Source: Patescibacteria group bacterium | Lineage (GTDB): Bacteria; Patescibacteriota; Patescibacteriia; UM-FILTER-42-10 | Reading direction: 5' to 3' | DNA length: 64,000 nucleotides | Assembly (NCBI GenBank): GCA_018825385.1 | Contig: JAHJEX010000006.1 | Span: 186 to 64,185 of the forward strand | Part shown: positions 1-64,000 of the stretch, in pieces | Position numbering within the stretch: position 1 is the first letter of the stretch | Layout: each line of letters starts with the position of its first letter | The notes under the pieces: model-generated | Told to the model about the DNA's origin: nothing | Seen by the model: the letters and a program-made list of their open reading frames with translations, nothing else | Database searches by the model: none | Made by a program: the position numbers and the translations under genes

Positions 1-20
1 CAGGCCTAACAGTTTTCAAG

Positions 21-263
21 ACTGTCCCATTCGACCGCTCTGGCACTCCTCCATATACTATTTGCGAACTTTAATAAAATTTACTAATTAGCAGTTTTTC
101 CCGCCGTAGGCGGTGGCAAGACTGTCCCATTCGACCGCTCTGGCACTCCTCCATATACTATTTGCGAACTTTAATAAAAATTTACTAATTAGCAGTTTTT
201 CCCGCCTTTGGCGGGACCCCGCCGTAGGCGGTGGCAAGACTGTCCCATTCGACCGCTCTGGCC
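21..263. repeat. tandem direct repeat: ~100-bp unit, about 2.4 copies (21-120; 121-239 with 1-nt and 17-nt insertions; partial 240-263)
   Basis: The unit recurs almost exactly and starts actgtcccattcgaccgctctggcactcc... Each unit ends with a short GC hairpin (ccgcc-gta-ggcgg). Copy 2 gains an extra hairpin (cccgcc-tttg-gcggg). The sequence between repeat cores is identical, so this is not CRISPR. Confidence 0.8.
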
Positions 264-309
264 CGCTTCGCTCTCGCGAAGCGAGGTGAGCACTCTTTCA
301 TTTTTTAGA

Positions 310-1053
310 CTAATTTATCCTACCATTATTGTTTGGATTTATCAACCCCTCTTTTGCCAGTACAAAAGCACTTACCGATCTACAGCCAGCCTTCTTTAAG
401 GCAAGAGAAGCTTCTTTGATAGTTGCTCCTGTGGTGAGAACATCATCAACAAGAATTATGTCTTTATTTTTAACTTGGTTAGGATCTGGACAAACAAAAG
501 AATTTTTTATATTCAGAAGCCTCTCCTTTTTATTTAGGGTCATTTGAGATTTTGTATTTCTTACTCTAACTAATAATTCAGAATTTGTTTGTACTTGCAG
601 AATCTGTGAAATCCTATCGCCAATAAGCTTTGACTGATTAAATCCCCTTTCCGCGAAACGTTTTTTGTGTAGGGGGATTGGCACAAGTATGCAATTTTTA
701 TTTACAGTAAAAGTTTTTTGCTCATCAAAAAAAAGATTTAGCAATAATGCAAATGCATCAGTGATGTTTGAAGCAAAATTGTATTTCAAATTATGGAGCA
801 TATTTTTGAGTAGGGGATTTTGATATGCGGTAAGGGCAAATAAGGAATCCAGTTGAGATTCATTTTGGCACGGCAAACACATCTTATTATCTTTAATATG
901 CTTACCACACCACAAACAAACATCCTTTGAATACAGGGGTATTTGTTCTGAACAATCTTTGCAAAGCCATGCTCCTTCAATTCCACAACCAAAACAGTTA
1001 GAAGGGAAAATAAGTTCAATAATGATTTGTAATATTTTTTTAGTCTGACTCAT
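310..1053 (-). CDS. comFC: ComF family protein (ComFC-like phosphoribosyltransferase with N-terminal double zinc ribbon)
   Basis: Zinc ribbon FPSNCFGCG...CKDC...CLWCGKH. PRTase motif ILVDDVLTTGATI. The longest ORF extends to 1128, but the Met at 1053 (MSQTKKIL...) gives the usual ComF N-terminus and lies just downstream of the clpC terminator. Confidence 0.8.
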   Translation of the reverse strand: MSQTKKILQIIIELIFPSNCFGCGIEGAWLCKDCSEQIPLYSKDVCLWCGKHIKDNKMCLPCQNESQLDSLFALTAYQNPLLKNMLHNLKYNFASNITDAFALLLNLFFDEQKTFTVNKNCILVPIPLHKKRFAERGFNQSKLIGDRISQILQVQTNSELLVRVRNTKSQMTLNKKERLLNIKNSFVCPDPNQVKNKDIILVDDVLTTGATIKEASLALKKAGCRSVSAFVLAKEGLINPNNNGRIN

Positions 1054-1058
1054 TTTGT

Positions 1059-1085
1059 AAAAAAAACCGGGCAAAGGACGCCCGG
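1059..1085 (-). terminator. rho-independent terminator downstream of clpC
   Basis: On the minus strand: CCGGGC-gtccttt-GCCCGG followed by T8. Confidence 0.6.
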
Positions 1086-1111
1086 CGATTGATAAATAGA
1101 TTATATAATAT

Positions 1112-3607
1112 TTAGTCTTCCAATACAACCTTTCTTTGCTTTGTCTTTACTTTAATTGATTCACCCTTCTGTACGTCATTTTTGAGCATTTTATCGGCAA
1201 GTGGATTTTCTACGTATTCTTGGATTACGCGCCTTACTTCTCGTGCTCCTTTTTCCGGTGCAAAACTTTTGTTTGTCAGCAGATCAATGGCAGTTTTAGA
1301 AAGCTCCATTTCAATTCCCTGTGCGTGTAATCTTTCCTTCAGCTCGGCAATCTGTATTTCAACAATTTTTCTAATTGAAGATTTGTCCAGTGGTTTAAAT
1401 ACAGAAATTTTATCTATTCTATTTAGGAATTCTGGCTTAAACTTTTTTTCCAATTCTTTCAACACCTGTTGTTTTATAGATTCATAATTAAGTCTAGATT
1501 CTTCTTTCTCGGACTCAAATCCAATCACGCCTTGGTTTAACAATGATAAGCCAACATTTGATGTGAGAATGATAATTGTGTTTTTGAAGTTTATCTTTTT
1601 TCCTATAGCATCGGTCAAATGCCCATCTTCTAAAACCTGGAGTAGTAAATTGAATATTTCAGGATGAGCCTTTTCTATCTCGTCAAATAGTACTACTGAA
1701 TATGGTTTTCGACGTACACTTTCGGTAAGCTTGCCTCCGTCCTTGTATCCAACATAACCTGCCGGCGCTCCAATTAGTTTAGATGCTTGAAAACTTTCTG
1801 AATATTCTGACATATCAATTCTGATTAAGGAATCATCGCTGCCGAAAACGGTTTTTGCTACAACCCTCGCCATTTCAGTTTTTCCTACGCCTGTCGGACC
1901 CAAGAAAATAAATGATCCAAATGGTCGATCAGGGTGGCTCAAACCGGCCCGTGATCTTTTTATAAATCCACTAATATCCTTTATTACTTCAGATTGCCCT
2001 ATGATGTGCTTACTTATTACTTTTTCTAGATTTATGATTTTTTCCTTATCCTCAATGCTTAATTCGGTCAAAGGGATTTTTGTAATTTTACTAATGACTT
2101 CAACAATATCTTCTTCGGTTATTTTTCCCAAAGGTTTTTGATGGAGCTCTGTCTGCTTCTTTTTTAGTTCTGCCAATTCCTTTACTAGATTGATCTCTTT
2201 GTTGCGAATACTCATTGCTTCTTCAAATTTTTCCTGCAGCACCGCGGTTTCTTTATCTTCATGACAGTTATGTAGATCTTTCTTGACTGCATTTAACTTT
2301 TCAGTAATGGGATCTAATTTCTGGTGGATACGGAATCTGGAAGCAGATTCATCTATCAAATCAATAGCTTTATCAGGAAGAAATTTATCCTGCATATAAC
2401 GTTCACTCAATCGCACCGCTGCTTCTAATGCTTCATCTGTTATTGTAACTCGATGATACTTTTCGTAATTTCCTCTTATTCCTTTTAATACCTCCAAAGT
2501 TTCTTCAACAGATGGTTCTTCAACAAGAATAGGTTGAAATCTTCTTTCTAACGCAGCATCAGATTCAATATGTTTTCGATACTCGTCAAGCGTTGTAGCG
2601 CCGATGCATCTTATTTCCCCTTTAGCAAGCGATGGTTTGAGAATATTTGCAGCATCCATAGATCCGGATGTAGTGCCGGCTCCAATAATCATATGAACCT
2701 CATCAATAAACAGAATTATATTTGAATCAGCTTTAATTTCGTCAATAATTTGTTTAATTCTTCCTTCAAACTCTCCTCTATAAATTGTTCCAGCAACAAC
2801 AAGACTTAAATCAAGGCTCAATACTTTTTTATCCTGAAGAATTACAGGTACATTACCCTCGGAAATGCGTTTAGCCAGTCCTTCTGCAATGGCAGTTTTT
2901 CCTGTACCGGGTTCGCCTATAAGAACAGGATTGTTTTTTGTACGTCGGGCCAAAACATGAATAAGTCTGCTTATTTCTTCATTTCTACCAATCACTGGAT
3001 CAATGTTTTTCTGTATATCTTTATTAGTTAAATCTGTGCAGAAAAATTCTAGAGCAGTCCCGGGAAGATTTTCTTTTATCTCATTGTCTCCAATACTAAG
3101 TTCTTTATTATCTTCAAAAATTCTTGTGATATCTGGAAATTTTGAAGTACTTTTTAAAACAGTGTTTAAATGTTGAGTTAGTTCGTCGATTTTGATATTA
3201 GATTGAGCAAACAATTTTTCAATTTCACTGTCTTTTATTTTTAGTAATGCATAAAGCAAATGCTCTGTCCCCACATATTTGTGGTGGTATTGTGAAGATA
3301 TGAGAGCTGATTTTTCAAGTACTTTTTTGCTCTCATCAGTAAATCGGGGTACTAGTGTTGAGATGCTTTTTACTGAATCAATAGGCTCCTTTACTCCGAC
3401 AGATGATTGTGAAATGCCACTTGGCCTTTGCCTAAAACCAACTTTTGTCAAAACCTCTGATCCGATACTCCCTCTTTGCTGTAGTAGTCCATTGAGCAGA
3501 TCAAGCGGACTTATTTTTTCGCGTTTTGATTGCAAAGCCAATTCTGACGCAGTTTTTAGCACGTTTTTGAGATTGGTAGTAAATTTATTTATAATATCAG
3601 GAGTCAT
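1112..3607 (-). CDS. clpC: ATP-dependent Clp protease ATP-binding subunit ClpC-like (two AAA+ modules, Clp_N repeats)
   Basis: Clp_N repeats. D1 Walker [17 protein letters not shown]2 Walker [16 protein letters not shown]. 831 aa with a short middle domain. Confidence 0.9.
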
Positions 3608-3624
3608 AGATGATGTATTGTTAA

Positions 3625-4518
3625 TTATGCCATCTCTCTGAGAGTTTTTATTCTCTCTTCTACAGGAGGGTGAGTAGAAAATAGCTTTGCTAAACCCTTT
3701 CGTGCTTTGTGACCAAATGGATTGGAAATATATAGATGTGCAGTTGAATTGTTTGCTCTTAACATTGGTTCAACATTCACTTTTTCTATTTTTTCTAGCG
3801 CATTGGCTAAGCCAGCAGGATATCTGGTCAAAAGTGCACCGGAAGCGTCAGCAAGGAACTCTCTTTTTCTAGAAACTGCCAGTTTTATTAGTTGGGCAAT
3901 GATCGGAGCAAATATTAGTAAAACAAGTCCTATAACCATTATTATAATTTGTAATTGTCCTCCACCTCGAGAACTTTTTCTACCGCCAAAAAAACTGATT
4001 CTAAAAAACCAATTAGATAGTAATGCTATCACACCAACACAAATAATTACCAAGGTCATTAATCGGATGTCGTAATTCTTTATATGGGACATTTCATGTG
4101 CTAATACTCCTTCTAATTCTTCATTCTCCAGTTTTTCAATTGCTCCGGATGTAACAGCAATTGAGGCATGCTCCGGATCCCGACCAGTAGCGAAAGCATT
4201 GATTGCTGGATCGGATATAATGTGAATCTTAGGCATAGCAATCCCGGCAGTTATACTCAAATTCTCCACCATACGATAAACATATGGATTTTGCTCTTTG
4301 GTAATCGGTTTTGCTCCCGAAGTCCACAAAGCAACCTTATCTCCAGAAAAATATCCATAAAGTGACATCAAAACTGCAATTATAAGGGCAAGAATCAACC
4401 CGAAATATCCCATCTCGGTTAATTCACCAAATACCCAGCCAACCAGTCCTATTATTACAACAAAAAGAACAATCAGTATTATAGACTTTCTCTTGTTGGA
4501 ATCAATTTGTTTATACAT
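3625..4518 (-). CDS. htpX: HtpX-type M48 membrane metalloprotease
   Basis: HExxH motif HEMSHIKNYD. N-terminal TM helices. Typical HtpX length. Confidence 0.85.
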   Translation of the reverse strand: MYKQIDSNKRKSIILIVLFVVIIGLVGWVFGELTEMGYFGLILALIIAVLMSLYGYFSGDKVALWTSGAKPITKEQNPYVYRMVENLSITAGIAMPKIHIISDPAINAFATGRDPEHASIAVTSGAIEKLENEELEGVLAHEMSHIKNYDIRLMTLVIICVGVIALLSNWFFRISFFGGRKSSRGGGQLQIIIMVIGLVLLIFAPIIAQLIKLAVSRKREFLADASGALLTRYPAGLANALEKIEKVNVEPMLRANNSTAHLYISNPFGHKARKGLAKLFSTHPPVEERIKTLREMA

Positions 4519-4533
4519 TTTCTAAGGTCATAG

Positions 4534-4556
4534 AAGCGCGGAAAAGAATTCCGCGC
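4534..4556. other. perfect 9-bp inverted repeat hairpin (agcgcggaa-aagaa-ttccgcgct) between lemA and htpX
   Basis: Seen directly in the sequence. Possible weak terminator or operator; the flanking T-tract is poor. Confidence 0.4.
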
Positions 4557-4579
4557 TCCGTTCTAAATTAGAATAAAGA

Positions 4580-5137
4580 TTAGAATTTTACTTCAACGTT
4601 TTCTCTTTGCTCTGCTTCTTCGATCTCAAAGAATTCTTTCTTCTTAAAACCAAGCATGCTGGCAATCATGTTGGTTGGGAATACCTGAAGTTTTGTGTTG
4701 AAATCGCGAACGTTGCCGTTGTAGAATCTTCTTGAAGCCTGAATTTTATTTTCTGTATCAGATAATTCATCCTGAAGCTTAGCAAAATTCTGATTTGCTT
4801 TAAGATCTGGATAATTCTCAGCAACAGCAAAGAGTGATTTAAGGGTTCCGGCTAACATGTTTTCAGCCTTTCCTTGTTCCTCTGGAGTTGTTGCCTGCAT
4901 CGCATTACTACGAGCCTTGGTCACGTTTTCAAAAAGCTGCTTCTCGTGTGAAGCATAACCCTTAACGGTTTCAACCAGGTTAGGGATTAAGTCATATCTT
5001 CGTTTTAGTTGAACATCAATATCTGACCAAGCTTCGTCTGTTCTATTTCTTAGGCGAATAAGACCGTTGTAGGTAGCTACAAACCAAAGAATAACAATGG
5101 CTATTATACCTACCACAACCCATAACAATGTACTCAT
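4580..5137 (-). CDS. lemA: LemA family membrane protein
   Basis: N-terminal TM helix followed by the LemA-like core ([34 protein letters not shown]). Confidence 0.8.
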
Positions 5138-5176
5138 GAATATTCCTTTCTTTAATAATTCTTAGATTTTTTGTTT

Positions 5177-5713
5177 TTAAAGCCCAATTGAGAGTACTTT
5201 TATTTCGTAAGCCTGAAAGCTTGTCTTTCCATAAATATTTTCATCAGCCTCTGCAATAATATTATCTCCTATCTGGATATCACTTATTTGAATTGATTTT
5301 TCTCGTTCATATTCCTCACCCTCTTCCAGCGAATCAGGATTAACAGGCGGTTTCGTAATATCTATTTTGCGAAAAATAGTGCTTTCTGTAGTAGTAATAT
5401 TAACGGTCTTTTCAACGGAAATATCATTTTCAGCTACTTTTGCGGTAATATCGATCTGATTACCGTTTACTCCTGTTACCTGGCCTTTGTATGCAGTAAT
5501 GTTTTTTGCTTCTTCATACTCATAACCAGCTGGTTGTATGGCCACTTGCTGAGTGCTCGGCTCTACAGCCTTTTCATCCGCATTGCTTTGTCCCCATTGA
5601 TATCCCACTATTAAAGTGACGGTTGCAACAATCACAGTAATTATTGTAGCAGTGAGAGCTACTTTTTCACAACTTTTCAAAAAAGTACTTTGATTACTTT
5701 TGCTGGTTGACAT
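5177..5713 (-). CDS. hypothetical signal-anchored secreted protein
   Basis: Single N-terminal TM helix; the rest is hydrophilic. No recognisable motif. Confidence 0.5.
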   Translation of the reverse strand: MSTSKSNQSTFLKSCEKVALTATIITVIVATVTLIVGYQWGQSNADEKAVEPSTQQVAIQPAGYEYEEAKNITAYKGQVTGVNGNQIDITAKVAENDISVEKTVNITTTESTIFRKIDITKPPVNPDSLEEGEEYEREKSIQISDIQIGDNIIAEADENIYGKTSFQAYEIKVLSIGL

Positions 5714-5847
5714 TTCTTTTTACTTATGTTAGAATAACTAATATACTATTGGCTATTTTCAGATTATATTATATAATTTTATTGGATGTTTTGTCAAAGC
5801 GGGTGCAAATAGATGCGTGGTAATTTCTCCCTTTAACAGATAAAAAT

Positions 5848-7428
5848 ATGAAGAAAAAAAACAAAAAATCATTGATAGCAGCTTCCCTGAAGGCAAGTAA
5901 GGTAGCTGTTTTTTGTTTAATTGTAGCGGGTTTTGGCATAGTTGGAGGGATTATCACCCCAAATGTGTTTGCAGCTGTTTGGCAATCTCCAACCGTCACT
6001 CCTCCTGATTTCCCTGCAGAATTAGAACCTCCACTAAACACATCCGTATTTGTCCAAGAAAAGAAGGGCGGTCTTAGTGTAGCAACTCTAGACGGTAGTT
6101 TAGGTGTGGGAACAACAGTTGTGGGCACAAACAAGCTATATGTGAATGGTACTACTTATTTAGAAGGAAATGTCGGTATCGATGGGACTTTGAGTGTTTC
6201 AGCAACGGCAAGCGTTTTAGATTTACTGACTAACAGTGCAACAGTAGCCAATGATTTGAATGTTAATAGCGGATTGCTTAGCGTAAATAGCAGTAGTAAT
6301 TCTATTTTTATAAATGCCATAAATGATTTTGGGATAGTAAACATTGCTGCGGGAGATGAGTCAGGAATATTTGCAAAAAACAATTCTAGCAGTAACGCAG
6401 CTATACAAGGGGTTAACAATTCTTTGCTAGGAGGCACTGGTGTTTATGGATATGGTCAAGAATATGGTATATGGGGGGTCTCTTCTACAAAATACGGCGT
6501 GTTAGCTGATGCAAGAGATTTTGGAGCAGGAGGATTATATGCAAGAGGAGGAGACACTCGCTACGGAGCTGTTGGCCGGGGATTATATGGAGTTATAGGT
6601 TTGGATAATACAGAAGATGTTAATAACCCCACATTCAATGGTCCTGCTGAAACTCTAGCCGGATTGTTTGAGGGGTCTGTTGAAATAGTGCCAAGTGCCG
6701 GAGGAAATGCAGACTTGACTGTTAACAGTGATACGTTTGTTGTTGACTCTTCTACAAATAGAGTAGGAATTGGCACAAATAGTCCAATTGTTGCACTTCA
6801 TACCATAGGTGTTAGTGACCAATCAGCCGTTTACGCTCAGGCGGGAACAAACACAATGTGGCAAGATTATGATGGTCCCACTGCAACGGTGGCCGGTATA
6901 TATGGTGAAGGAGGAACTGTTACCTATGATGGTGCTGGAACAGGTTGGAATTTTGGCGTGTTTGGTAAGGCAGGTGATCCGGGGTCAGGAAGATCTGTAG
7001 GGATTATGGGATCCGATTTCAATGGAGTCGGCGATACATATGCCGGATGGTTTGATGGCAAAGTTGAAGTTGAAGGACAGGTGTCTGTCAGTGGTAAATT
7101 AAGCACCTTATCCAGTTTAGAAGTTGCTGGAGATATGGTTGGATACGGTGGTTTAAATCTCACTGGTGATATTGATATTTATGGAGATATCACATATTTA
7201 GGGAAACTAAGAATGGACGGCGGACTTCTGGTAATGCAAGGCGGAACGACATGTGATGTTGGACCTGACAACTATGCTGAAGGTACTATGTTTGTGTGTC
7301 ATTTCTGCCCAACCCCAACAGGACAGCGTAAGCATTCAGTAATGGCGAGAATGAATGGAGTATGGATCGATATTGGGTATACATTAGGGGATGCTTGTAA
7401 TGCTGGTCCTTATGTACCAGAAACATAG
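5848..7428 (+). CDS. secreted Gly/Asn/Thr-rich beta-repeat protein, paralog 1 (tail-fibre/adhesin-like)
   Basis: Signal peptide ending VFA|AVWQSP. Repeats LYVNGTTYLEGN, NRVGIGTNSP. C-terminal CxxC (VCHFCP). Roughly 60-70% identity to paralog 2, including near-identical nucleotide stretches. Confidence 0.75.
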   Translation: MKKKNKKSLIAASLKASKVAVFCLIVAGFGIVGGIITPNVFAAVWQSPTVTPPDFPAELEPPLNTSVFVQEKKGGLSVATLDGSLGVGTTVVGTNKLYVNGTTYLEGNVGIDGTLSVSATASVLDLLTNSATVANDLNVNSGLLSVNSSSNSIFINAINDFGIVNIAAGDESGIFAKNNSSSNAAIQGVNNSLLGGTGVYGYGQEYGIWGVSSTKYGVLADARDFGAGGLYARGGDTRYGAVGRGLYGVIGLDNTEDVNNPTFNGPAETLAGLFEGSVEIVPSAGGNADLTVNSDTFVVDSSTNRVGIGTNSPIVALHTIGVSDQSAVYAQAGTNTMWQDYDGPTATVAGIYGEGGTVTYDGAGTGWNFGVFGKAGDPGSGRSVGIMGSDFNGVGDTYAGWFDGKVEVEGQVSVSGKLSTLSSLEVAGDMVGYGGLNLTGDIDIYGDITYLGKLRMDGGLLVMQGGTTCDVGPDNYAEGTMFVCHFCPTPTGQRKHSVMARMNGVWIDIGYTLGDACNAGPYVPET

Positions 7429-7438
7429 AAAGATTTAA

Positions 7439-9010
7439 ATGAAAGAAGCACTTAAAAAGTTTAATAAAACAGCAACTATCAGTGTTTGCATTGCTCTATT
7501 ATGTCTTATTGCTGGATTCGGTGTGAATATTGTAATAGCGGCTACTTGGCAGGACCCAGCCGTAGCACCTCCTCATTTAGGCAGTTTGGAACCCGTTCTT
7601 AATACATCTCTATATGCTCAGGAGAAAATAGGGGGGCTTAATATAGCAACTCAAGACGGTAGTCTGGGTGTGGGTACTACAGTAGTGGGCACAAACAAAC
7701 TGTATGTGGGGGGCACTACTTTTTTGGAAGGAAATGCGGATATTAATGGCGATCTGAGTGTTTCAGCATCAACAAACGTTTTAGATTTACTGACTGACAG
7801 TGCAACAGTAGCCAATGATTTGAATGTTCATGGTGGCTTATTGAATGTTGATAGTGCAACTAATTCCATCTTTATTAACAGTATAAATAATTCAGGTTTG
7901 CTAAATGTAGAAGCAGAAGATGGATCAGGAATAGTTGCTATTAATAATTCTAACAGTAATGCAGCCATACAGGGAGTTAATGATTCTGTGGTAGGAGGGA
8001 CAGGCATTTATGGATATGGCTTGGAGTATGGAATATCCTCACGTAGTAGCACAGGATACGGGATCCTAGCAGATGCAAAGGATACTGGAATAGGGGGTGT
8101 ATTTGCAAGAGGAAGAGATACTGGTTATGGACTTATTGCTAGAGGATCGTACGGAGTTGTGGGGTTTGATAATACAGAAAACATAGACAACCCTGTTTTT
8201 AGCGGTCCTGGCACAACACTGGCAGGATTATTTGAAGGTTCTGTAGACATAATTCCAAGCGCTGGAGGAAATGCAGATTTGGGAGTAAATGCAAATACGC
8301 TTTTTGTAAGTTCTTTTACTGACAAAGTTGGAGTTGGTACAGGCAACCCTGCTACCAAACTACATATTTGGGGAGCAAGCGACCTTTCAGCAACGTATGC
8401 GAAGGCAGGGGTAAATACTGCAGTAGCGGAATATGATGGTCCCACTGCAACGGTGGCCGGTATATATGGCGAAGGAGGAACTGTTACCTATAGTGGCTCA
8501 GGAACGGGTTGGGATTTTGGCGTGTTTGGCAAGGCAGGTAACCCGGGGGTAGGCAGATCAGTGGGAGTGATGGGAGTAGAAGATGGAGGAGGTAGTGACC
8601 AAACTTTTGCAGGCTGGTTTGATGGAGATTTGATAATAGGTGATTCACTAGAAACGGGTGAATATACTTCAGCGGGTGAACTGGAAATTGCTGGTGATAT
8701 GATTGGGAATGGTGATCTCAGTCTTACGGGTAATATTGTCGGGCAAGAGGATATCGCGTATTTTGGGAAGCTAAAAATGACCGGGGGGCTTCCGTTTATA
8801 CATGGTAGATTATTTACATGTGATCTGGCTCCGACAAATTATGCTGAAGGTACTATGTATGTTTGTGCCTGGTGCCCTTCTCTAGAGGCAAGTCGTTTCT
8901 TTGCACTAAAGGTGCGTATGAATAGAACTTGGGTAACTCTTGGCTACACGAAAGGAGGTCGCTGTAGTGGATCTTACGACCCTGAAGTCCCGGTTGACTC
9001 GCTACCATAG
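7439..9010 (+). CDS. secreted Gly-rich beta-repeat protein, paralog 2
   Basis: Same architecture as 5848-7428. Shares IAATWQDP, LYVGGTTFLEGN, DGPTATVAGIYGEGGTVTY, VCAWCP. Confidence 0.75.
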   Translation: MKEALKKFNKTATISVCIALLCLIAGFGVNIVIAATWQDPAVAPPHLGSLEPVLNTSLYAQEKIGGLNIATQDGSLGVGTTVVGTNKLYVGGTTFLEGNADINGDLSVSASTNVLDLLTDSATVANDLNVHGGLLNVDSATNSIFINSINNSGLLNVEAEDGSGIVAINNSNSNAAIQGVNDSVVGGTGIYGYGLEYGISSRSSTGYGILADAKDTGIGGVFARGRDTGYGLIARGSYGVVGFDNTENIDNPVFSGPGTTLAGLFEGSVDIIPSAGGNADLGVNANTLFVSSFTDKVGVGTGNPATKLHIWGASDLSATYAKAGVNTAVAEYDGPTATVAGIYGEGGTVTYSGSGTGWDFGVFGKAGNPGVGRSVGVMGVEDGGGSDQTFAGWFDGDLIIGDSLETGEYTSAGELEIAGDMIGNGDLSLTGNIVGQEDIAYFGKLKMTGGLPFIHGRLFTCDLAPTNYAEGTMYVCAWCPSLEASRFFALKVRMNRTWVTLGYTKGGRCSGSYDPEVPVDSLP

Positions 9011-9037
9011 AATTACAAAACTTAAGGATAAATAATT

Positions 9038-10549
9038 ATGAGAAAAATGATTACCAAACTAAATAAAACAGCAATTATCAGTGTTAGCATTGCAGTATTA
9101 AGTTTGGCGGTTGGTCTGGGGGTGAATATGGTATTTGCCGCCTGGACCACCCCTTCGGAATCCCCTCCGGGGGGTGATATTGCCGCTCCGATCAATGTTT
9201 CAGGTGCGGACCAAGGCAAAATTGGAGGCCTTCGATTGGGAAGTAGTAATTTACCACCTGCGCCGTATATGCTTTATGTTGATGGGGATGTGTTTGTGGA
9301 AGGGAGCATAGTACCCGGTTCAGCCGGCAGTTACACCATCGGAAATGAAACGGTGGGTTCTTGGGATGAACTTTGGCTGAATTCCGATGCTGACGGAGGA
9401 ATATTGGAAAATGGTATTCACTTCGCCGATCCTTCTGTTGGTATTAGGTATGATACGGCGAATAACAGATTTGATTTTTATAAGGATTCAGTTGTACTTT
9501 CAATAGGCGATAATGGCGATCTAAATACAGTGGGAGGTATTACTGCCGCAGGCGGGATGAATATTGATTCTAATACTTTGGTTGTAAATAATGCGAATAA
9601 CAGAGTTGGTGTTGGCACGGCTTCGCCTACTTATGCACTGGACATTGATTCCGGAGACATGAGTATTGCAAACGGCCGTCTTGTTATTGGTTCGCCGACA
9701 TTTCCTGATGCAGATTCAACACTTTATGTCGGAACCTCAGCAAATCCTGTTTCAACAGTTAGAGCAATAGCGGCCTATACTGACAAGGATACTCCTGAAG
9801 GCGCAGTATCAACAATCTATGGAAATAACATGGGAAATAACTGGAAAGCGGCGGTTGAAGGGGAGTCACATTTTGGTTATGGGATACTTGGAATAACTGA
9901 ATCTGGCGGCAGGGCAGGAGTGATCGGATTCAATTATGGTTACAGGCGACAAGGTGAAGCTGGTGAGCCAGTTGGAACTGATTTTGCTGCCGCGACAAAA
10001 GGGAGGAGTTGTGTGGATTCAAGTTGTGACGGTTTTGGCAGCGGTTGGTATGGTAGTACTACCGCAGCCAGACCTATCAGAGCTACAGGTGTATTTGGGG
10101 AAGGTTCTCATACAGATCTTTCCCAGGGTTATATTTATACATATGGCGTTTATGCAATGGCGGGGCGTGCCAGTGCCGGTTCAAGTTCCGAGCATATTTA
10201 TACATATGGACTTTATGCTACTGAAGGGGCAGAAACAAATGGCGGTGTGAGTTATGCAGGGTATTTTGCGGGCGACGTGCATGTAGAGGGCAATTTAACC
10301 ACAGATGCAGGATCCAGTGTTGGGATTGGTACGACAGAATTAACGGATGCCCTGCGTGTCGGAGGCAATTTACGGGTGGATAGTGAAGATACAGATCCTG
10401 CCTATTTGCAAATGGATACAAGAAGTGGAGCACCTGTTATCGCTGATTGTGATGCTGCAGATGAAATTGGAAGAATGGTTTTTGATACGAATAGCAATCT
10501 TTTGTATGTGTGCGATGATAGCGGATGGCTATCTGCTACACTCAACTGA
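9038..10549 (+). CDS. secreted Gly-rich beta-repeat protein, paralog 3 (divergent)
   Basis: Same N-terminal signal and AAWTTPSESPP start. NRVGVGTASPTYALDIDSG motif. Different C-terminus (CDAADEIGRMVFDTNSNLLYVCDDSGW). Confidence 0.7.
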   Translation: MRKMITKLNKTAIISVSIAVLSLAVGLGVNMVFAAWTTPSESPPGGDIAAPINVSGADQGKIGGLRLGSSNLPPAPYMLYVDGDVFVEGSIVPGSAGSYTIGNETVGSWDELWLNSDADGGILENGIHFADPSVGIRYDTANNRFDFYKDSVVLSIGDNGDLNTVGGITAAGGMNIDSNTLVVNNANNRVGVGTASPTYALDIDSGDMSIANGRLVIGSPTFPDADSTLYVGTSANPVSTVRAIAAYTDKDTPEGAVSTIYGNNMGNNWKAAVEGESHFGYGILGITESGGRAGVIGFNYGYRRQGEAGEPVGTDFAAATKGRSCVDSSCDGFGSGWYGSTTAARPIRATGVFGEGSHTDLSQGYIYTYGVYAMAGRASAGSSSEHIYTYGLYATEGAETNGGVSYAGYFAGDVHVEGNLTTDAGSSVGIGTTELTDALRVGGNLRVDSEDTDPAYLQMDTRSGAPVIADCDAADEIGRMVFDTNSNLLYVCDDSGWLSATLN

Positions 10550-10570
10550 TTGTCTTAGTGAATAGTAATT

Positions 10571-12826
10571 ATGCAAAAACACAAAAAGAAATTAGTCATT
10601 TTCAGTACGGGGGTTTTTCTCTTAGTGTTAGTTGTTGTAGCGATCTTTAACATAACAAAGGTATCTGCGGATCAACCGCCTTGGGATGAAACAAATGTTT
10701 CCGGCTGGAACTGGTCGGGAATTGCAACCGAAAATAGTGCGCCAGGCGTTCCTGAATTCACTCACATCGGCTGGTTTAGCAATAACTGTTACAACTATTT
10801 TTCTACAGGCATGGAAAGCCGTTGTGGTGCTGACTTTGGAGTTAGAGTTGATCCCGTCACAGGCAACATTTCAGGTTATAGCTGGAATGGGATATTAGAT
10901 GACTCTGGTGCTGTAACAGGTGTTGGCTGGCTGGACTTTGACCCTCAACCTTTTCCTGGGCCACCATACTACGAAGCAAGAATTGAACCAGTTGGTTCAA
11001 CTTATGAAGGTCAAGTTTCAGGCTGGGCACGCATCAAATCAATAAAAGAACAGGGAGAATACCTAGGGTACGAAGATTGGGGATGGATTCTGTTAGGACC
11101 GGAGCCAGGTCCAAACCGCCAGTTCGGAGTAAATATAAACTCTACGACTGTGTCAGGATACGCATGGGCAGGCGGATATCTGGCTGGCGACCAATTACTT
11201 CCCGACCCTTATGAGAATGTTACTACCGGCTTGGGCTGGATCTCATTTGATACTGGCGATGCAAGTTATATTCTACCTGGTGAATTAGGTGAATTATCAG
11301 GTCATGCCTGGATGGGAAATTCTGATTCACTTGACCCGTCTTTTGACGCCAATATCGGCTGGGTTTCACTAAATTGTGGATCTGGTGGAACTACTGGGGA
11401 AGATATTTGTAAAGACACAAGTTACAAAGTACTTGTCAATAATTCAACGGGGGAAATATCTGGGTATGCTTGGATCGGAGAATCATCAGATGGTAATCCG
11501 ATTGGCTGGATAAATTTTGATCCTAATCCATATCCGGCAGGTCCAAACTATTCAGCAAAAGTTTTTTTAGAACAACAAACTGCAATCGACGATCCGTATG
11601 GTACCTATCAAAAGGGTGATGTAGTCGGATGGGCCCGACTAGTTTCATTAAAAAAAGAAGGAGCAAAGGGACATTTTGAAAATTGGGGCTGGGTAAAAAT
11701 GCATACAAGCGGTACTGAAGTTGAATACGGAGTATCCATGGATACTGATTCAGGGATTTTTGATGGATATGCTTGGTCAGGCGGGGGTACTGTATGTGTG
11801 GGCGCAGTATGTTATGATAACAGTGTGGGTTTAGGATGGATTTCCTTTCAGGACTATAGTGGTGTAAGTCAATTGCCACCGACCTACGTTGCACCGTTCC
11901 TAGAAACGGTGCAAGGGGACATTTATTCTAAAGTTGGGGTTGGATCTGGGGAAATATTCAGTCTTCCTACAAGCCCTTTGACTTCAGAGCTTTTCTATAA
12001 TTCGACCTTTTTAATACAGTCTGGTGGTGATATTGAACGCTATTCCAGTGAAAATGTTTCTGCTGATGATATTGAAGATTATTGGCGGAATTACCCCGAA
12101 TCTTTTGAACCTCCACTGGCTACTAACAAATATACAAATGTAATGGGCAAATTGGATGTTGACGGAATTACTTTTTCTGAGCAAGTATCCGCCGGTATTT
12201 TTGAAAATAAGTTTGGGACTATTGTTGAGGAATATTCAGGGGACACTTCAATAGAGGATTTATGGTTAGATGGTCTTTCTAAACTGCAGGGCAAGGTATA
12301 TTATATTCATGAGGGCGACCTCACCATAAATATACCAATGATAATTGATAATGGTAATGATGTTACTAATGATATTGCCTCAGGCACATTTATTGTTGAC
12401 GGCGACATGTTTATTGAAAAAGACATCACCTATGATTCACTCATTGTTGGAGAAAGTTATGTTGAGTTGGAAGATATTCCATCAGTTGTATGGATAGTAA
12501 AAGGAAATGTATATGTGAGTCCAAATGTGGCGGAAGTAGTGGGAAGTTTCGTAGTAGTTGGTAAAGAAAAAGACGGTGCATTAGAAGCTGGAACTGGTGA
12601 ATTTTATTCAGGAGCTGGAGATGTGAATTTAATAGTAAATGGATTGGTAGTCGCACATGAACTGTTCTTGCAAAGATCGGGAATTGGCACAGTCGAAAAT
12701 ATACAGGCCTCAGAGAGTATCTTCTATGATGGTAGGATAATCATTAATACACCGCCCGGGGTTGGAGATTTTGCAAAAGCACTACCTGTTGTCAGGGAAG
12801 TGGCGCCAATAGAGATTAGTCCATAA
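10571..12826 (+). CDS. large secreted protein with at least 8 copies of a novel G[YH]AW...GW[IL][SN]FD repeat and a C-terminal beta-rich domain
   Basis: N-terminal TM/signal. Repeats SGYSWNG...GVGWLDFDP, SGYAWAGG...GLGWISFDT, SGHAWMGN...IGWVSLNC, SGYAWIGE...IGWINFDP, DGYAWSGG...GLGWISFQD, interleaved with VSGWARI...WGW modules. Confidence 0.7.
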   Translation: MQKHKKKLVIFSTGVFLLVLVVVAIFNITKVSADQPPWDETNVSGWNWSGIATENSAPGVPEFTHIGWFSNNCYNYFSTGMESRCGADFGVRVDPVTGNISGYSWNGILDDSGAVTGVGWLDFDPQPFPGPPYYEARIEPVGSTYEGQVSGWARIKSIKEQGEYLGYEDWGWILLGPEPGPNRQFGVNINSTTVSGYAWAGGYLAGDQLLPDPYENVTTGLGWISFDTGDASYILPGELGELSGHAWMGNSDSLDPSFDANIGWVSLNCGSGGTTGEDICKDTSYKVLVNNSTGEISGYAWIGESSDGNPIGWINFDPNPYPAGPNYSAKVFLEQQTAIDDPYGTYQKGDVVGWARLVSLKKEGAKGHFENWGWVKMHTSGTEVEYGVSMDTDSGIFDGYAWSGGGTVCVGAVCYDNSVGLGWISFQDYSGVSQLPPTYVAPFLETVQGDIYSKVGVGSGEIFSLPTSPLTSELFYNSTFLIQSGGDIERYSSENVSADDIEDYWRNYPESFEPPLATNKYTNVMGKLDVDGITFSEQVSAGIFENKFGTIVEEYSGDTSIEDLWLDGLSKLQGKVYYIHEGDLTINIPMIIDNGNDVTNDIASGTFIVDGDMFIEKDITYDSLIVGESYVELEDIPSVVWIVKGNVYVSPNVAEVVGSFVVVGKEKDGALEAGTGEFYSGAGDVNLIVNGLVVAHELFLQRSGIGTVENIQASESIFYDGRIIINTPPGVGDFAKALPVVREVAPIEISP

Positions 12827-12953
12827 ATTTAGCACCCAGTATTCGGGTTAATAAATTAAGGAACATTTGCAAACTAATAAGTTATTCCTTAGACATAAAA
12901 TCAATTAGATTCTCACTCTAAACCCTAAATAAATAAAAACGAATAATAAACCT

Positions 12954-14063
12954 ATGGCACTATTTAGCTCAAAAAAAAGTTATATCGGAATTGATTTGGG
13001 AACATCCAGTATTAAGGTTGTTGAGTTAGAAAGCGAAAAGGGGAAACCGAAACTGATAACCTACGGTTTTGCTGAACAGTCGACAGATATTGTGAAAAGT
13101 GATTCTCAAGAAGTTCAAAAGGAAGTTGTGGCAACTTTAAAAGCAATAATGTCAAAGGCAAAAGTTACAACACCCAAAGCGATAGCAGCCTTGCCTAGTT
13201 TTGCGGTGTTCAGTTCAATTATTAGTTTGCCGGCTATGTCTAAAAAGGACTTAGTAGCTGCAGTCCGCTGGGAAGCAAAAAAGTTTGTTCCAATGCCCTT
13301 AGAGGAAATGATTCTAGACTGGAAAGTATTAGATGGTGGTAAGAGTGAGGAGAAAGATGGCAAGAAAGACAAAAAAAAGGAGAAAAAGGAGAACGCTATT
13401 CAACCCACAGGCGGATCAAAGAATTTCAAAGTACTGTTAACAGCTGCTCCCAAAACATTGGTCAAAAGGTATGTTGATATATTTAAGCAAGCAAACCTCC
13501 AATTGGTGAGTTTAGAAACTGAATCATTTGCCTTGGAGCGTTCGTTAATTGGGAATGATCGTTCAGCAACTATGATTGTAGATATTGGTGCTATTGCCTG
13601 CGATATTAGTGTTATTGTAGATGGCGTACCAATTCTGAATCGCAGTGTTGATATTGGGGGCAATACAATAACAAAGGCAATCGCAAATAGTCTTAATGTA
13701 AATCTAGAACGCGCAGAACAATTTAAGAGGGACTTTGGTATTTCTGGAGCTGGTGATTCATCGCAGGGACAAATTCCACGGACAATTGAATTTATTGTTA
13801 GTTCAATAGTCAATGAGATAAAATTTGTTCTCAACTTGTATCAGAATCAAGGAGAAAAACCTATTGAAAAAGTTGTACTAGCCGGTGGCTCTTCCTTTCT
13901 TCCTAATCTTACTAAATATTTAGAAAAAGTACTTAATATCAAAGTGTTTATCGGGGATCCCTGGGCACGCGTTGTGTATCCAATTGATTTGAAGCCAGTA
14001 TTGCAAGAACTAGGTCCTCGGTTTGCTGTTTCAATAGGGTTAGCAATGAGAGAAATAATTTAA
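12954..14063 (+). CDS. pilM: type IV pilus assembly ATPase-like protein PilM
   Basis: Actin-like fold start YIGIDLGTSSIKVVELE. PilM length and position ahead of pilN/pilO. Contains a Lys-rich internal insertion. Confidence 0.85.
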   Translation: MALFSSKKSYIGIDLGTSSIKVVELESEKGKPKLITYGFAEQSTDIVKSDSQEVQKEVVATLKAIMSKAKVTTPKAIAALPSFAVFSSIISLPAMSKKDLVAAVRWEAKKFVPMPLEEMILDWKVLDGGKSEEKDGKKDKKKEKKENAIQPTGGSKNFKVLLTAAPKTLVKRYVDIFKQANLQLVSLETESFALERSLIGNDRSATMIVDIGAIACDISVIVDGVPILNRSVDIGGNTITKAIANSLNVNLERAEQFKRDFGISGAGDSSQGQIPRTIEFIVSSIVNEIKFVLNLYQNQGEKPIEKVVLAGGSSFLPNLTKYLEKVLNIKVFIGDPWARVVYPIDLKPVLQELGPRFAVSIGLAMREII

Positions 14064-14072
14064 AATCATCTA

Positions 14073-15248
14073 ATGGATATAAATCTTCTAAAAGATAAAG
14101 AGGCGATAGGAGAAAAGTCAAGAAAAAAGACCGGAGGTGTTGGTATTGAGTTGACCCGACCGAATAAAGAAAAAGATGAAACAAAAAAACGCGTGAAAAA
14201 AGGTGGAATGTCCGAATTCTTTGCCAAGCTTTTTAAGAGAAAGAAAAAAGAGAGAATTCTATCACAGAAGGTCGTGAAAAAAGAAGAAAAAGTAAAGAAG
14301 ATAAGCCACGAAAAGATAAAAGAATCAAAAAAAATCCAGTCAGCTGGTGTATTGCAAGTTGAAATTGACAAAAAAACAAGTGCTGCAGAGAAATTAGTTA
14401 CTGATGAACCAAGTCCAACTAATGTGGAAAAGCGAGAGTTAAAAAGCATAGACAGAGATATCAGCGAAATGGAATCCAAACCTGAAATCCTAGAAAAAGA
14501 GGAAGATAAAAAACCCAGAAAAAAGTTCTTTACCTGGTCCTCTCCGGAAGATGATTCAAAAAACAAAAAAAATATTGTCGCTAATAAAAAGGAAGATACG
14601 AAAAATGGCATTGATAAAAAACTGACGAAAGTAATACCATTAGAAGAGAAAATACAATCACTGGATGTGAACCTTATTCCTGATGATGTTTTAGTTAAGC
14701 TTGAACCAAAATCAAAGCTTAGACAATTAGGGCTGGCGGTGATTATTATCGCTGTCCTAGTTGGTCTGATATATGGATATATGATGTATAGAGAATCAAA
14801 GATAGAAGGTGATATACAAGTAGTGGTGGTCGAAATCGAAAGCGTTGAACAGGAACTAAACAATCTAGGATATATCAGGGAAAGCGCATTGGTGTTAAAA
14901 AAGCAGATTGATTCTGTATCACAGTTGTTGAATGTTCACATTTACTGGTCGCAGTTTTTAGAATATCTTGAAAAATATACCTTGCCGGATGTTTATTACA
15001 AGAACTTAGCGGCAACAAAAGCAGGAATAGTAACATTATCAGCCTCAGCAGTAGATTTAGCGACTCTCGCTGATCAATACTTAATATTTCAAAATGCGTC
15101 TGATTTTGTAGAAAGTGTAACAATTGAAAGCGCGGTATCAGCACAGAATACTGAAGACAATGAAATAGGCTCAGGTGCAGTGGATTTCAATATCTCGTTA
15201 ACTATAAATCCTGACACTTTTTTCCTTAAAGATGATTTGCCGTTATGA
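14073..15248 (+). CDS. pilN: PilN-like bitopic pilus assembly protein with ~210-aa Lys/Glu-rich N-terminal extension
   Basis: Single TM helix (LGLAVIIIAVLVGLIYGYMMY) followed by a ~150-aa periplasmic domain. Position between pilM and pilO. The N-terminal half is low-complexity and K/E-rich. Confidence 0.6.
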   Translation: MDINLLKDKEAIGEKSRKKTGGVGIELTRPNKEKDETKKRVKKGGMSEFFAKLFKRKKKERILSQKVVKKEEKVKKISHEKIKESKKIQSAGVLQVEIDKKTSAAEKLVTDEPSPTNVEKRELKSIDRDISEMESKPEILEKEEDKKPRKKFFTWSSPEDDSKNKKNIVANKKEDTKNGIDKKLTKVIPLEEKIQSLDVNLIPDDVLVKLEPKSKLRQLGLAVIIIAVLVGLIYGYMMYRESKIEGDIQVVVVEIESVEQELNNLGYIRESALVLKKQIDSVSQLLNVHIYWSQFLEYLEKYTLPDVYYKNLAATKAGIVTLSASAVDLATLADQYLIFQNASDFVESVTIESAVSAQNTEDNEIGSGAVDFNISLTINPDTFFLKDDLPL

Positions 15249-15871
15249 GTTATTCATTTAAAAATAAAGTTTTTTCATTCATTGTAAAATACTTCAGATT
15301 TATTCTAGGGGCAGTTGTTATATTTCTTCTGGTTCTAAGTACTTACCTCATAATTTTGCCTAAATACAAGCAGATAGCTGATGAAGGATATCTAGACTAC
15401 GAACAGAAACAACAAACTCTCGAAGCGAAGAAAAATGAATTAAGAGAATTGCAGAAACTGCAGGAAGAACTTTCACAAATAACCACGGTTGAGATGGAGC
15501 GTTTAGAGAGGATATTACCTTCCTCTAAAGATATTCCGGATATCTTTTTACAAATGGAAAGTCTGGCGAGAGAAAGTGGACTGACAGTGAGTAGGGTAAG
15601 TATTGCAGAAACAAGTGGACGATCGAGTAATTCCAATTCTTCTGCTGCAAAAAATAGTGAAACAAATGTGAATCAGGCCGGTGGCATTCAGACGATTACC
15701 ATTTCACTGTCCGTAGAAGGAAATACTACTTATGATTCATTAAAAATACTGTTAGATAACATTGAAGACAATATGCGTATTGTTGATCTTGATTCACTTT
15801 CATATTCGCCACCAGAAACAGAAGGGGACAGCTCATTTTCAGTGAATCTTGCTACTTATTATCTGGAATAA
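15245..15871 (+). CDS. pilO: PilO-like pilus assembly protein
   Basis: N-terminal TM helix, then a coiled-coil (QKQQTLEAKKNELRELQKLQEEL), then a C-terminal domain. The 4-nt overlap with the upstream gene suggests translational coupling. Confidence 0.65.
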   Translation: MSYSFKNKVFSFIVKYFRFILGAVVIFLLVLSTYLIILPKYKQIADEGYLDYEQKQQTLEAKKNELRELQKLQEELSQITTVEMERLERILPSSKDIPDIFLQMESLARESGLTVSRVSIAETSGRSSNSNSSAAKNSETNVNQAGGIQTITISLSVEGNTTYDSLKILLDNIEDNMRIVDLDSLSYSPPETEGDSSFSVNLATYYLE

Positions 15872-15883
15872 TAATATTTATAT

Positions 15884-16753
15884 ATGCTAGTCCAAAAAAA
15901 ATCACAGAAAAGAAATATAATCCTTGGGGCAATCTTTGCTGTTTTGATTGTTGTAATGATATTTGTTTTAAATATGGGTCCCAGTGGTTCTGACGATGAC
16001 TTATTGAATGGCGTGTTGAATAATGAGAGTGTAGTAATATTACCGGCTGTTGTAGATATTGACAGTGCTTTTTTTGGAAAAAAGGATGTGGTTGGATTGC
16101 GTGATAGAAGTGGGCAACGCTATGTTGGACAATTTGCAAGTACTCCCACAGATTCCCAAATCACTCCAGCACCGGAAGGGGCATATATACTAAATATACA
16201 AGTCGGTGAAAAACTGATACTTTATTGGGATTTTAGTTCTAGATATGTTGCAGTTAAAATATATAGATCAGAAACGCAAGAGAAAAAAGGGGAATTGATT
16301 GCGGAAGTGTCCAATAGAAACTACTACCAGGATACTGGCATTGAAAATGGAGTTTACTACTATTACACGCTTATTGCAGTAGGGGCTAATGGTCAGGAAT
16401 CTGATGATTCTGTTAAAATGACCGGCAGTCCAACTGATATTTTTGCTCCACAAAGCCCAGTGGGATTAGCAGTTGCAGATTCAACGGATGGAAATCAAGT
16501 ACAAATTTCTTGGGTTGATCCTAAGGATAATGATTTTGCGTATGTTCGTATCTATCGCTCACAGATTGAAGGTAGTCTGGGAACTTTAATACTAGATAAA
16601 GCGGTTGAAAACAATACCTACGTGGACAAAAATGTTCTTGAAGATGTTGAATATTTTTATACTATTACATCGGTGGATACCTCAGGAAATGAATCTGAAA
16701 AATCGTTGTTACCTGTTGGTGGGAATAACAATCCGTTTCAACCATTATTTTAA
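15884..16753 (+). CDS. membrane-anchored protein with two fibronectin type III-like domains, pilus-associated by context
   Basis: N-terminal TM helix. Two FN3-like modules (LILYWDFSS...YYYYTLIAVGANGQES; VQISWVDP...YFYTITSVDTSGNES). Confidence 0.6.
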   Translation: MLVQKKSQKRNIILGAIFAVLIVVMIFVLNMGPSGSDDDLLNGVLNNESVVILPAVVDIDSAFFGKKDVVGLRDRSGQRYVGQFASTPTDSQITPAPEGAYILNIQVGEKLILYWDFSSRYVAVKIYRSETQEKKGELIAEVSNRNYYQDTGIENGVYYYYTLIAVGANGQESDDSVKMTGSPTDIFAPQSPVGLAVADSTDGNQVQISWVDPKDNDFAYVRIYRSQIEGSLGTLILDKAVENNTYVDKNVLEDVEYFYTITSVDTSGNESEKSLLPVGGNNNPFQPLF

Positions 16754-16770
16754 TTAGCAATAGATCATCA

Positions 16771-18537
16771 ATGGCAATCCCAAAACCAAACACAAATCAA
16801 AGCGAAGCAGTTGATCCTCTAGTAGAGGCCTTACTTGAAGGTAAATATATCAGCCAGACACAATACGCAGATGCACAAGAAAAGAGCAAAGCCTTGGCCG
16901 TATCTGTTCTTCAGGTTATCTCTGAGGAAAATATGGTTCCAGATGAAGAATTTGCTAAAGTAAAAAGCAAAGTATATGGAGTTCCTTTCATGGACCTATT
17001 TGGCAAGATGATTCGTTCAGATATTTTAAACATAATCTCACACGAACTCGCTCAAAACTACAAAATGGTTGCTTTCAATAAGGAAGCCAATGAGGTAAGT
17101 ATTGCTATGCTTCAGCCAAACGATTTTCATGCACTGGAAGCAGTAGAATTTTTAGCTAGGAAGAATCAATACAAAATAAAATATTATGTTACCTCGCAAG
17201 GAGCTTTTAACCATGTTCTTAAGCAATATGCAACGCTATCAGAAGAAGTGGAGCAAGCATTAAAAGGAACAGAAGCGGAAGCAAAAGCTGCTGAAGAAGG
17301 TATAGAATTAGCTGAAAAAGGACTGGAAGAGGTCATTAAAAAAGCACCAGTATCCAAAATGGTTTCAGTTATATTAAGGCATGCAGTTGAAGGAAGAGCA
17401 TCAGATGTCCATATCGAGCCGGTAGGAAATGAAACACGCGTACGTTATCGTATTGATGGTGTATTACATACGTCTTTGATTCTGCCAAAACATGTGCATC
17501 CATCTGTAGTGGCTCGTATTAAAGTGCTTTCTAATTTGAAAATTGATGAAACGAGAATACCTCAGGACGGTCGTTTTCGAATGAGCATTGATGGAAAGGA
17601 TATAGACTATCGTGTTTCAACGTTGCCACTTATTAATTATGAAAAAGTGGTAATGCGTATTCTAGACACAACTGAGGGAGGTAAGAAACTAGAAGATTTG
17701 GGTTTTGACGGTAGGAATGCAGAAGTGATGAGAGAAAATATCAAAAAAAGCCATGGAATGTTCTTGGTAACCGGTCCAACAGGTTCTGGTAAGTCAACAA
17801 CACTCTATTCTATTTTAACCGTTATGAATCAGGAAGGAGTGAATATAGTTACCTTGGAAGATCCGGTAGAATATTATTTAGCTGGAATTAATCAATCCCA
17901 AATCAATGCTGACGTTGGATTAACATTTGCTCGTGGTTTGAGGGCAATCTTGCGTCAGGATCCAGACGTAATCATGGTTGGAGAAATACGTGATAATGAA
18001 ACAGCAGAACTTGCAGTACACGCAAGTTTGACAGGCCACATAGTGCTTTCTACCCTACATACTAACGACGCGTTTGGTGCTATACCCAGATTAATTGACA
18101 TGAAGATTGAGCCCTTTCTAGTATCTTCATCTACAAATGTTATTATTGCCCAGAGACTTGTTCGGAGTATTTGTACTTATTGTAAGGCGGAAACGACAGT
18201 GCCAGAAGAATTAGAAAATGAAATATGGGTTGAATTAGAAAAGATTCCAAAGGCAGCGATTCCCGAAGACGTAAATGCCACCCGTCCTCTAAAGTTCTAC
18301 AAAGGAAAAGGATGTGCTCGTTGTGAGCATACTGGTTATAAGGGAAGACTGGCAATCTCAGAAGTATTAGAAATCAATGATGTGTTAGAAAAAATAATTA
18401 TGTCTGGAAGCAACACTGATGAAATAAAAGAAGAATTCAAAAAGCAAGGAATGATTTCACTTAAAGAAGATGGCATAATTAAAGCACTTCAGGGCAAAAC
18501 TACTATTCAGGAAGTCTGGAATGTTACAAGAGAATAA
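16771..18537 (+). CDS. pilB: type IV pilus assembly (extension) ATPase PilB / GspE family
   Basis: N-terminal GspII-like domain. Walker A GPTGSGKSTT. Walker B/Asp box DPDVIMVGEIRD. Tetracysteine motif CTYC...CARC. Confidence 0.9.
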   Translation: MAIPKPNTNQSEAVDPLVEALLEGKYISQTQYADAQEKSKALAVSVLQVISEENMVPDEEFAKVKSKVYGVPFMDLFGKMIRSDILNIISHELAQNYKMVAFNKEANEVSIAMLQPNDFHALEAVEFLARKNQYKIKYYVTSQGAFNHVLKQYATLSEEVEQALKGTEAEAKAAEEGIELAEKGLEEVIKKAPVSKMVSVILRHAVEGRASDVHIEPVGNETRVRYRIDGVLHTSLILPKHVHPSVVARIKVLSNLKIDETRIPQDGRFRMSIDGKDIDYRVSTLPLINYEKVVMRILDTTEGGKKLEDLGFDGRNAEVMRENIKKSHGMFLVTGPTGSGKSTTLYSILTVMNQEGVNIVTLEDPVEYYLAGINQSQINADVGLTFARGLRAILRQDPDVIMVGEIRDNETAELAVHASLTGHIVLSTLHTNDAFGAIPRLIDMKIEPFLVSSSTNVIIAQRLVRSICTYCKAETTVPEELENEIWVELEKIPKAAIPEDVNATRPLKFYKGKGCARCEHTGYKGRLAISEVLEINDVLEKIIMSGSNTDEIKEEFKKQGMISLKEDGIIKALQGKTTIQEVWNVTRE

Positions 18538-18569
18538 ATAATAAAACAATAGAATTAAAAGAAACAACT

Positions 18570-18965
18570 ATGCAAACAACTGGAGCTGAATTAAATAAAA
18601 AGAAGATAGTTCTTGTGGAGGATGATTCTTTTTTGGCAGGGATGTATGTGTCAAAGTTGAATTTAGAGGACTTTGAAGTAAAATTAGCGGAGAACGGAGA
18701 AGATGGTTTGAAACTGGCTACAGCAGAAATACCTGATTTGATTTTGCTGGATATTCTTTTGCCCAGAATGGATGGATTTGAGGTTTTAAAGAAGCTAAAG
18801 CAAAATCCATCAACTGCAGATATTCCAGTTATTTTGCTCACGAATTTAGGTCAAAAAAAGGATGTTGATCGAGGCTTGGCCTTGGGCGCGAAGGACTATC
18901 TTATTAAGGCGCACTTTATGCCTAATGAGGTTATTGCTAAAATAAAGAAAATTCTTAAAACCTAA
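18570..18965 (+). CDS. stand-alone response-regulator receiver (CheY-like) protein
   Basis: Acidic pocket VEDD. Phospho-acceptor Asp in ILLDILLP. T/K motifs ILLTNLGQ...DYLIKA. No output domain. Confidence 0.85.
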   Translation: MQTTGAELNKKKIVLVEDDSFLAGMYVSKLNLEDFEVKLAENGEDGLKLATAEIPDLILLDILLPRMDGFEVLKKLKQNPSTADIPVILLTNLGQKKDVDRGLALGAKDYLIKAHFMPNEVIAKIKKILKT

Positions 18966-18969
18966 ATTA

Positions 18970-20064
18970 TTGCAACAACCAGAATCGACTCTCAGGACGA
19001 ATGAGCAGATAGAGATAAATCGAATATTAACATCAGTGGCAGAGTATAATGCTTCTGATCTTCATCTTTCTGTTGGTAATGTTCCTACTGTCAGAATTGA
19101 CGGAGAACTAACTCCATTACGTGAAGAAAAGGTAATTACTCCAGATTTTTTGGAAAAACTAAAGCTTTTTCTTTTAGATGAAAAGCAAAGAGAAATACTT
19201 GAAACTGAAAGAGAGATAATCTTTTCATATAATTTTCAAAATCGTATTAGATTCAAAATTAATCTCTTTTATCAAGAAGGATATTTATCTGCTTCACTTC
19301 GACTTATAGCTTCAGATACCAAAACATTAGTTGAGCTTGGTCTTCCAAAAGCAGTTGAGCAGGTTACAAAACTTAACAAAGGTTTGGTAATAGTTTGCGG
19401 ACCGTTTGGTTCAGGACGCAGTTCTACTCTTGCTGCAATTTTGAACGAAATTAACGATAATAGGAATGAACATATTCTAACCATAGAGAAACCGATTGAA
19501 TATGTGTTTATGGACAACAAGAGTATAGTTGAACAAAGAGAAGTAGGAAGAGATACGCGTTCATTTGAAAGAGCTTTAAAGTCAGCTTTCCAGGAAGATA
19601 TAGATGTCATTCTAGTGGGGGATTTAAAGAACAAGGAAGTGATTAAAAGTGTCTTGGATCTTTCTGAGGGGGGGCGATTAGTATTTGGCGGGATGGATAC
19701 AGACTCTTCAATTAAAACTATTGAAAAACTAATAAACAGTTTTGATGCACAAGAACAACAACAAACAAGAGTTCAGCTTTCGGAGGTATTAGCAGGAATA
19801 ATTGTGCAAAGATTGTTGCCAAGAGTGGGTGGGGGCAGAATACTAGTGGCAGAAATACTTATTCCAACCCCTCCAGTGCGAGCTGTAATACGAGAAGGTA
19901 ATCTTCTTCAGCTAAACAATGTACTCCAGACTTCAAGAGAAGAAGGAATGATATCCCTAGACAGATCGCTGGCAGAATTGGTTAAGACTGGTGAAATATT
20001 ATTAGATAGTGCACTACAATATGCAGTTGATAAAAATAATTTACAAATGTTAGCACAACGCTAA
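18970..20064 (+). CDS. pilT: PilT-family retraction ATPase paralog with atypical Walker A (GSGRSS) and Walker B (VGDLKN)
   Basis: PilT N-terminus (ASDLHLSVGNVPTVRIDGE). P-loop GPFGSGRSSTL (Lys replaced by Arg). DVILVGDLKNKE (Glu replaced by Asp). TTG start. Confidence 0.8.
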   Translation: MQQPESTLRTNEQIEINRILTSVAEYNASDLHLSVGNVPTVRIDGELTPLREEKVITPDFLEKLKLFLLDEKQREILETEREIIFSYNFQNRIRFKINLFYQEGYLSASLRLIASDTKTLVELGLPKAVEQVTKLNKGLVIVCGPFGSGRSSTLAAILNEINDNRNEHILTIEKPIEYVFMDNKSIVEQREVGRDTRSFERALKSAFQEDIDVILVGDLKNKEVIKSVLDLSEGGRLVFGGMDTDSSIKTIEKLINSFDAQEQQQTRVQLSEVLAGIIVQRLLPRVGGGRILVAEILIPTPPVRAVIREGNLLQLNNVLQTSREEGMISLDRSLAELVKTGEILLDSALQYAVDKNNLQMLAQR

Positions 20065-20075
20065 ATAAATTTATT

Positions 20076-21284
20076 ATGGCAGTTTACGATTACAAAGCAA
20101 AAGATGTTGAAGGAAACTCTGTCACCGGAGCAGTAGAAGCTTCTTCAGAAACAGTCGCGGTTGACATGTTAAAAGATAAGGATCTAATAGTCCTTTCTTT
20201 GAGCGAGCGAAGAAAACGCACACTCTTTCAAGCAAGTCTCGGGTTTCTAAATAGAGTTCCCAGAAAAGAGGTTGTAATTTTCTCCAGACAGTTAGCGGTT
20301 ATGATCTCTGCTACGGTACCAATTGTAAAAGCGTTGACTATTCTTACAAAACAAACAGAAAATATAACTTTCAAAATCATTGTTTCGGAAATTGCTGACG
20401 AAGTTGATGGAGGTGCAAGGTTGTCTGACACTTTAGGACGCTATCCGCAAGTATTTGATGATTTTTTCGTGTACATGATTAAATCAGGTGAAACAACCGG
20501 AAAATTAGACGAGACCCTAAATTATCTTGCCGATCAAAAAGAAAAAGATTACGATCTTACATCAAAGATCAAGGGAGCAATGATTTATCCTGTATTTATT
20601 TTGGGCGCCTTGGTAGTTGTAGGTATAGTTATGATGATCTTTGTAATTCCTCAGCTAACAGCCGTACTTGAAGAGGCAGGCACGGAACTGCCATGGGCAA
20701 CAAGAATGCTTATGGCGACTAGTGATTTTCTACAGAATTATTGGTGGTCTTTAATAGTAATTGCGATTGTCAGTACATTATCGTATCGTTTGTATTATCG
20801 AACCTCAACCGGGAAAAAACAAATTGATAAAATAAAACTAAGAATCCCAGTATTTGGCAACATTTACAAAAAAATATATCTGACGCGTTTTGCACGCAGT
20901 TTTTCTAATCTCATTGCCAGTGGTATTCCTTTGTCTAGAGCATTGGGGATCGTTGCCGATGTAATAGGTAATCATACATATAAGGAAATTACGCTAGAGA
21001 CAATCAAAGAGGTTGAAGATGGAAATTCAGTGTCAACTGTTTTCTTAAAACACAAAGAAGTTCCCGTAATGCTGTCACAAATGTTAACTGTGGGTGAACA
21101 AACCGGCCGGCTAGATAAAATATTAGCAAAGCTTGCTGATTTTTATGCTAAAGAAGTGGAGAATTTAGTTGCAAATCTTGTGAGCCTTATTGAGCCTATG
21201 ATTATCGCGCTGTTAGGTGTTGCTGTTGCTGTGTTGGTTGTATCCATATTGTTGCCTCTATACAGTCTTTCAACAGCTATTTAG
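20076..21284 (+). CDS. pilC: type IV pilus inner-membrane platform protein PilC (GspF family)
   Basis: Two GspF repeats, three TM segments, 402 aa. Position after pilT. Confidence 0.9.
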   Translation: MAVYDYKAKDVEGNSVTGAVEASSETVAVDMLKDKDLIVLSLSERRKRTLFQASLGFLNRVPRKEVVIFSRQLAVMISATVPIVKALTILTKQTENITFKIIVSEIADEVDGGARLSDTLGRYPQVFDDFFVYMIKSGETTGKLDETLNYLADQKEKDYDLTSKIKGAMIYPVFILGALVVVGIVMMIFVIPQLTAVLEEAGTELPWATRMLMATSDFLQNYWWSLIVIAIVSTLSYRLYYRTSTGKKQIDKIKLRIPVFGNIYKKIYLTRFARSFSNLIASGIPLSRALGIVADVIGNHTYKEITLETIKEVEDGNSVSTVFLKHKEVPVMLSQMLTVGEQTGRLDKILAKLADFYAKEVENLVANLVSLIEPMIIALLGVAVAVLVVSILLPLYSLSTAI

Positions 21285-21367
21285 AGATTCTCGTCTTGTC
21301 ATTTTCATTTACTATTTGTCATTTTTCTGCTATAATAATTCGTGTTGATAACTAGCAAACTGTTATA

Positions 21368-21399
21368 TTGACAAAATGGTAAAATTGTAGTAGTATAAT
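21368..21399 (+). promoter_or_regulatory. candidate sigma70-like promoter for the pilin gene (TTGACA ... TATAAT; 20-nt spacer or alternative TAGTAT at 17 nt)
   Basis: Perfect -35 and -10 hexamers are visible but the spacing is non-optimal. Upstream direct repeats ttgtcatttt x2 at 21296-21330. Strong SD GGAGGTG lies before the ATG at 21460. Confidence 0.35.
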
Positions 21400-21459
21400 A
21401 GCATAACTAATTGATTACTTAACAATTAAAATAAAATAGAAAGGAAGGGAGGTGAACAA

Positions 21460-21924
21460 ATGAGAAACAAAAAAGGTTTTACATTAATCGAGTTGTTAGT
21501 TGTTATCGCAATTATTGGTCTTTTAGCCACAATTGCAGTAGTAGCATTAAACAGCGCAAGAACAAGTTCACGAGATGCTAAGAGGATTGCTGATGTCCGA
21601 CAGGTACAAACCGGGTTGGAGTTATATTTTAACGCCGAAACGGATTACCCAACTTGTACTACAGCTGCTACCGTCGCGAGTTTGGACGGTGCTGGTTGCG
21701 CCGATGGGATAACAACTTACGTTTCTGGAATCTCCAATGTTTATGATCCCTCGGGTGATGCAACTACCGCTGCTTGTCTTGTCGATGCTACCGGTACGTG
21801 TAACTATTCTTATCAAGGAGTTGCGGAGGGAGACAGCTATACCATTTTATTCTGGCTCGAAGGTGATTCCGGATCATTGACAGGAGGAGAGATTCATACA
21901 GCGAGTGACGCAGGTATACTTTAA
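21460..21924 (+). CDS. pilA: type IV major pilin (prepilin with class III signal peptide)
   Basis: MRNKKG|FTLIELLVVIAIIGLLATIAV is a canonical prepilin cleavage/methylation motif. 154 aa. Cys pairs in the C-terminal half. Confidence 0.9.
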   Translation: MRNKKGFTLIELLVVIAIIGLLATIAVVALNSARTSSRDAKRIADVRQVQTGLELYFNAETDYPTCTTAATVASLDGAGCADGITTYVSGISNVYDPSGDATTAACLVDATGTCNYSYQGVAEGDSYTILFWLEGDSGSLTGGEIHTASDAGIL

Positions 21925-21938
21925 ACAAGAGATTTTAT

Positions 21939-21986
21939 AAAGGACCTACTAGTCTTCAAACGAAGCGGTGGGTCCTTTTGGTTTTA
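21939..21986 (+). terminator. rho-independent terminator after the pilin gene
   Basis: AAAGGACC ... GGTCCTTT stem with an internal cttc-aaac-gaag hairpin, followed by TTGGTTTT. Confidence 0.6.
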
Positions 21987-22028
21987 TGATGCTTGGTCAG
22001 GAAGTAGATATTCCTATATAATAAAGTT

Positions 22029-24026
22029 ATGAAAATAAATAAGATTCTATTTATTGTTCTTGGGGTGTTGGTTACAGCGCTTCCTCTTTTTTTAAACACG
22101 GCATCTGATACAGAGTTTACTTTTAATAAGACACTGCTTTTTCAACTTGGCATTCTGATAATACTTGTATTACTTTTTTTTAGTAATAAACTAAATATCG
22201 CTTTACTATGGAGTAAGTATAAGACGATAGCGTCTTTGTTACTTTTATATTTAGTTGTATTGGTACTTACTACAATATTTTCTGATTCATCTTTTATAAG
22301 TTTTTTTGGAGCGGATAGAAAGCAAGGTTTGTTTCAATACTTATTCTATTTTTCCCTGATATTTATTGCTCTTGCTATTATCACAAAAATGAAACAAGTA
22401 TATAGATTGATATATTTTGTAATTAGCGGATCAATCCTAGTAAGTATTGTTGGAATTGTTGAGCAGTTGGGTTATAGAGTATTCGACTATACAATATTTG
22501 ATAAGGGGATAGCTTCTACTCTTGGTCATCCAAGTTTTCTTGGTGCATACATAGTTATGACAATACCACTTACGATGGCGTTAATCTTCATTATTTCTAC
22601 TAAGGTAATGAAGCTTCTGTTTTTATTTCTACTTATACTTCAAGGATTTGTTGTGTTTTTCTCGCAAACTCGAGGTGCTTGGATATCAATGATTGCAATG
22701 GTTGTATTTATTGGGATTATAGTTCTTATTAAGTACAAAAAAAGAAAATTACTTTATTCACTTTTGATTTTACTAGTTATTATTGTTGGTTTGATAGTGG
22801 GTACGGGGTTGATTCAAAAGGTTGTCGATTATCAGTCTGGATCGGGGGCATTGCGAATACTGTGGGCTGAACAAGCTTCCGAAGCAATTAAGAAAAGTCC
22901 GTTGTTAGGGTATGGGCTTGATATGCAAAAAGATGTCTTAATTAGCTATTATGATCCTCTACAAGGCGTATATAGTTATTACAATCTATTTACTGATCGT
23001 ATTCACAATGAATTTCTGGATCATGCATTTACATCTGGATTGATAGGACTGGGAACTTATTTAGCTATACTAATTCTAACATTTACTAGTGCAATTAGAT
23101 TCTTCTTAAAAAGTAATAACAGTAAAGAATCTGTAATTGTCTTGGCGTTGATTACTGGCATATTTGCATACATAGTTCAAGGGATGTTTAGTTTTTCCGT
23201 CACAATTCTATATGTATATTTATGGCTCTACATAAGCTTGATATTTATTACTATAAGGTTAGCAAGTAATAATAAAAAGGAAGATGTAATTGTACCTGTG
23301 AAGAATATGTCATATGTTAATTATCCGATAAGCTTAGTATTGATTGCGCTTATTGGAATTACTATCATGAGACCTATAATTGCTGACGGTTTTTTAGAGC
23401 GTATGACAAATATTAATTTGGAAAGTCGCTTCGCTGTTTATGAATTAAAGGATATTCACTCTAGTATTCTTCCTTATGTAAATAGTAGTTCAGGCGAATT
23501 ACCATACCGGATTCGATATGTTAATCTTTTATTGGCATTAGCAATTATGCAAGATACTGATGAAGAAAAAACAGAGTTGTTTGAATTGTGTAAAAATGAG
23601 TTGGATATTATAAGGCAGAAAAATTCATTAAATTTATATTATGATTTAAAAATGGGCGATTTAATGAGAGAGTGGGGAAAAATTGATTACAGCAAATTTG
23701 AATCTATGAATTACTATTATCAGCAGACAATAATAAAAAGTCCGAATTATGCTCTTCTGTATTATTATTGGGGTAGAGGATTAGAAGTTGAGGGTAATCT
23801 CACGGAAGCAAAAAAACAATATCTTAAGGCAATCACATTATTTGCAGATCCTGATACTTTTGGCATAGTTGATGAAATGAAAAAGCATTTAACGCTTTCA
23901 ATAGCGGCGGTATTTTTAAGATTATCAGAAGTTGAAAGCACGCTAGGTAATATTGATATTGCAAACACATACCACAAAAAAAATCAGGAGCTGATTGCCC
24001 CTTATCTTTCCCCAGAAATTCTGTAA
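22029..24026 (+). CDS. polytopic membrane protein with O-antigen-ligase/Wzy_C-like core and C-terminal TPR repeats (candidate O-oligosaccharyltransferase or polymerase)
   Basis: About 12 TM helices. FFSQTRGAWISMIAM region resembles the conserved SRGA segment of Wzy_C. TPR-like C-terminus. Sits immediately downstream of pilA. Confidence 0.6.
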   Translation: MKINKILFIVLGVLVTALPLFLNTASDTEFTFNKTLLFQLGILIILVLLFFSNKLNIALLWSKYKTIASLLLLYLVVLVLTTIFSDSSFISFFGADRKQGLFQYLFYFSLIFIALAIITKMKQVYRLIYFVISGSILVSIVGIVEQLGYRVFDYTIFDKGIASTLGHPSFLGAYIVMTIPLTMALIFIISTKVMKLLFLFLLILQGFVVFFSQTRGAWISMIAMVVFIGIIVLIKYKKRKLLYSLLILLVIIVGLIVGTGLIQKVVDYQSGSGALRILWAEQASEAIKKSPLLGYGLDMQKDVLISYYDPLQGVYSYYNLFTDRIHNEFLDHAFTSGLIGLGTYLAILILTFTSAIRFFLKSNNSKESVIVLALITGIFAYIVQGMFSFSVTILYVYLWLYISLIFITIRLASNNKKEDVIVPVKNMSYVNYPISLVLIALIGITIMRPIIADGFLERMTNINLESRFAVYELKDIHSSILPYVNSSSGELPYRIRYVNLLLALAIMQDTDEEKTELFELCKNELDIIRQKNSLNLYYDLKMGDLMREWGKIDYSKFESMNYYYQQTIIKSPNYALLYYYWGRGLEVEGNLTEAKKQYLKAITLFADPDTFGIVDEMKKHLTLSIAAVFLRLSEVESTLGNIDIANTYHKKNQELIAPYLSPEIL

Positions 24027-24034
24027 AGCAAATA

Positions 24035-25909
24035 CTATTCTTCTTCCATCTGCGCGACGATTGTTTCCCGCAGATTTTTTATTGTTTCGACCCGTGTAAT
24101 TAGTTGATTGTGCGTTTCTTGATCGGCATGAATTTTTTCTATATTTTCATTGTCAAAAAGATTTAGTGCAATATCTAAAACTTCAATTGCTTGATCGTAT
24201 TTTTCCTGACGCTGAAGAATAAAACCCAGCAACTGATACTGATATGCACCATTATGGGGATTGTAGCTAATTGCAGTCCGCAACTCTTTTTCTGCCTCTA
24301 AAATTTCATTGTCTTCTCCAGAACTTATAAAATTTAGGGCATAACCAAACGCTTCATGTCTTTTTGCAGAAAGCGGGTCAAGCTCAACGGCTTTTCTGGC
24401 ATATTTTGCACTCTTGTATTGATTTTCTTCGCGTATCCCTTTGTGATCCAGTATTCTTATTTGGTAGCTTTCCGAAAGATTGCCGTACAGATCGGCATCA
24501 AGGGAATTCAAGTTAACTGCCTTTTCCAACAGAGCAATAGAATCATCAACATCACCTAGGTCATCCTGAATTATGTCCATTCTTTTATTCCATAAATCTG
24601 TAATTGTTGGCACTACTATTATATATCCAACTATGAGCGACGAAACGAAAACAAAAATCTGGAACCGTAAATTATTATTTGTATTTTGAAGGTTTTTAGT
24701 ATCTTTTCCAAGAGGGGACTTTGCCAGAGCAAAGATTAATCCTACTTCAACAAACCATAACAGCAGCAAAGCAGGGATTTCCCAATCAATATCAACCAAG
24801 CTATGTCCAAATGAAGCTATAATCCCCCCAAATATTCCGACAGAATAATAGTATTGTGATTCATTTCCCTTTATTGTTATTCTGAATACATCTCTTGCTT
24901 TGCGTACAATAGAAAAAAGGAAAAACATAAATACTAAAAATCCAAACACACCCAGTTCTGTCAGAAAAAGCAAGATGCTGTTATGTGGGGATACTGAGAA
25001 TGACCAGACGTTCTGCTGGAAGTGAGTATAGATAGTTTCAAAATTACCAATTCCAACTCCAACTACGGGATTATGGGTAAACATTTCCCAACTAGTTTTC
25101 CAATAATCAATTCGATTATTAACTGCGTTTGACTGGATTGCGCTTGCTTGCTGGATCGATTCCCCGTTTGAGGGTGCATGAAGCTGTAATAAACCAAAAA
25201 TCAGAACAGTTATGATGACAATAACAAAGAGCAGTCTGGTTAAAAGTTGTTTAGTAGGTACTTTTCTTAATAACCATATAGTCAAGATAAAAACAATAGT
25301 CATTGCAAGCCAACTGGCTTGAGAAAATGTGAAGTATAGGTTAATTGCCAGTAAGACGGTAGTGATTCCGAAAAAAGTCTGTTCTCTCCGTTGTTTCTCA
25401 ACAAGAAACTGAGTCAATGTTATCGGTAAGGTAAGCAAAATAAATCCTGCAAAAATATTGCGCCAGCCAAAAAAAGAAGCAACACCTAAAGTTATATCTT
25501 GTAGTTGAAAGAAATTGACGATTCCGTTTAGAGCAGCAATGAGCGCAACGGCAGAAAGAGTAAATATAATAATTCTAAACTGCTTGCCGCTTTCAACAAA
25601 TTGAAAAACCAGCCAAAAAGCACCGATAATTAGCGTATACATCACTAAACCGAGGATGCTGTTATAGTGATATGCAGAAAACACAGTTGAGAGAATTAAG
25701 AAGAAAATAAAAGCTGTCAAAGCGATTGGAAGCTTCAACTTTTTTTTATCCAAGCTCGTAATGGCAAGCAATAAAACTGAAAGTATTATTACCTCAATTA
25801 TCGCCAATCCCCAGACAGAACGGCTGGACCATCCTAAAAGGGTGGATACGATAATTGCACCGATGCCAAATATTATAATTGAGGAAGATTTATTTACTAA
25901 AATTGACAT
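24035..25909 (-). CDS. second Wzy_C-like polytopic membrane protein with C-terminal TPR repeats (paralogous architecture to 22029-24026)
   Basis: Multiple TM helices. TFSQASWLAMTIVF motif. C-terminal TPR-like repeats (YQYQLLGFILQRQEKYDQAIEVLDIALNL). Convergent with the previous gene. Confidence 0.6.
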   Translation of the reverse strand: MSILVNKSSSIIIFGIGAIIVSTLLGWSSRSVWGLAIIEVIILSVLLLAITSLDKKKLKLPIALTAFIFFLILSTVFSAYHYNSILGLVMYTLIIGAFWLVFQFVESGKQFRIIIFTLSAVALIAALNGIVNFFQLQDITLGVASFFGWRNIFAGFILLTLPITLTQFLVEKQRREQTFFGITTVLLAINLYFTFSQASWLAMTIVFILTIWLLRKVPTKQLLTRLLFVIVIITVLIFGLLQLHAPSNGESIQQASAIQSNAVNNRIDYWKTSWEMFTHNPVVGVGIGNFETIYTHFQQNVWSFSVSPHNSILLFLTELGVFGFLVFMFFLFSIVRKARDVFRITIKGNESQYYYSVGIFGGIIASFGHSLVDIDWEIPALLLLWFVEVGLIFALAKSPLGKDTKNLQNTNNNLRFQIFVFVSSLIVGYIIVVPTITDLWNKRMDIIQDDLGDVDDSIALLEKAVNLNSLDADLYGNLSESYQIRILDHKGIREENQYKSAKYARKAVELDPLSAKRHEAFGYALNFISSGEDNEILEAEKELRTAISYNPHNGAYQYQLLGFILQRQEKYDQAIEVLDIALNLFDNENIEKIHADQETHNQLITRVETIKNLRETIVAQMEEE

Positions 25910-25912
25910 GTT

Positions 25913-26773
25913 CTACTTTTTGATTATTATTACCAAATGTGGATTCAAAAATGATCTTCGTATGAACTGAGGACCAGAAGAAACCATATTCATATAAAAA
26001 TTAAAGGGCTTGATGAATATTTTTAAGTACGGGTTAAAGTCAGTAACCTTAAATGAGAAATAATTTTTTAAAGGTAAAACCATCATTAAGCTATATTTAG
26101 TCTCTGACAAATATTCATTAATATCTTTGAAGCTAGCAAGGAAATCATTAGTTATAGAATGGAATCTCATTCCGTGTTTTTCATAATGCCAAAAGTCAAT
26201 AGGGAAAAGTCGATTTGGAAAACCGAATATGTTATAACCTCCCACTTTACTGACTCTTAGTAGTTCCTTAGCATACTGAGCTCTTTCCCTGTTTCTGATG
26301 TTTTTGCTTGATGTTTCCTCGACATGTTCAATAACTCCAAAATTCATTACAACATCAAAATATTTATCAGGAAAAGGCAAATTTCTTCCGTCAGCAATTA
26401 CTAGATTCTTGCTCTTTCTGCGATTCCAATAATTTATGCGATCTCCTGTATCAACAGCCCACGCCTCATACCCGATATCTGACAATACATCGATTTCGAC
26501 AGCAGATCCACACCCGACTGATAATATTTTTAGAGGACCTTCATTTTTAAAAAGTTTTTTGAATAGGGGAACAAGATATTTCTTTACCTTATTTATATTT
26601 GCTTCTTCCTCTTTTTCTATTGCCTCAGAACTTGTATCAGAAAAGTATTTTTCATAGGTCAGAAAATTTGGAAACTCCCCCTCGTAAGTAAAATATTTAT
26701 TACACTTAACGCAATAATATGCTGATTGTTGTTGATTAAGACTGTGCTGACATTTTGGACAGATATAGTTCAT
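25913..26773 (-). CDS. class I SAM-dependent methyltransferase with N-terminal Cys4 zinc ribbon
   Basis: CPKCQHS...CVKCNKYF ribbon. SAM-binding motif ILSVGCGSAVEIDVL. Confidence 0.75.
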   Translation of the reverse strand: MNYICPKCQHSLNQQQSAYYCVKCNKYFTYEGEFPNFLTYEKYFSDTSSEAIEKEEEANINKVKKYLVPLFKKLFKNEGPLKILSVGCGSAVEIDVLSDIGYEAWAVDTGDRINYWNRRKSKNLVIADGRNLPFPDKYFDVVMNFGVIEHVEETSSKNIRNRERAQYAKELLRVSKVGGYNIFGFPNRLFPIDFWHYEKHGMRFHSITNDFLASFKDINEYLSETKYSLMMVLPLKNYFSFKVTDFNPYLKIFIKPFNFYMNMVSSGPQFIRRSFLNPHLVIIIKK

Positions 26774-26777
26774 AATT

Positions 26778-27896
26778 TTATCTATTTGAGATATTTATTG
26801 TGTTTCTATATACTTCTAATGTTTTTTGAGCAGTTTTTTCCCATGAAAAATGTTTTAATAGATCATTTTTTAGCAAGTCAGATTTCGGTGATTCAAATGC
26901 TTCTAGTACAGTACTCTTGATTGAATTTATATCTGCAGGATTGCAATATTTAGCAAAGTTTCCCAGATATTCTTTTGCATATCCTCGATCAGTGCTTACA
27001 ACATTGCATCCTGCTAATCCGGCTTCTAAGCTTACTAAACCGCATGTTTCGAACCAGCTTGGCAACACATGTACTTTGGCAGCAGCATAAGCTGATTTTA
27101 GCATATCTTTCGTGATATCAGTAATAAGTGTGATATTTGGATTTTTGTTGACTTCACGGTGGATAAGTTGAAAATACTTTTTATGATTTTTTTGGGGTTT
27201 CCCAATCAACACCAGTTTAAGACCAGTATTTTTCAACGCATGTATTAGCGAGAGGTGATTTTTAATACTGGAAAAATTAGCAACACATAGTACAAAATCC
27301 TTAATGTTGTATTTTTTTGTAAATAGACCTGAATTCGAATTAACAAAATCCGCATCGATTCCATTTGGCACGACGTGATATTTATTATGTATTCCCAAAT
27401 CATTTTCCAGTTGTTTCATTTCCAGATCTGAATTTAGGAGGAGGGCATTAACATTGGAAAGCACTTTTTGCTGCTGTTGTACATATCCATGGGTAAGCTG
27501 AGAGAAGAACCGCTGATACAGATTAATATTTGTTATTGCTCTCAAAAACAGTTTAAAGAGTTCCTTTGTGTTTTTATCAGGAATAGTCTTCATAAAAAAA
27601 CTTTGAATACCATATCTTCCTTTACGATCCCACTCGTCAAAATTTTGATAAAGAGGCGTAAGGACTACGGGCTTTTGTTGATTTTTAGCATTCTGAAACT
27701 GAGCGTATGTTTCGTGCGGTCGGGTTATGTTAAAAAGATGGACAATATCGTATCCTGACAGGTCTGGTTCCAATTTTGTTGATATATTAACAGATACACC
27801 TATTTTCCTTAGATGTTCTAAAGTTCTATTTATTTGCAGAGTATCGCCGCCGGGATTGGATTCTAAATCAGTCCTGCTGTTTAAAAGAATTTTCAT
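26778..27896 (-). CDS. glycosyltransferase family 4 (GT-B, group 1)
   Basis: EX7E motif FETCGLVSLEAGLAGCNVVSTDRG. 372 aa. Confidence 0.8.
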   Translation of the reverse strand: MKILLNSRTDLESNPGGDTLQINRTLEHLRKIGVSVNISTKLEPDLSGYDIVHLFNITRPHETYAQFQNAKNQQKPVVLTPLYQNFDEWDRKGRYGIQSFFMKTIPDKNTKELFKLFLRAITNINLYQRFFSQLTHGYVQQQQKVLSNVNALLLNSDLEMKQLENDLGIHNKYHVVPNGIDADFVNSNSGLFTKKYNIKDFVLCVANFSSIKNHLSLIHALKNTGLKLVLIGKPQKNHKKYFQLIHREVNKNPNITLITDITKDMLKSAYAAAKVHVLPSWFETCGLVSLEAGLAGCNVVSTDRGYAKEYLGNFAKYCNPADINSIKSTVLEAFESPKSDLLKNDLLKHFSWEKTAQKTLEVYRNTINISNR

Positions 27897-28833
27897 ATTT
27901 TTTCAATTTATTCCTAGATATAAGAGTTAAAAAAAGAAAACCATAGTTTATTGCCTGGATATAATATTTTTTGCTAATTGACCCAATGATGATTCCAAAA
28001 AAGAAATAAAAAATACTTTTAAGCATTATGAAAAAATATAACTGGATAAATTTACCAAAAAAGTAGTGTTTCTTAAAAAATAGCAAAATATTATTGTATC
28101 CGAATATAATTGCCGGGGCTTTGTTAGAAGAACCACCATGTTTGTAGTGTATTACAGTGTCAATGGGAAAATAGTAGTTTTTGTATCCCTCCTGTTTAAT
28201 TCTATAACACAGATCAACTTCTTCTACATATAGAAAGAATTTTTCATCAAAGCCCGATACTTTGTCAAAAACCTTTTTCTTAATCATGAAACATGACCCT
28301 GATACCCAGTCGGGATTGAATTTATTTTGATATTTTTTTTCATTGAGTATATGATAGGAACTTTTTGGTTTGAATATTCGGTCTAGAAATAGAGCTTCTG
28401 CAATAATATTCCAGAGAGTAGGGAAGTTTCCGCATGAAGATTGAAGTGAACGATCGCTATTCATAATCTTAAAACCAATTGCACCAGCATCTTCATACTT
28501 TTCCGCAGCAGCAATCATTTTATTTAAAGCATTCTTTTCTAGTGCAGTGTCACTATTAATCAAAAGAAGATACTCGCCCCTTGCTATGGCAGCTCCCTGA
28601 TTATTAGCGACACCAAAACCCATATTTTTATCATTTTCAATTAACTTAATTTCAGGAAAATATTCTTTTACCATTTTCACCGTTTCATCAGATGAAGCGT
28701 TATCAACTACAATAATTTCAACTTCTTTATTGTGATTTTGATCATTAATTGAATTCAGACATTCCTTAAGAAGCTGTTTAGTATTATAACTTACAATGAT
28801 TATTGATAATATATTAGAACTAGATTGTTGCAT
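27868..28833 (-). CDS. glycosyltransferase family 2
   Basis: N-terminal GT-A signature IIVVSYNTKQLLKECL...EIIVVDNASSDET. The 29-nt overlap with the downstream GT4 gene suggests coupling. Confidence 0.8.
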   Translation of the reverse strand: MQQSSSNILSIIIVSYNTKQLLKECLNSINDQNHNKEVEIIVVDNASSDETVKMVKEYFPEIKLIENDKNMGFGVANNQGAAIARGEYLLLINSDTALEKNALNKMIAAAEKYEDAGAIGFKIMNSDRSLQSSCGNFPTLWNIIAEALFLDRIFKPKSSYHILNEKKYQNKFNPDWVSGSCFMIKKKVFDKVSGFDEKFFLYVEEVDLCYRIKQEGYKNYYFPIDTVIHYKHGGSSNKAPAIIFGYNNILLFFKKHYFFGKFIQLYFFIMLKSIFYFFFGIIIGSISKKYYIQAINYGFLFLTLISRNKLKKYENSFKQQD

Positions 28834-28886
28834 TAGCTATATCACGGTTATTAATATATCACTATCCTAAGAAATAAAATGTGTAT

Positions 28887-29924
28887 CTATTTTTTTTCAA
28901 GAATAGCACCAAGTATATAATATTCAGAATTAATGAAATTATACAAAATGTTCATAAAAAACCGAGCAGGAGCAAATAAGAGCAACTTTTTTATATACTT
29001 TTTCACAATGAAATCCTTGGTAGTCTTTTTTTTGTAAATATTGTTTCCTTCTTTACTAATTATGGGATCAGGAATATTTTTTCTTCTAGATAATGACGAA
29101 AAATAAGTAATCAATTTATTTTCTTTCATTGAATTATATTTGGAAAAATCTACAAAATGACAATTTAAATTACTACTATCGGCCATAAATTTAATACTAT
29201 TTTTAGTAAACCAAATAGTATGGACTGGTGGTTGTTCTGTAAACCAAACTGTTTTTTTGGGTAGATAATCTTTATTAGGTGTAGTTAAAATAATCTTTCC
29301 TTTTTTATTTAACAGTCTGATACAAATATGAATGAATTCAATGGGGTTAACAATATGTTCAATAAATTCTGTTGCGATAATAAAATCAAAATTTTCATTT
29401 GTTTTGAAATCATCATATGAAGTTAAATAGTAATTATCGCCAAAATTAGATTTGGCATATTGGATTGCTTCATTGGAAATATCTATTCCAATCGCATTGT
29501 GGCCAATTTTATTTAATGCATAAGTTAGATACCCGTATCCGCAACCTATCTCCAGGATTTTTTGTTTTGTTTTTTTACTTGAAAAAATATGATCTATCGA
29601 ATAATATGATGGTTCTTCATTTGCTAGGAAAAGAAGCGGATTCTTTTGGTCTTTGATTGTCTGTGCGTATCGATAATATCTATCATATCCTGGTGCGTTT
29701 TTTTGGGAATAGATGATATTATATATTGTTTTATTAGTACTTTCTTTTGAGATAAATTGAATGTTGCACTGATTACAACTAAAAATATTATAACTTGTTC
29801 CCTCAATATATCCTGGAAATTCTGAGTATATTTCAGTAATATTTTTTGATTTGCAAATTGGACAATCTATTTTTTTTAATTCCTGTTTTTCAATATTATT
29901 TAACATTGTTTGTTTGAACTGCAA
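28887..29924 (-). CDS. class I SAM-dependent methyltransferase with N-terminal zinc ribbon (paralogous architecture to 25913-26773)
   Basis: CPICKSK...CNQCNIQF ribbon. SAM motif ILEIGCGYGYLTYAL. Confidence 0.75.
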   Translation of the reverse strand: MQFKQTMLNNIEKQELKKIDCPICKSKNITEIYSEFPGYIEGTSYNIFSCNQCNIQFISKESTNKTIYNIIYSQKNAPGYDRYYRYAQTIKDQKNPLLFLANEEPSYYSIDHIFSSKKTKQKILEIGCGYGYLTYALNKIGHNAIGIDISNEAIQYAKSNFGDNYYLTSYDDFKTNENFDFIIATEFIEHIVNPIEFIHICIRLLNKKGKIILTTPNKDYLPKKTVWFTEQPPVHTIWFTKNSIKFMADSSNLNCHFVDFSKYNSMKENKLITYFSSLSRRKNIPDPIISKEGNNIYKKKTTKDFIVKKYIKKLLLFAPARFFMNILYNFINSEYYILGAILEKK

Positions 29925-29930
29925 TTTATT

Positions 29931-31355
29931 TTAGTGTATTTTAAATGCTTTTTTGAGTAAAGAGATAAATATATATTCTTTTGCAAGTATTAATGATAAT
30001 AAATAGAAAACAAAACTAAGTAAAAGAATTATTACTAAATTTAAACCGGCATATCCTAATGCAAGTATGAAAAGTGCCGTTGGTATTCCAAGCAATAATG
30101 GGGTTTTGATGACACCAGTCAAATCAATATTGAGTTTTAAGTATCTTTTTATGAAGATGAAGTAAAGAATAAATCGGCAAATTTCTAACAGGAAGAATGA
30201 CCAAGATGCTCCGTAATATCCAAAGAAACTTACTATTAACGTATTAGTAACGAGTGATGTAATGGTAATGATTAAAAATAAAACTACGAATTTTTTGACG
30301 TGTTTTGAATTTATTATGACTAAAGTAAGTGGAGCTGATAGAAAAAAGAATAGCATTGCCCAGCCCAATACTGCCAATACAGGTGCAGCATTGCTGAATT
30401 CTATATCAAATAGCGTATTGATTATTTGTTTAGACAATAGGGAATAGGTAATCGCTAAAGGAAAAGCAATTAGAAATAATGCTCTTATTGCATTTTCTGT
30501 GCTTTCTTTCAAATAAGTTTTAACCGTATCAATAGATTTTCTGGCAATGGATGGAAAAAACACAATAATCAGACTCGTTGGTATGAAAGTTAATGAAAGC
30601 ATCAGTTTAAATGCTGCATTGAAAATTCCTACATCTGCGATCGGAGCAAATTTGGAAATAATAATAACAACATTATATATGTAGACATAGCCAAAGATAC
30701 TCACCAGAGCAAATGGCAGACCGTTGATTAATAAATATTTACATAGAGCAAAATCAATTTTTAATTTAATTCTTAAAACTGATCTACACGCGACAAATAA
30801 ATAAATCAATGACAGAACAAAGTTTAAAGCGATAATAGCAAAAAAAATATTTTTTACACTATAATTCAACAAAAGCATAATTAAAGCAGTACAAGGATTG
30901 ATAATGTTTTGTATCATAAGAACTAAAGAAGATATTCCCATTTTTTCCAGGGAGATAACAAAAGCATTGAGGGTATTAATTAAAAAATTAGCAAAAATAA
31001 GCATGCCAAGAATTGCAATGAGCTGAAAGATCTGCTCTGAATATCCTAAAAATTTTGCAGATAGAATAATCAAAAAATAAATTATCAAAGCTATAAAAAA
31101 ACGGACCACAAGAGAATTGAAAAGATATTTTTCTAATTTTGAACTATCCCTCGAGATATCACGGATGGTAAGGTTTTCAATACCAAAATCTGCTATCCCA
31201 CTGAAAAGCATAACGAAACTAAATGACAGAGTGTAAATCCCAAACCACTCGGTACCGAGCAGACGGGCAATGATCGGAACAGAAAAAAAGGAAATAATTT
31301 TTGTGAATGTTTGTCCTCCAACAACAAATATAGTATTCCTGACTAATTTTCCCAT
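29931..31355 (-). CDS. Wzx-like oligosaccharide flippase (MOP superfamily polysaccharide biosynthesis protein)
   Basis: 474 aa with about 12-14 TM helices. Typical length and topology. Sits in a glycan cluster. Confidence 0.65.
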   Translation of the reverse strand: MGKLVRNTIFVVGGQTFTKIISFFSVPIIARLLGTEWFGIYTLSFSFVMLFSGIADFGIENLTIRDISRDSSKLEKYLFNSLVVRFFIALIIYFLIILSAKFLGYSEQIFQLIAILGMLIFANFLINTLNAFVISLEKMGISSLVLMIQNIINPCTALIMLLLNYSVKNIFFAIIALNFVLSLIYLFVACRSVLRIKLKIDFALCKYLLINGLPFALVSIFGYVYIYNVVIIISKFAPIADVGIFNAAFKLMLSLTFIPTSLIIVFFPSIARKSIDTVKTYLKESTENAIRALFLIAFPLAITYSLLSKQIINTLFDIEFSNAAPVLAVLGWAMLFFFLSAPLTLVIINSKHVKKFVVLFLIITITSLVTNTLIVSFFGYYGASWSFFLLEICRFILYFIFIKRYLKLNIDLTGVIKTPLLLGIPTALFILALGYAGLNLVIILLLSFVFYLLSLILAKEYIFISLLKKAFKIH

Positions 31356-31436
31356 GAAATCAATTTACAATTAGTATAAATAATGGTATTATTATACCAG
31401 AAAATTGACTTAAAATAAAGATGAGTTTCCTTTATT

Positions 31437-32114
31437 ATGGCTCTATTTCACAATCTTTTCAAATATATTTTTGATTTATTTATTGCTCTTATACTACTTG
31501 TGCCAGTAGTGTTTTTTAGTATGGTGATTGGGATAGTAATCAAACTGGAGTCGCACGGCCCAGTTTTTTTTAAGCAAAAGAGATTCGGAAAACATAACAA
31601 GCCATTTGTGATGTATAAATTTCGAACAATGGTTAAAGATGCAGAGAAACAGCGGGGGTCATTAGAACAAAAGAATGAAGCTGAAGGATTTCTTTTTAAA
31701 CTCACGGAAGATCCAAGAGAAACCAAATTTGGCAGAAAACTCCGAAACATAGGGCTTGACGAAGTTCCGCAGATTTTTAATGTCCTGAAGGGAGAAATGA
31801 GTTTTGTCGGTCCTCGCCCGCTGCCTGTAAATGATGTGAACTTTGAAAAATTGAGAGCAAATCCAAATCAATATAGACAATGGGAAATACGTGAGTTAGC
31901 AAAGCCAGGAATCACTGGTCTATGGCAAGTGAATCCGGGTGAGCATTCTTTTGAAGAAATGCTAGATATGGATGAAAAGTATGTTACAGAGTATTCACTC
32001 ATTTCTGATTTGAATATTTTCCTTAAAACAGTGATGATGGCACTAAGAGGAGTTTTCCCCGGACTTTTTGCAAGGGCAGGTAAAAAAAAATTAATAGAAG
32101 ATAAGAATATTTAA
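31437..32114 (+). CDS. small (PglC-type) polyprenyl-phosphate phosphoglycosyltransferase (Bac_transf family)
   Basis: One N-terminal re-entrant helix. Signature DEVPQIFNVLKGEMSFVGPRPLP. Confidence 0.85.
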   Translation: MALFHNLFKYIFDLFIALILLVPVVFFSMVIGIVIKLESHGPVFFKQKRFGKHNKPFVMYKFRTMVKDAEKQRGSLEQKNEAEGFLFKLTEDPRETKFGRKLRNIGLDEVPQIFNVLKGEMSFVGPRPLPVNDVNFEKLRANPNQYRQWEIRELAKPGITGLWQVNPGEHSFEEMLDMDEKYVTEYSLISDLNIFLKTVMMALRGVFPGLFARAGKKKLIEDKNI

Positions 32115-32115
32115 A

Positions 32116-32853
32116 ATGATGGGATTATTAGTTTTTCTGTTTGGACTTATCATAGGTAGTTTTCTTAATGTAGTAATATATAGACTGAAACACAAAAAAA
32201 ACTTTTTAAAAGGAAGATCTTTTTGTACTCATTGTAAAAAAACTTTGTCAGCAATAGACCTTGTTCCGGTTCTGAGTTTCATATTTTTACGCGGAAAATG
32301 CCGGCACTGTCAGAAAAGGATTTCAAAGCAATACCCAATGGTTGAATTGGGCACTGGAATAGTTTTTCTTATTTTGTATATCAAATTTGGCTTAACTCTG
32401 GAGTTTTTTATCCACGCACTTTTTTCAGTATTTTTGATTATAATTTTTGTTTATGATTTGCTTTACTATTTGGTCTTAGATGTTGTTTCTGTCCCTGCCA
32501 TAATTGTAGGATTTGCGGGGTCTTTGCTATTAGGATTATCACTGACGAATCTGCTGATTGGTGGTATAATAGGGTTGAGTTTTTTCCTTTTACAGTTTGT
32601 AATTTCAAGGGGAAAATGGATTGGCGGGGGGGATCTGAGACTTGGTTTGATGTGTGGGTTTATGGTTGGATGGCCAAAGATCCTTGTGCTTCTGGTAGTA
32701 ACTTATATTAGTGGAGCTATTATTTCGGTATTCCTATTAGCTTCGAAAAAAAAGAAATGGAAGGACTCAGTTCCACTTGGTATATTTCTTACACTTGCTA
32801 CGCTAGTTGTAATATTGTTCGGTGATAAAATTATTGACTGGTATACTCTATAA
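32116..32853 (+). CDS. pilD: prepilin peptidase (A24 family)
   Basis: N-terminal SFLNVVIYRL. Zinc-binding CTHC...CRHC. Catalytic GGGDLRLG motif. Polytopic. Confidence 0.9.
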   Translation: MMGLLVFLFGLIIGSFLNVVIYRLKHKKNFLKGRSFCTHCKKTLSAIDLVPVLSFIFLRGKCRHCQKRISKQYPMVELGTGIVFLILYIKFGLTLEFFIHALFSVFLIIIFVYDLLYYLVLDVVSVPAIIVGFAGSLLLGLSLTNLLIGGIIGLSFFLLQFVISRGKWIGGGDLRLGLMCGFMVGWPKILVLLVVTYISGAIISVFLLASKKKKWKDSVPLGIFLTLATLVVILFGDKIIDWYTL

Positions 32854-32855
32854 TT

Positions 32856-33632
32856 ATGTTCACAATGAAGTGTTTCAGTCCAAGGGTAAGAAGGGGATAC
32901 ACATTACTGGAAATGGTAATTGCTGTATCTTTGTTTGTTATTATCTCTGTAGTTGTTTTAAATAATTTTCGACAAGGCCAGAAACTGGACGATTTAAAAA
33001 CTGGTTCAGTTGAAATGGTAAGCAATTTTCGCGAAATGCAGACTCTTGGGATGTCTGGCCAAGTAGTAAATATTTGTCATGGCGGAGAAAATGATCTGGA
33101 TTCCTGTGCTGAAGATACTGATTGTCCAAATGGTGTTTGCGGTTTAGTGCCGGCTGGAGGATTTGGTATTTCGATTGGACCTGTTAACGAAGGTGATGAT
33201 GGTGAAGTGCACTGTTATGATGCAGGGGCGAGTAAACCTTGTCGAACCAACTATACACTGTTTGCTGATACGGTAAGTCTTTTTGGAATCAACGGAAGAT
33301 TTGAAAAAAATAATGATATTACCTTGGACGTTTATGATCTGCCGAATAATGTACGAATCAGAGATTTTCATGTTGTTTGTTCCTGGAAAGATGAACCAGA
33401 GTACACACCATGTCCACCTGCTAGTCCTTTTGGAATTGATGTTTCTTTCCGTCCTCCCAGACCAACTCCCTTCCTTCATTCGGCCTATGGTGGATTTCCA
33501 GGTACAACATATTCGGAACTGAGCGTTAAAATTTTAATAGAACATATCAGTGCGGGAAAATGCCGCATGGTAACAATTAATGGCATATCCGGTCAGGTAA
33601 GTGAGAATCCAGATCCTGATTGTCATATATAA
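32856..33632 (+). CDS. pilin-like protein (pseudopilin / minor pilin)
   Basis: Prepilin motif RRG|YTLLEMVIAVSLFVI. Cys-rich globular domain with DTDCPNGVCG. Confidence 0.8.
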   Translation: MFTMKCFSPRVRRGYTLLEMVIAVSLFVIISVVVLNNFRQGQKLDDLKTGSVEMVSNFREMQTLGMSGQVVNICHGGENDLDSCAEDTDCPNGVCGLVPAGGFGISIGPVNEGDDGEVHCYDAGASKPCRTNYTLFADTVSLFGINGRFEKNNDITLDVYDLPNNVRIRDFHVVCSWKDEPEYTPCPPASPFGIDVSFRPPRPTPFLHSAYGGFPGTTYSELSVKILIEHISAGKCRMVTINGISGQVSENPDPDCHI

Positions 33633-33647
33633 TAGATCAATAGTTTC

Positions 33648-34289
33648 ATGTTATCCAAAAGAATACTAAAGAATAATAAGGGACAAAATCTGATAGAACT
33701 AGTTGTTGCTATCAGCATTATTCTGATTGGTGTTGTAAGTACACTCGTTCTAACTATGGCAACAATCAGAGGAGGAAAGGCAAGTGAAATGCAGACAATA
33801 GCCAGTAATCTTGCCCGAGAAGGAATAGAGGCAGCAAAGCAGCAAAGGTATAACAATTGGTTAAGAATTGAATCGAATGATCTTTCGTTTATAGACTGGG
33901 ACGATGGACTATACAGTATTGATAATTCATCAAATATTGCAAGGGCCGATTTTAATCCTGCAAGTTCTCCTAATTGGGAAATAAATTTTGCAGTTGATGC
34001 AAGCGCTTCCGACATCTGTATTTCAAATGAAGAATGTTTACTATATTTCCAAAATGGAATATATTCTCATAATTCTTCTGGCGTTCCCTCCTCTTTCTAC
34101 CGGGTTATTACTATTAATCCTATCTGCATAAAAAGTGGAATAGAAATAATTAGAACTGACTCTGCCCAATGTATAATTTCTGATGGTGAAGAAAAAATTG
34201 GTTTACAGGTAATTTCTGATGTGCGCTGGCGGATAAGAAATAGTTGGAACTCAGTTGTATTCGAAGATCATTTATACAACTGGAAATAA
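33648..34289 (+). CDS. pilin-like protein (pseudopilin / minor pilin)
   Basis: KGQNLIELVVAISIILIG is an N-terminal prepilin-type helix. Confidence 0.8.
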   Translation: MLSKRILKNNKGQNLIELVVAISIILIGVVSTLVLTMATIRGGKASEMQTIASNLAREGIEAAKQQRYNNWLRIESNDLSFIDWDDGLYSIDNSSNIARADFNPASSPNWEINFAVDASASDICISNEECLLYFQNGIYSHNSSGVPSSFYRVITINPICIKSGIEIIRTDSAQCIISDGEEKIGLQVISDVRWRIRNSWNSVVFEDHLYNWK

Positions 34290-35044
34290 TGAAATATACA
34301 ATGAACGGGAAAAAAGAGAATTTGATATCAAAGCAAGACGGATTTTCCCTCATGGAGATGGTAGTCGTTTTGGCTGTTTTTTCAATGACTGCGTTAATGG
34401 CTGTCGATTTGTTTGTTACTATAACAAATGTTCAAAGACAGGTACGCAATCTTCAAGCAGTACAAAGTGATGCCCGATTCGCTATGGAATCAATGGTAAG
34501 AGAAGTAAAGACAGGGACGATAGATTATGAATTTTATAGGGGTTATTGTAGGGGAGGAAGTGAGGAGGATGGTAATGACTATTCCCTTTGTACCAGCGAT
34601 TTCGATTGCACAGTCGGCGGGGAATGCCTAGTAGTTGATTTATCTGATGGGCCTACTGATATTTTGGTCACAAGAGACCATGAGAATAACCAAATTTTAT
34701 ACAGATTAAACGGGGACGCTATAGAAGTGTGTTCCAATAGATCGCTCTATCGAGCTCGATGTGCATATGGCGCTAACTGGCAAACTGTGACCCCAGAAAA
34801 GGTGAAGATGACGGAAATGGCTATGTATATTTTCCCGTTTTCTGACCCATATTCAACTAAGACAAGTTGTACTGTTCATGAGGATTGTGATTCCGGAATT
34901 TGCGATACTGATACAAATTTTTGCGAAATACCAGACTTTCAACCAATGGTTACAATTGTATTAGAAAGTGAAGCAGGGAAAGATGAAGATCAAGAGAAAA
35001 TAAATCTTCAAACAACTGCAACCTCAATGATATACCGACGATAA
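34289..35044 (+). CDS. pilin-like protein (pseudopilin / minor pilin)
   Basis: DGFSLMEMVVVLAVFSM prepilin helix. Start chosen at the ATG overlapping the upstream stop (taATG), in frame with the ORF reported from 34244. Motifs SDFDCTVGGEC and HEDCDSGIC. Confidence 0.75.
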   Translation: MKYTMNGKKENLISKQDGFSLMEMVVVLAVFSMTALMAVDLFVTITNVQRQVRNLQAVQSDARFAMESMVREVKTGTIDYEFYRGYCRGGSEEDGNDYSLCTSDFDCTVGGECLVVDLSDGPTDILVTRDHENNQILYRLNGDAIEVCSNRSLYRARCAYGANWQTVTPEKVKMTEMAMYIFPFSDPYSTKTSCTVHEDCDSGICDTDTNFCEIPDFQPMVTIVLESEAGKDEDQEKINLQTTATSMIYRR

Positions 35045-37288
35045 ATGAAAATATTTATTCAAAAATTAGAAACAAATCTGCCCGGAAAAAAAGACGAATC
35101 CGGGCAAGCGTTATTGCTTTCATTGTTGATCATGGCAACTATTACTGCTGCGGGTATTGGGTTTGCCACTCTTATTATCAGCCAAATTAGGGCAGCGGAA
35201 AACATTGACAATGCTATTACGGCTACATATGGTGCTGAGAGTGGACTGGAAAAAGCCCTGCATATTGTGAAAACAAATCGTCTTAGCGGTGCATCATTAT
35301 CAGGTACTATTACAGAAATAGAAGGGCTTACAGATTCACCGGCGTTTTCCAAAAATGGTTTGAGTGTTGAATTTGATGAAGATGCTATTTCAAGTACGGA
35401 ACTAAACAATAAATTTTCACTTTCGCAAGACAAATCAAAACAAATAGACTTTTACAATCCCGATGATCCTTTTGGTGCAACAACAGGTATCAATGCTTTA
35501 TATTTATCCTGGGACAATAATCCACTTCCAACTAATGATTTGAATTATGCATCCGGATACGGGACAGGTTCTGAATGGGTGGAAGTAACCTGGACTGGAT
35601 GGAACGCAGACGGAGATTCATTCGAGAATGTTGAGAAAGTTTTACTTTCGAGTGGTGACCTAGCTTTTGATAATCCAGGTGGTTTGTGTCCTGCAGATTC
35701 ATATATTCAGTGCACTACTATTCAGCTAGATCCTGTGGGTGGAGCTGAGTTATTGTATTATCAGGTGAGAATAAAAGCACTCCATGCAGATATAGACGAT
35801 ATCGAAATAAAAGCGCTTAATGCGGCTGATGAATTGGTGAATATCCCTTCACGCGTTTATATTAAAACTATAGGAAAATACGGGCGTACTCAGCAAGCGT
35901 TAAATGCATCCTTACCGTGGAAAATTTCTGCCTCGGGGTTATTTGATTACGTAATATTTTCCGAAGAGCAAATCGACAAAGCTCCTGAGACAAACTATCA
36001 GACCTCAGGAACGATTGAGATAGAAAGAGGGATTGCGATCAGCGAAGCAAATACCTCATGTGGATGTAGTGCCGATTTTGATAATTGTTCTCGATATCCC
36101 ACTTGTTTTGGTTCACCAAACTGCACCGGCCCACTGGGCTTAGGTTTTGAGGCGGAATATTGGCAGTCGTCACTTGCTTGTAACAAAAACATACTCGCCG
36201 ATCTTGGAAGTGATATTCGACCCAGCGGTTGGGGTACTTGCAATTTATATTATCTTCCAGGAGCATGCAGTAGTGGTGAAGAATACGCACAAATAAAAAA
36301 ATTAATTACTGCTGATGATTTGCCATACAATGAAGGGGATTACTATGTTTCAATGAGAGCCTTATATAATTCTAACCAAAATTCAGAGGAATTTTCAGTA
36401 ATTATTGATGATGGCAGCTGTAATCCGGATACAACCTGTCAGAGGATAGATGTAAGAGATTTATATGCTACAATGGCTAATCCGGCTGTCACTGAGTACA
36501 AAACATGTATTTCTCAAACAAAATTGCATATTGAACCGAACGATACAATTATTTTTGAATATAGAAATGGTGACGAAAACAACAGTGTTGATTTAGACTG
36601 GTATCAATTTTCAAGCGGCATCCCGCCGGGAGTTTCAGAAAGATGTGATTCTGATTTCACTCCGTTAAAGATCCAAATGGAAAACGGTATTGAAAGAAAT
36701 AAAATAATTAATGATCAGTGTACGTGCATTGACTCCACATGCAAAGAGATAGGGAGTGATTGTCTAAAAATTGGTTGGAATCCCGGTACCTTTGATGATT
36801 TAGAATCACCCGTTGTGCAATGTTATAGATATTCTAACGAAACCGAATTCCCGTCTTCTGGTGTTGGTAAGTGGGATGTTGAGAATCGCGCAAATGGTTG
36901 GGGGGCATGTCTATTTAACAGTGACCGATGGATGAGATATGTAGTCCCTAAGGGTGTTAGTTCTGGACCATATTTTATTTCAATACGAGCTGGGTTTACA
37001 GAAGATACGGGAAACATAGTAAAGGTTGAAGTATATGATGGTCCTGCGCCAAAAGGAAAAATAGTAGATACATTTATATCAAATGATTTGTGGGGATCTG
37101 CAAATACGCCGGCAAATGCATTCGTAGAGTGCACCTTCCCTAATCATGTAGTTTTGAAGTTCGGATATGAAATAAAATTATCAGTAACTAATAGTGATAC
37201 ATATATTGATTGGTTTGAAATTTCTGATACTCCTCCCGGCTATCACAGCTGTTTTGGTTCTGCAATTCCATATGGTGTAACACCATGA
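35045..37288 (+). CDS. large PilX-N-like pilus-associated protein with ~650-aa Cys-rich extracellular region (candidate tip adhesin)
   Basis: N-terminal GQALLLSLLIMATITAAGIGFATL resembles the PilX_N hydrophobic segment. More than 25 Cys. Lies directly after the three pseudopilins. Confidence 0.6.
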   Translation: MKIFIQKLETNLPGKKDESGQALLLSLLIMATITAAGIGFATLIISQIRAAENIDNAITATYGAESGLEKALHIVKTNRLSGASLSGTITEIEGLTDSPAFSKNGLSVEFDEDAISSTELNNKFSLSQDKSKQIDFYNPDDPFGATTGINALYLSWDNNPLPTNDLNYASGYGTGSEWVEVTWTGWNADGDSFENVEKVLLSSGDLAFDNPGGLCPADSYIQCTTIQLDPVGGAELLYYQVRIKALHADIDDIEIKALNAADELVNIPSRVYIKTIGKYGRTQQALNASLPWKISASGLFDYVIFSEEQIDKAPETNYQTSGTIEIERGIAISEANTSCGCSADFDNCSRYPTCFGSPNCTGPLGLGFEAEYWQSSLACNKNILADLGSDIRPSGWGTCNLYYLPGACSSGEEYAQIKKLITADDLPYNEGDYYVSMRALYNSNQNSEEFSVIIDDGSCNPDTTCQRIDVRDLYATMANPAVTEYKTCISQTKLHIEPNDTIIFEYRNGDENNSVDLDWYQFSSGIPPGVSERCDSDFTPLKIQMENGIERNKIINDQCTCIDSTCKEIGSDCLKIGWNPGTFDDLESPVVQCYRYSNETEFPSSGVGKWDVENRANGWGACLFNSDRWMRYVVPKGVSSGPYFISIRAGFTEDTGNIVKVEVYDGPAPKGKIVDTFISNDLWGSANTPANAFVECTFPNHVVLKFGYEIKLSVTNSDTYIDWFEISDTPPGYHSCFGSAIPYGVTP

Positions 37289-37296
37289 TATAAAGA

Positions 37297-39342
37297 GTGG
37301 CCTTGGTAAAAATGAATAAAAAAGACGCAAAAGCGCGCATAGCAAAACTAAAAATAGAAATTAATCATCACCGGTATTTGTATCACGTTTTAGATAAGCC
37401 GGTGATTTCTGATGCTGCTCTGGATTCACTTAAACATGAATTGGACAAACTTGAAAAAGAGTACCCCGAATACATTACGCCAGATTCTCCGACACAGCGC
37501 GTAAGCGGAAAGGCACTAAATAAGTTTGAAAAGGTTATTCATAAAACTAAAATGGTTTCTTTGAATGACGCGTTTTCAAATTCTGAAATTAGAGAATGGG
37601 AAGAAAGAAATAATAGGCTATTACCAGACAACGTAGATTTAAACTATTACACAGAAATCAAGATGGATGGATTGGCAATATCCTTGATATATAAAAATGG
37701 GAAGTTAGAAAAGGGTGTAACCAGGGGAGATGGTAGAATTGGTGAAAACGTTACGAACAACATCAGAACAATTGATGCAATACCATTGAAATTGAAAACT
37801 GATAAACTGAAGCAGAACACTACCGATGAGATAGAAGTAAGAGGGGAGGTTTATATGGAAACAAAAGTTTTTGAAGAGTTGAATGAAATTCAGAAAAAGA
37901 ATAATCAACCGGAGTTTGCAAATCCCAGAAATGCTGCAGCGGGTTCTATTAGGCAACTGGATCCCAAGGTTGTCAGGGAAAGAAAACTGGATTTCATGGC
38001 ATATGATTTAATCACTGATCTGGGACAAAAAACCCATGAAGAATCTCATGATTTACTTGAAAAATTAGGATTTGCTGCCAAACTGCTACACGAGAGAAGT
38101 ATGAAGTGTAAATCTCTTGATGAGGTTTATAAACAGTTCGAGTGGATAGAGAAAAGAAGAAATAGTCTTCCATTTTGGATTGATGGGGTAGTGATAACTG
38201 TTAATGAAATAGAAACATACAAAAAACTAGGCATTGTTGGTAAGGCCCCGCGAGGTTCAGTCGCTTATAAGTTTCCGGCAGAGCAGGCCACAACTATTGT
38301 CGAGGATATTCAGGTTCAAATAGGAAGGACGGGAGCGCTTACTCCTGTAGCGCATCTTAGGCCGGTCCGAGTTGCAGGTAGTATTGTTTCCAGAGCTACT
38401 CTTCATAATGAAGATGAAATAAAAAGATTGGATTTGCGGATAGGTGATACAGTTATCATTCAAAAAGCAGGTGATATCATCCCGGATATAGTTGAAGTTC
38501 TCCCCAAAATGAGAACAGGAAAAGAAAAAAAATTCAATATGCCAAAATTATGTCCCATGTGTAAATCAAAAGTATTAAGAAAAGAAGGAGAAGTTGCGCA
38601 TTATTGTACGAGTAATAATTGCTTTGCTGTTCAAAGAGAGAAAATATACCACTTTGTTTCAAAGAAAGCATTTGATATTGAAGGGCTTGGACCTAAGATA
38701 ATTGATCAGTTGTATGAAAATGGTCTGATAAAAAATGTAGTGGATATTTTTGATCTTACTTTTGATGAATTGAAATCATTAGAGCGTTTTGCAGAGAAGT
38801 CTGCCGAAAATACAATAAAGGCGATTGAGAATTCCAAAAGCATTACCCTGTCTCGCTTTGTTTATGCATTAGGAATTCGCCACGTTGGAGAGGAAACTGC
38901 AATTGATTTGGCAGACAATTTTGGTAGCATTAATAAATTGCAAAAAGTTGACAGAAATACTCTCAATACTGTACACGAAATTGGCGACATAATGGCAGAA
39001 TCTATTACAAAATTTTTTAAAGAAACAAACAATAGAAATATAATCAATGGTCTTATCAAAAGAGGAGTTACAATTATTGATCCAAAAAAAAAGAAAAAAA
39101 CAGCAATTACGGGTAAAAGCATAGTAGTAACAGGGACGCTCAATTCCTTGTCTCGCGAAGAAGCAAAAAAGAGGATAAGAGAAACAGGCGGTAATGTTTC
39201 TAGTTCAGTAAGCAAGCAAACTGATTTTGTAGTTTGTGGTGATAATCCTGGGTCAAAATATGATAAGGCGAAAAAGCTTAATATTACTACTGTTTCCGAA
39301 ACAAAATTCCTTGCCTTGCTGAAGCAAAAAATGATAGAATAG
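37297..39342 (+). CDS. ligA: NAD-dependent DNA ligase
   Basis: Adenylation motif KMDGLAIS. OB fold. Zn finger CPMCKSK...CTSNNC. HhH and C-terminal BRCT (IVVTGTL...). Confidence 0.95.
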   Translation: MALVKMNKKDAKARIAKLKIEINHHRYLYHVLDKPVISDAALDSLKHELDKLEKEYPEYITPDSPTQRVSGKALNKFEKVIHKTKMVSLNDAFSNSEIREWEERNNRLLPDNVDLNYYTEIKMDGLAISLIYKNGKLEKGVTRGDGRIGENVTNNIRTIDAIPLKLKTDKLKQNTTDEIEVRGEVYMETKVFEELNEIQKKNNQPEFANPRNAAAGSIRQLDPKVVRERKLDFMAYDLITDLGQKTHEESHDLLEKLGFAAKLLHERSMKCKSLDEVYKQFEWIEKRRNSLPFWIDGVVITVNEIETYKKLGIVGKAPRGSVAYKFPAEQATTIVEDIQVQIGRTGALTPVAHLRPVRVAGSIVSRATLHNEDEIKRLDLRIGDTVIIQKAGDIIPDIVEVLPKMRTGKEKKFNMPKLCPMCKSKVLRKEGEVAHYCTSNNCFAVQREKIYHFVSKKAFDIEGLGPKIIDQLYENGLIKNVVDIFDLTFDELKSLERFAEKSAENTIKAIENSKSITLSRFVYALGIRHVGEETAIDLADNFGSINKLQKVDRNTLNTVHEIGDIMAESITKFFKETNNRNIINGLIKRGVTIIDPKKKKKTAITGKSIVVTGTLNSLSREEAKKRIRETGGNVSSSVSKQTDFVVCGDNPGSKYDKAKKLNITTVSETKFLALLKQKMIE

Positions 39343-39348
39343 ACAAAC

Positions 39349-39648
39349 ATGGCAATAACAAAAGAAGAGGTTAAACATTTAGCAAAGCTCGCTCGAATTG
39401 GGCTTTCCAAGGAAGAGGTTGATAGATTTCAAAAACAAATCACCTCTATTTTAGATTATGTTGATATGCTAAAGAAGGTTACTGTTGAGAAAGGGGAAAA
39501 GATTGTCATGTCAGACGTTGAGAATATTTTAAGAGATGATGTAGTAAAACAATCAAAGAATCAAGAAAAACTTATTGAACAAGCACCTGATCAAAAAAAC
39601 GGTTATATTAAGGTAAAAACAATTTTGAAAAAAAATGAAACTATCTGA
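39349..39648 (+). CDS. gatC: Asp/Glu-tRNA amidotransferase subunit C
   Basis: The ~95-aa GatC pattern EEVKHLAKLARIGLSKEEVDRFQKQITSILDYVD. Confidence 0.85.
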   Translation: MAITKEEVKHLAKLARIGLSKEEVDRFQKQITSILDYVDMLKKVTVEKGEKIVMSDVENILRDDVVKQSKNQEKLIEQAPDQKNGYIKVKTILKKNETI

Positions 39649-41104
39649 GCTTTCACTTAAAGAAGCATCACAGAAAATTCAGGCTCGAGAAATCTCTTCT
39701 TTGGAGTTAACACGCGAATATTTAAATAATATTGAGAAGGTTGAACCGAAGGTTTCTGCCTACCTTGAAGTGACTAGTGATTTGGCAATCAAAGGAGCGA
39801 AGGCGGCTGATAAAAAAGTAAAAGAGGGGAATTATAACTCTCCTCTCTTGGGTATTCCTGCTGCGCTGAAAGATAATATGTTGGCTTTGGGAACACGCTC
39901 TACAGCTGCTTCTAGAATTCTGCAAGAATATCAGTCAGCGTATGATTCAACAGTAGCCGCAAAATTAAGTTCAGAGGGAATGGTGCTGATGGGCAAAACA
40001 AATTTAGATGAATTTGCGATGGGTTCTTCAACAGAAAACTCAGCATTTCAGAAAACAAAAAACCCTTGGAATTTAGAAAAGGTTCCGGGCGGCTCCTCTG
40101 GCGGTTCAGCAGCTGCGGTGGCGGCAGGGGAATGTGTATATGCGCTAGGATCCGATACAGGCGGGTCAATTCGACAGCCAGCAGCGTTTTGTGGAGTTGT
40201 TGGACTTAAACCAACGTATGGAAGAGTATCACGTTACGGATTAATAGCGTTGGCATCTTCCTTGGATCAAATAGGCCCTCTAACTAAAACTGTAGAGGAT
40301 TCAGCACTGATTCTAAATGGGATTGCTGGGCAAGATCAAAATGATTCAACAACTGCCCCAGTGCCTGTGGAAGATTATACAAAAAATCTTTCAAAAAGTA
40401 TTAAAGGTCTAAGAATCGGTATTCCCAAGGAATATTTTGTAGGTGGAATCAACAAAGATGTAGAAAAGACTGTTCGACAATCAATAACACAATTAGAGGA
40501 TTTGGGCGCAAGTATAAAAGAAGTTAGTCTTCCATTTACCGACTATGCTTTGGCAGTTTATTATATTATTTTACCTGCCGAGGCTAGCGCCAATCTTTCA
40601 CGATATGATGGTGTTCGGTATGGGTATTCTATTATTAAGGACGACAAAAAAATAAAGGACCTCTTTTCCGTATATAGTGAATCACGTGCAAAAGGATTTG
40701 GTGACGAGGTTAAGCGAAGAATAATGATTGGTACCTATAGCCTTTCAAGTGGGTTTTATGATGCATATTATCGTAGAGCTCAGAAAGTTCGTGAACTTGT
40801 TAAAAATGATTTTGCTGAAGTTTTTACTGATGTGGATGTTTTGGCTACTCCAACTACTCCAACTACTGCTTTTGGGTTGGATGAAATGATGGATGATCCG
40901 CTTACCATGTATCTTTCAGATATATTTACAGTTTCTGCTAATATTAGTGGCATTCCAGCTATTTCAGTACCTTGTGGATTTTCAGACGGTCTTCCGGTTG
41001 GACTTCAATTCATGGCGAAACCGTATGCAGAAAGCCTGCTTTTACAGGTTGCACATCAATTTGAACAGAATAATAGTTGGTACAAAGAAAAGGCGGTAAT
41101 ATAA
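39635..41104 (+). CDS. gatA: Asp/Glu-tRNA amidotransferase subunit A (amidase signature enzyme)
   Basis: Amidase signature [14 protein letters not shown]. Catalytic Ser-cisSer-Lys context. 489 aa. Overlaps gatC. Confidence 0.9.
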
Positions 41105-41192
41105 GAGCGTATTGCAAATTCTATAACTTTATGTTATAGGTAAGAGAGAGAAATCAATTCATAAAACTAATAATTACAATTCAATATCATAT

Positions 41193-41585
41193 ATGAGTAC
41201 TAAACAAAAAATCCTCCTAATTGAAGATGACAAGATGTTACTTGAGATGTATACAGCTAAGTTTACTAGAGAGGGATTCGATATTAAAACTGCAGAAAAT
41301 GGGTCAGATGGGCTTAAAGCGGCTCGTGAAATGAAACCAGACATGGTTTTGCTGGATATCATTATGCCGAAGCTTGACGGGTTTGCTACCTTGAAAGAAA
41401 TACGAAAAGACGAAAATATAAAGGATGTGCCGGTAATATTACTAACTAACTTGGGTCAGGACCAAGACATTCAAAAGGGAAAAGATCTTGGTGCCGATGA
41501 TTATTTTGTAAAAGCAAATCATACCCCGACTGAAATAGTCGAAAAAGTTCAGGAATTACTTAAGAAAAAAGGAGTAGGAAAATAA
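41193..41585 (+). CDS. stand-alone response-regulator receiver protein (paralog of 18570-18965)
   Basis: IEDD, VLLDIIMPKLDGF, ILLTNLGQ, DYFVKA. Stop overlaps the ndk start (taATGa). Confidence 0.85.
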   Translation: MSTKQKILLIEDDKMLLEMYTAKFTREGFDIKTAENGSDGLKAAREMKPDMVLLDIIMPKLDGFATLKEIRKDENIKDVPVILLTNLGQDQDIQKGKDLGADDYFVKANHTPTEIVEKVQELLKKKGVGK

Positions 41586-42064
41586 TGAAACAAAGAACAT
41601 TAGTTATTATCAAGCCTGATACATTACAAAGAAATCTATTAGGTGAGGTGATTTCCCGTTTTGAAAGAAAGGGTTTAAAAATCTTAGCGATGAAAATGAT
41701 TTCTATAGATGATGCGTTAATTGCGGAGCATTATGAACACCATAAAGACAAACCATTTTTTAGTGATTTAAAAAGATTTATGCAATCAGCTCCTGTGGTG
41801 GTGATGGTCTTGCAGGGGTATGGTGCAGTGGAGGCTGTTCGTCTGATTGTCGGGCCAACATCAGGGAGAGAAGCCGATGCAGGAAGTATTAGAGGCGATC
41901 TTTCTATGAGTAAGGGGCATAATATTATACATGCGTCTGATTCAAAGAAAAATGCGGAAATAGAAATATACAGATTCTTTAATGAAGATGAATTATTCAA
42001 CTACAAGAAAATTGATTTTTCAGCCATTTATGATGGCGAAGAATTAAAGGAAATGGAGAAATAA
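41585..42064 (+). CDS. ndk: nucleoside diphosphate kinase
   Basis: TLVIIKPD. Active-site NIIHASDS. Confidence 0.9.
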   Translation: MKQRTLVIIKPDTLQRNLLGEVISRFERKGLKILAMKMISIDDALIAEHYEHHKDKPFFSDLKRFMQSAPVVVMVLQGYGAVEAVRLIVGPTSGREADAGSIRGDLSMSKGHNIIHASDSKKNAEIEIYRFFNEDELFNYKKIDFSAIYDGEELKEMEK

Positions 42065-42192
42065 CTTGACAGTATAATCCTGTTGGTTTATTATTCAGTC
42101 TAACGATAAAGAGATGCAAAACATTATTTCAAAAATTAAACTAATTATTTCCAGAACCTCTGGCTAGTTTTGCATTAAATAGATATCAATGA

Positions 42193-42217
42193 AACTAGCC
42201 GAAAGGCTAGTTTTTTG
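42193..42217 (+). terminator. rho-independent terminator after ndk
   Basis: AACTAGCC-gaaa-GGCTAGTT followed by TTTTTT. Confidence 0.65.
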
Positions 42218-42429
42218 AAACTCATGAACTACAAATCAAATCTCATTATTAATAACATTGCTATCATCATCTATTGTAGATGAGAGGTTTGGTTATAAAT
42301 TCAGCAGAAAACATTTCAACAAACCAGCCTCTCAAAAGCTGGTTCTTTGTTTATCCGAGGAAGTTTGATGATTGATTAGAGAATTCAAATTTTGAATTAT
42401 CCAACGAGTTATCAAAAAAGACTCGAATT

Positions 42430-42801
42430 TTGTACCTTAAATTGCCAGAAGCAATCCTCTCTGGCGTAACTACCTACTTCAACAAGCGAGAAACAATAAA
42501 GCAAGGACATTGTCATCGCAAAAAGTGTCTAGCTTGTCCTAATCAGTTCAAAAAAAAGGGGGGGGTGATTGATGTGCGATCAAGTCAAGCTGATGATGGA
42601 GTAAAACGGGGACAGATAAACCATGATGAACGCATTTGTCCTGAGACACTATTCGGTGCTTTCTATGACATTGAGTGTGAACGTTGGAGATGTTGTAAAT
42701 GCAGGCTGTCATTGAGCAACTGCGTTTGTCTTGAGCTTGTTGCTCAAAAGGATCAACTCGAAGACTTGGGAGGGAATGAGAATGAACGAGACAGCAGTTA
42801 A
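42430..42801 (+). CDS. Cys-rich small protein (10 Cys), no ATG start, contains an A8G8 homopolymer tract
   Basis: The ORF has no in-frame ATG, so a TTG/GTG start is required. HCHRKKCLACP and CERWRCCKCRLSLSNCVC motifs. Local GC is higher than the genome average. Confidence 0.4.
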   Translation: MYLKLPEAILSGVTTYFNKRETIKQGHCHRKKCLACPNQFKKKGGVIDVRSSQADDGVKRGQINHDERICPETLFGAFYDIECERWRCCKCRLSLSNCVCLELVAQKDQLEDLGGNENERDSS

Positions 42802-43189
42802 CCTGAATCATCAGGATGTTCTTTGTCCGAATGGCGTTATGCTAATGGACAGTGGACAATGCAAGTGTGTTGATTGTGGATTGCAACCCAGCATTTGCTG
42901 TTGTCCGCTGAAGCCTGAAATCACTGTGATCGAACTGGATGGGGAGTTCGATATGACCGGTGGAGGCTATACTGCTATTGACGGCTGGGGTTACAGCAGA
43001 AAGCCGCGTGTAGGCTTGGTCTGCCAAAACGGCGTAGTCATCCAAGACGGTGAACCGCGCTGTATTGACTGCGAACTTACTCCCGATACCTGCTGTTGTC
43101 CTGACAAACCCATTGTGACTTTCGTGGACATCGGTGATCATTACCTCATGACTCCCAATTTTCACGCTGGCGATGACATAGCTATGTAA
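42775..43189 (+). CDS. Cys-rich protein with internal duplication of a ~45-aa C-x-N-G-V...C-x-D-C-x-L-x-P-x-x-CCCP-x-KP module
   Basis: Strong SD GGAGGG lies 5 nt before the ATG at 42775 (the reported ORF extends to 42731). Two aligned repeats: LCPNGVMLMDSGQCKCVDCGLQPSICCCPLKP and VCQNGVVIQDGEPRCIDCELTPDTCCCPDKP. Confidence 0.55.
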
Positions 43190-43531
43190 TGCCAGCATAT
43201 TTGCATCTTTAGCCCAAGATTAAATCAAATCAAGGGCTTTTTTTATTATATTTGACGTAATTTTTTTCTGTGGTACTATTAAATATAATTATGAAATACA
43301 CAATTAACCACAGTTCAATAATCCAAAAGACCGTTGCCACGGGTAGCTTTGGTTTCTTTTTTGGTTATTTTAACCCTCGAACTGATGGCTGATTAGTGCA
43401 TTTCTAAATATATCACTTCAAGTATAAGCCATCAGTAAGATGGTTTTTTTGATATATTTATAGCTCTTTATTATCAAAATCAATCAATAGTAGACTACTT
43501 CATTCCCCAACCAAGGACAAAGGAGAGGATA

Positions 43532-43714
43532 ATGCAGAAAAAGAATCCTAACCAAGGAACAAACGGATCTGATCAGGACAATGAACAGCAAGGAAAGAAG
43601 CCTGTGTTTCGGCAGTCACGGCGCCAACGGTCCAGAAAAGAGTATCGTCCCTATTTTGTGAGAAGTCCCGGCCTGCCCACTGTACAAACAGAGGGCTCAG
43701 AAGAAACGGAATAG
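43532..43714 (+). CDS. small highly basic disordered protein
   Basis: Strong SD AAAGGAGAGG before the ATG. Arg/Lys/Gln-rich 60-aa ORF. Higher local GC. Confidence 0.45.
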   Translation: MQKKNPNQGTNGSDQDNEQQGKKPVFRQSRRQRSRKEYRPYFVRSPGLPTVQTEGSEETE

Positions 43715-43740
43715 TGTTCTTCCATCAGGAGGCAAGACCA

Positions 43741-43893
43741 TGTTTGGAGAGGCTCCAAAAGGAGATACAGTAAAGAGGAAAACGCAAGTGAATAAAACGG
43801 GTCAGAAGGATTTGCAAATTGGCAAATATGCTCTGGCCGTTACGGGATGCGGAATGGTATTTGTCGAAAAAAAAGCAGAACCCAAGAAGTAGC
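43741..43893 (+). CDS. small (50-aa) Lys-rich protein, below the ORF-track size cutoff
   Basis: SD AGGAGG lies 7 nt upstream of the ATG at 43741. MFGEAPKGDTVKRKTQVNKTGQKDLQIGKYALAVTGCGMVFVEKKAEPKK. Followed by a hairpin plus T7 (about 43905-43940). Confidence 0.4.
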
Positions 43894-43962
43894 GTACACA
43901 ATGATTTTGGCTAAGGCTCCATAATATCCAGGGGCCTTTTTTTATTACAACATATTAATAAC

Positions 43963-43992
43963 TTGCCAAAAAATATATCGAAGGGATATACT
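43963..43992 (+). promoter_or_regulatory. candidate promoter TTGCCA-N18-TATACT
   Basis: Hexamer match read from the sequence. No obvious downstream gene for ~240 nt. Confidence 0.3.
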
Positions 43993-44233
43993 TAAAGTGC
44001 TCTACTGTTAGGGTCTAGCTTAATCCAGTTCTACAGGATTATCGCATTGAGAGCCCTAAATTACTATTTTCTGAGGAATCTAGTTGCGGGCACCAAATTT
44101 TATATGGGAGCTATGCGATTATCTAGTCCTTACTGGTAGGGCATTCAATATTTACTCATCATTTGTGATATCTGACGATGAGATATAAAAAACATTTACA
44201 ATAAGAGAAAAGGAAAACAATATTATCCATTTC

Positions 44234-44548
44234 TTGATACTTAGTGAGTGTTCAGAAAGCAAGAAATGTGATATAATAAAATCAATCTTAGTATTAGTGA
44301 TTCACCTTATGCTTTACAAAGATGAACTTCTAAATGCAATAAAAGCATCTGTCGAATTTGAGGACAACTTCATAGTCTCCTTTAGTAATTTTATGAATTC
44401 TGAAATAAATGCAGTAGATTTTGATCCTAAAACAAAGAAAGAGGTCATAAAAATATTTCAGTATCTAAAAGATGATTCATCAAAGCACAAAAAAATTCTT
44501 GAAGAGGTTGAAGAATTGATAATTAATAATCAGAAAGATGAATACTAA
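44234..44548 (+). CDS. small hypothetical protein with E...KHxxxLEE motif (possible half of a split four-helix-bundle/ferritin-like protein)
   Basis: EFEDNF and DDSSKHKKILEEVEE spacing is reminiscent of a diiron-site E/ExxH pair. Very tentative. Confidence 0.35.
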   Translation: MILSECSESKKCDIIKSILVLVIHLMLYKDELLNAIKASVEFEDNFIVSFSNFMNSEINAVDFDPKTKKEVIKIFQYLKDDSSKHKKILEEVEELIINNQKDEY

Positions 44549-44768
44549 TATTGTTAAAGTCATTCAGAGGACATTTACCTTTCAAAGACTAGAGAAAGAT
44601 GCGGAAAAAATGTATTTTGATATAGTCTCACAGATAAGCGATGAGAAAATTATTTCTACTCTGACTAGTATTATGCAAGATGAGCAAAAACATTATAAAG
44701 CTTGCTCAAAAATTCTAGAGATTTTTAAACAGGAGTATCCTGAAGAATACATGGAAGCGAAAATATAG
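44538..44768 (+). CDS. small hypothetical protein with E...EQKHY motif, overlaps upstream ORF by 11 nt
   Basis: LEKDAEKMYFDI...MQDEQKHYKACSKILE. The overlap suggests translational coupling with 44234-44548. Confidence 0.35.
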   Translation: MNTNIVKVIQRTFTFQRLEKDAEKMYFDIVSQISDEKIISTLTSIMQDEQKHYKACSKILEIFKQEYPEEYMEAKI

Positions 44769-44823
44769 TGGTTTTTTCTTTAAGAAAAAGTAGCTTTAGT
44801 GCTCCTGAAGAATACAAGAAAGC

Positions 44824-44852
44824 AAACGCTCCGAAAACTCAGAGCGTTTTTG
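44824..44852. terminator. bidirectional hairpin terminator between convergent genes
   Basis: AAACGCTC-cgaaaactca-GAGCGTTT followed by TTTTG. The minus-strand reading also ends in a U-rich tract. Confidence 0.5.
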
Positions 44853-44854
44853 AA

Positions 44855-46150
44855 TTACTTCACCTCCAGCTTGCCGTCCAGAAATTCTTCGTATCCTTTG
44901 AGATCTAGGAATCCATTACCACTAATGTTGATAAGAATGGTCTTTTTTGTTCCATTCTTTTTACATTGCAATGCTTCATCAATGGCGCCCTTTATAGCGT
45001 GGGCTGATTCTGGAGCAGGTAATATACCTTCAGTTTGGGTGAAGATCTTTGCTGCTTTCATAATATCACTTTGTTTAGCGGACATAGTTTCTATATATCC
45101 CTTTTCCACCAAATGACTGACAAGTGGTGCAGCACCATGATAACGCAATCCACCAGCTTGAATCTTAGGAGGAATAAAGTCAGAACCTAAGGAATGCATT
45201 TTGAATAGTGGCGTGGTTTCCGCGGTATCACCAAAATCATATTTGTATTCTCCCTTAGTGAGAGTTGGGCATGATTCAGGCTCAACTGCTACAACACGTA
45301 CTTTCTTCTTTTTAGTAATTACGTCTCCAATGAATGGAAAGGCAATCCCAGATAGATTACTTCCTCCGCCGAAGCAACCATAGATCACATCAGGATATTC
45401 ATCATCTTTCTCTAACTGCAGTTTAGCCTCTTGTCCAATAATTGTCTGATGAAGTAGAACGTGATTAAGTACACTTCCTAAGGAATATTTTATTGTACCG
45501 TCTGATACTTTCTCCATAGCTTCGCTAATAGCAATACCCAGACTTCCCGGATGGTTAATATCCTCTTTCAAGAATTTCCTTCCAATGTTTGTTTGATTAC
45601 TCGGAGAGGGGAGTACCTCGGCGTCGAACATTCTCATATAACTAACTCTATATGGTTTTTGTTTGTAGTGTAGTCGGACATAGAATACTAAACACTTCAT
45701 GTCAAAGAATTTTGTTGCAAGCGAGAGTGCCATGCCCCATTGACCAGCTCCAGTCTCAGTAGTGATTGTTTTCGTGCCTTCTTGTTTATTGTAGTAGGCT
45801 TGAGCAAGAGCGGTATTCAACTTATGACTTCCAGTTAGAGAAGCACCTTCATATTTGTAATATATTTTTGCGGGTGTCCCTAAGTGTTTTTCTAATCTTG
45901 TGGCTCGGTAAAGAGGGGTTGCTCTATATCTCTTATAGATTTCCATTACCTCATCAGGTATCTCTATTCTTTTTTCTTGACTTACTTCCTGCTCTATTAA
46001 TGCTTTAGGGAACAATGGTTTAAGCATTTCCGGTCCGATCGGTTCATTGGTTTCTGGGTTAAGAGGAGGTGGTGGTGACTCGGGAAGGTCAGAAATAATA
46101 TTGTAGTAATGAGTAGGTATTTCTTTATCTGATAGTGATATTTTTGTCAT
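44855..46150 (-). CDS. trpB: stand-alone tryptophan synthase beta chain-like PLP enzyme (TrpB2 type)
   Basis: PLP-lysine motif SLTGSHKLNTALAQA. GGGSN-type glycine loop CFGGGSNLSG. 431 aa. No adjacent trpA. Confidence 0.85.
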   Translation of the reverse strand: MTKISLSDKEIPTHYYNIISDLPESPPPPLNPETNEPIGPEMLKPLFPKALIEQEVSQEKRIEIPDEVMEIYKRYRATPLYRATRLEKHLGTPAKIYYKYEGASLTGSHKLNTALAQAYYNKQEGTKTITTETGAGQWGMALSLATKFFDMKCLVFYVRLHYKQKPYRVSYMRMFDAEVLPSPSNQTNIGRKFLKEDINHPGSLGIAISEAMEKVSDGTIKYSLGSVLNHVLLHQTIIGQEAKLQLEKDDEYPDVIYGCFGGGSNLSGIAFPFIGDVITKKKKVRVVAVEPESCPTLTKGEYKYDFGDTAETTPLFKMHSLGSDFIPPKIQAGGLRYHGAAPLVSHLVEKGYIETMSAKQSDIMKAAKIFTQTEGILPAPESAHAIKGAIDEALQCKKNGTKKTILINISGNGFLDLKGYEEFLDGKLEVK

Positions 46151-46395
46151 TGTAATTTAGTTAATATTAATTAGTCATTGATTTTGTACAATCAACGCCA
46201 GATAAATGTTCCAAGATTTTTGAAATAATAGCGCATATTTTTGTAATTAAAAAACCGCCTGGTGAAAGCGGATAAATACACGAAAAAATTATCAGCTTTC
46301 TAGAGGCGATTTATGTTCCACCAATTAATTACTGTTTGTGTGGTTTTCATTTGCTCAAAGATAGCACAGAATATTACTGAGTGTCAAATATCAGG

Positions 46396-46424
46396 TTGAC
46401 TTTTGTTGGAAATTGATGTATAAT
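46396..46424 (+). promoter_or_regulatory. sigma70-like promoter TTGACT-N17-TATAAT
   Basis: Perfect hexamer spacing read directly from the sequence. Confidence 0.55.
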
Positions 46425-46451
46425 TGTAATACTAAAACAAAAATACATTTT

Positions 46452-46487
46452 ATGCTAACACTAGAAAGATTAAGGAAATATCATTAA
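46452..46487 (+). other. 11-codon mini-ORF (MLTLERLRKYH) ending 3 nt before a terminator hairpin; candidate leader peptide
   Basis: ATG ... TAA in frame. Lies between the promoter and the hairpin/T-run. Confidence 0.3.
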
Positions 46488-46489
46488 TT

Positions 46490-46521
46490 CCAACGAGTTC
46501 AACTCGCTGGCTTTTTTATTT
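46490..46521 (+). terminator. intrinsic terminator/attenuator hairpin immediately upstream of the histidine-kinase start
   Basis: CCAACGAGT-tca-ACTCGCTGG (one mismatch) followed by CTTTTTTATTT. The HK ATG is at 46534. Confidence 0.5.
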
Positions 46522-46533
46522 ATCAAGCAATAA

Positions 46534-48030
46534 ATGACCGACAAAGAAATACAATCAGTAGTCGATAATAGATATCAAAAAATCTTTGAGTTATCGCCAG
46601 AAGCGATTATTTTATTGGATCGAACTGGAAAAATAATTGATGTCAACAACAGGCTTTACGATTGGCTAGGCTACCGCCCTAGAGACATAATAGGACGGAA
46701 TGTTAGAAGCGTGTCTTTTTTGACCAGTGCCAGTAAAGTAATGATGTTGAAAAAATTTAGCCTGAGAATGCTTGGAAATGATGTGTCTCCATATGACCTT
46801 TTTTTTGTGGACAAAAAAGGAAATGAGCATATTGGACAAATATCATCAGCTTTGATTCGGAATAAATCTGGAAAAATAATTTCAGACCTTGTGATGATTT
46901 CAGAAGTTACAAAGCAACGACAAATGGAAGGAGATTTAAAAAAATTCCAACTAGCAGTCGAGGGTGCTTCTGACCATATAATTATCACAGATCCTGATGG
47001 AAAAATTTTATTTGCCAATAAGGCGGTTGAAAAAATTACAGGTTTTTCTCGGAAAAAAATTATAGGCCAAAAAGCGGGTAGCAAATTGAATTGGGGGGGC
47101 ACAATGGAAAATGCTTTCTACGATAGAATGTGGAAAACCATGAAAACAAAAAAAGTACCTTTTGAAGCGGAAATCAGAAATAGAAAGAAAAATGGAGAAG
47201 AATATGATGCTGTGGCCAGCATTTCCCCAGTTCTAAATAAAAAAGATGAAGTCCTATTTTTTGTTGGTATGGAAAGGGATATTACAAAAGAGAAGGAAGT
47301 GGATAGAGCAAAAACAGAATTTGTTTCCTTAGCATCTCATCAACTGCGTACTCCTCTTTCCACTATCAACTGGTATTCTGAAATGTTACTCGATGGGGAT
47401 GTTGGCAAACTCAACAAAGGTCAAAGAGAGTATTTGAAAGAAGTATATAAGGGAAATCAAAGAATGGTCGATCTTGTCAATGCACTACTTAATGTTTCAA
47501 GGCTTGAATTAGGTACTTTTGTCATTGAACCGGAAAAAGCAAACATTGTTGATATAGCAAAAAGCGTTATTCATGAAATGAAGCCTCAGATAGAGGCAGA
47601 AAAAATAGTATTTACACAGAAATATGATAATACAATTCCCGATATGATGCTTGATACGAAACTGATTCGTATGGTTATTCAAAACCTTCTGTCGAACGCA
47701 GTTAAATATAACTCAAAAAAAGGCAAGGTCGATATTAAGGTTAAGCAAAATAAAAAAAAGAAACTGGTTGAGGTTAATATTTCTGATACAGGAATGGGTA
47801 TTCTTAAAGGTCAACAAGACAAAATATTTACCAAATTATTTAGAGCAGATAATGCAAAAGAACGAGATACAGAGGGAACAGGATTAGGATTGTATATTGT
47901 CAAATCCATTATTGATCATTCTGGGGGAAAGACATGGTTTAAATCAGAGGAGGGCAAGGGAACCACGTTCTATGTTACACTTCCTTTGAAAGGTATGAAG
48001 AAAAAAGAGGGGACAAAAGAACTTAACTAA
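46534..48030 (+). CDS. cytoplasmic sensor histidine kinase (PAS-PAS-HisKA-HATPase_c)
   Basis: H-box LASHQLRTPLSTI. N box LSNAVKYN. G boxes DTGMGI and GTGLGLYIVKSI. Two PAS-like segments. No TM helix. Confidence 0.9.
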   Translation: MTDKEIQSVVDNRYQKIFELSPEAIILLDRTGKIIDVNNRLYDWLGYRPRDIIGRNVRSVSFLTSASKVMMLKKFSLRMLGNDVSPYDLFFVDKKGNEHIGQISSALIRNKSGKIISDLVMISEVTKQRQMEGDLKKFQLAVEGASDHIIITDPDGKILFANKAVEKITGFSRKKIIGQKAGSKLNWGGTMENAFYDRMWKTMKTKKVPFEAEIRNRKKNGEEYDAVASISPVLNKKDEVLFFVGMERDITKEKEVDRAKTEFVSLASHQLRTPLSTINWYSEMLLDGDVGKLNKGQREYLKEVYKGNQRMVDLVNALLNVSRLELGTFVIEPEKANIVDIAKSVIHEMKPQIEAEKIVFTQKYDNTIPDMMLDTKLIRMVIQNLLSNAVKYNSKKGKVDIKVKQNKKKKLVEVNISDTGMGILKGQQDKIFTKLFRADNAKERDTEGTGLGLYIVKSIIDHSGGKTWFKSEEGKGTTFYVTLPLKGMKKKEGTKELN

Positions 48031-48044
48031 ATATAACTTGAAAC

Positions 48045-48425
48045 ATGTCAAATAATTCCAAAAAAATCCTTGTCATTGAAGATGAGGAACCCGTAAGAAA
48101 AGTTATAGTAGATGCTTTACAGGATCTGAATTGTGAGGTTTTAGAAGCCAAAAATGGACAAGAAGGCCTGGACATTGCTCTTAGTGAACATCCGGGTTTA
48201 GTTTTACTTGATTTGATTATGCCGAAGTTGGCTGGTCAACAAGTATGTGAAAGACTACGCAGTGATACTTGGGGAAAAAATGTACACGTAATTATCTTGA
48301 CCAATCTCGACAGTAAAACTGAAAAAGAGGAATTAAAAGATCTTAGCGTTGACGATTACCTAGTAAAATCGAATTATAAGTTAGAGGAAATTATGGAAAA
48401 AGTTAAAAAAATATTGTTAATTTAA
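48045..48425 (+). CDS. stand-alone response-regulator receiver protein (third paralog)
   Basis: IEDEEP, VLLDLIMPKLAG, ILTNLDS, DYLVKS. Confidence 0.85.
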   Translation: MSNNSKKILVIEDEEPVRKVIVDALQDLNCEVLEAKNGQEGLDIALSEHPGLVLLDLIMPKLAGQQVCERLRSDTWGKNVHVIILTNLDSKTEKEELKDLSVDDYLVKSNYKLEEIMEKVKKILLI

Positions 48426-48427
48426 AA

Positions 48428-48486
48428 ATGATACAAAATAAAAAAATTCTTATTATCGAGGACAAAGACAATCAAAGGAGTGTTTA
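48428..48486 (+). pseudogene. 19-codon remnant resembling a receiver-domain N-terminus (MIQNKKILIIEDKDNQRSV*)
   Basis: KKILIIEDKDN parallels KKILVIEDEEP of the preceding REC gene. Truncated by a stop codon. Confidence 0.3.
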
Positions 48487-48520
48487 GTAGCGTGGATAAG
48501 GTAGTTTTTTAGCGAATTTA

Positions 48521-48529
48521 TGGTATAAT
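48521..48529 (+). promoter_or_regulatory. extended -10 promoter element TGgTATAAT upstream of the P-type ATPase gene
   Basis: TGnTATAAT match 9 nt before the ATG at 48538. Would give a leaderless or very short-leader mRNA. Confidence 0.4.
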
Positions 48530-48537
48530 AGTACAAT

Positions 48538-51237
48538 ATGGCTGATCAAAAGTTATATAATTTATCGGTTGAGGGTGCTTTAACCTCATTGACAACCACC
48601 AAGAATGGTTTGTCAACAACGGAGGCTCAAGATCGACTGCAAGAACACGGTTTAAACAAACTGCCGGAAGAAAAAAAGGCTTCCTGGCTTCTTTTATTAT
48701 TATCTCAATTCAGAAACTCCTTGGTATATATTTTACTAGTTGCGGCAGTGATCAGTTTCTTTTTGGAAGATTACATTGATATGTCCGTTATACTAGCGGC
48801 GGTTTTTGTCAATGTTGTTGTTGGCTTTATTCAGGAATACAAAGCCAATCAGGCAATGGAGAAATTGAAAAAAGTGATAACGTTTCTGGCAAGAGTAAAG
48901 AGAGATGATCAGGAGCAAGAAATAAAGGCAGAAGAGTTGGTCCCAGGAGACATTGTATTATTGAAAGCTGGAGATAAAATTCCGGCAGATGGACGAATAA
49001 TATTTTCAAAAGATCTCAGAGCGAATGAGGCAAGTCTTACAGGAGAATCAGTCCCTGTTAAAAAAGATGAAGCTCTGATCTCCGGGGAGGTAGTATTGGG
49101 AGAACAAAAGAATATGGTTTTCTTGGGAACGGTCATAGTGCAGGGGATGGCGGAAATAGTAGTTACAAAGACGGGAATCAATACTGAGCTGGGAAAAATT
49201 GCAGCCCTAATCAAAGAAACGCCAGAGGAGCACACACCATTTCAAAAGAAGTTGGACAAATTTAGTCGGCTACTTGGCTATTTAGCTCCAGCCGTGGCAA
49301 TTATAATAATGGTTATTGGAGTATTACAAGGCATACCTTTTGTTCAAATTTTTACAACATCTGTGGCAGTTGCAGTTTCAGCAATTCCTGAGGGATTGGT
49401 AATAGCGGTAACAGCTATTCTTGCAATTGGTATGCAGCGTATTTTAAAGCAGAAGGCTTTGGTCAAAAAACTGGTAGCTGCAGAAACGCTTGGATCGACG
49501 ACTGTTATCTGCACCGATAAAACAGGAACACTTACTCTGGGTGACATGAGAGTATCAAAGCTTGTAACTTTGAATCATGATTTAGAAGCTGAACAGCACT
49601 TAGCTAATCCTGGCAACATAAAGGAACAAACTGAACTTTCTTATTTATTTAGAATTGGTACTTTGTGCAATGATGCCGTCATTCAAAATCCGGAAGATGA
49701 ATTTTCTATGTGGAAGATGATAGGTAATCCTACCGAGCGCGCACTGCTTTCTGTAGGTGCACGTTTAGGGTTCCATAGAGAAAGTCTAGAAAAAGACGAA
49801 CCGCGATTGGATGAAATCCCGTTTGATTCTGATAAGAAATATATGCTGACTCTACACAGAGGAGCAAGGCGAAATATTTTGTATTTGAAGGGTGCTCCGG
49901 AAAGAATCATTGAAATGTCGAAGAAGATTCAGAACGGTACAACTATGAAGCCATTATCTAAGTCGTTGATAAGTCAGTTTGACGACAAATTTGAAGAAAT
50001 GAGCAGAACGGGTCTTCGAATTCTAGCATTTGCATATCTTTCTGTACCTACAACTGTAACTGATCTCAATAATGGAAAACAAATTAAGGAATATATGGAT
50101 CAATTTGTTTTTGTTGGGTTTACCGGAATTAAAGATCCACTGCGGAAAGAGGCAAAAGAAACAATCAAACTATGTAAACAGGCAGGTATTAAAATAGTGA
50201 TGATTACTGGAGATCATAAACTCACAGCACAAGCAATTGCAAAAGAGTTGGGATTAAAGAGCAATCCAGAGAATATAATGGAGGGTTCCGAACTAGCTAG
50301 TATTCGTCCTGAACAACTTGCCGAGAAAGTACAATATATTTCTGTTTACGCTAGAGTAACACCAAAGGACAAGTTGCAGATTGTTCATGCATGGCAGAAA
50401 AGAGGAGAGGTGGTCGCTATGACAGGTGATGGGGTAAATGATGCACCGGCAATTAAAGCTGCTGACATTGGGATAGCATTAGGATCTGGATCTGACGTGG
50501 CAAAAGAAACATCTGACCTAGTAATTCTTGATGATAATTTTAAAACCATTGTAGCAGCTGTCGAACAGGGAAGGATTATCTTTGACAATATCAAAAAAGT
50601 TTTCCTATATTTGCTTTCGGATAGTTTTGCAGAAATCACGCTAATAGTGGGGTCAATATTGGTCAGTGCGTTATTTATTAAGGATTTTCCATTGCCATTA
50701 TTAGCATCTCAAATTCTCTGGATCAATCTGGTAGATGATAGTTTTCCAAGCATTGCTTTGACTCTGGAACCAGGTGAAAGAGATGTAATGAAAGAGCCGC
50801 CAGGCGGTCAACAGAAGACTTTATTTACTTCAGAAATGAAAGCGCTTACTGTAATTATTAGTACTATTATGGGAATTGGGAGTTTAATCCTTTTCTGGTA
50901 TCTGACAGAGCATGGTTGGGACGTAGTCCATGCAAGGACGTTACTGTTCACAATATTTGCTATTAGTACTTTGCTCTATGTATTTAGCGTGCGCTCTGTG
51001 CGTCGCTCAGTTTTCAAGATGAATATCTTTGCTAATAAGCCACTTTTACTTGCTGTCGCAGTTGGATTCGGTTTGCAGCTGATTGCAGTTTATTTAGCAC
51101 CGCTACAAAAACTTCTACATACCGTCCCTTTGAATTGGGCAGATTGGGGAATAGTTTTAATAGCTAGTTTCATATTGATTGCCCTAATAGAGATGACGAA
51201 GGGCTATTATATTCATAAAAGATCAAAACAAAATTAA
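48538..51237 (+). CDS. P-type cation-transporting ATPase (type IIA Ca2+-ATPase-like)
   Basis: Phosphorylation motif ICTDKTGTLT. PEGL in TM4. Hinge MTGDGVNDAPAIKAADIGIA. 10 TM helices. 899 aa. Confidence 0.9.
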   Translation: MADQKLYNLSVEGALTSLTTTKNGLSTTEAQDRLQEHGLNKLPEEKKASWLLLLLSQFRNSLVYILLVAAVISFFLEDYIDMSVILAAVFVNVVVGFIQEYKANQAMEKLKKVITFLARVKRDDQEQEIKAEELVPGDIVLLKAGDKIPADGRIIFSKDLRANEASLTGESVPVKKDEALISGEVVLGEQKNMVFLGTVIVQGMAEIVVTKTGINTELGKIAALIKETPEEHTPFQKKLDKFSRLLGYLAPAVAIIIMVIGVLQGIPFVQIFTTSVAVAVSAIPEGLVIAVTAILAIGMQRILKQKALVKKLVAAETLGSTTVICTDKTGTLTLGDMRVSKLVTLNHDLEAEQHLANPGNIKEQTELSYLFRIGTLCNDAVIQNPEDEFSMWKMIGNPTERALLSVGARLGFHRESLEKDEPRLDEIPFDSDKKYMLTLHRGARRNILYLKGAPERIIEMSKKIQNGTTMKPLSKSLISQFDDKFEEMSRTGLRILAFAYLSVPTTVTDLNNGKQIKEYMDQFVFVGFTGIKDPLRKEAKETIKLCKQAGIKIVMITGDHKLTAQAIAKELGLKSNPENIMEGSELASIRPEQLAEKVQYISVYARVTPKDKLQIVHAWQKRGEVVAMTGDGVNDAPAIKAADIGIALGSGSDVAKETSDLVILDDNFKTIVAAVEQGRIIFDNIKKVFLYLLSDSFAEITLIVGSILVSALFIKDFPLPLLASQILWINLVDDSFPSIALTLEPGERDVMKEPPGGQQKTLFTSEMKALTVIISTIMGIGSLILFWYLTEHGWDVVHARTLLFTIFAISTLLYVFSVRSVRRSVFKMNIFANKPLLLAVAVGFGLQLIAVYLAPLQKLLHTVPLNWADWGIVLIASFILIALIEMTKGYYIHKRSKQN

Positions 51238-51256
51238 TTTGATAATGATTAAATAA

Positions 51257-52096
51257 ATGCCTGAATCAATAATTAATTGGCTGACTGATCATGGAATAAG
51301 AATAGCAATAATTATTTTGCTGGGGTTACTACTTGATAAAACTGTGGATAGGTTTGCTGATAGAACGATAAAAAAATTTGTTGTAAAAAAGCAACAACAT
51401 CGTGATATGGAAGAGATTGAACAACGGGCGGAAACCTTAACAGATGTATTTAATACCACAACATCTGTTGTTGTTACTTCAGTAGTAATTATGATGGTTC
51501 TTCCTGAACTTGGCATGGCAATCGGCCCGCTATTGGCTGGTGCAGGTGTTGTAGGACTCGCAGTTGGTTTTGGTGCTCAGAATTTGGTGCGAGATTTCTT
51601 TGCAGGATTATTTATTCTTATTGAAGATCAATATTCAATTGGTGATGTGATCCGAGTAGGTGATGTAGCGGGAAGTGTGGAAATTATAAATCTTAGAAGG
51701 ACGGTCCTTCGTGATTTAGATGGAGTACAACATCATATTCCAAACGGTGAGATCAAACTGGCTTCAAATCTTACAAAGGATTGGTCAAAAATAAATATCC
51801 AGGTTCCGGTTTCTTATGACACGAATATTGATATGGTTACAGCACTGTTAAATAAGATAGGAAAGGATTTAGCTGAAAGCGAAGAATACAAAGAATCATT
51901 TATTGATGCGCCAAACGTTTTGGGACTAGATAAATTTGGTCCCTCTGAGCTGCTTTTGAAAGTAGTTGCAAAAACTAGACCTGGGAAACAATGGGAAATG
52001 GCGCGTGAACTTAGAAAAAGGATTAAAACAACATTTGATGAAGAAGGAATTGAGATTCCATTTCCTCAGAGAGTGGTGCATCAGATTAACAAGTAA
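51257..52096 (+). CDS. mscS: small-conductance mechanosensitive channel (MscS family)
   Basis: Three N-terminal TM helices. Conserved beta domain IGDVIRVGDVAGSVEIINLRRTVLRDLDGVQHHIPNGEI. Confidence 0.85.
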   Translation: MPESIINWLTDHGIRIAIIILLGLLLDKTVDRFADRTIKKFVVKKQQHRDMEEIEQRAETLTDVFNTTTSVVVTSVVIMMVLPELGMAIGPLLAGAGVVGLAVGFGAQNLVRDFFAGLFILIEDQYSIGDVIRVGDVAGSVEIINLRRTVLRDLDGVQHHIPNGEIKLASNLTKDWSKINIQVPVSYDTNIDMVTALLNKIGKDLAESEEYKESFIDAPNVLGLDKFGPSELLLKVVAKTRPGKQWEMARELRKRIKTTFDEEGIEIPFPQRVVHQINK

Positions 52097-52102
52097 GTAT
52101 CA

Positions 52103-52122
52103 AAAAACCCCTCAGGTTTTTG
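52103..52122. terminator. weak bidirectional hairpin (AAAAACC-cctca-GGTTTTT) between mscS and the bL28 gene
   Basis: AT-rich stem with only 2-3 GC pairs. Lies between convergent genes. Confidence 0.25.
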
Positions 52123-52199
52123 AGAGAGGAACTTGACCCGGGCCAGGGCATTTAGAATAAATGCAACTGGCAACGGGTTGACAAATAATATTGAAAACG

Positions 52200-52376
52200 T
52201 TATTTTTTCAACTTAGACTGACTCTTAATACAACGTGCACAGGCCTTCACCTTTTTCCCTTCGTAAGTGGTCTTCTGCAAATTTAAAAACTGTTTACGTT
52301 TTGTGGAAATATTCGAATGACTTCTTGATACAGCGGAGAGCGCACCTCTTCCACATATTTCACAGACTTTTGCCAT
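52200..52376 (-). CDS. rpmB: 50S ribosomal protein bL28 (58 aa), absent from the ORF track because it is shorter than 60 aa
   Basis: Manual minus-strand translation gives MAKVCEICGRGALSAVSRSHSNISTKRKQFLNLQKTTYEGKKVKACARCIKSQSKLKK. This matches the bL28 pattern (CxxCG...NxSHSN..TKR.F.NLQ...CxxC). Confidence 0.75.
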   Translation of the reverse strand: MAKVCEICGRGALSAVSRSHSNISTKRKQFLNLQKTTYEGKKVKACARCIKSQSKLKK

Positions 52377-52452
52377 ACACTTATAATAGAATAGTTAATA
52401 AATCAAAATTCCGCTCTAGATTAACATAATTGAAATATAAACGCAAATATAA

Positions 52453-53094
52453 ATGATTCTAAAACTTCTTTTTGAAGAGCCTGCACTATTTTTGGCATGG
52501 ATATTGGCAATAATATTTGGAATTACAGTTCATGAATTTTCTCATGCATTTGCAGCAACTTTACAGGGTGATCGTACGCCAAAATACAATGGAAGGCTCA
52601 CTCTTAACCCCTTGTCACATTTAGATTTCCTTGGGTTTATAGTACTGCTTATTGCCGGATTTGGTTGGGGTAAACCGGTTGGATTCAACCCATATAATAT
52701 AAAAAACAAGAAATATGGTCCTGCCCTTATTGCTTTGGCGGGCCCGATTACCAATTTTATTGCGGTAATAGTTTTTGGGTTAATTTTAAAGCTGATTATA
52801 AGTAACGAATTATTGGGAGTTGAAAACTTACTAGTGATTTTTATAGCAGCTTTAGTCCAAATAAATCTAATTTTGGGTCTATTCAATCTGATCCCCATTC
52901 CTCCATTAGACGGATCTCATCTCTTATTTGCTGTACTAAAACCATCTGCTGATAATCTCAAAAGGTCACTTGAGAGGTATGGACCAATGATTCTTTTAGG
53001 ACTAATAATTTTTGATAATTTCTTTGGTTTTTCCATCTTTTCCTCAATTTTTGGAGGAATTTCTAATTTTGTTTTTCAAATTTTTGGATCATAA
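52453..53094 (+). CDS. site-2 protease family (M50) intramembrane zinc metalloprotease
   Basis: HEFSHAFAA (HExxH). LDG motif NLIPIPPLDGSHLL. Polytopic, 213 aa. Confidence 0.8.
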   Translation: MILKLLFEEPALFLAWILAIIFGITVHEFSHAFAATLQGDRTPKYNGRLTLNPLSHLDFLGFIVLLIAGFGWGKPVGFNPYNIKNKKYGPALIALAGPITNFIAVIVFGLILKLIISNELLGVENLLVIFIAALVQINLILGLFNLIPIPPLDGSHLLFAVLKPSADNLKRSLERYGPMILLGLIIFDNFFGFSIFSSIFGGISNFVFQIFGS

Positions 53095-53238
53095 ACGCAT
53101 AATAACTCTATAAAAAGGAGGGGGATTGACCCCGTTGGAGTGTTACTATACTCTAATGGGGTTGACCTACACAAATATATTTGGTACACTCAGCCGTGTG
53201 GTATAATATATAGTCAGATTATTTTTTTTATCCAAACA

Positions 53239-53664
53239 ATGCCTACCATAAATCAATTAATAAGAAAACCCAGAAAATCCCATAAGAAGAAGTCAAAGAC
53301 TCCTGCTTTGGAGATTACTTTAAATCCAATCAAAAGGAAAAAAACCAAACTTCCTAAGGGTTCGCCTTTTAAACAGGGCATCTGCGTAAAAGTGACTACA
53401 ATGACTCCTAAAAAACCTAACTCAGCTTTGCGTAAAATTGCCAGAGTAAGGCTTTCTAACGGAATGGAAGTAACGGCCTATATCCCTGGGATTGGTCATA
53501 ATCTTCAAGAACATTCCATTGTAATGATTCGTGGAGGAAGGGTAAAAGACCTTTCTGGTGTCAGATATCATGTAGTAAGAGGTGTATATGATACTCAGGG
53601 GGTAGATGGACGCAAACAAAGTCGCAGTATGTATGGGGCAAAGAAAGAGAAAGCTACTAAATAA
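53239..53664 (+). CDS. rpsL: 30S ribosomal protein uS12
   Basis: [13 protein letters not shown]...NSALRK...VRLSNG...GHNLQEHS...[12 protein letters not shown]. The reported ORF starts at 53140, but the conserved N-terminus begins at the ATG at 53239. Confidence 0.95.
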
Positions 53665-53675
53665 AAAAAAACTAG

Positions 53676-54140
53676 ATGAGAGGAAAACAAGCACCAAAAC
53701 GTGTTATTCAACCAGATTTGAAATATAATAGTGTTGTAATCGCGAAATTTATTAATCTAATAATGACTCGGGGAAAAAAATCTGTTGCTGAGCGGGTTCT
53801 TTATGACTCTTTTGATATTATTCAACAAAAAACCAAAAAAGATCCTCTGGAAGTGTTTAATCAGGCAATGAAGAATGTATCTCCAGTAGTAGAAGTAAAA
53901 TCACGTAGAATTGGGGGAGCCAACTATCAGATCCCTATTGAGGTCAAGGGAGATAGACGGTCTGCGTTGGCAATGCGCTGGATTATCACTGCTGCACAGT
54001 CTCGTAAAGGTAGGCCCATGAGAGAAAAGCTTTCTCAAGAATTAATGGATGCTGCGGAAGATCAAGGAGCAGCAATTAAGAAGCGAGAAGACGTCCACAG
54101 AATGGCTGAAGCTAATCGCGCTTTTGCTCATTTTGCTTAG
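53676..54140 (+). CDS. rpsG: 30S ribosomal protein uS7
   Basis: [28 protein letters not shown]...NYQIPIEV. Confidence 0.95.
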
Positions 54141-54169
54141 TTTTATTATTATAATCATTAATCACATCC

Positions 54170-56251
54170 ATGCCGAGAGAATATAGTCTAGAAAATACAA
54201 GAAACATTGGAATCATCGCTCATATCGATGCAGGAAAGACCACTGTAACTGAGCGAGTTCTTTATTATACAGGTAAAAAGCATAAAATTGGTGAGGTCCA
54301 TGAAGGTGAAGCAGAAATGGATTGGATGGAACAAGAGAAAGAACGTGGAATTACTATAACAGCTGCGGCCACTACTTGTTTTTGGAAGGATCATCGAATA
54401 AATATCATTGATACCCCAGGTCATATTGACTTTACAGTTGAGGTACAGCGCTCACTGCGCGTACTTGATGGGGGAGTAGTAGTGTTTGACGGTGTTGCTG
54501 GTGTAGAACCTCAGTCTGAAACTGTGTGGCATCAAGCAGATAAGTACAATGTTCCAAGAATTGCGTTTATTAATAAAATGGATCGTACAGGAGCTGACTT
54601 CTACTCTGATTTAGATTCTATTTATGAGCGTTTAACAAAAAATGCGCATCCAGCTCAATTGCCAATTGGTGCTGAAACGGATTTTACTGGTATTATTGAT
54701 CTCCTTTTAATGAAAGCGTATGTCTACAAAGATGACATGGGCAGGGAATGGGAAGAAACTGAAGTCCCAGATGACATGAAAAAAAAATCTGAGGAATATC
54801 GCAGTAAACTGGTGGAGGCTATTGTAGAGAATGATGACGGTTTAATGAGCCTATACCTTGAAGAAAAAGAGGTCCCTGTTGAAGATTTGAAAAAAGCTCT
54901 AAGAAAAGGAACTATTGCCAATACAATTGTCCCTGTTTTTGTTGGCTCAGCTCTCAAGAACAAGGGCGTACAATTTTTATTAGATGCTGTTACTGACTAC
55001 TTACCTTCCCCTTTAGATGTTCCTGCAGTTGAAGGTGAAGATCCAAAAACTGGAGAAAAAGTAGCCAGAGAACCAGACGATGAAGGTCCTTTTGCTGCAT
55101 TGGCATTTAAAGTTGCGGCTGATCCCTTCGTTGGAAAACTTACTTTTTTCCGTGTGTATTCTGGTAAAATTGAATCCGGTTCTTATGTGTTAAATCAAAC
55201 TACAGGAAAAAAAGAGCGCATCAGTAGAATTATTCGATTACATGCGAATGATAGAGAGGAAGTGAAAGAAGTATTCAGCGGTGATATAGCAGCGGGAGTT
55301 GGCTTAAAAGATACTACAACCGGGGATACATTATGTGATCTTGAAAAACCGGTTATTCTAGAGAAGATAATATTTCCAGAACCCGTAATTGCTGTTGCAG
55401 TTGAGCCAAAAACCAAAGCCGATCAGGATAAATTAGGGCATGCCTTAGCTAGTCTTTCAGAAGAAGATCCTACCTTCCGTGTAAAAACAGAGGAAGAAAC
55501 TGGTCAGACTCTAATTTCTGGAATGGGGGAATTGCATTTGGAAGTTATCGTGGATCGAATGAAAAGAGAGTTTAATGTTGAGGCAAATGTTGGTAAACCA
55601 TTGGTCGCTTATAAAGAAACAATCAAAAAAACTGCAATCGGAGAGGGAAAATTTGTTAGACAATCTGGTGGACGTGGCCAATATGGTCATTGTGTTCTTA
55701 ATGTTGAACCTTTGGAAAAGGGAAAAGGATTTGAATTTGTAGATAAAATTAAGGGCGGAAACATTCCATCTGAATATATCCCGGCAATTGAAAAAGGTAT
55801 GAAGGAAGCAATGGATAATGGTGTTTTGGCAGGTTATCCTTTAGTAGATATTCGGGCAACTGTAACAGATGGAAGTTATCATGAAGTTGATTCTTCTGAA
55901 GCGGCGTTTAAGATTGCTGGTTCAATGGGGCTTAAAGATGCCATAAGAAAAGCTGACCCAGTACTATTAGAGCCAATTATGAAAGTAGAAGTAACAACAC
56001 CCGAAGAGTTTATGGGTGATGTAATTGGTGATTTGAATTCAAAGCGTGCCAGTATTAAAGAAATGCGTGATCGAAAGAATATTAAGGTAATTGATGCGGA
56101 TGTTCCGTTAGCTGAAATGTTTGGTTATGCAACTACACTAAGATCTACTACTCAGGGAAGAGCCAGCTATTCAATGGAATTATCCCACTTTGCTGAAGTC
56201 CCCAAGAATGTCGCAAATACGATCATTGATGATTCTGCCGAAAAGAAGTAG
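54170..56251 (+). CDS. fusA: elongation factor G
   Basis: G domain [21 protein letters not shown]. 693 aa. Confidence 0.95.
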
Positions 56252-56286
56252 AATAAGAGTATAACTTACAATTATTAGCACCTATT

Positions 56287-56631
56287 ATGACTAACAATTT
56301 CAAATGGTTCCTGGTAGTTGCAGCATCTGTCCTTTGTATAATGATTATTTGGATTTATAAGGTCAACACTGTTGAAGAGTCTTCATTTTATCAGGTTATT
56401 GTTAGAGGAAGAATTAAGGTTGAAATATCAGTAGAACCAGAGGATGTTAAACCGGTCATATATATGGATAGTGAAAAAGTGGGAAACACTACACCATTAC
56501 TGCTAAAAGTTGCCCCAGATAACTATTTAATTCGAGTTGAAGCGGAAGGATATGAGTCTGCTGAACAGGAAGTAATAGTAAAAACACTAAGAACTACAGA
56601 GGTGAATTTCAAGCTACAATCCCTTGAATGA
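56287..56631 (+). CDS. small membrane-anchored protein with PEGA-like beta domain, inserted between fusA and tuf
   Basis: N-terminal TM helix. PEGA-like pattern PEDVKPVIYMDSEKVGNTTPLLLKVAPDNYLIRVEAEGYESAEQEVIV. Confidence 0.55.
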   Translation: MTNNFKWFLVVAASVLCIMIIWIYKVNTVEESSFYQVIVRGRIKVEISVEPEDVKPVIYMDSEKVGNTTPLLLKVAPDNYLIRVEAEGYESAEQEVIVKTLRTTEVNFKLQSLE

Positions 56632-56682
56632 AGCAATTTTGGCTAAAGTAAGCCAAAATAGTGTAATAGCTACTATGGAGAC

Positions 56683-56711
56683 TTGCCAAAATATTTACAC
56701 CTTGATATAAT
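56683..56711 (+). promoter_or_regulatory. sigma70-like promoter TTGCCA-N17-TATAAT upstream of tuf
   Basis: Hexamers and spacing read directly from the sequence. Preceded by the hairpin TTTTGGCT-aaagta-AGCCAAAA at 56634-56655. Confidence 0.5.
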
Positions 56712-56787
56712 CATCAATACTTTGATTAGACAATAAAACCTAATTTTAGCGAAATACTATATATTAAATAAATTAAAAATAAGCAAA

Positions 56788-57978
56788 ATGGCAGAAAAAT
56801 TTGACAGATCAAAACCGCATATCAATATTGGTACTATTGGGCATGTTGATCACGGAAAAACTACGCTAACTGCAGCAATTTTAAAATACCTTATTTCACA
56901 AGGAAAGACGGCCCAAGATAGGTCAGTAGACCAGATTGATAATGCCCCTGAAGAAAAAGAGCGCGGTATTACTATTGCTACATCACATGTAGAATATGAA
57001 ACTGACAAGCGTCACTATGCTCACGTCGACTGTCCTGGACATGCTGATTACATCAAAAATATGATTACTGGAGCAGCACAAATGGACGGTGCAATTCTTG
57101 TAGTTTCTGCTGCTGATGGACCAATGCCTCAGACTCGAGAACACATTTTACTTGCCAGACAGGTAGGTGTGCCTTATATTGTTGTTTTCCTCAACAAAAC
57201 TGATCAAGTTGATGATAAAGAGCTTGTTGATTTAGTTGAAGAGGAAATCAAAGATTTGCTAAAAAAATATGAATTTCCTGGCGATGAAACCCCAATTATT
57301 AAGGGATCAGCACTAAAAGCACTTGAAAATCCAGATGATGCTGAAGCAAATAAACCTATTCAAGAACTTATTGATGCAATTGACAGCTATATTCCAGATC
57401 CAAAAAGAGCAGTAGATGAAGACTTTCTTATGCCTATCGAGGATATTTTCTCAATCGAAGGTCGTGGGACAGTAGTTACCGGAAGGATTGAGAAAGGTAA
57501 AATAAACCTTAATGATGAAGTTGAAATTGTTGGAGTCAATGAAACAACAAAGACTGTTGTCACTGGAATAGAAATGTTCAACAAGCAACTTGATGAAGGC
57601 CAGGCTGGTGATAACGCAGGAATCTTGCTTCGAGGAACTAAGAAAGACGAAGTAGAAAGAGGACAAGTGCTTGCCAAACCTGGAACCATTACTCCGCATA
57701 CTGAATTTGAAGCTGAAATCTATGTTCTAAGCAAAGAAGAAGGTGGTCGTCATACTCCTTTCTCAAAAGGGTATAAACCACAATTCTATATTAGAACTAC
57801 AGATGTAACTGGTGAATTAATTTTTCCTGAAGGAACTGAAATGGTAATGCCTGGTGACACTGTATCTTTGGGCGTAAAACTGATTGTGCCTATTGCACTT
57901 CAAGAAAAGCAGCGTTTTGCTGTTAGAGAAGGTGGCCATACAGTAGCATCAGGAGTAGTAACTAAAGTAACAAAATAG
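56788..57978 (+). CDS. tuf: elongation factor Tu
   Basis: [26 protein letters not shown]. 396 aa. Confidence 0.95.
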
Positions 57979-57983
57979 GTATC

Positions 57984-58010
57984 GAGGCCCCTGTTTCGGG
58001 GGCCTCTTTA
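57984..58010 (+). terminator. rho-independent terminator after tuf
   Basis: GAGGCCCC-tgtttc-GGGGCCTC followed by TTTATCTG. Confidence 0.6.
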
Positions 58011-58048
58011 TCTGTCTAAATGAGCAAATTTAAAATATAAATTTTCAC

Positions 58049-58423
58049 ATGGTAACTGAACGGAAGACATCTGAAAAAAAAGATCAAAAAGGTGCAAACG
58101 GGGATGCCGATACAAAGGTAGTCCAGCGGATTCGAATCAAGATCAAAGCATACGACAGTAAGATTATTGATCAGTCGACTCGTACGATTATTGAAACTGC
58201 TGAAAGATCCGGTGCAAAAATATCCGGACCTGTGCCCTTGCCAACCGAAAAGAACAAGTACACGGTTAATAGATCTTCATTTGTTCATAAGACATCTAGA
58301 GAACAGTATGAAATGCGTATTCACAAACGCCTGATTGACATTATTGATCCTACTGCAAAGACTATCGATACGCTAATGAGCCTGAGTCTTCCAGCCGGAG
58401 TCGATGTGGAAATTAAAATGTAA
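58049..58423 (+). CDS. rpsJ: 30S ribosomal protein uS10 with ~25-aa charged N-terminal extension
   Basis: [18 protein letters not shown]...ISGPVPLPT...[19 protein letters not shown]. Confidence 0.95.
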
Positions 58424-58641
58424 AATAAAAACCTTTCAAAACAAAACATTCATAACTTATTTGGGTGTCAGTAATGATCCTGGGCACAGATCCAAGGATA
58501 TCGACTGGAGACTCAAAAACGTTATTACGGAGTCATAAATTCATCATACAAACTTAAGAGCGTAGTGTATCAGGGCTTAATCTGGGTCCGGATACTGATG
58601 ATGTAATTGTGGCTTTATCAGCCGCGATTTTTTTTAAAACT

Positions 58642-59451
58642 ATGAAATTTATTCTAGGTAAAAAACTGGGAATGTCGAGAAAGTTTCAAGAAGATGGAAC
58701 TGTTGTTCCTGTTACATTAGTTGAAGCCGGTCCTTGTGTGATTGTCCAAATAAAAACCGAAAAGAAAGATGGTTACAATGCTGTTCAGGTAGGTTTTGGC
58801 AAGAAAAAAAATGTCACAAAACCTGAAAAAGGACACGTAAAGGATTTGGAAACTTTTCGTTATTTGAGAGAATTCAGAGCAGATGGTGTAGATGCTTTTA
58901 AGAGGGGTGATGAATTTACTGCAGCAGTATTTAGTGAAGGTGATGAAATAAAAGTAACTGGTATTTCAATAGGCAAAGGATTCCAGGGCGTAGTGAAGCG
59001 CCATGGGTTCCATGGAAGTCCGGCAACTCACGGCCATAAAGATCAGTTACGAATGCCTGGTTCGATCGGATCTGCGTATCCAGAGCATGTTCGTAAAGGA
59101 AAAAGAATGGGTGGGCAAATGGGAAACCAGCAGGCAACTATAACTAATTTGAAGGTTGTGTCTGTGGATATAGAAAAAAATCAATTGGCAATTAAAGGCG
59201 GAATCCCCGGACCTACAAACAATCTTGTACTGATATATGGTGAAGGAGAAATGGTAATGAAACAGGAGAAAAATGAGGATATGAAAAAAGAAGTGAAGCC
59301 TGAAACAAAGCAAGAGACTCCAAAAAATAATGAAAAGGTGACAGGTAAACCAAAAGAATCAGTTAAAACTGCAGAAAAAATGGAAAACCCTTCGACTCGC
59401 CTCGATTCGGCGAAGCGGGCAAGCTCAGGGTCTAAAGAAGAAAAGAAATGA
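58642..59451 (+). CDS. rplC: 50S ribosomal protein uL3 with ~65-aa Lys/Glu-rich C-terminal extension
   Basis: MKFILGKKLGMSRKF...GKGFQGVVKRHGF. Start at the ATG at 58642 (the ORF track begins at GTG 58609). Confidence 0.95.
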   Translation: MKFILGKKLGMSRKFQEDGTVVPVTLVEAGPCVIVQIKTEKKDGYNAVQVGFGKKKNVTKPEKGHVKDLETFRYLREFRADGVDAFKRGDEFTAAVFSEGDEIKVTGISIGKGFQGVVKRHGFHGSPATHGHKDQLRMPGSIGSAYPEHVRKGKRMGGQMGNQQATITNLKVVSVDIEKNQLAIKGGIPGPTNNLVLIYGEGEMVMKQEKNEDMKKEVKPETKQETPKNNEKVTGKPKESVKTAEKMENPSTRLDSAKRASSGSKEEKK

Positions 59452-60098
59452 GCAAAGTAACTGTCTACAATCAAGAAGGAAATAACGTTGGCGATGTTGA
59501 ATTACCAGCACAAATTTTTGGTGTAAAGATTAGTCCTGAATTGGTTCAGCAGGCAGTTGTTAGACAACAAGCAAATTCTAGGCAGGTGATTGCTCACACA
59601 AAGGGACGTAGTGATGTTAGAGGTGGTGGCCGCAAGCCTTGGGCTCAAAAAGGAACCGGCAGAGCAAGGCATGGTTCAATTCGATCACCGCTATGGGCTG
59701 GTGGAGGCGTAACTTTTGGTCCTTCAAAAGAAAGAAATTTTTCGAAGCGAATGAATCGTAAGGCAAAGAAAAAAGCTCTATTAATGGCACTTTCAGACCG
59801 TGCCCGAGAAAAGAAAGTGGTTGTAGTTGATAATTTGAAGCTTGCTGAGATTAAAACAAAAACCTTGATGAATATTTTGAATAAGCTTCCAATAAAGAAT
59901 AACAAGACTTTAGTGATTGTTCCTGAAACTGACAAAATCATTACAAAATCTGCAAACAATCTACCAATGGTTGAAACATGCCAGGCAGATAATTTAAATA
60001 TTCTCCAGGTTTTAAATGCGGAGTATTTATTGATTGCAAAGGATAGCATTTTGAAGATGAAGAAAACATATTTCAAAAAAGAAGATGTAAAGAAATAA
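59448..60098 (+). CDS. rplD: 50S ribosomal protein uL4
   Basis: GGGRKPWAQKGTGRARHGSIRSPLWAGGGVTFGP. Confidence 0.95.
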   Translation: MSKVTVYNQEGNNVGDVELPAQIFGVKISPELVQQAVVRQQANSRQVIAHTKGRSDVRGGGRKPWAQKGTGRARHGSIRSPLWAGGGVTFGPSKERNFSKRMNRKAKKKALLMALSDRAREKKVVVVDNLKLAEIKTKTLMNILNKLPIKNNKTLVIVPETDKIITKSANNLPMVETCQADNLNILQVLNAEYLLIAKDSILKMKKTYFKKEDVKK

Positions 60099-60101
60099 AA
60101 A

Positions 60102-60623
60102 ATGGGATTACTTGATAAATTCAAAAAGAAAAGTAATACGAAAAAACCCGAAAAAAATGTAGAAAAGAAGTCTACAAAAACGGGGAAAGTTGATAGTGCA
60201 AAAAAGAAAAATCCTAAGACAAGATCGTTTGATCCCACACTAGTGCCATCTGCTGAAAAAGAAACTACATCAAAGAAAGATTCTTCAAAAAAGGAAGCGG
60301 TAAAACCATCACCAAAGAAAGCAAAAAAAGAAGATACCAAAAATGCATACCGTGTATTGATTCGGCCGGTCATCACAGAAAAAGCGACCAGCCTGGTTGC
60401 AAATGGTCAGTACGTTTTCGAAGTTGCGCCTGACGCAAATAAAGTTGAGATTAGAAAAGCAATCCAGAATTTGTATAGTGTTACGCCTGTAAAGGTAAGA
60501 ATAATGAATCAAAAGGCAAGAAGAGTCCAATACGGTCGCAATACAGGGACAACAAAGTTTTGGAAAAAGGCGATTGTGAATCTAAAATCTGGAGACAAGA
60601 TAGAAATACACGAGGGAGTTTAA
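60102..60623 (+). CDS. rplW: 50S ribosomal protein uL23 with ~80-aa Lys-rich N-terminal extension
   Basis: C-terminal core AYRVLIRPVITEKATSLVANGQYVFEVAPDANKVEIRKAIQNLYSVTPVKVRIMN. The N-terminus is KKPEK-rich. Confidence 0.9.
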   Translation: MGLLDKFKKKSNTKKPEKNVEKKSTKTGKVDSAKKKNPKTRSFDPTLVPSAEKETTSKKDSSKKEAVKPSPKKAKKEDTKNAYRVLIRPVITEKATSLVANGQYVFEVAPDANKVEIRKAIQNLYSVTPVKVRIMNQKARRVQYGRNTGTTKFWKKAIVNLKSGDKIEIHEGV

Positions 60624-60632
60624 TATAAAATT

Positions 60633-61466
60633 ATGGCAATCAAGAAATACAAACCTAATCATGCTGGAAGAAGAAAGTCATCTGTTGACGCATTTTCTGA
60701 TATTACTAAAAAGAAGCCAGAAAAGAAGCTTACAGTCATAAAGAAAAAGACGGGTGGTCGTAATGCTCAGGGCAGGATCACAGTTCGACACATAGGTGGT
60801 GGAAACAAAAGGTTCATAAGAATAGTTGATTTTAAAAGAAATATATTTGATGTTCCTGCAGAGGTTTTAGCAATTGAGTATGATCCTAATCGTAATGCAC
60901 GGATTGCCCTTGTGCAGTACGAGGGTGGAGAAAAGAGCTATTTCCTAGCACCAGTTAATTTGAGAGTGGGGACACGAGTTGTTTCTTCAAAAAGTAAAAT
61001 AGATGTGAAAGCTGGTAATCGCTCGACAATTGAAAATATTCCCCCAGGAGTTATGGTATATAATGTTGAGCTTTCCCCCGGCAAAGGAGGGGAGTTAGCA
61101 AGATCGGCAGGGAATGGTATCATGATACAGTCGGTTGAAGGTGATAATGCACAGTTAAAACTTCCTTCAGGAGAGATTCGATTGGTTTCCAGTAAATGTA
61201 TGGCAACAATTGGCCAAGTTTCTAATCCTGACTACAGACATATTAGGTGGGGAAAGGCAGGAAGAACTAGAAGAAAAGGTATTCGGCCAACAGTAAGAGG
61301 TAAAGCAATGAACCCCGTAGATCATCCACATGGAGGAGGAGAAGGCCGTGCTCCGATCGGTCTTAAACGTCCAAAGACTCCATGGGGCAAACCTGCGCTT
61401 GGAGCAAGAACCAGAAGAAAGGGAAAGAAATCAGATAAGCATATTATCAAAAGGAGAAATAAATAA
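60633..61466 (+). CDS. rplB: 50S ribosomal protein uL2
   Basis: GRNAQGRITVRHIGGGNKR...MNPVDHPHGGGEGR. Confidence 0.95.
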   Translation: MAIKKYKPNHAGRRKSSVDAFSDITKKKPEKKLTVIKKKTGGRNAQGRITVRHIGGGNKRFIRIVDFKRNIFDVPAEVLAIEYDPNRNARIALVQYEGGEKSYFLAPVNLRVGTRVVSSKSKIDVKAGNRSTIENIPPGVMVYNVELSPGKGGELARSAGNGIMIQSVEGDNAQLKLPSGEIRLVSSKCMATIGQVSNPDYRHIRWGKAGRTRRKGIRPTVRGKAMNPVDHPHGGGEGRAPIGLKRPKTPWGKPALGARTRRKGKKSDKHIIKRRNK

Positions 61467-61808
61467 ATGGCAAGATCACTAAAAAAAGGACCTTTTACAG
61501 ATCCTAAACTCCTCAAAAAGCTTTCAAATTTAAGGCAAGGGGATAAAACAATTATCAAAACTTGGTCTCGTTCATCCACAATCACTCCTGAGATGGTCGG
61601 ATTTACGATGGGTGTTCATAATGGCAGAGAACATATTCCGGTATATGTTGTAGAAAATATGGTAGGTCATAAGCTTGGAGAATTTTCACCCACTAGAACA
61701 TTTTTCAGACATGGCGGTAGGATGCAGAAGGAACAAGATGCAGCACAGGCTGAAAATAGGAAGAAGGAAATGGAATCTGCCGGAAAAGAGTTAGATAAAA
61801 AAGAATAA
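61467..61808 (+). CDS. rpsS: 30S ribosomal protein uS19 with short C-terminal charged extension
   Basis: [17 protein letters not shown]...[35 protein letters not shown]. Confidence 0.95.
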
Positions 61809-61835
61809 TAATTATTTAAGAAATCTCAGAAATAG

Positions 61836-62375
61836 ATGGAAGTCAAAGCAAAACTAAGTCGGTTAAAAATAGCGCCCAGAAAAGTGCGATTGGTTATTAA
61901 TGTTGTCAAAGGTATGGATGTAGAAAAAGCCGAGCACCAACTTCAGTTTATGCAAAAAGGTGCCGCAGCCCCAGTACTTAAACTTCTGAAATCTGCAATT
62001 GCCAATGCTGTTAATAATTCAAAACTAGAAAAAAGTAATTTGTATGTTAAAGAGATTACAGCGAATGATGGCCCAGTACTTAAACGTTGGAAGCCAAGAG
62101 CATTTGGCAGAGCGACAGAAATTTTAAAAAGATCTTCCCATGTAGAAATTGTTCTGGGTGAACTGAAGGAGTCTAAGCCAGTGGCAAAAGATGCAAAAAA
62201 GAAAGATGCTAAAGATCAAAAAGAAGAATTGAAAGTGGTTGATGCGAATGAGATCAGAAAAGAGACTCAAGGTGAGCAGGGAAGAGAAGAAAAAGGTGAA
62301 ACAAAAGACAGAAAGTCTGGGCGCCGTTTTAAAGGCATGAAAGATGCATTTATTCATAGAACAGGAGACAAATAA
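61836..62375 (+). CDS. rplV: 50S ribosomal protein uL22 with ~70-aa Lys/Glu-rich C-terminal extension
   Basis: Core MEVKAKLSRLKIAPRKVRLVINVVKGMDVEKAEHQLQFM...HVEIVLGE. The tail is KDAKKKDAKDQKEE-rich. Confidence 0.9.
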   Translation: MEVKAKLSRLKIAPRKVRLVINVVKGMDVEKAEHQLQFMQKGAAAPVLKLLKSAIANAVNNSKLEKSNLYVKEITANDGPVLKRWKPRAFGRATEILKRSSHVEIVLGELKESKPVAKDAKKKDAKDQKEELKVVDANEIRKETQGEQGREEKGETKDRKSGRRFKGMKDAFIHRTGDK

Positions 62376-62377
62376 TC

Positions 62378-63046
62378 ATGGGACGTAAAGTAAATCCACG
62401 AATATTTCGAATCGGAATTATCAATGAATCTAGTTCAAAGTGGTTTGCACAAAAGAACTATCGTGTTTTTTTGAAAGAGGATGTCCAAATTCGAGATTAT
62501 ATTAGAAAGAAATTACGTGAGGGTGGCGTAGCTAGAGTCGAGATTGAACGTTCTTCCGGCACAATCACCATAATTATTCATACAAGCAGACCTGGTGTAG
62601 TAATTGGACGAGGTGGTGCAGGAATCGAAGATCTGAAAAAGTTTATTAAACAAAAGTTCCTTGGTAGTCAAAAAATCAGTTTAAATATAAATATTCAAGA
62701 AGTAAGCAAGCCTGATGTTGTTGCTGAATTGATACTACAGGGACTGATTAGTCAAATTGAAAAAAGGCTTCCGTTTAGAAGAGTTATGAAGAGAGGGATA
62801 GATCAGGTCATTCGTGCCGGTGCAGAGGGAGTAAAGATAGTAATGGCCGGAAGGCTGAATGGAGTAGAGATTGCTAGAACTGAAACTCTTTCAGAAGGGA
62901 AAGTACCTCTTCACACTTTGCGTGCTGATGTTGACTACTCTCGTGGAACTGCACATACAACATATGGAACTATTGGGGTTAAGGTATGGATCTATAGAGG
63001 TGAAATATTTGAGAAAGATAAAAATAACATTAATAAAAAATCCTAA
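62378..63046 (+). CDS. rpsC: 30S ribosomal protein uS3
   Basis: MGRKVNPRIFRIG...KH domain GVVIGRGGAGIEDL...GRLNGVEIARTE. Confidence 0.95.
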   Translation: MGRKVNPRIFRIGIINESSSKWFAQKNYRVFLKEDVQIRDYIRKKLREGGVARVEIERSSGTITIIIHTSRPGVVIGRGGAGIEDLKKFIKQKFLGSQKISLNINIQEVSKPDVVAELILQGLISQIEKRLPFRRVMKRGIDQVIRAGAEGVKIVMAGRLNGVEIARTETLSEGKVPLHTLRADVDYSRGTAHTTYGTIGVKVWIYRGEIFEKDKNNINKKS

Positions 63047-63064
63047 AAGTCGAACTGAAATATA

Positions 63065-63478
63065 ATGCTGACACCAAAGAAATTAAAATACAGAAAACCC
63101 TTCAAACCGAATCCAAGAGGCAAAGCCTCAAGAAAGATGGAATTGGCTTTTGGCAGTTACGGTCTGAAATCACTAGAAAATTCATGGATTTCGGACAGGC
63201 AAATTGAGGCAGCAAGGCGAGCGATGACCCGGTTTGTAAAGCGTGGTGGTAAAATTTGGATTAGGATTTTCCCACACAGCCCCATTACTGCAAAAGGTGG
63301 AGAAGTCGGTATGGGGGGAGGAAAGGGATCAGTAGAGAGATATGTTGCTACAGTAAAAAGCGGAACAATGCTGTTTGAAATGGACGGTGTACCTGAGGAT
63401 ATAGCTCGTGAAGCATTTAGACTAGCTTCTCACAAGCTACCAGTTAAGACAAAAATACTTGTTAAGAGGGGATTATAA
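63065..63478 (+). CDS. rplP: 50S ribosomal protein uL16
   Basis: [11 protein letters not shown]...[24 protein letters not shown]...GKIWIRIFP. Confidence 0.95.
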
Positions 63479-63483
63479 GAATC

Positions 63484-63693
63484 ATGAAGTGGAAAGAATT
63501 ACAAGAAAAGAATGAGAATGAACTCCAGAAGCTCTTAGCTGTTTCAAGGGAGCATTTAAGGGAATTGCGTTTCAAAACACATAATGAACAGTTGAAGAAT
63601 GTTCGTGAGATTAGAATAGAAAAAAAGAATATTTCTAACATCTTGACTTTACTTAAACAAGAACAAACAAAAACTAAGACTTCTGATAAATAA
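63484..63693 (+). CDS. rpmC: 50S ribosomal protein uL29
   Basis: 69 aa. ELQEKNENELQKLLAVSREHLRELRFK. Confidence 0.85.
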   Translation: MKWKELQEKNENELQKLLAVSREHLRELRFKTHNEQLKNVREIRIEKKNISNILTLLKQEQTKTKTSDK

Positions 63694-63701
63694 TTATACA
63701 T

Positions 63702-63983
63702 ATGAGCGAAGAAATTACTACAAAAGAGCTTATTGATTCGACCAAGTCTGTCCCAAGAAAGAGAAAGTTCGTTGGCATTGTTGTTAGTGATTCTATGGAT
63801 AAAACAATTGTCGTTCGTGTCGATCGAGTTAAAACACACAAGAAATATCAAAAGCAATATGCTGTATCTAGAAAATACAAAGTACATGATGAAAAAAATA
63901 AATACAAAAAGGGTGATAAAGCTGAATTTATTGAATGTCGTCCTATTTCTAAAGACAAAAGATGGAGAGTTATTAATAAGTAA
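63702..63983 (+). CDS. rpsQ: 30S ribosomal protein uS17
   Basis: RKFVGIVVSDSMDKTIVVRVDRVKTHKKYQK...KVHDEKNKYKKGDKAEFIECRPISKDKRWRV. Confidence 0.95.
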   Translation: MSEEITTKELIDSTKSVPRKRKFVGIVVSDSMDKTIVVRVDRVKTHKKYQKQYAVSRKYKVHDEKNKYKKGDKAEFIECRPISKDKRWRVINK

Positions 63984-64000
63984 CTATTAATCAGTAACTT

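Follow-up and report, generated by a model that had tools for sequence, protein, structure and literature searches.

Three tandem fibre-like secreted proteins encoded upstream of type IV pilus genes in a Patescibacteria group bacterium

Patescibacteria are mostly uncultivated and are thought to live attached to other microbes, and for most of them we know of no host-recognition determinant. In the genome of a Patescibacteria group bacterium, three tandem genes for secreted proteins (P1, P2 and P3) lie upstream of a type IV pilus operon, which raises the question of what these proteins are, how they evolve and whether they could serve in attachment to a host cell. The locus was analyzed in the window, that is, the whole stretch of 64,000 nucleotides from contig JAHJEX010000006.1.

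Gene content and order

A first-pass annotation had claimed three tandem paralogues. Its open reading frame (ORF) coordinates are exact, and the three genes are co-oriented on the forward strand and encode paralogous Gly/Thr/Asn-rich proteins. The type IV pilus operon that it had seen downstream of the paralogue block of this patescibacterium is also present. However, the block is not directly upstream of that operon as had been stated, since a further secreted ORF, P4, had been missed and intervenes before pilM. The features are as follows.

5707-5735, forward strand: promoter-like site (TTGACA-17-TAGAAT plus a TG extension) in the divergent intergenic region upstream of P1, from a consensus scan
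5848-7428, forward strand: P1, ORF of 526 aa, fibre-like secreted protein
7439-9010, forward strand: P2, ORF of 523 aa, paralogue of P1
9038-10549, forward strand: P3, ORF of 503 aa, distant paralogue of P1 and P2
10571-12826, forward strand: P4, ORF of 751 aa, Trp-rich repeat protein, secreted, between P3 and pilM
12954-21924, forward strand: type IV pilus genes (pilM, pilN-like, pilO, an FN3-like gene, pilB, a response regulator, pilT, pilC and the major pilin)

The intergenic gaps P1/P2, P2/P3, P3/P4 and P4/pilM are 10, 27, 21 and 127 nt long, respectively, and terminator-like sites are absent from P1 to pilM except for weak ones within ORFs. The promoter-like site has 11 of 12 consensus matches and is a pattern match only. 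P1 to P4 and the type IV pilus genes form one co-oriented block and are probably co-transcribed. PilO was named from a Pfam match in the window itself; the PilM_2, T2SSE and Response_reg matches are those of orthologues in related loci, and the window genes were named by position and length. Regular expressions and direct reading located the major pilin leader KGFTLIEL at 21472-21495 and a pilin-type leader, RGYTLLEM, at 32892. Elsewhere in the window (32856-37288), separate minor pilins and a PilX-like protein of 747 aa are encoded, and glycosyltransferase-like, pilD and pilin genes were recognized by inspection in the region up to 37 kb. Neither a secretin nor another outer component is apparent among the pilus genes. 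The P1-P3 block is flanked by the housekeeping genes ClpB, HtpX and LemA and by the pilus genes, in the same order across relatives. Pfam and NCBIfam scans assigned P1, P2, P3 and P4 to no named family (Pfam E <= 1 for P1-P3), and a PDB sequence search with P4 returned no match.

Paralogy, relatives and gene conversion

P1 and P2 share 60-62% amino acid and 67% nucleotide identity. P3 is about 29% identical to P1 and matches the P1/P2 profile over the N-terminal ~200 residues (hhalign probability 99.7%, E 1.3e-26); its divergence, previously placed in the C-terminal half, extends over almost the whole length. P1 is 100% identical to the NCBI hypothetical protein KKB10_03490 of a Patescibacteria group bacterium, and the exact matches are hypothetical proteins of Patescibacteria MAGs, with identical or near-identical proteins in several independent assemblies. 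A word-index search of 5.8 billion proteins retrieved 13 relatives for P1 and 9 for P3, and the family is present in only two GTDB species. In an exhaustive search, few full-length relatives were found among the best 150 of 3742 matches, most of which cover only a 40-residue motif unit. When the P1/P2 or P4 profiles were run against GTDB genomes and JGI metagenomes, every match came from this one narrow clade; viral contigs gave no match.

The gene order P1-P2-P3-P4-pilMNO, next to LemA, is kept in five other genomes, in which the P3 orthologues adjoin the P2 orthologues, and a more distant genome has a two-gene version before P4-pilM. P4 occupies the same position in every related genome. The P2 orthologues form a separate clade in the tree, and P1-P2-P3 constitute a stable, one-to-one orthologous trio in six genomes, each gene with its own leader. 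Because the genomes with this synteny are fairly close relatives (ClpB 85-89% identical), the conserved gene order is weak evidence for a functional link to the pilus. The pilus association proposed earlier accords with the gene order and was overstated, given that gene order within a narrow clade is its sole basis. Orthologue identities are 49-65% for P1-P3 versus 82-93% for ClpB, HtpX, PilM and PilB; P1-P3 evolve much faster than the neighbouring genes. Modularity is apparent in the distant relative P0030, which joins a P3-like N-terminal half to a P1/P2-like C-terminal half.

The identity between P1 and P2 is mosaic, as had been claimed: nucleotide and segment comparisons showed it to be non-uniform beyond chance, both in the codons of conserved residues, 20 of which are identical in succession (permutation p = 0.0007), and in segment phylogeny. 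The near-identical stretches reported previously are real, with P2 coordinates that were 2-4 nt off. The exact matches comprise 32 nt (6233-6264 = 7797-7828) and 38 nt (6868-6905 = 8432-8469), both in register +1564, and a repeat search paired 6022-6321 with 7586-7885 at 76% identity and 6865-7011 with 8429-8575 at 86% identity. The segments concerned are the following.

6055-6459, forward strand: conversion tract, donor side, P1 residues ~70-204
7619-8023, forward strand: conversion tract, recipient side, P2 residues ~61-195
6865-7011, forward strand: second high-identity patch, P1 side, pairing with P2 8429-8575 at 86% nucleotide identity and holding the 38-nt exact match

The two sides of the tract show 76% nucleotide and 61% third-position identity, and the same columns in five other genomes show 46-54% and 31-45%, respectively. 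Segment phylogeny placed P1 and P2 of this genome as sisters in the tract (P2 residues 61-196) in 100% of bootstraps, and the leader, middle and C-terminal segments keep the P1/P2 split. At diagnostic columns, P2 is P1-type inside the tract and P2-type in the leader; the tract is patchy, with positions 125 and 132 of the P2 type. P1 and P2 of this genome also have a 20-residue deletion in common, which none of the ten orthologues shows. These data support a gene conversion in this genome by which a P1 shaft segment overwrote the matching part of P2. Among orthologues, variability is likewise highest in the converted segment. Conversion had been called recent; it is borne out, but the main tract has only 76% nucleotide identity, so the event was patchy and not very recent. 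In the second patch (columns 340-400), segment phylogeny gave no resolved grouping, and the region is also conserved among orthologues, which makes conversion less certain there. Assembly chimerism was rejected as the source of the mosaic because 76% identity is too low for assembly collapse and identical or near-identical copies of the proteins come from several independent assemblies.

The related locus L005 shows its own, independent signs of exchange among copies, with a near-identical leader in P2 and P3.

Leaders, capping-loop motif and terminal domains

Direct reading of the P1-P3 leaders revealed a K-rich n-region, followed by ~22 hydrophobic residues and then an AxA-like site, in agreement with the earlier description of secreted, signal-peptide-bearing proteins. 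The leaders comprise residues 1-42 of P1, 1-34 of P2 and 1-34 of P3, with cleavage predicted between VFA and AVWQ, VIA and ATWQ, and VFA and AWTT, respectively; cleavage before A[AV]W(Q/T), as proposed earlier, is seen in P1 and P3, and P2 departs from it with ATWQ. The mature proteins contain 4, 4 and 4 Cys in close conserved pairs, and their composition is acidic (D+E far above K+R), Gly/Thr/Ser/Asn-rich and all-beta. From the Sec-type leaders, the paired Cys and the composition, P1-P3 look extracytoplasmic, and the long hydrophobic stretch may alternatively remain uncleaved and anchor the protein in the membrane. A class III leader (Gly at -1, Glu5, PilD processing) is absent from P1-P3, and regular expressions and reading found such leaders only in pilin genes. 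Pilin identity of P1-P3 was rejected because they lack this leader and have cleavage sites of the type VFA/A or VIA/A instead. The modules recognized in the three proteins are as follows.

5980-6075, forward strand: conserved N-terminal module of P1, WQSPTVTPPDFPAELEPPLNTSVFVQEKKGGL
7547-7639, forward strand: P2 equivalent of the N-terminal module
9143-9232, forward strand: P3 equivalent of the N-terminal module
6760-6801, forward strand: capping-loop-type motif RVGIGTNSPIVALH, P1 residues 305-318
8324-8365, forward strand: capping-loop-type motif KVGVGTGNPATKLH, P2 residues 296-309
9602-9643, forward strand: capping-loop-type motif RVGVGTASPTYALD, P3 residues 189-202
10316-10357, forward strand: second, Pro-less capping-loop-type copy SVGIGTTELTDALR in P3
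7252-7425, forward strand: C-terminal four-Cys domain of P1 (C469, C484, C487, C517; contains NYAEGTMFVCHFCP)
8819-9007, forward strand: P2 equivalent of the four-Cys domain
10448-10546, forward strand: shorter two-Cys C-terminal version in P3 (DCD...GRM...LYVCDDSGW)

The N-terminal module is ~35 residues long and Pro-rich, with the pattern W-x2-P-x3-PP...P-[IL]-N-x-S-x3-Q-x-K-x-G-G-L. It is common to the three paralogues, all orthologues and the distant relatives P0028, P0030 and P0032, and it also occurs in P0037, a giant protein of 3523 aa whose gene spans its whole contig. A profile of the module found a single weak match only in the 5.8-billion-protein set. The module may hold the fibre base at the cell surface. 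P1 residues 97-107 read LYVNGTTYLEG, with the counterparts LYVGGTTFLEG in P2 and LYVDGDVFVEG in P3.

The motif R-V-G-[IV]-G-T-x2-P-x3-L-H is common to P1, P2 and P3. It aligns to RVGVGTTAPTSALH of Bdellovibrio Bd3182 (residues R656-H669, PDB 8OJN), with the same length and pattern as that loop, and conforms to the published capping-loop consensus V-G-G/N-pi-x-x-P-x-x-x-L, which delimits beta-helix segments (PMC10769870). In the mosaic adhesive trimer (MAT) fibres of Bdellovibrio and in S74-type phage fibres, these segments are intertwined and trimeric (PMC10769870). The repeat N[RK]VG[IV]GT.SP of the first-pass annotation is present in P1 (NRVGIGTNSP) and P3 (NRVGVGTASP), but P2 deviates (DKVGVGTGNP). 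The A2 profile matched PDB 8OJN/8ONB/8ONC (Bd3182 632-922) at the motif with a borderline E of 0.011, and the motif-repeat protein P0025 matched the same fibres with a borderline E of 0.0077; the likeness to solved fibres thus consists of a 14-30-residue motif at E about 0.01. PDB sequence searches with P3 and its profile gave nothing useful. The unit also occurs in the "tail fiber protein" of Pelagibacter phage HTVC168P and in cyanophages, and the sole match in a PHROGs scan of P1-P4, phrog_5906 (unknown function), lies on the motif. The tail-fibre resemblance suggested earlier therefore holds for the VGIGTxxPxxxL unit, which fits the capping-loop consensus and occurs in phage tail-fibre genes and phrog_5906, but does not extend to direct phage similarity, since P1 and P3 had no tblastn match among 50,697 phage records. 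The peptidase S74 intramolecular chaperone (SDxxxK) is absent from P1-P3 (no Pfam match at E <= 1). A trimeric beta-helix fibre fold of P1-P3 is suggested by the motif.

The C-terminal Cys are invariant or nearly so across 13 sequences, and both forms of the previously noted VC(H/A)(F/W)CP motif, VCHFCP and VCAWCP, are present. An AF2 monomer model of full-length P1 (13-sequence alignment) had a pLDDT of 37 and was all-beta by DSSP, with an unusable fold. For the C-terminal 131 residues, pLDDT was 61 overall and 63-80 for the four-Cys domain part only, and a Foldseek search of this model against PDB and BFVD found nothing at E < 0.01, the top matches being generic hairpins or having an rmsd above 20. 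This small, Cys-stabilised domain would form the fibre tip.

Candidate role and comparison with known systems

Type IV pili mediate host binding in Saccharibacteria, for which further close-range adhesins have been proposed (PMC11623550). For P1-P3, we lean toward the reading that they are exported, beta-rich, fibre-type surface proteins that would act as fast-evolving adhesins expressed with type IV pili for host contact, and they are plausible host-attachment proteins. Each would consist of a Sec-type leader, the Pro-rich N-terminal module, a shaft of Gly/Tyr-rich beta segments with the capping-loop unit (R-V-G-I/V-G-T-x2-P-x3-L-H), and a Cys-stabilised C-terminal tip. The pilus would make first contact and pull the cell toward the host cell, and the three fibres, each with a different tip, would then give close-range attachment. 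Gene conversion has altered the proposed shaft of P2, with the leaders and C-terminal halves staying distinct.

It is unlikely, though worth weighing first, that P1-P4 are instead accessories of the pilus machine or envelope, such as an envelope- or S-layer-spanning collar or conduit for the pilus of a monoderm-like cell, or S-layer-type wall proteins. Machine parts are usually conserved, but P1-P3 are the fastest-evolving genes nearby (49-65% versus 82-93%) and carry tail-fibre-type units and variable tips; one relative manages with two genes, in a chimeric architecture, and Pfam and NCBIfam scans found no SLH, CWB or other wall-binding domain. An accessory role would nevertheless account for the constant place just before pilM in all the genomes found, the stoichiometric-looking trio kept as one-to-one orthologues, the conservation of the N-terminal module, as expected of a docking element, and a pilus operon with no secretin or outer component evident.

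A little less probable again is one P1:P2:P3 heterotrimeric fibre in place of three homotrimers, with conversion keeping the shaft registers compatible. The strict one-to-one-to-one trio across six genomes, the homology of the N-terminal ~200 residues in all three proteins, the homogenisation of the N-proximal shaft and the near-identical P2/P3 leader in L005 are consistent with it. P3, however, differs in length and module order, with large insertions after residue 90 and capping loops at 189 and 427 versus 305 in P1, the related lineage has two genes only, and the known fibres with the capping-loop motif are homotrimers (PMC10769870). An extension of this idea, which we regard as improbable, is that the N-terminal module, which in this reading starts at the cleavage site (A/A-x-W-x2-P-x3-PP...P-[IL]-N-x-S...Q-x-K-x-GGL), acts as a docking or sorting signal of a kind not described before and couples the fibre set (possibly a P1:P2:P3 heterotrimer plus P4) to the Patescibacteria type IV pilus apparatus. 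In that case, the product of the pilus operon would be a single organelle for host capture, a "grappling hook plus fibre", whose tips would diversify for host range with gene conversion preserving the compatibility of the shafts.

Equally doubtful is cassette-type antigenic or host-range variation, in which frequent recombination among the tandem copies would make new surface variants in populations. The mosaic P1/P2 identity, the location of conversion in the segment most variable among orthologues, the exchange signs in L005 and the concentration of P2 strain-variant differences (6 of 7-8) within residues 165-185 all argue for it, and the first-pass annotation had called the pattern typical of antigenic variation. 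Against it stand three full-length genes with their own leaders in clades of stable orthologues, and the lasting orthology of the trio in six genomes speaks against a cassette-type system. In addition, the conversion tract is old (76% nucleotide identity) and the strain variants are >98% identical. A repeat search of the window found no silent cassettes or DGR-type repeat pairs; the only direct repeats involving P1-P3 are in-register P1/P2 and P2/P3 matches, and each copy is an intact ORF. On this absence of template/variable repeat pairs and partial cassettes, a DGR or cassette system was rejected. A prophage remnant or phage-derived tail-fibre module is highly improbable and was likewise rejected, since the motif is common to phage tail-fibre proteins and phrog_5906 but housekeeping (ClpB, HtpX, LemA) and pilus genes form the flanks, with an order common to all relatives, phage records and viral contigs gave no match, and P1-P3 carry Sec leaders, which to our knowledge are absent from virion proteins.

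Read as fibre-type adhesins, P1-P3 provide concrete host-recognition candidates, namely, three fast-evolving fibre-like proteins with distinct tips encoded with pilus genes, in parallel with the fibre repertoire by which the predator Bdellovibrio recognises prey. If this is true, their tips could be used to predict or fish for hosts of the lineage, and similar proteins in other candidate phyla could be sought through the N-terminal module. Fibre-like surface proteins are not in themselves surprising in such genomes, the clade is narrow and the function is an inferred one.

The closest known counterparts are the MAT fibres of Bdellovibrio bacteriovorus, non-S74 subgroup (Caulton et al. 2024, PMC10769870; Bd3182, PDB 8OJN, 8ONB, 8ONC). 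Like these, P1-P3 combine a predicted signal peptide with an N-terminal module conserved across the family, followed by a putative beta-rich shaft and a C-terminal tip that varies; the RVG(I/V)GTxxPxxxLH unit matches in length and pattern, and multiple paralogues per genome show a mosaic, module-swapping architecture; MAT-bearing Bdellovibrio also lives by attaching to other bacteria and uses type IV pili. Unlike MAT fibres, P1-P3 show similarity limited to the motif (E about 0.01), are half as long or less (~500 aa, versus crystallised MAT C-terminal fragments that end at residues 627-1,151), and have one or two capping loops instead of long repeated shafts. Their N-terminal module is, by description, a ~35-residue Pro-rich element distinct from the ~130-aa beta-rich domain that directly follows the signal peptide in MAT proteins, and their tips are small Cys-containing domains without a fold match. 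Their genes stand in tandem inside a pilus operon, and the cell is presumably monoderm-like, with no outer membrane. MAT fibres are trimers, a state that is proposed for P1-P3.

The S74-type phage fibres and tailspikes compared in the same study, the T5 L-shaped fibre pb1 (PDB 4UW8) and the K1F endosialidase (PDB 3GW6), carry the same capping-loop motif on an intertwined trimeric beta-helix (PMC10769870). Their receptor-binding role and mosaic exchange are likened to those of P1-P3, for which a receptor role is proposed. However, P1-P3 lack the peptidase S74 chaperone and end in four-Cys or two-Cys domains, and they combine Sec leaders and a chromosomal housekeeping context with no detectable similarity to phage records. 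PilY1 of Pseudomonas and PilX2 of Nanosynbacter lyticus TM7x (PMC11623550) are, like P1-P3, secreted proteins of large size whose genes accompany those of type IV pili, and PilX2-type adhesins have been proposed to bind the host in an episymbiont, as proposed here. In contrast to these pilus-associated proteins, P1-P3 are tied to the pilus by gene order alone and have neither a class III (G/FTLIE) leader nor a beta-propeller. The capping-loop fibre type is already known from MAT and S74-type fibres, and P1-P3 are best read as a variant of this known kind of protein.

Fiber-like gene block beside the type IV pilus genes

Three tandem paralogous genes encoding secreted fiber-like proteins (P1, P2, and P3) lie exactly where the first-pass annotation had placed them. 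Together with a fourth secreted ORF (P4) and the type IV pilus genes, they form one co-oriented block.

Features of the block and the pilus genes in the window
5707–5735: promoter-like site close to the consensus (TTGACA-17-TAGAAT, TG-extended), in the divergent intergenic region 5' of P1
5848–7428, + strand: P1, ORF of 526 aa
7439–9010, + strand: P2, ORF of 523 aa, 10 nt after P1
9038–10549, + strand: P3, ORF of 503 aa, 27 nt after P2
10571–12826: P4, 751 aa with its own hydrophobic leader, 21 nt after P3
3' of P4, in order: pilM, pilN-like, pilO, FN3-like gene, pilB, response regulator, pilT, pilC, pilin
32116–37288: PilD, three minor pilins, and a 747-aa PilX-like protein, set apart from the main pilus run

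The paralogs are located upstream of the pilus operon, as originally described, but do not directly adjoin it; P4, which had gone unmentioned, lies between them and is separated from pilM by 127 nt. A scan for terminator-like sites found no convincing terminator between the genes of the block. The pilin at the end of the downstream run has the leader KGFTLIEL. A 289-aa membrane-anchored protein with FN3/Ig-like repeats (15884–16753, between pilO and pilB) and a stand-alone response-regulator receiver (18570–18965, between pilB and pilT) are both kept in related loci. The pilus genes are interrupted by a cluster of ~10 kb (22029–32114), followed by PilD and the minor pilins; judged from ORF translations alone, its content looks like O-antigen-ligase-like membrane proteins, glycosyltransferases, methyltransferases, a flippase-like protein, and a sugar transferase. 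At the edge of the window (17–269), three direct repeats with ~100- to 118-nt spacing are 94–98% identical, each with a GC-rich hairpin (CCCGCCGTAGGCGG), and on the minus strand resemble the 5' half of a tRNA (GGAGTGCCAGAGCGGTCGAATGGGACAGTCTTG). ARAGORN and Rfam made no call on these repeats, which may represent a degraded tRNA or integration site.

P1 to P4 have identical counterparts among the hypothetical proteins of "Patescibacteria group bacterium" MAGs, and no Pfam or NCBIfam model matches them. Word-index searches of 5.8 billion proteins retrieved 13 relatives for P1 and 9 for P3, and scans of GTDB and JGI recovered only the same small clade. An exhaustive HMM search retrieved 3742 proteins; among the 150 matches listed, all but a handful align only at profile positions ~278–320, the unit "...TFVVDSSTNRVGIGTxxPxxxLHV...", which is repeated up to 29 times in other proteins, some of >3000 aa.

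The gene order ClpB-HtpX-LemA-small gene followed by P1-P2-P3-P4-pilM-pilN-pilO is found in five other genomes (L001, L003, L005, L006, and L007), and the P1–P4 block is a stable neighbor of the pilus genes. Since these genomes are fairly close (ClpB 85–89% identical), gene order alone is modest evidence for a functional link to the pilus. P1 to P3 are the fastest-evolving genes of the neighborhood, with orthologue identities of 49–65% versus 82–93% for ClpB, HtpX, PilM, and PilB. The G+C content is 42–45% over P1–P4 (6001–12000) versus 35–38% in the flanks, which is probably due to Gly-rich coding content; foreign origin is disfavored by the synteny of the block across all relatives. A more distant relative (L012/L013; P4 50–53% identical) has only two fiber genes ahead of P4-pilM. 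In L013 (GCA_002784945.1), this block (7882–11471) encodes the P1-like P0028 and the 644-aa P0030, whose N-terminal half is P3-like and C-terminal half P1/P2-like; the P0030 gene of L012 is broken into ORFs of 496 and 126 aa. The chimeric P0030 and the two-gene version indicate that the fiber family is modular.

P4 contains Trp-rich "SGYAW...GWI(S/D)F" repeats, six paired Cys residues, and a beta-helix-like C-terminal third, with no match to any family or in PDB. Its orthologues are 742–778 aa long in most genomes and 1108–1112 aa in L001 and L005, which indicates that the repeat region expands.

Common modules and gene conversion between P1 and P2

P1 and P2 share 60–62% identity at the protein level and 67% at the DNA level. 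P3 is only about 29% identical to P1; despite this low identity, its homology to P1/P2 is indicated by a match between the P3-orthologue and P1/P2 profiles (99.7% probability over the first ~200 residues). All three leaders have a Lys-rich start, ~22 hydrophobic residues, and an AxA-like site, with predicted cleavage at VFA|AVWQ (P1), VIA|ATWQ (P2), and VFA|AWTT (P3). Right behind this site is a strongly conserved module, W-x2-P-x3-PP...P-[IL]-N-x-S-x3-Q-x-K-x-G-G-L, common to P1 to P3, all their orthologues, the distant P0028, P0030, and P0032, and the 3523-aa P0037. Its invariant N-x-S sequon (LNTS at 6037–6045 in P1 and 7601–7609 in P2, INVS at 9197–9205 in P3) might be glycosylated. The mature proteins are acidic, with 15–17% Gly and four Cys each in conserved pairs, a composition that fits an extracytoplasmic location. 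The motifs LYVNGTTYLEG, NRVGIGTNSP, and VC(H/A)(F/W)CP noted previously were all recovered, with slight deviations in P2. The 5' ends of P2 (7439–7542) and P3 (9038–9141) share 71% identity across 104 nt and 89% across 36 nt.

The near-identical DNA stretches that had been attributed to recent gene conversion are real, but their P2 coordinates were 2–4 nt off, the true register being +1564. Identity between P1 and P2 proved mosaic rather than uniform, as had been proposed. P2 of the window is 60% identical to P1 and only 46–55% to its own orthologues, P1/P2 pairs within other genomes are 46–54% identical, and a sliding comparison mapped the excess to P2 residues ~61–196. Segment-wise neighbor-joining trees (200 bootstraps) placed the window P1 and P2 as sisters in 100% of replicates for this segment, where the canonical P1|P2 split received 0%; elsewhere, that split was supported by 100% (leader), 91% (middle segment), and 84% (C-terminal segment). 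Across the tract (6055–6459 versus 7619–8023), DNA identity is 76% in total and 61% for third positions; the corresponding columns of the five other genomes reach 46–54% and 31–45%. At diagnostic columns, P1 is P1-type throughout, whereas P2 changes from P2-type (leader) to P1-type (residues ~64–163) and back. Because the switches occur in P2 only, the conversion ran from P1 to P2, in patches. P1 and P2 also share 20 consecutive identical codons among conserved residues (permutation p = 0.0007) and a 20-residue deletion absent from 10 of 10 orthologues; the deletion falls within a short "xDINLTG" tandem repeat, where parallel loss is possible. It is also in the converted shaft segment that orthologues vary most.

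A second patch (6865–7011 versus 8429–8575) is 86% identical and conserved among orthologues too, and its tree lacks resolution; conversion there is possible. L005 carries independent signs of exchange: P1/P2 identity is raised at columns 220–400, and the almost identical leaders of P2 (11692–11800) and P3 (13392–13500), MKK[VM][FY]K[QN]FNKTAIISVCIAILSIVVGLGVNIALAA, suggest a P2-P3 exchange. The strain variants P0176 and P0177 (>98% identical to the window P2) differ from it at 7–8 sites, six within residues 165–185 (7931–7993). The window P2 equals the window P1 at three of the six, and the variants have the residue of the P2 orthologues at two of these, which hints at very recent micro-conversion or inter-strain recombination. 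Conversion is thus real and recurrent, but the main tract, at 76% identity, is not recent.

Capping-loop motif and relationship to known fibers

The P1/P2 profile (E 0.011) and, as an independent query, the motif-repeat protein P0025 (E 0.0077) matched one solved-structure family, PDB 8OJN/8ONB/8ONC, which is Bd3182(632-922), a "mosaic adhesive trimer" (MAT) fiber of Bdellovibrio bacteriovorus (PMC10769870). The segment aligned to the P1/P2 profile is R656-H669 (RVGVGTTAPTSALH), one of two "capping loops" on the intertwined trimeric beta-helix (PMC10769870). The capping-loop consensus, V-G-G/N-pi-x-x-P-x-x-x-L, is present in other MATs and S74-type phage fibers (PMC10769870) and is matched in length and pattern by RVGIGTNSPIVALH in P1, KVGVGTGNPATKLH in P2, and RVGVGTASPTYALD plus SVGIGTTELTDALR in P3. 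Units of this type are also seen in cyanophages and in the "tail fiber protein" of a Pelagibacter phage, and they match phrog_5906. The tail-fiber resemblance noted at first pass therefore holds at the level of this structural motif but extends no further: a tblastn search of 50,697 phage records with P1 and P3 gave no match, and a Pfam scan found no S74 chaperone in P1 to P3. Monomer structure prediction gave an all-beta model for full-length P1 (pLDDT 37) and a pLDDT of 61 for the C-terminal 131 residues (63–80 over most of the Cys domain), and fold searches against PDB and BFVD yielded nothing significant. As monomer prediction is expected to fail for an intertwined trimer, this outcome is not a negative result but an uninformative one.

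The best-supported reading is that P1 to P3 are exported fiber-type surface proteins, for which we infer fold, oligomeric state, localization, ligand, and cooperation with the pilus. Each would consist of the common base module, a shaft with tail-fiber-type capping loops, and a distinct Cys-stabilized tip. By analogy with Bdellovibrio MAT fibers and the multistep model proposed for Saccharibacteria, in which pili touch first before other adhesins on the cell surface lock on (PMC11623550), their role would be to attach the cell to a host at close range. Alternatively, P1 to P4 could be an accessory of the envelope or pilus machine, or P1, P2, and P3 could assemble as a P1:P2:P3 heterotrimer. 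A true variation system is a further, less likely alternative: the orthologous trio is stable, and a repeat search of the window revealed neither silent cassettes nor DGR-type repeats. Prophage origin is very unlikely given the conserved gene order in relatives and the lack of phage-record or viral-contig matches. Overall, the first-pass observation is confirmed with small corrections, and its interpretation is partly supported.

Compared with known systems, P1 to P3 are nearest in kind to non-S74 MAT/tail-fiber adhesins, with which they share the capping-loop motif, and they differ from S74-type fibers in that a Pfam scan revealed no S74 chaperone. The motif being the only defining feature recognized in their sequences, they cannot be filed as MAT/tail-fiber members. 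They are an uncharacterized, lineage-restricted family that, by analogy, would work most like the non-S74 MAT/tail-fiber adhesins.

Follow-up and report, generated by a model that had tools for sequence, protein, structure and literature searches.

Several described anchoring and lectin modules occur in fixed copy number at a protein terminus, among them the SLH and CWB2 domains (three copies each), the choline-binding CW_binding_1 hairpins and the GW modules of Listeria. Judged from general knowledge of these systems, the module described here resembles them in that short aromatic- and Gly-rich units, in a fixed number, make up one domain. The terminal placement next to an export signal, the diverse passenger domains and the occurrence on many surface proteins are also shared. 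The differences are that our module contains four ~45-aa units differentiated as A-B-C-D, that it has been found so far only in Patescibacteria, and that 27 isolated modules gave no Pfam match to any of these families even at E ≤ 10.

The other point of reference is the type IV pilus (T4P), which is among the few machines that CPR/Patescibacteria have kept throughout their reduced genomes. Saccharibacteria need T4P to attach to their hosts (PMC11623550). CPR genomes lack PilQ, and fibre passage and fixation in the secretin-less envelope is an open question (PMC6744442). One concrete candidate for such a role is a conserved exported protein of 751 aa, so far unannotated, whose gene always comes first in the pilMNO-pilB operon of Kerfeldbacteria/Parcubacteria-type lineages. 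Its analogues in this respect are the AMIN domain of PilQ and the LysM domains of TsaP and FimV, since it is extracytoplasmic, has a gene linked to pilMNO, and could anchor the machine in the wall. Unlike these peptidoglycan binders of diderm T4P, it has no secretin, AMIN or LysM domain according to Pfam, and its gene lies upstream of pilM, not downstream of pilP. An identity as the PilQ secretin was rejected, with no Pfam match to the Secretin, AMIN or N0 domains. PilY1/PilC is likewise a large non-pilin T4P-associated protein with a repeat-built domain; however, the 751-aa gene accompanies pilMNO-pilB rather than minor pilins. We rejected identity with this tip adhesin because Pfam showed no PilY1/PilC domain in the protein and the gene is outside the minor-pilin operon. 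ComZ of Thermus thermophilus (PDB 6qvi; PMC6561018), a competence pilin into which a β-solenoid is inserted, also combines such a domain with a tie to T4P, but lacks Trp-rich modules, whereas the 751-aa protein lacks the pilin N-terminus.

Genomic context

The gene is located in a 64,000-nt stretch of Patescibacteria DNA (contig JAHJEX010000006.1), hereafter the window. The features of the locus are as follows.

5848-7428, 7439-9010 and 9038-10549, + strand: three paralogous Gly-rich exported proteins, upstream of the 751-aa ORF
10571..12826, + strand: complete ORF from an ATG start, 751 aa plus stop codon
12954-14063, + strand: PilM (Pfam), first gene of the pilus assembly block 12954..21924
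14073-15248, + strand: PilN-like (Pfam; conserved order)
15245-15871, + strand: PilO (Pfam; conserved order)
15884-16753, + strand: 289-aa protein, p289 (conserved order)
16771-18537, + strand: PilB (Pfam; conserved order)
18970-20064, + strand: PilT (Pfam; conserved order)
20076-21284, + strand: PilC (Pfam; conserved order)
21460-21924, + strand: pilin, with a prepilin motif at 21460

On re-check the ORF was uninterrupted and spanned exactly 10571-12826 (+), as first called, and the earlier note was also right to place it between the paralogs, of which there are three, and pilM. Within the window, the module HMM, the C-domain HMM and the tail motif matched only in this ORF. The Gly-rich paralogs had no Pfam or NCBIfam match and weakly matched phrog_5906. 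They occur in loci L002 and L011-L014 and are missing from L001, L003, L004, L008 and L009; they are accessory and confined to close relatives. Consensus scans placed the best +-strand promoter-like site at 5707-5735 and found no terminator-like site between the 751-aa gene and pilM, from which co-transcription may be inferred.

The strongest functional clue, one that the earlier note had missed, is that the gene invariably opens the pilMNO-pilB operon. All 11 loci compared, which come from Kerfeldbacteria, Parcubacteria and unclassified Patescibacteria (27-69% identity), have it upstream of pilM-pilN-pilO-p289-pilB and in the same orientation as these genes. The downstream pilus gene order of our locus is kept in the 10 others, and the upstream flanks change completely while the pilM side stays. 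A contig search with a narrower C-domain alignment returned only four close loci. By its full-length homology and its place upstream of pilM, the 751-aa protein belongs to a Patescibacteria family of about 40 members, which we define by at least one four-unit module, a conserved linker and a predicted β-solenoid C-domain. The T4P loci of Saccharibacteria are listed without such a gene (PMC11623550); hence, the family is not universal in CPR.

A separate cluster at 32116-37288 contains PilD, three minor pilins (32856-35044, 20 kb from the 751-aa gene) and a 747-aa pilin-like ORF, so that a priming/tip complex is encoded elsewhere than the 751-aa gene. A prepilin-motif regex scan of the window matched only at 21460, 32856 and 34289; a fourth, weaker N_methyl match was found at 33648 (Pfam, E 0.011, below cutoff).

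Domain organization and export signal

The protein is divided as follows.

10571..10669, + strand: N-terminal export signal, aa 1-33 (MQKHKKK, a 19-aa hydrophobic stretch, then VSA↓DQ)
10682..11275, + strand: module 1, aa 38-235 (whole-module profile, i-E 4.6e-45)
11282..11887, + strand: module 2, aa 238-439 (unit HMM; whole-module profile, i-E 2e-49)
11879..12145, + strand: linker region, aa 437-525 (PTYVAPFLET..GDIYS...YNSTFLIQSGG...NKYTNVMGKLD), conserved in alignment A5
12146..12778, + strand: confidently predicted β-solenoid core, aa 526-736 (AF2 pLDDT about 80-98, short regular strands)
12779..12823, + strand: C-terminal tail ALPVVREVAPIEISP, a variant of (L)P(L)P.W[RK]E[VI][AS]P-COOH

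Judged by eye, the N-terminus is probably a cleavable Sec signal peptide, the alternative being a signal anchor, and similar AxA-type ends occur in the homologues. The earlier description "signal-anchored" may therefore be wrong. Neither a prepilin (class III) motif nor N_methyl was found in the protein by Pfam or by regex scan. An assignment as a pilin or minor pilin, including the ComZ type, was rejected, as the N-terminus ends in VSA↓DQ and carries no G↓F-T-L-x-E class III signal or methylation motif.

Eight units form two four-unit modules

The tandem repeat is real and comprises eight ~50-aa SG[YWH]xW...GW[ILV] units. The SG[YHW]xW strands are at aa 44, 101, 149, 195, 243, 297, 351 and 398, and a GW[ILVF] comes after every one of them. 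The paired motif was observed eight times, whereas 2000 shuffled sequences contained it 0.0055 times on average and never more than once, and an iterated unit HMM recovered the identical eight units (i-E 5e-9 to 1e-14). Self-BLASTP of the 751-aa protein detected no internal repeats, the units having diverged too far, so that HMM and regex searches were required.

The earlier note had proposed a tandem array of 50-60-aa modules alternating between two sub-motifs. The GWAR...WGW type does exist; however, it does not alternate and is limited to units 3 and 7. Instead of an open array, we found a fixed domain of four predicted hairpin units, A-B-C-D, that is duplicated once, the two copies aligning in register (35% identity, E 3e-30). 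According to the unit HMM, units A-B-C-D cover aa 38-91, 94-138, 144-187 and 188-235 in module 1, and aa 238-287, 290-331, 346-388 and 391-439 in module 2. Probable disulfides, predicted from sequence, are Cys73/Cys85 in module 1 and Cys269/280 and Cys409/414 in module 2; among the relatives, Cys residues are kept or lost as pairs. Module 2 is the copy that single-module orthologues retain: P0013-P0017 align with query aa ~195-395 of the N-terminal part, and most of the invariant columns of the family are concentrated in this module. The unit count is 4 or 8 in nearly all of the 62 relatives, meaning that the module is a fixed domain and not an open repeat array. In P0003 and P0004, a ~370-aa insertion lies exactly between units 4 and 5.

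The AF2 model of the repeat region had a mean pLDDT of 67 and pTM of 0.47, and a Foldseek search with it (PDB, BFVD) gave nothing usable, with no match above a TM-score of ~0.15. Mean-field DCA of 207 module instances (Neff ~197) gave mainly gap/indel couplings and no usable contacts. The earlier note had raised a β-propeller or β-solenoid for the repeats; that all eight units form one continuous structure, either an 8-bladed β-propeller or an open solenoid, appears very unlikely to us. Units of ~45-50 aa with three or four short strands do have the size of a propeller blade, and β-propellers make up all top PDB matches of the repeat model, but these matches have probability <0.1 and TM ~0.1. 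Moreover, most relatives, including the pilus-linked P0013-P0017, own just four units, the insertion in P0003 and P0004 splits unit 4 from unit 5, and unit C contains a helix. The four-unit relatives and the insertion led us to reject a single 8-unit ring, and the fixed count of four disfavours an open solenoid; in the AF2 model, the solenoid is instead the C-terminal domain. A closed four-unit domain, conceivably with a 4-bladed propeller-like fold, is possible.

Distribution of the module

The module was present in 8,775 cluster representatives, all named ones being Patescibacteria, and more than 6,000 protein clusters carry it at E ≤ 1e-10. It usually comes directly after the signal peptide and precedes PKD, Ig or LamG-type domains. 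Most of the 150 best representatives have it starting at residue ~25-45, and giant proteins carry it at their C-terminal end. The co-occurring domains are PKD, Ig, LamG-type (Laminin_G_3), Flg_new, Lcl_C and FG-GAP. The FG-GAP repeats of orthologues P0012 and P0023 form a separate N-terminal region outside the module. The module was found on thousands of proteins away from pilus loci, and the neighbours of single-module proteins were negative when checked for pilins, which indicates that the module itself is not pilus-specific.

No curated family covers the repeat, as had been supposed: Pfam, NCBIfam and PDB sequences contained nothing that matched the whole protein, the 27 isolated modules or canonical relatives. 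"Previously unrecognised" thus holds for curated libraries, whereas thousands of protein clusters contain the module. Only chance-level matches were obtained in Pfam, NCBIfam, PHROGs and PDB sequences with these queries and the C-domain family; a match to an antibody VH (SGYYWS...WIGYI) was coincidental. CW_binding_1, CW_binding_2 and the Listeria GW module matched neither the whole protein (E ≤ 1) nor the 27 isolated modules (E ≤ 10), and an identity as choline-binding repeats was rejected for want of a family HMM match. The blade HMMs of WD40, Kelch, FG-GAP, hemopexin and NHL did not match the whole protein or isolated modules. That a module with so many clusters is missing from Pfam, NCBIfam and PDB leaves a considerable gap in annotation. 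If the module and the recurrent C-terminal tail were both curated, many of the "hypothetical" surface proteins of CPR would receive a label, and structural biologists would have a defined target of ~170 aa.

The C-terminal domain

A distinct C-terminal domain, noted earlier, is real and conserved (aa 437-751, 315 aa). Its linker has AF2 pLDDT below 50 over most of its length. The best Foldseek PDB matches of the C-domain model were ComZ (6qvi; E 0.036, TM 0.2) and DUF3494 ice-binding β-helices, none of them significant.

The β-solenoid core appears, from profile comparisons, to be distantly related to Pfam DUF7305 (PF23981). The link is P0079, a module-less β-solenoid relative whose locus is not a pilus locus, which the C-domain profile picked up at E 7.5e-5 (database of 5.8e9 sequences). 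Alignment of A5 with P0079 by hhalign gave 97.5% probability, E 5e-12 over 152 columns (aligned aa 351-516), and P0079 passes the DUF7305 threshold with 40.2 bits at aa 366-459, in the region aligned to A5. Both the C-domain and the DUF7305-positive P0079 are predicted solenoids followed by a REVAP-type tail; however, the 751-aa protein itself is below the Pfam threshold, its C-domain giving no DUF7305 match at E ≤ 1 and not reaching the gathering threshold of 27 bits. One of 13 family members matched DUF7305 (E 0.0012), and P0078 scored 18.7 bits. The (L)P(L)P.W[RK]E[VI][AS]P-COOH tail is common among secreted proteins of Patescibacteria. Literature searches on DUF7305 and on the tail motif returned nothing relevant.

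Possible functions

The 751-aa protein represents a family that is new, although its general kind is familiar. That the modules bind a surface or carbohydrate, as anticipated from their sequence, is plausible because the protein is exported and has paired Cys and conserved Trp and Gly residues, and because the partner domains are PKD, Ig, LamG and FG-GAP. We tentatively propose, with slightly less than even confidence, that it serves the secretin-less T4P machine of Patescibacteria as a lineage-specific outer component, exported, accessory and stabilised by disulfides, whose Trp-rich modules bind a glycopolymer. The protein would be exported via its Sec-type N-terminus. Outside the membrane, the Trp-rich modules would bind a glycopolymer, either the cell's own (in wall or S-layer) or a partner cell's. 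The β-solenoid and linker might contact the pilus fibre or the extracytoplasmic parts of PilN, PilO and p289. The protein could thereby fix the pilus, or guide it through the envelope without a PilQ secretin. A bolder version, which we regard as rather unlikely, is that the module is a major undescribed surface-anchoring/lectin domain of Patescibacteria, that the module and the W[KR]EVAP-COOH tail together define a CPR-specific export/display system, and that the family upstream of pilM is the missing envelope-spanning or wall-tethering component of the T4P, the organelle with which these episymbionts attach to hosts.

Against a part in the machine, we must note that the module, sitting on thousands of proteins outside pilus loci, is by itself uninformative about pili, and that the FG-GAP fusions and the weak ComZ likeness fit an adhesin equally well. 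The protein might then be a pilus-associated or free surface adhesin/lectin, its modules recognising host or partner glycans, and be displayed like PilY1/PilC or ComZ-type tip proteins without being a machine part; we consider this a minority possibility. The co-occurring PKD, Ig, Laminin_G_3, Flg_new and Lcl_C domains, the N-terminal FG-GAP repeats of P0012 and P0023, ComZ as a tip pilin being the best, though non-significant, fold match of the C-domain (PMC6561018), and the adhesin-like paralogs immediately upstream all speak for it. However, lacking a class III signal peptide or N_methyl, the protein cannot polymerise as a pilin, and its gene is linked to pilMNO and pilB, not to the minor-pilin cluster 20 kb away, which has its own 747-aa pilin-like ORF. 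The sequence is also well conserved, with many invariant columns at 27-69% identity, whereas we would expect host-recognition proteins to diverge faster. It is very unlikely, in our judgement, that the protein is a generic envelope protein, secreted but unconnected with pilus function, whose gene owes its position to shared regulation or genomic hitch-hiking. The thousands of module-bearing proteins elsewhere and the location of the solenoid relative P0079 outside a pilus locus would agree with that view; yet the same-strand place upstream of pilM is kept in all 11 loci, down to 27% identity and despite changed upstream flanks, and the combination of the module with this C-domain was found only upstream of pilM.

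Repeat architecture

On re-checking, the ORF at 10571-12826 (+) showed no interruption and encoded an exported protein of 751 aa (hereafter the target). Its repeat region (aa 38-439; Gly 15.5%, Trp 5%, compared with 1% Trp in the C-terminal part) comprised eight units at intervals of 46-57 aa; in every unit, GW[ILVF] lay 8-32 residues after an SG[YHW]xW strand. The protein had eight of these motif pairs, whereas 2000 shuffles of it averaged 0.0055 and never gave more than 1, and an iterated unit HMM recovered the same eight units with independent E-values of 5e-9 to 1e-14. The repeat reported in the earlier note is therefore real. The two alternating sub-motifs described there gave way to four unit types, in the order A-B-C-D, A-B-C-D.

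Unit types of the repeat region
Unit A: GW.W ... IGW.S.NC, with a Cys-closed loop
Unit B: SGY.W ... GW(I/L)(D/N)FDP.P(Y/F)P..P.Y.A
Unit C: (S/V)GWAR, then a helix, then WGW(I/V)
Unit D: GYAW.GG ... GLGWISF

The two halves of the region (module 1, aa 38-235; module 2, aa 238-439) aligned in register with 35% identity (E 3e-30), and each matched a profile built from the complete four-unit module (i-E 4.6e-45 and 2e-49, respectively). Almost all of 62 related proteins had four or eight units; in the few with three, one unit probably fell under the threshold. The pilus-linked orthologues P0013-P0017 contained a single module, the counterpart of module 2. In P0003 and P0004, which outside the insertion are orthologues at 64-67% identity (contigs of 277 and 468 kb), ~370 aa without a Pfam match were inserted precisely between units 4 and 5 (aa ~241-611 and ~243-594, respectively), so the two modules are separable. 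The unit counts, the single-module orthologues and the insertion identify a four-unit domain of ~150-200 aa as the structural entity, and speak against one eight-unit ring or an open repeat array. Judged from sequence, the target is built of two independent module copies. The Cys pairs 73/85, 269/280 and 409/414 were kept or lost pairwise among relatives, as expected of disulfides in an exported protein.

The AF2 model of aa 36-436 (55-sequence alignment) had a mean pLDDT of 66.9 and a pTM of 0.47; units B and C were confident in both modules (blocks of 85-95), and confidence was low for unit A and between the modules. According to DSSP on this model, each unit is a β-hairpin behind a short strand (the 'YGV.I' element), with an α-helix in the hairpin loop of unit C. 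Because the differentiated units come in a constant number of four, the domain may be closed and pseudo-four-fold.

Distribution of the module

As the earlier note had anticipated, the repeat could not be assigned to a named family. The whole target had no match in Pfam (E ≤ 1), NCBIfam (E ≤ 1) or PDB sequences (E ≤ 10), and 27 isolated modules yielded no Pfam family at E ≤ 10; the best 'consistent' one, Mo-co_dimer, was rejected as noise (3 of the 27 modules, E ≥ 0.055). None of the canonical relatives (motif GWAWSENIGWISF) was matched in Pfam or NCBIfam, nor did the module profile match PDB sequences. When 1.84 billion cluster representatives were searched exhaustively with HMMER and the module profile (173 positions), 8,775 of them carried the module at E ≤ 1e-3, 6,126 at E ≤ 1e-10 and 848 at E ≤ 1e-30. 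It is thus an abundant module that has escaped curation.

All source-named matches were from Patescibacteria/CPR (Kerfeldbacteria, Pacebacteria, Parcubacteria, Peregrinibacteria or 'Patescibacteria group'). The module started at residue ~25-45, right behind an N-terminal hydrophobic segment, in most of the 150 best matches; in some giant proteins (P0085, P0109, P0111, P0130) it was C-terminal instead. Its partner domains were PKD, Ig_Rha78A_N, Laminin_G_3, Flg_new, Lcl_C and FG-GAP. Since no pilin genes lay beside the single-module proteins P0036, P0042 and P0041, the module is a general surface-protein element.

C-terminal domain and tail

The distinct C-terminal domain proposed earlier was borne out: aa 437-751 constitute a conserved region of their own, which about 40 proteins share, always behind one or two modules. 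AF2 (19 sequences) modelled aa 526-736 as stacked short strands, a β-solenoid (pLDDT mostly 80-98); aa 437-525 are well conserved yet were left unmodelled. Foldseek found no significant match to this model in the PDB. The top, non-significant match (E 0.036, probability 0.8, TM 0.2) was the β-solenoid of ComZ (6qvi), a Thermus competence pilin (PMC6561018), followed by DUF3494 ice-binding β-helices.

Among 5.8 billion sequences, the family profile of the C-terminal domain picked up P0079 (E 7.5e-5), a protein with the solenoid and no module, encoded outside pilus loci, which passed the Pfam DUF7305 threshold (aa 366-459, 40.2 bits). In hhalign, the profile matched P0079 with 97.5% probability (E 5e-12) over 152 columns spanning the DUF7305 region. 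Because P0079 provides this bridge and the target itself has no DUF7305 match, the solenoid can be regarded, by profile comparison, as a distant relative of DUF7305 and not a member. No function of DUF7305 has been described.

A further recurrent feature was a tail at the extreme C-terminus, (L)P(L)P.W[RK]E[VI][AS]P-COOH (12779-12823 of the window in the target). The motif ended ≤3 residues from the C-terminus in 106 of 225 Patescibacteria secreted proteins, versus 6 of 2413 internal control windows. Carriers, some of them without the Trp-rich module, included P0020, P0024, P0027, P0033, P0037-P0040, P0045, P0048, P0051-P0053, P0056, P0059, P0060, P0079, P0080 and P0082. Some variants (PLPEYKEVPP) were followed by a hydrophobic or amphipathic extension of ~20 aa. 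The motif had no NCBIfam model and a literature search found no paper on it; the tail may serve as a so far undescribed signal for sorting, processing or attachment.

Linkage to the pilus operon

Downstream of the target, on the same strand, lie genes for PilM (PF11104, E 4e-45), a PilN-like protein, PilO, a 289-aa protein (p289), PilB, PilT, PilC and a pilin with an N_methyl motif. Consensus scans revealed no terminator-like site between the target and pilM, and placed the best +-strand promoter-like site at 5707-5735, upstream of the first of three paralogs.

Other features of the window
1112-5713 (-): divergent block ClpB - M48 peptidase - LemA - 178-aa protein
5848-7428, 7439-9010, 9038-10549 (+): three paralogous ~500-aa Gly-rich exported proteins, directly upstream of the target
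14073-15248 (+): PilN-like protein
15884-16753 (+): p289
32116-32853 (+): PilD prepilin peptidase, second pilus cluster
32856-33632, 33648-34289, 34289-35044 (+): three minor-pilin-like genes with N_methyl motifs, second pilus cluster
35045-37288 (+): 747-aa ORF with a pilin-like hydrophobic N-terminus, second pilus cluster

The order target - PilM - PilN-like - PilO - p289 - PilB, on one strand, was kept in ten other loci (L001-L004, L008, L009, L011-L014), each encoding a family member with 27-69% identity to the target. The homologue was directly beside pilM in nine of the ten; in L008 (Parcubacteria), two genes intervened, one for signal peptidase I (S26; 9629-10204) and an unknown one. 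The upstream flanks differed entirely among distant members, and the three paralogs occurred only in close relatives. A second signal peptidase I gene (L007 4208-4762) lay within a run of small unannotated genes beside a module-bearing protein.

Possible function

The target family is exported, Patescibacteria-specific and genetically locked to the pilMNO-pilB unit, and combines one or two Trp-rich four-hairpin modules with a DUF7305-like solenoid. We infer that the target acts alongside the pilus machine, outside the membrane. Tentatively, we favour an accessory subunit that would tether to the envelope or guide the pilus through it, because the target travels with alignment-complex genes and not with minor pilins, has no prepilin signal, and belongs to CPR, which have no secretin (PMC6744442); moreover, the separate minor-pilin/large-ORF cluster can provide the tip complex. 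The main rival, an adhesin or lectin recognising a partner cell, seems to us rather unlikely. It draws on the module's adhesin-like partner domains, on the weak resemblance of the C-terminal domain to ComZ and on the FG-GAP fusions: P0012 (L004 2992-6918) and P0023, pilM-adjacent orthologues of ~1,310 aa, have an N-terminal FG-GAP/VCBS (integrin-like propeller) region followed by eight units and the solenoid, an arrangement hinting at a possible adhesive function in some lineages. That the target has nothing to do with pili is improbable, as this fits poorly with the synteny in 11 of 11 loci.

The module would be alike in working principle to SLH, CWB2, choline-binding repeats and GW modules, as fixed-copy terminal anchoring domains, or alternatively to Trp-rich lectins; the target as a whole would fill the role that peptidoglycan-binding parts have in diderm T4P machines. 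Membership tests placed it in none of these families, nor among pilins, secretins or PilY1. Both the protein family and the domain are new, though familiar in general kind (a repeat-built surface module; a pilus accessory protein). Together they add a large uncurated domain family and an unannotated yet conserved component of the CPR pilus operon. The reading in the earlier note is supported in part and made more precise. Within CPR the family is lineage-restricted, since Saccharibacteria T4P loci are listed without such a gene (PMC11623550).

Other genes in the window

The PilN-like protein carried a Lys/Glu-rich N-terminal extension of ~200 aa and had no Pfam match. The conserved p289 also had none, and its homologues gave only faint Fn3-type matches; it could be a PilP analogue. 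The 747-aa ORF, likewise without a Pfam match, may be a large tip or priming subunit. The three paralogs matched neither Pfam nor NCBIfam. Their lone match, to phage family phrog_5906 (unknown function), was short and centred on an '...N.VGVGT..P...L.I' element, presumably reminiscent of phage fibre proteins; G+C was 0.42-0.45 at these genes versus ~0.36 in the flanks. The ClpB - M48 peptidase - LemA - 178-aa block also adjoins the pilus operon in the related loci L002, L004 and L011-L014.

Follow-up and report, generated by a model that had tools for sequence, protein, structure and literature searches.

The window analysed here is a 64,000-nt (64-kb) stretch of DNA from an uncultured, ultra-small Patescibacteria bacterium. 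At 21460-32853, on mixed strands and with pilA and pilD included, it contains a glycan island, a variable 10-kb cassette between the major pilin and prepilin peptidase genes. The flanks make up a full type IV pilus (T4P) operon: the upstream side has pilM/N/O, pilB, a receiver domain, pilT and pilC, and the downstream side has the minor pilins. The features are as follows.

12954-21284, plus strand: T4P machinery (pilM, pilN-like, pilO, unknown ORF, pilB, receiver-only response regulator, pilT, pilC)
21460-21924, plus strand: pilA, major pilin of 154 aa (N_methyl, E 1.2e-10)
21939-21985, plus strand: intrinsic terminator of pilA, a hairpin and then UUUUGGUUUU
21994-22022, plus strand: promoter-like element of WzyC1 (TGGTCA, 17 nt, TATAAT)
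22029-24026, plus strand: WzyC1, 665 aa (Wzy_C, 68 bits against a cut-off of 31.7)
24035-25909, minus strand: WzyC2, 624 aa (Wzy_C, 71 bits, and TPR_2)
25913-26773, minus strand: SAM methyltransferase with N-terminal Zn ribbon (Methyltransf_11, E 9e-13)
26778-27896, minus strand: GT4 glycosyltransferase (Glycos_transf_1, E 5.5e-17)
27868-28833, minus strand: GT2 glycosyltransferase (Glycos_transf_2, E 1.6e-31)
28887-29924, minus strand: SAM methyltransferase with N-terminal 4-Cys ribbon (Methyltransf_23, E 5.5e-19)
29931-31355, minus strand: Wzx/MOP-family flippase, first gene of the minus-strand glycan operon (Polysacc_synt, E 1.3e-23)
31364-31399, no single strand: putative divergent promoter element (plus strand TTTACA, 17 nt, TGGTATTAT)
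31437-32114, plus strand: PGT, small and monotopic, of PglC-type architecture (Bac_transf, 199 bits)
32116-32853, plus strand: pilD, prepilin peptidase (A24_N_bact, E 8e-34; Peptidase_A24)
32856-37288, plus strand (as PGT-pilD): minor pilins and a 747-aa ORF of unknown function

An earlier note on this DNA had named the island genes and read them as a pilin glycosylation system. Every ORF it named is present where it placed it, with the proposed domain above the Pfam curated cut-off in a profile search, and the full assembly gene set was also recovered with Pfam/NCBIfam profiles. The upstream T4P genes matched PilM_2, PilO, T2SSE (433 bits), Response_reg, T2SSE and T2SSF. Downstream, N_methyl matches lie at 32856-33632 and 34244-35044, and ORF spacing shows that the genes of 32856-37288 are packed tightly with PGT-pilD.

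The note's "complete lipid-linked oligosaccharide pathway" holds for the assembly genes. However, neither the island nor the 64-kb window contains genes for nucleotide-sugar synthesis, a chain-length regulator, an LCP ligase or a polysaccharide export component. A PGT, glycosyltransferases, Wzx and two Wzy_C proteins are also the standard Wzx/Wzy inventory, and the main rival to the pilin reading is a cell-envelope polysaccharide locus of the Wzx/Wzy type, with pilA and pilD serving only as recombination anchors for cassette exchange. One Wzy_C protein would polymerise, and the other, or an LCP enzyme elsewhere, would link the product to the cell wall or a lipid. In Bacillus, Wzy_C-like proteins are involved in secondary cell-wall polysaccharide synthesis, which favours this explanation, as does the low G+C of the island (0.28-0.33 vs ~0.37-0.38 in the flanks). 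The minus strand carries seven genes of the island (24035-31355), so pilA and the island do not form a single operon, and this opposite orientation is again what a polysaccharide locus might show. The lack of a regulator, ligase and export component argues against such a locus, which is considered possible but rather unlikely.

Insertion and turnover in relatives

In six other Patescibacteria T4P operons, which are free of the island, pilA leads straight into pilD, and the operon goes on into ligA and gatC (and gatA where the locus reaches), as in the window. The island is therefore a true insertion. It is kept in about ten distinct relatives (numbered L001, L003 and so on), down to identities of 57% for PilC and 39% for PilA (L022), and the position between pilA and pilD recurs in every relative that has these genes, so that the synteny comparison suggested in the earlier note came out in its favour. 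Hypervariable glycan loci classically lie between conserved, unrelated genes, such as pneumococcal cps between dexB and aliA, so that position alone is no proof of a functional link.

The ends of the island are constant, with a Wzy_C gene after pilA and the PGT gene before pilD, whereas the contents are remodelled. The Wzx alleles of relatives fall as low as 35-54% identity to that of the window. This turnover of the cassette middle resembles that of capsule and O-antigen loci and speaks for an envelope polysaccharide. Two islands fit that explanation poorly: L046 has a single Wzy_C paralog, and L038 has both paralogs with only the PGT and one glycosyltransferase, and no flippase.

Six close relatives share 86-96% identity in the upstream T4P genes. 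In genomes with PilB/C/T at this level, identity is 70% for PilA, 64-65% for the minor pilins, 50-67% for WzyC1 and 64% for WzyC2. The joint divergence of these pilins and both Wzy_C proteins is a point in favour of pilin glycosylation.

Assembly genes and transcription units

GT4 is kept in all islands but that of L022 (68-82% identity among close relatives). GT2 falls within the variable part of the cassette, with 30-59% identity among relatives, and is absent from L038. The same part holds the 28887-29924 methyltransferase, in which CxxC...CxxC (CPICKS...CNQC) was read directly in the sequence and which is only 25-28% identical to the methyltransferases of relatives. The other methyltransferase, at 25913-26773, has a weak Zn ribbon (Zn_ribbon_6, E 1e-3) and is restricted to the lineage of the window; no ortholog was found at the same position in L001, L003, L038 or L046. 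Wzx shows 35-80% identity among relatives and is missing from the L038 and L022 islands, an observation that counts against pilin glycosylation.

The PGT covers positions 1-178 of 179 of the Bac_transf profile, scores 231 bits with EPS_sugtrans, and has a GLDEVPQ motif and one N-terminal TM helix, which contains Pro23. Only 1 nt separates its stop codon from the start of pilD, and adjacency to or overlap with pilD is also found in L001, L003 and L046. The plus strand of the divergent element has 10 of 12 consensus matches, with TG present. It overlaps a 16-bp near-palindrome, TGGTATTATTATACCA, whose reverse complement TGGTATAAT gives a minus-strand extended -10, and alignment showed the element to be invariant in the window, L003, L001, L046 and L005. 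It fits a bidirectional promoter that may serve both the minus-strand glycan operon and PGT-pilD-minor pilins. The fusion of the initiating PGT into the pilD-minor pilin unit, and a conserved bidirectional element common to this unit and the glycan operon, argue against pilA and pilD being anchors only.

At the other end, the pilA terminator has a centroid hairpin of -21 kcal/mol (whole-fragment MFE -22.2, z -3.55), and an equivalent hairpin with compensatory changes occurs in L001, L003, L041, L038, L046 and L022. The ATG of WzyC1 lies 105 nt past the pilA stop and about 44 nt past the terminator U-tract; the distance of about 100 nt given in the earlier note is thus from the stop rather than from the terminator. 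The promoter-like element (10 of 12 consensus matches) ends 6 nt upstream of the ATG, so that a leaderless mRNA is predicted. Its CTATATAAT is invariant across five relatives, whereas the bases around it vary. Since the strong terminator and the separate promoter box are both conserved, WzyC1 appears to be transcriptionally insulated from pilA, which would also suit a polysaccharide locus.

The two Wzy_C proteins and the closest known systems

Both proteins were described earlier as O-antigen-ligase-like TPR proteins. This was confirmed by the Pfam Wzy_C scores and by the WaaL fold in both models; the TPR part was found by Pfam in WzyC2 and, in WzyC1, in the AlphaFold model (pLDDT 89.5) and not by Pfam. 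The WaaL-fold core of WzyC1 comprises 12 TM helices, to which a 13th TM helix and a TPR-like extracytoplasmic tail (448-665) are added. By the positive-inside rule, this 218-aa tail and the loop at 263-337 are both predicted to lie outside the cell. WzyC2 is a WaaL-fold protein with a canonical TPR tail, convergent with WzyC1; its AF2 model (pLDDT 78) matched TPR/OGT-TPR proteins and WaaL (E 3.5e-4) in Foldseek. Compared with the published residue list (PMC3643930), both proteins retain the conserved Arg/His of the ligase/OTase family: WzyC1 keeps the His, and in WzyC2 R266 and H309 are invariant and the first Arg is replaced by Gln. The supposed likeness to PglL extends to the WaaL fold but not to PglL_A (PF15864) or Wzy_C_2, which matched neither protein even at E<=10. 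A large extracytoplasmic TPR tail on both paralogs is foreign to characterised Wzy polymerases and weakens the polysaccharide explanation. TPR domains also have scaffolding roles in the export of polysaccharides (reference cited in PMC2943079), so the tail alone implies no protein acceptor.

WzyC2 orthologs occur in every island, in L022 only as a divergent, N-terminally extended Wzy_C-TPR protein, and WzyC2 and the PGT form the invariant core. WzyC1 appears dispensable: L046 lacks it, and in two Kerfeldbacteria (L005/L010) it is split by an ORF of the IS200-like kind. It is proposed that WzyC2, always present, is most likely the core transferase, and that WzyC1 is an accessory to it, either polymerising or acting as a second transferase on a different range of acceptors.

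The identity between WzyC1 and WzyC2 is only 23%, which would also suit a general protein O-glycosylation system of the Neisseria/Acinetobacter PglL type, with many extracytoplasmic targets and the pilin at most one of them. Each paralog would serve part of the substrates, a division of the kind seen for TfpO and PglL of Acinetobacter, and candidate targets would include four tandem secreted/anchored Ser/Thr/Gly-rich proteins just upstream of the pil operon (5848-12826). General OTases favour disordered Ala/Ser/Pro-rich segments (PMC12645811), a further point for this view. The Wzy_C-TPR family also has many members (12,317 cluster representatives at E<=1e-3), very few of which belong to the pilin-linked clade. 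However, general OTases are typically unlinked to their substrates (PMC12645811), whereas every relative examined has the island at its fixed place within the pilus operon, and the PglL/PglS marker domains are absent. A general system is therefore judged improbable. No pilin gene adjoins the more distant Wzy_C-TPR homologs (21-28% identity) of Gracilibacteria and Peregrinibacteria; this counts against pilin glycosylation and for an envelope polysaccharide.

Among known systems, TfpO (PilO; Pseudomonas aeruginosa, Acinetobacter) and TfpM (Moraxellaceae) are Wzy_C enzymes whose genes directly follow the pilin gene on the same strand, and WzyC1, in that position, keeps the His required there (PMC9829042). 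However, those enzymes have 420-470 aa without a large C-terminal domain, modify the pilin C-terminal Ser/Thr and borrow O-antigen/capsule units made elsewhere (PMC9829042), whereas WzyC1, at 665 aa, carries a TPR tail and a 13th TM helix, the island has assembly genes in-locus, and WzyC1 is dispensable in relatives. The analogy with TfpO drawn in the earlier note is weakened by the intervening terminator, the separate promoter and the loss or splitting of WzyC1.

PglL (Neisseria) and PglS (Acinetobacter baylyi) are similar in their WaaL-like core with an Arg/Arg/His set, larger size, extra C-terminal periplasmic region and internal acceptor sites, and 21 of 31 pglL homologs adjoin pilin genes (PMC3643930). 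Besides the missing marker domains, the island differs in its monoderm host of a non-proteobacterial lineage and in a TPR tail anchored by an extra TM helix. TfpW (P. aeruginosa group IV pilins) is polytopic, with a periplasmic C-terminal TPR, and is encoded directly downstream of pilA (bioRxiv 10.1101/2020.04.19.049825); it has an ArnT/Emb-like GT-C fold and a polyprenyl-P-arabinofuranose donor, unlike the WaaL-fold WzyC1 and WzyC2.

The slg clusters of Geobacillus stearothermophilus and Paenibacillus alvei (WsaB/WsfB) share a monoderm host, a nearby target gene (in Geobacillus), a Wzy_C OTase with TPR either fused (WsfB) or in a separate neighbour gene (wsaA), glycosyltransferases, a methyltransferase, an initiating PGT, and lowest G+C in the strain-specific cluster centre (PMC2943079). 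In Kerfeldbacteria, the split WzyC1 looks like the wsaA/wsaB pair. However, slg clusters deliver a long polymer via a Wzm/Wzt ABC transporter to the S-layer protein, whereas the island has a Wzx flippase and a type IV pilin neighbour. WaaL (Cupriavidus metallidurans, PDB 7TPG/7TPJ) ligates to lipid A-core. It has neither the 13th TM helix nor the TPR tail, and sequence identity is only 12-18%. A lipid A-core is not expected in a Patescibacteria organism.

The pilin as candidate acceptor

PilA has a class III signal with a GFTLIE motif, and its gene a strong GGAGG ribosome-binding site. The globular part, where the earlier note spoke of a Ser/Thr-rich C-terminal half, contains 23% Ser+Thr and 4 Cys. 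No C-terminal Ser/Thr is present. The pilins examined terminate in L/Q/I/E/D/N (Leu in this window), and the C-terminal Ser/Thr used by TfpO/TfpM is absent from them, which would rather favour a general system. The Ser+Thr fraction was 0.24 in island-adjacent pilins vs 0.14 in those of island-less operons (one-sided Mann-Whitney p 0.003), a difference that speaks for the pilin as acceptor but is confounded by phylogeny, since the island group is essentially one clade and 5 of the 7 controls are close mutual relatives.

The island is best read, with a probability of about one half, as a system for the en bloc O-glycosylation of proteins, with pilins as its target. Inventory and synteny sustain the earlier proposal in part, and the TfpO analogy, PglL_A/Wzy_C_2 and C-terminal Ser/Thr do not. 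The monoderm Wzy_C enzymes proposed as glycan ligases, WsaB and WsfB, are protein O-OTases (PMC2943079), and TfpW offers a precedent for an extracytoplasmic TPR tail on a pilin glycosyltransferase encoded just downstream of pilA (bioRxiv 10.1101/2020.04.19.049825). The small PGT would place a sugar-1-phosphate onto undecaprenyl phosphate at the cytoplasmic face, GT4 and GT2 would lengthen the chain to a short oligosaccharide, and the two methyltransferases would modify it, probably by O-methylation. Wzx would then flip the glycan across the membrane, where a WaaL-fold transferase, its Arg/His catalytic loop and TPR tail both predicted to face outward, would transfer it en bloc from Und-PP to Ser/Thr of membrane-embedded pilins before filament assembly.

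In a literature search, no paper was found that describes such a pilin-glycan island in Patescibacteria. A horizontally exchangeable cassette may have entered once at the pilA/pilD junction of an ancestral Patescibacteria T4P operon and may since have been retained there in the Kerfeldbacteria-related clade, where it most likely makes a short methylated glycan for the pilus or other surface proteins.

The pilus operon and the island within it

ORF listing and Pfam scans bore out, gene by gene, the inventory that the earlier note had read from the sequence. The type IV pilus (T4P) operon of Patescibacteria is complete in the window and runs from pilM-N-O through pilB, pilC, pilA and pilD to the minor pilins, behind which lie ligA and gatCA (Pfam). 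The interval between pilA and pilD holds nine genes by our count of the ORFs, eight of which are itemised here.

Features of the pilus operon and its glycan-assembly island (strand where recorded)
12954, pilM
14073, pilN-like gene
15245, pilO
16771, pilB
18570-18965, +, receiver-only response regulator
18970, pilT
20076, pilC
21460-21924, pilA
22029-24026, +, WzyC1, the Wzy_C protein gene beside pilA
24035-25909, -, WzyC2, Wzy_C protein with TPR
25913-26773, -, first methyltransferase, Zn-ribbon
26778-27896, -, glycosyltransferase GT4
27868-28833, -, glycosyltransferase GT2
28887-29924, -, second methyltransferase, Cys-ribbon
29931-31355, -, Wzx-type flippase
31437-32114, +, Bac_transf phosphoglycosyltransferase (PGT), 225 aa
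32116-32853, pilD
32856-35044, minor pilins
37297, ligA
39635, gatA

The G+C content of the island is 0.28-0.33, against about 0.37-0.38 in the flanks, and neither a tRNA nor an Rfam element was found at its borders. Database entries with identical proteins are titled 'O-antigen ligase family protein [Patescibacteria group bacterium]', and the closest named relatives are Candidatus Kerfeldbacteria. The stop codon of the PGT lies 1 nt ahead of the pilD start. This enzyme covers positions 1-178 of 179 of the Bac_transf profile (199 bits, Pfam), has a single hydrophobic segment at residues 4-22 (19-residue window) and shows Pro23, GLDEVPQ and PRP motifs. It thus has the features of a small monotopic PglC-like enzyme, in which a complete Bac_transf domain of about 200 aa stands by itself, preceded by a single re-entrant helix, and contains an Asp-Glu dyad; the dyad is assigned here from the motif, by comparison with PglC.

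Several other genes of the window were noted. The response regulator gene between pilB and pilT is 87-96% identical within the clade and also occurs in an Uhrbacteria locus (L037); a PAS histidine kinase is encoded at 46534-48030. The minor-pilin operon ends in a 747-aa ORF (35045-37288, +) that has no Pfam match, has a 63% identical ortholog in another island-bearing locus (L038) and may encode a tip adhesin. Near 6 kb the GC skew flips sign (1-6000 vs 6000-64000) and the coding strand switches too, which could mark a replication origin or terminus, or merely the strand switch. Four tandem ORFs at 5848-12826 (+; 526, 523, 503 and 751 aa) have no Pfam match and a G+C content of 0.42-0.45, above their surroundings. 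The first three are paralogous, with an N-terminal membrane anchor, the motif AA(V/T)WQxPxVxPP and a long Gly/Ser/Thr/Asn-rich stretch. The four ORFs, which shortly precede pilM, probably encode surface fibre proteins and are possible glycosylation targets.

Pilin homologs at 44-53% identity on long contigs of other Patescibacteria led to six loci that do not carry the island (L035, L036, L037 from Uhrbacteria, L047, L048 and L049). In each of these loci pilD comes directly after pilA, and the minor pilins, ligA and gatC follow, with gatA also present where the locus extends far enough. The island therefore interrupts a conserved pilA-pilD junction. The position between these genes, on which the earlier note built its proposal, recurs in other genomes: all relatives of WzyC1 and WzyC2 above about 30% identity sit between the same pil flanks. 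At 21-28% identity, the remoter Wzy_C-TPR homologs, from Gracilibacteria, Peregrinibacteria and other phyla, adjoin no pilin, pil gene or PGT, and a metagenome scan returned close relatives only.

Homologous loci from other genomes that carry the island
L001/L002, L003/L004, L041: window-like, with WzyC1, WzyC2, GT4, GT2, Wzx and other variable middle genes (PGT-pilD junction observed in L001-L004; the L041 locus stops short of it)
L005/L006, L010: window-like, but WzyC1 split
L007: pilin, WzyC1, WzyC2, a large PGT, then glycosyltransferases and methyltransferases
L038: minimal island, only WzyC1, WzyC2, GT4 and PGT
L046: 1.18-Mb contig, island without WzyC1
L022: pilA, Wzy_C (720 aa), CmcI-like methyltransferase, 979-aa Wzy_C-TPR protein, PGT, pilD; identity to the window 57% (PilC), 39% (PilA) and 40% (PilD)

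Constant parts, divergence and regulatory DNA

WzyC2 and the PGT are common to every island, although the counterpart of WzyC2 in L022 is only the divergent 979-aa protein; GT4 is found in all islands but that of L022. Wzx, GT2 and the methyltransferases are gained, lost or allele-swapped between islands. Wzx is absent from L038 and L022 and elsewhere 35-54% identical to that of the window, and the first methyltransferase was seen in the window alone among the loci compared. The earlier note had stressed the pilA-adjacent WzyC1, which is absent in L046. As the essential transferase, WzyC2 is a better candidate than WzyC1, which may be a second transferase or, alternatively, a polymerase. Gene presence and absence across the loci gave no consistent pattern for polymerase and ligase roles.

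Several loci show rearrangements of their own. In L046 (10001-12388), where PilC is 91% identical, WzyC2 converges on pilA across an 85-bp gap in place of WzyC1. The 979-aa protein of L022 (12721-15660, -) consists of an extra polytopic N-terminal domain of ~480 aa (no Pfam match), a Wzy_C segment and a TPR tail; its gene adjoins the CmcI/rhamnosyl-O-methyltransferase-like gene, and GT2 is missing from this island along with Wzx and GT4. In two diverged Kerfeldbacteria, L005 (4427-7294) and L010 (867-3436), an IS200/Y1-transposase-like ORF (Pfam 2.4e-6) interrupts WzyC1 at the exact boundary of TM12 and TM13. The two halves are still open, as a Wzy_C core of 421/434 aa and a TM-plus-TPR-like tail of 236/278 aa. 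Since the inserted ORFs are just 42% identical to each other, the split is old; judging from these sequences, it is stably inherited. The arrangement resembles that of Geobacillus, where wsaA (TPR) and wsaB (Wzy_C) are separate genes.

Mean pairwise protein identity in six genomes
PilM/B/T/C: 89-91%
PilD: 83%
GT4: 75%
PilA: 70%
Minor pilins: 64-65%
WzyC2: 64%
PGT: 62%
WzyC1: 50-67% (given as a range, from the five genomes with this gene)

Measured in this way, the island and the extracellular pilus parts are one fast-evolving zone.

A generic promoter scan performed at chance in this AT-rich DNA (52 promoter-like sites vs 56.9 expected), and the pilA terminator escaped a generic terminator scan through the size of its loop. 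Only those regulatory elements that are conserved across relatives were retained, and it is their conservation alone that carries weight. The pilA gene has a strong ribosome-binding site and is followed by a hairpin with a U-tract (centroid hairpin -21 kcal/mol; whole-fragment MFE -22.2, z -3.55), a terminator structure found with compensatory changes in six relatives, L022 included. Between this terminator and the ATG of WzyC1, five relatives share CTATATAAT without change; its end is 6 nt from the ATG, and a -35-like hexamer lies 17 nt further upstream; a promoter of its own and a leaderless transcript are predicted for WzyC1. The TfpO-like arrangement proposed earlier stands in so far as WzyC1 shares the strand of pilA and begins 105 nt beyond its stop codon, but a terminator separates the two genes and WzyC1 has a promoter box of its own.

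The starts of Wzx and the PGT are 81 bp apart, and the gap contains TTTACA, a 17-nt spacer and TGGTATTAT, as well as the 16-bp near-palindrome TGGTATTATTATACCA (31384-31399). The near-palindrome is invariant in five relatives, including Kerfeldbacteria, and reads as an extended -10 on both strands, its reverse complement TGGTATAAT being the minus-strand extended -10. We infer one bidirectional promoter or a regulator site; the near-palindrome could equally be a binding site for a dimeric regulator. A bidirectional promoter at this position would serve the Wzx-to-WzyC2 operon in one direction and the PGT, pilD and the minor pilins in the other. As 7.3 kb of the island is antisense to any read-through from pilA, pilD and the minor pilins of this clade most likely depend on the island promoter for their expression.

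The two Wzy_C proteins

The earlier note had likened both Wzy_C proteins to the known pilin oligosaccharyltransferases (OTases). Their family was upheld, as WzyC1 (68.4 bits) and WzyC2 (70.9 bits) match PF04932 well above the cut-off of 31.7; the closer likeness was not. In the PglL/PglS class, Wzy_C is flanked by PglL_A (PF15864) and Wzy_C_2 (PMC3643930, PMC12645811). Neither domain was detected in either WzyC core at E<=10, where PF04932 was the only match, and membership of this class was therefore rejected. TfpO and TfpM are 420-470 aa long and use a C-terminal Ser or Thr of the cognate pilin as acceptor (PMC9829042), whereas WzyC1 and WzyC2 are longer (665 and 624 aa). None of the 11 island-linked pilins ends in Ser or Thr (the last residue is L, Q, E, I, D or N), so that an acceptor of the TfpO/TfpM type was rejected too.

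A sequence search of PDB chains with both paralogs returned only TPR proteins and one marginal WaaL match (E 0.008), and a profile search was likewise dominated by TPR repeats, which made a fold comparison necessary. NCBIfam was uninformative, giving IctB and PEP-CTERM ligase below threshold only. The predicted proteins have the 12 TM helices and large extracytoplasmic loop of the WaaL fold. The AlphaFold2 model of WzyC1 (pLDDT 89.5) places a fold resembling TPR proteins at residues 469-659, where Pfam detects no TPR. The WzyC2 model (pLDDT 78) resembles WaaL (E 3.5e-4, TM 0.60) as well as consensus TPR proteins and the OGT TPR domain. Hydropathy and the positive-inside rule give WzyC1 13 TM segments, with a 75-residue loop (263-337) and an acidic 218-residue tail predicted outside.

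In E. coli WaaL, R215, R288 and H338 are important, and PglL conserves them as R224, R298 and H349 (PMC3643930). An alignment of 23 sequences showed that R276 and H326 (motif HNE) of WzyC1 are invariant and R215 nearly so, the correspondence with WaaL being one of motif position rather than of residue-level structural alignment. WzyC2, which is 23% identical to WzyC1, has an invariant second Arg (R266) and H309, with Gln where the first Arg is expected. The wider Wzy_C-TPR family is large: a cut-off of E<=1e-3 yields 12,317 cluster representatives and one of E<=1e-30 yields 105, usually 650-790 aa long and matched over the full length.

The acceptor and what the system would mean

We propose, with a probability of about one half, that the island encodes lipid-linked en bloc glycosylation of an acceptor protein, most probably the pilins. 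The PGT would begin the glycan on undecaprenyl phosphate, GT4 and GT2 would extend it, the methyltransferases would modify it and Wzx would flip it, after which a WaaL-fold enzyme, its catalytic loop and TPR tail facing outward, would move it en bloc to an extracytoplasmic acceptor. Four considerations point to protein and pilin. Members of the Patescibacteria, to which this bacterium belongs, are not generally expected to produce lipid A-core. The island is tied into the operon of pilD and the minor pilins. In monoderms, those Wzy_C enzymes for which a ligase role has been proposed are OTases for S-layer proteins, with TPR fused or in a neighbouring protein (PMC2943079). Finally, the pilin glycosyltransferase TfpW is polytopic with a periplasmic TPR domain and is encoded beside pilA, a design and an address like those of the island proteins (bioRxiv 10.1101/2020.04.19.049825).

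The pilin of the window aligns as a typical short Patescibacteria pilin, with 23% Ser+Thr in its globular part. Mean Ser+Thr is 0.24 in 11 island-linked pilins and 0.14 in 7 pilins from operons without the island (one-sided Mann-Whitney p 0.003), which is weak evidence because the groups are largely two clades. The positions DPS and SGSL are suggestive as diagnostic Ser/Thr sites of island-linked pilins, though confounded by phylogeny. The lowest Ser+Thr among these pilins (0.175) is that of L046.

The genes could also form a surface-polysaccharide locus for which the pil flanks serve merely as recombination anchors, an ordinary cassette at an unusual address. Such a locus would fit with gene turnover like that of capsule loci, with the low G+C and with WzyC1 being insulated from pilA. 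A Wzx/Wzy-dependent pathway comprises a PGT, Wzx, a Wzy polymerase, a chain-length regulator and a ligase (WaaL or LCP); the PGT and Wzx are present, and the two Wzy_C proteins could act as polymerase and ligase. Pfam detected neither Wzz/PCP nor LCP domains anywhere in the 64-kb window, island included. The missing chain-length and LCP functions, the TPR tails of WzyC1 and WzyC2 and the fusion of the PGT to pilD argue against this explanation, which we hold to be less likely than the proposed one. Less likely still is a general O-glycosylation system with pilin as one target among many. It would have candidate targets, including the four tandem Gly/Ser/Thr-rich surface proteins, but the fixed attachment of the island to the pilus operon makes a purely general role less plausible (PMC12645811). 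Acinetobacter has both kinds of OTase, the pilin-specific TfpO and the general PglL, according to the account of Harding 2015 in PMC12645811.

In Proteobacteria, OTases encoded beside pilin genes are well known (PMC3643930, PMC9829042, PMC12645811), as are slg clusters in Firmicutes (PMC2943079). The earlier note knew of no description of a system of this kind, and full-text literature searches agree, finding no paper that links Patescibacteria/CPR pili to O-antigen-ligase-type genes or a glycosylation locus. What is new here is the host lineage, the combination of a WaaL core with an extra TM helix and a TPR tail, and the full glycan cassette inside a pilus operon.

T4P are the main tool of these Patescibacteria for host contact and DNA uptake. 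A bolder joint reading, which we hold to be doubtful, is that Wzy_C proteins lengthened by a 13th TM helix and an outward TPR tail are a large class of protein O-OTases, and that the pilin-linked clade would be the first clue to their function. The T4P would then be coated with a strain-variable methylated oligosaccharide, the glycan cassette would be wired to the pilD-minor pilin operon through one bidirectional promoter, and pilin, transferase and glycan would co-diversify under host or phage pressure. T4P are conserved across Patescibacteria and drive host attachment and competition in cultivated Saccharibacteria, where pilin O-glycosylation has so far been predicted by a sequence tool only (PMC12206443).

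If the island does glycosylate pilins, the range of lipid-linked protein O-glycosylation would grow by a new phylum-level lineage and by a new enzyme architecture, a WaaL core with an anchored TPR. The orphan "O-antigen ligase/TPR" proteins, a large family, would thereby gain a suggested function. The known classes of OTase are, to our knowledge, few, and WzyC-type transferases may for this reason interest glycoengineers. A dedicated, strain-variable cassette in the pilus operon would be a genetic handle on the surface variation of uncultured episymbionts.
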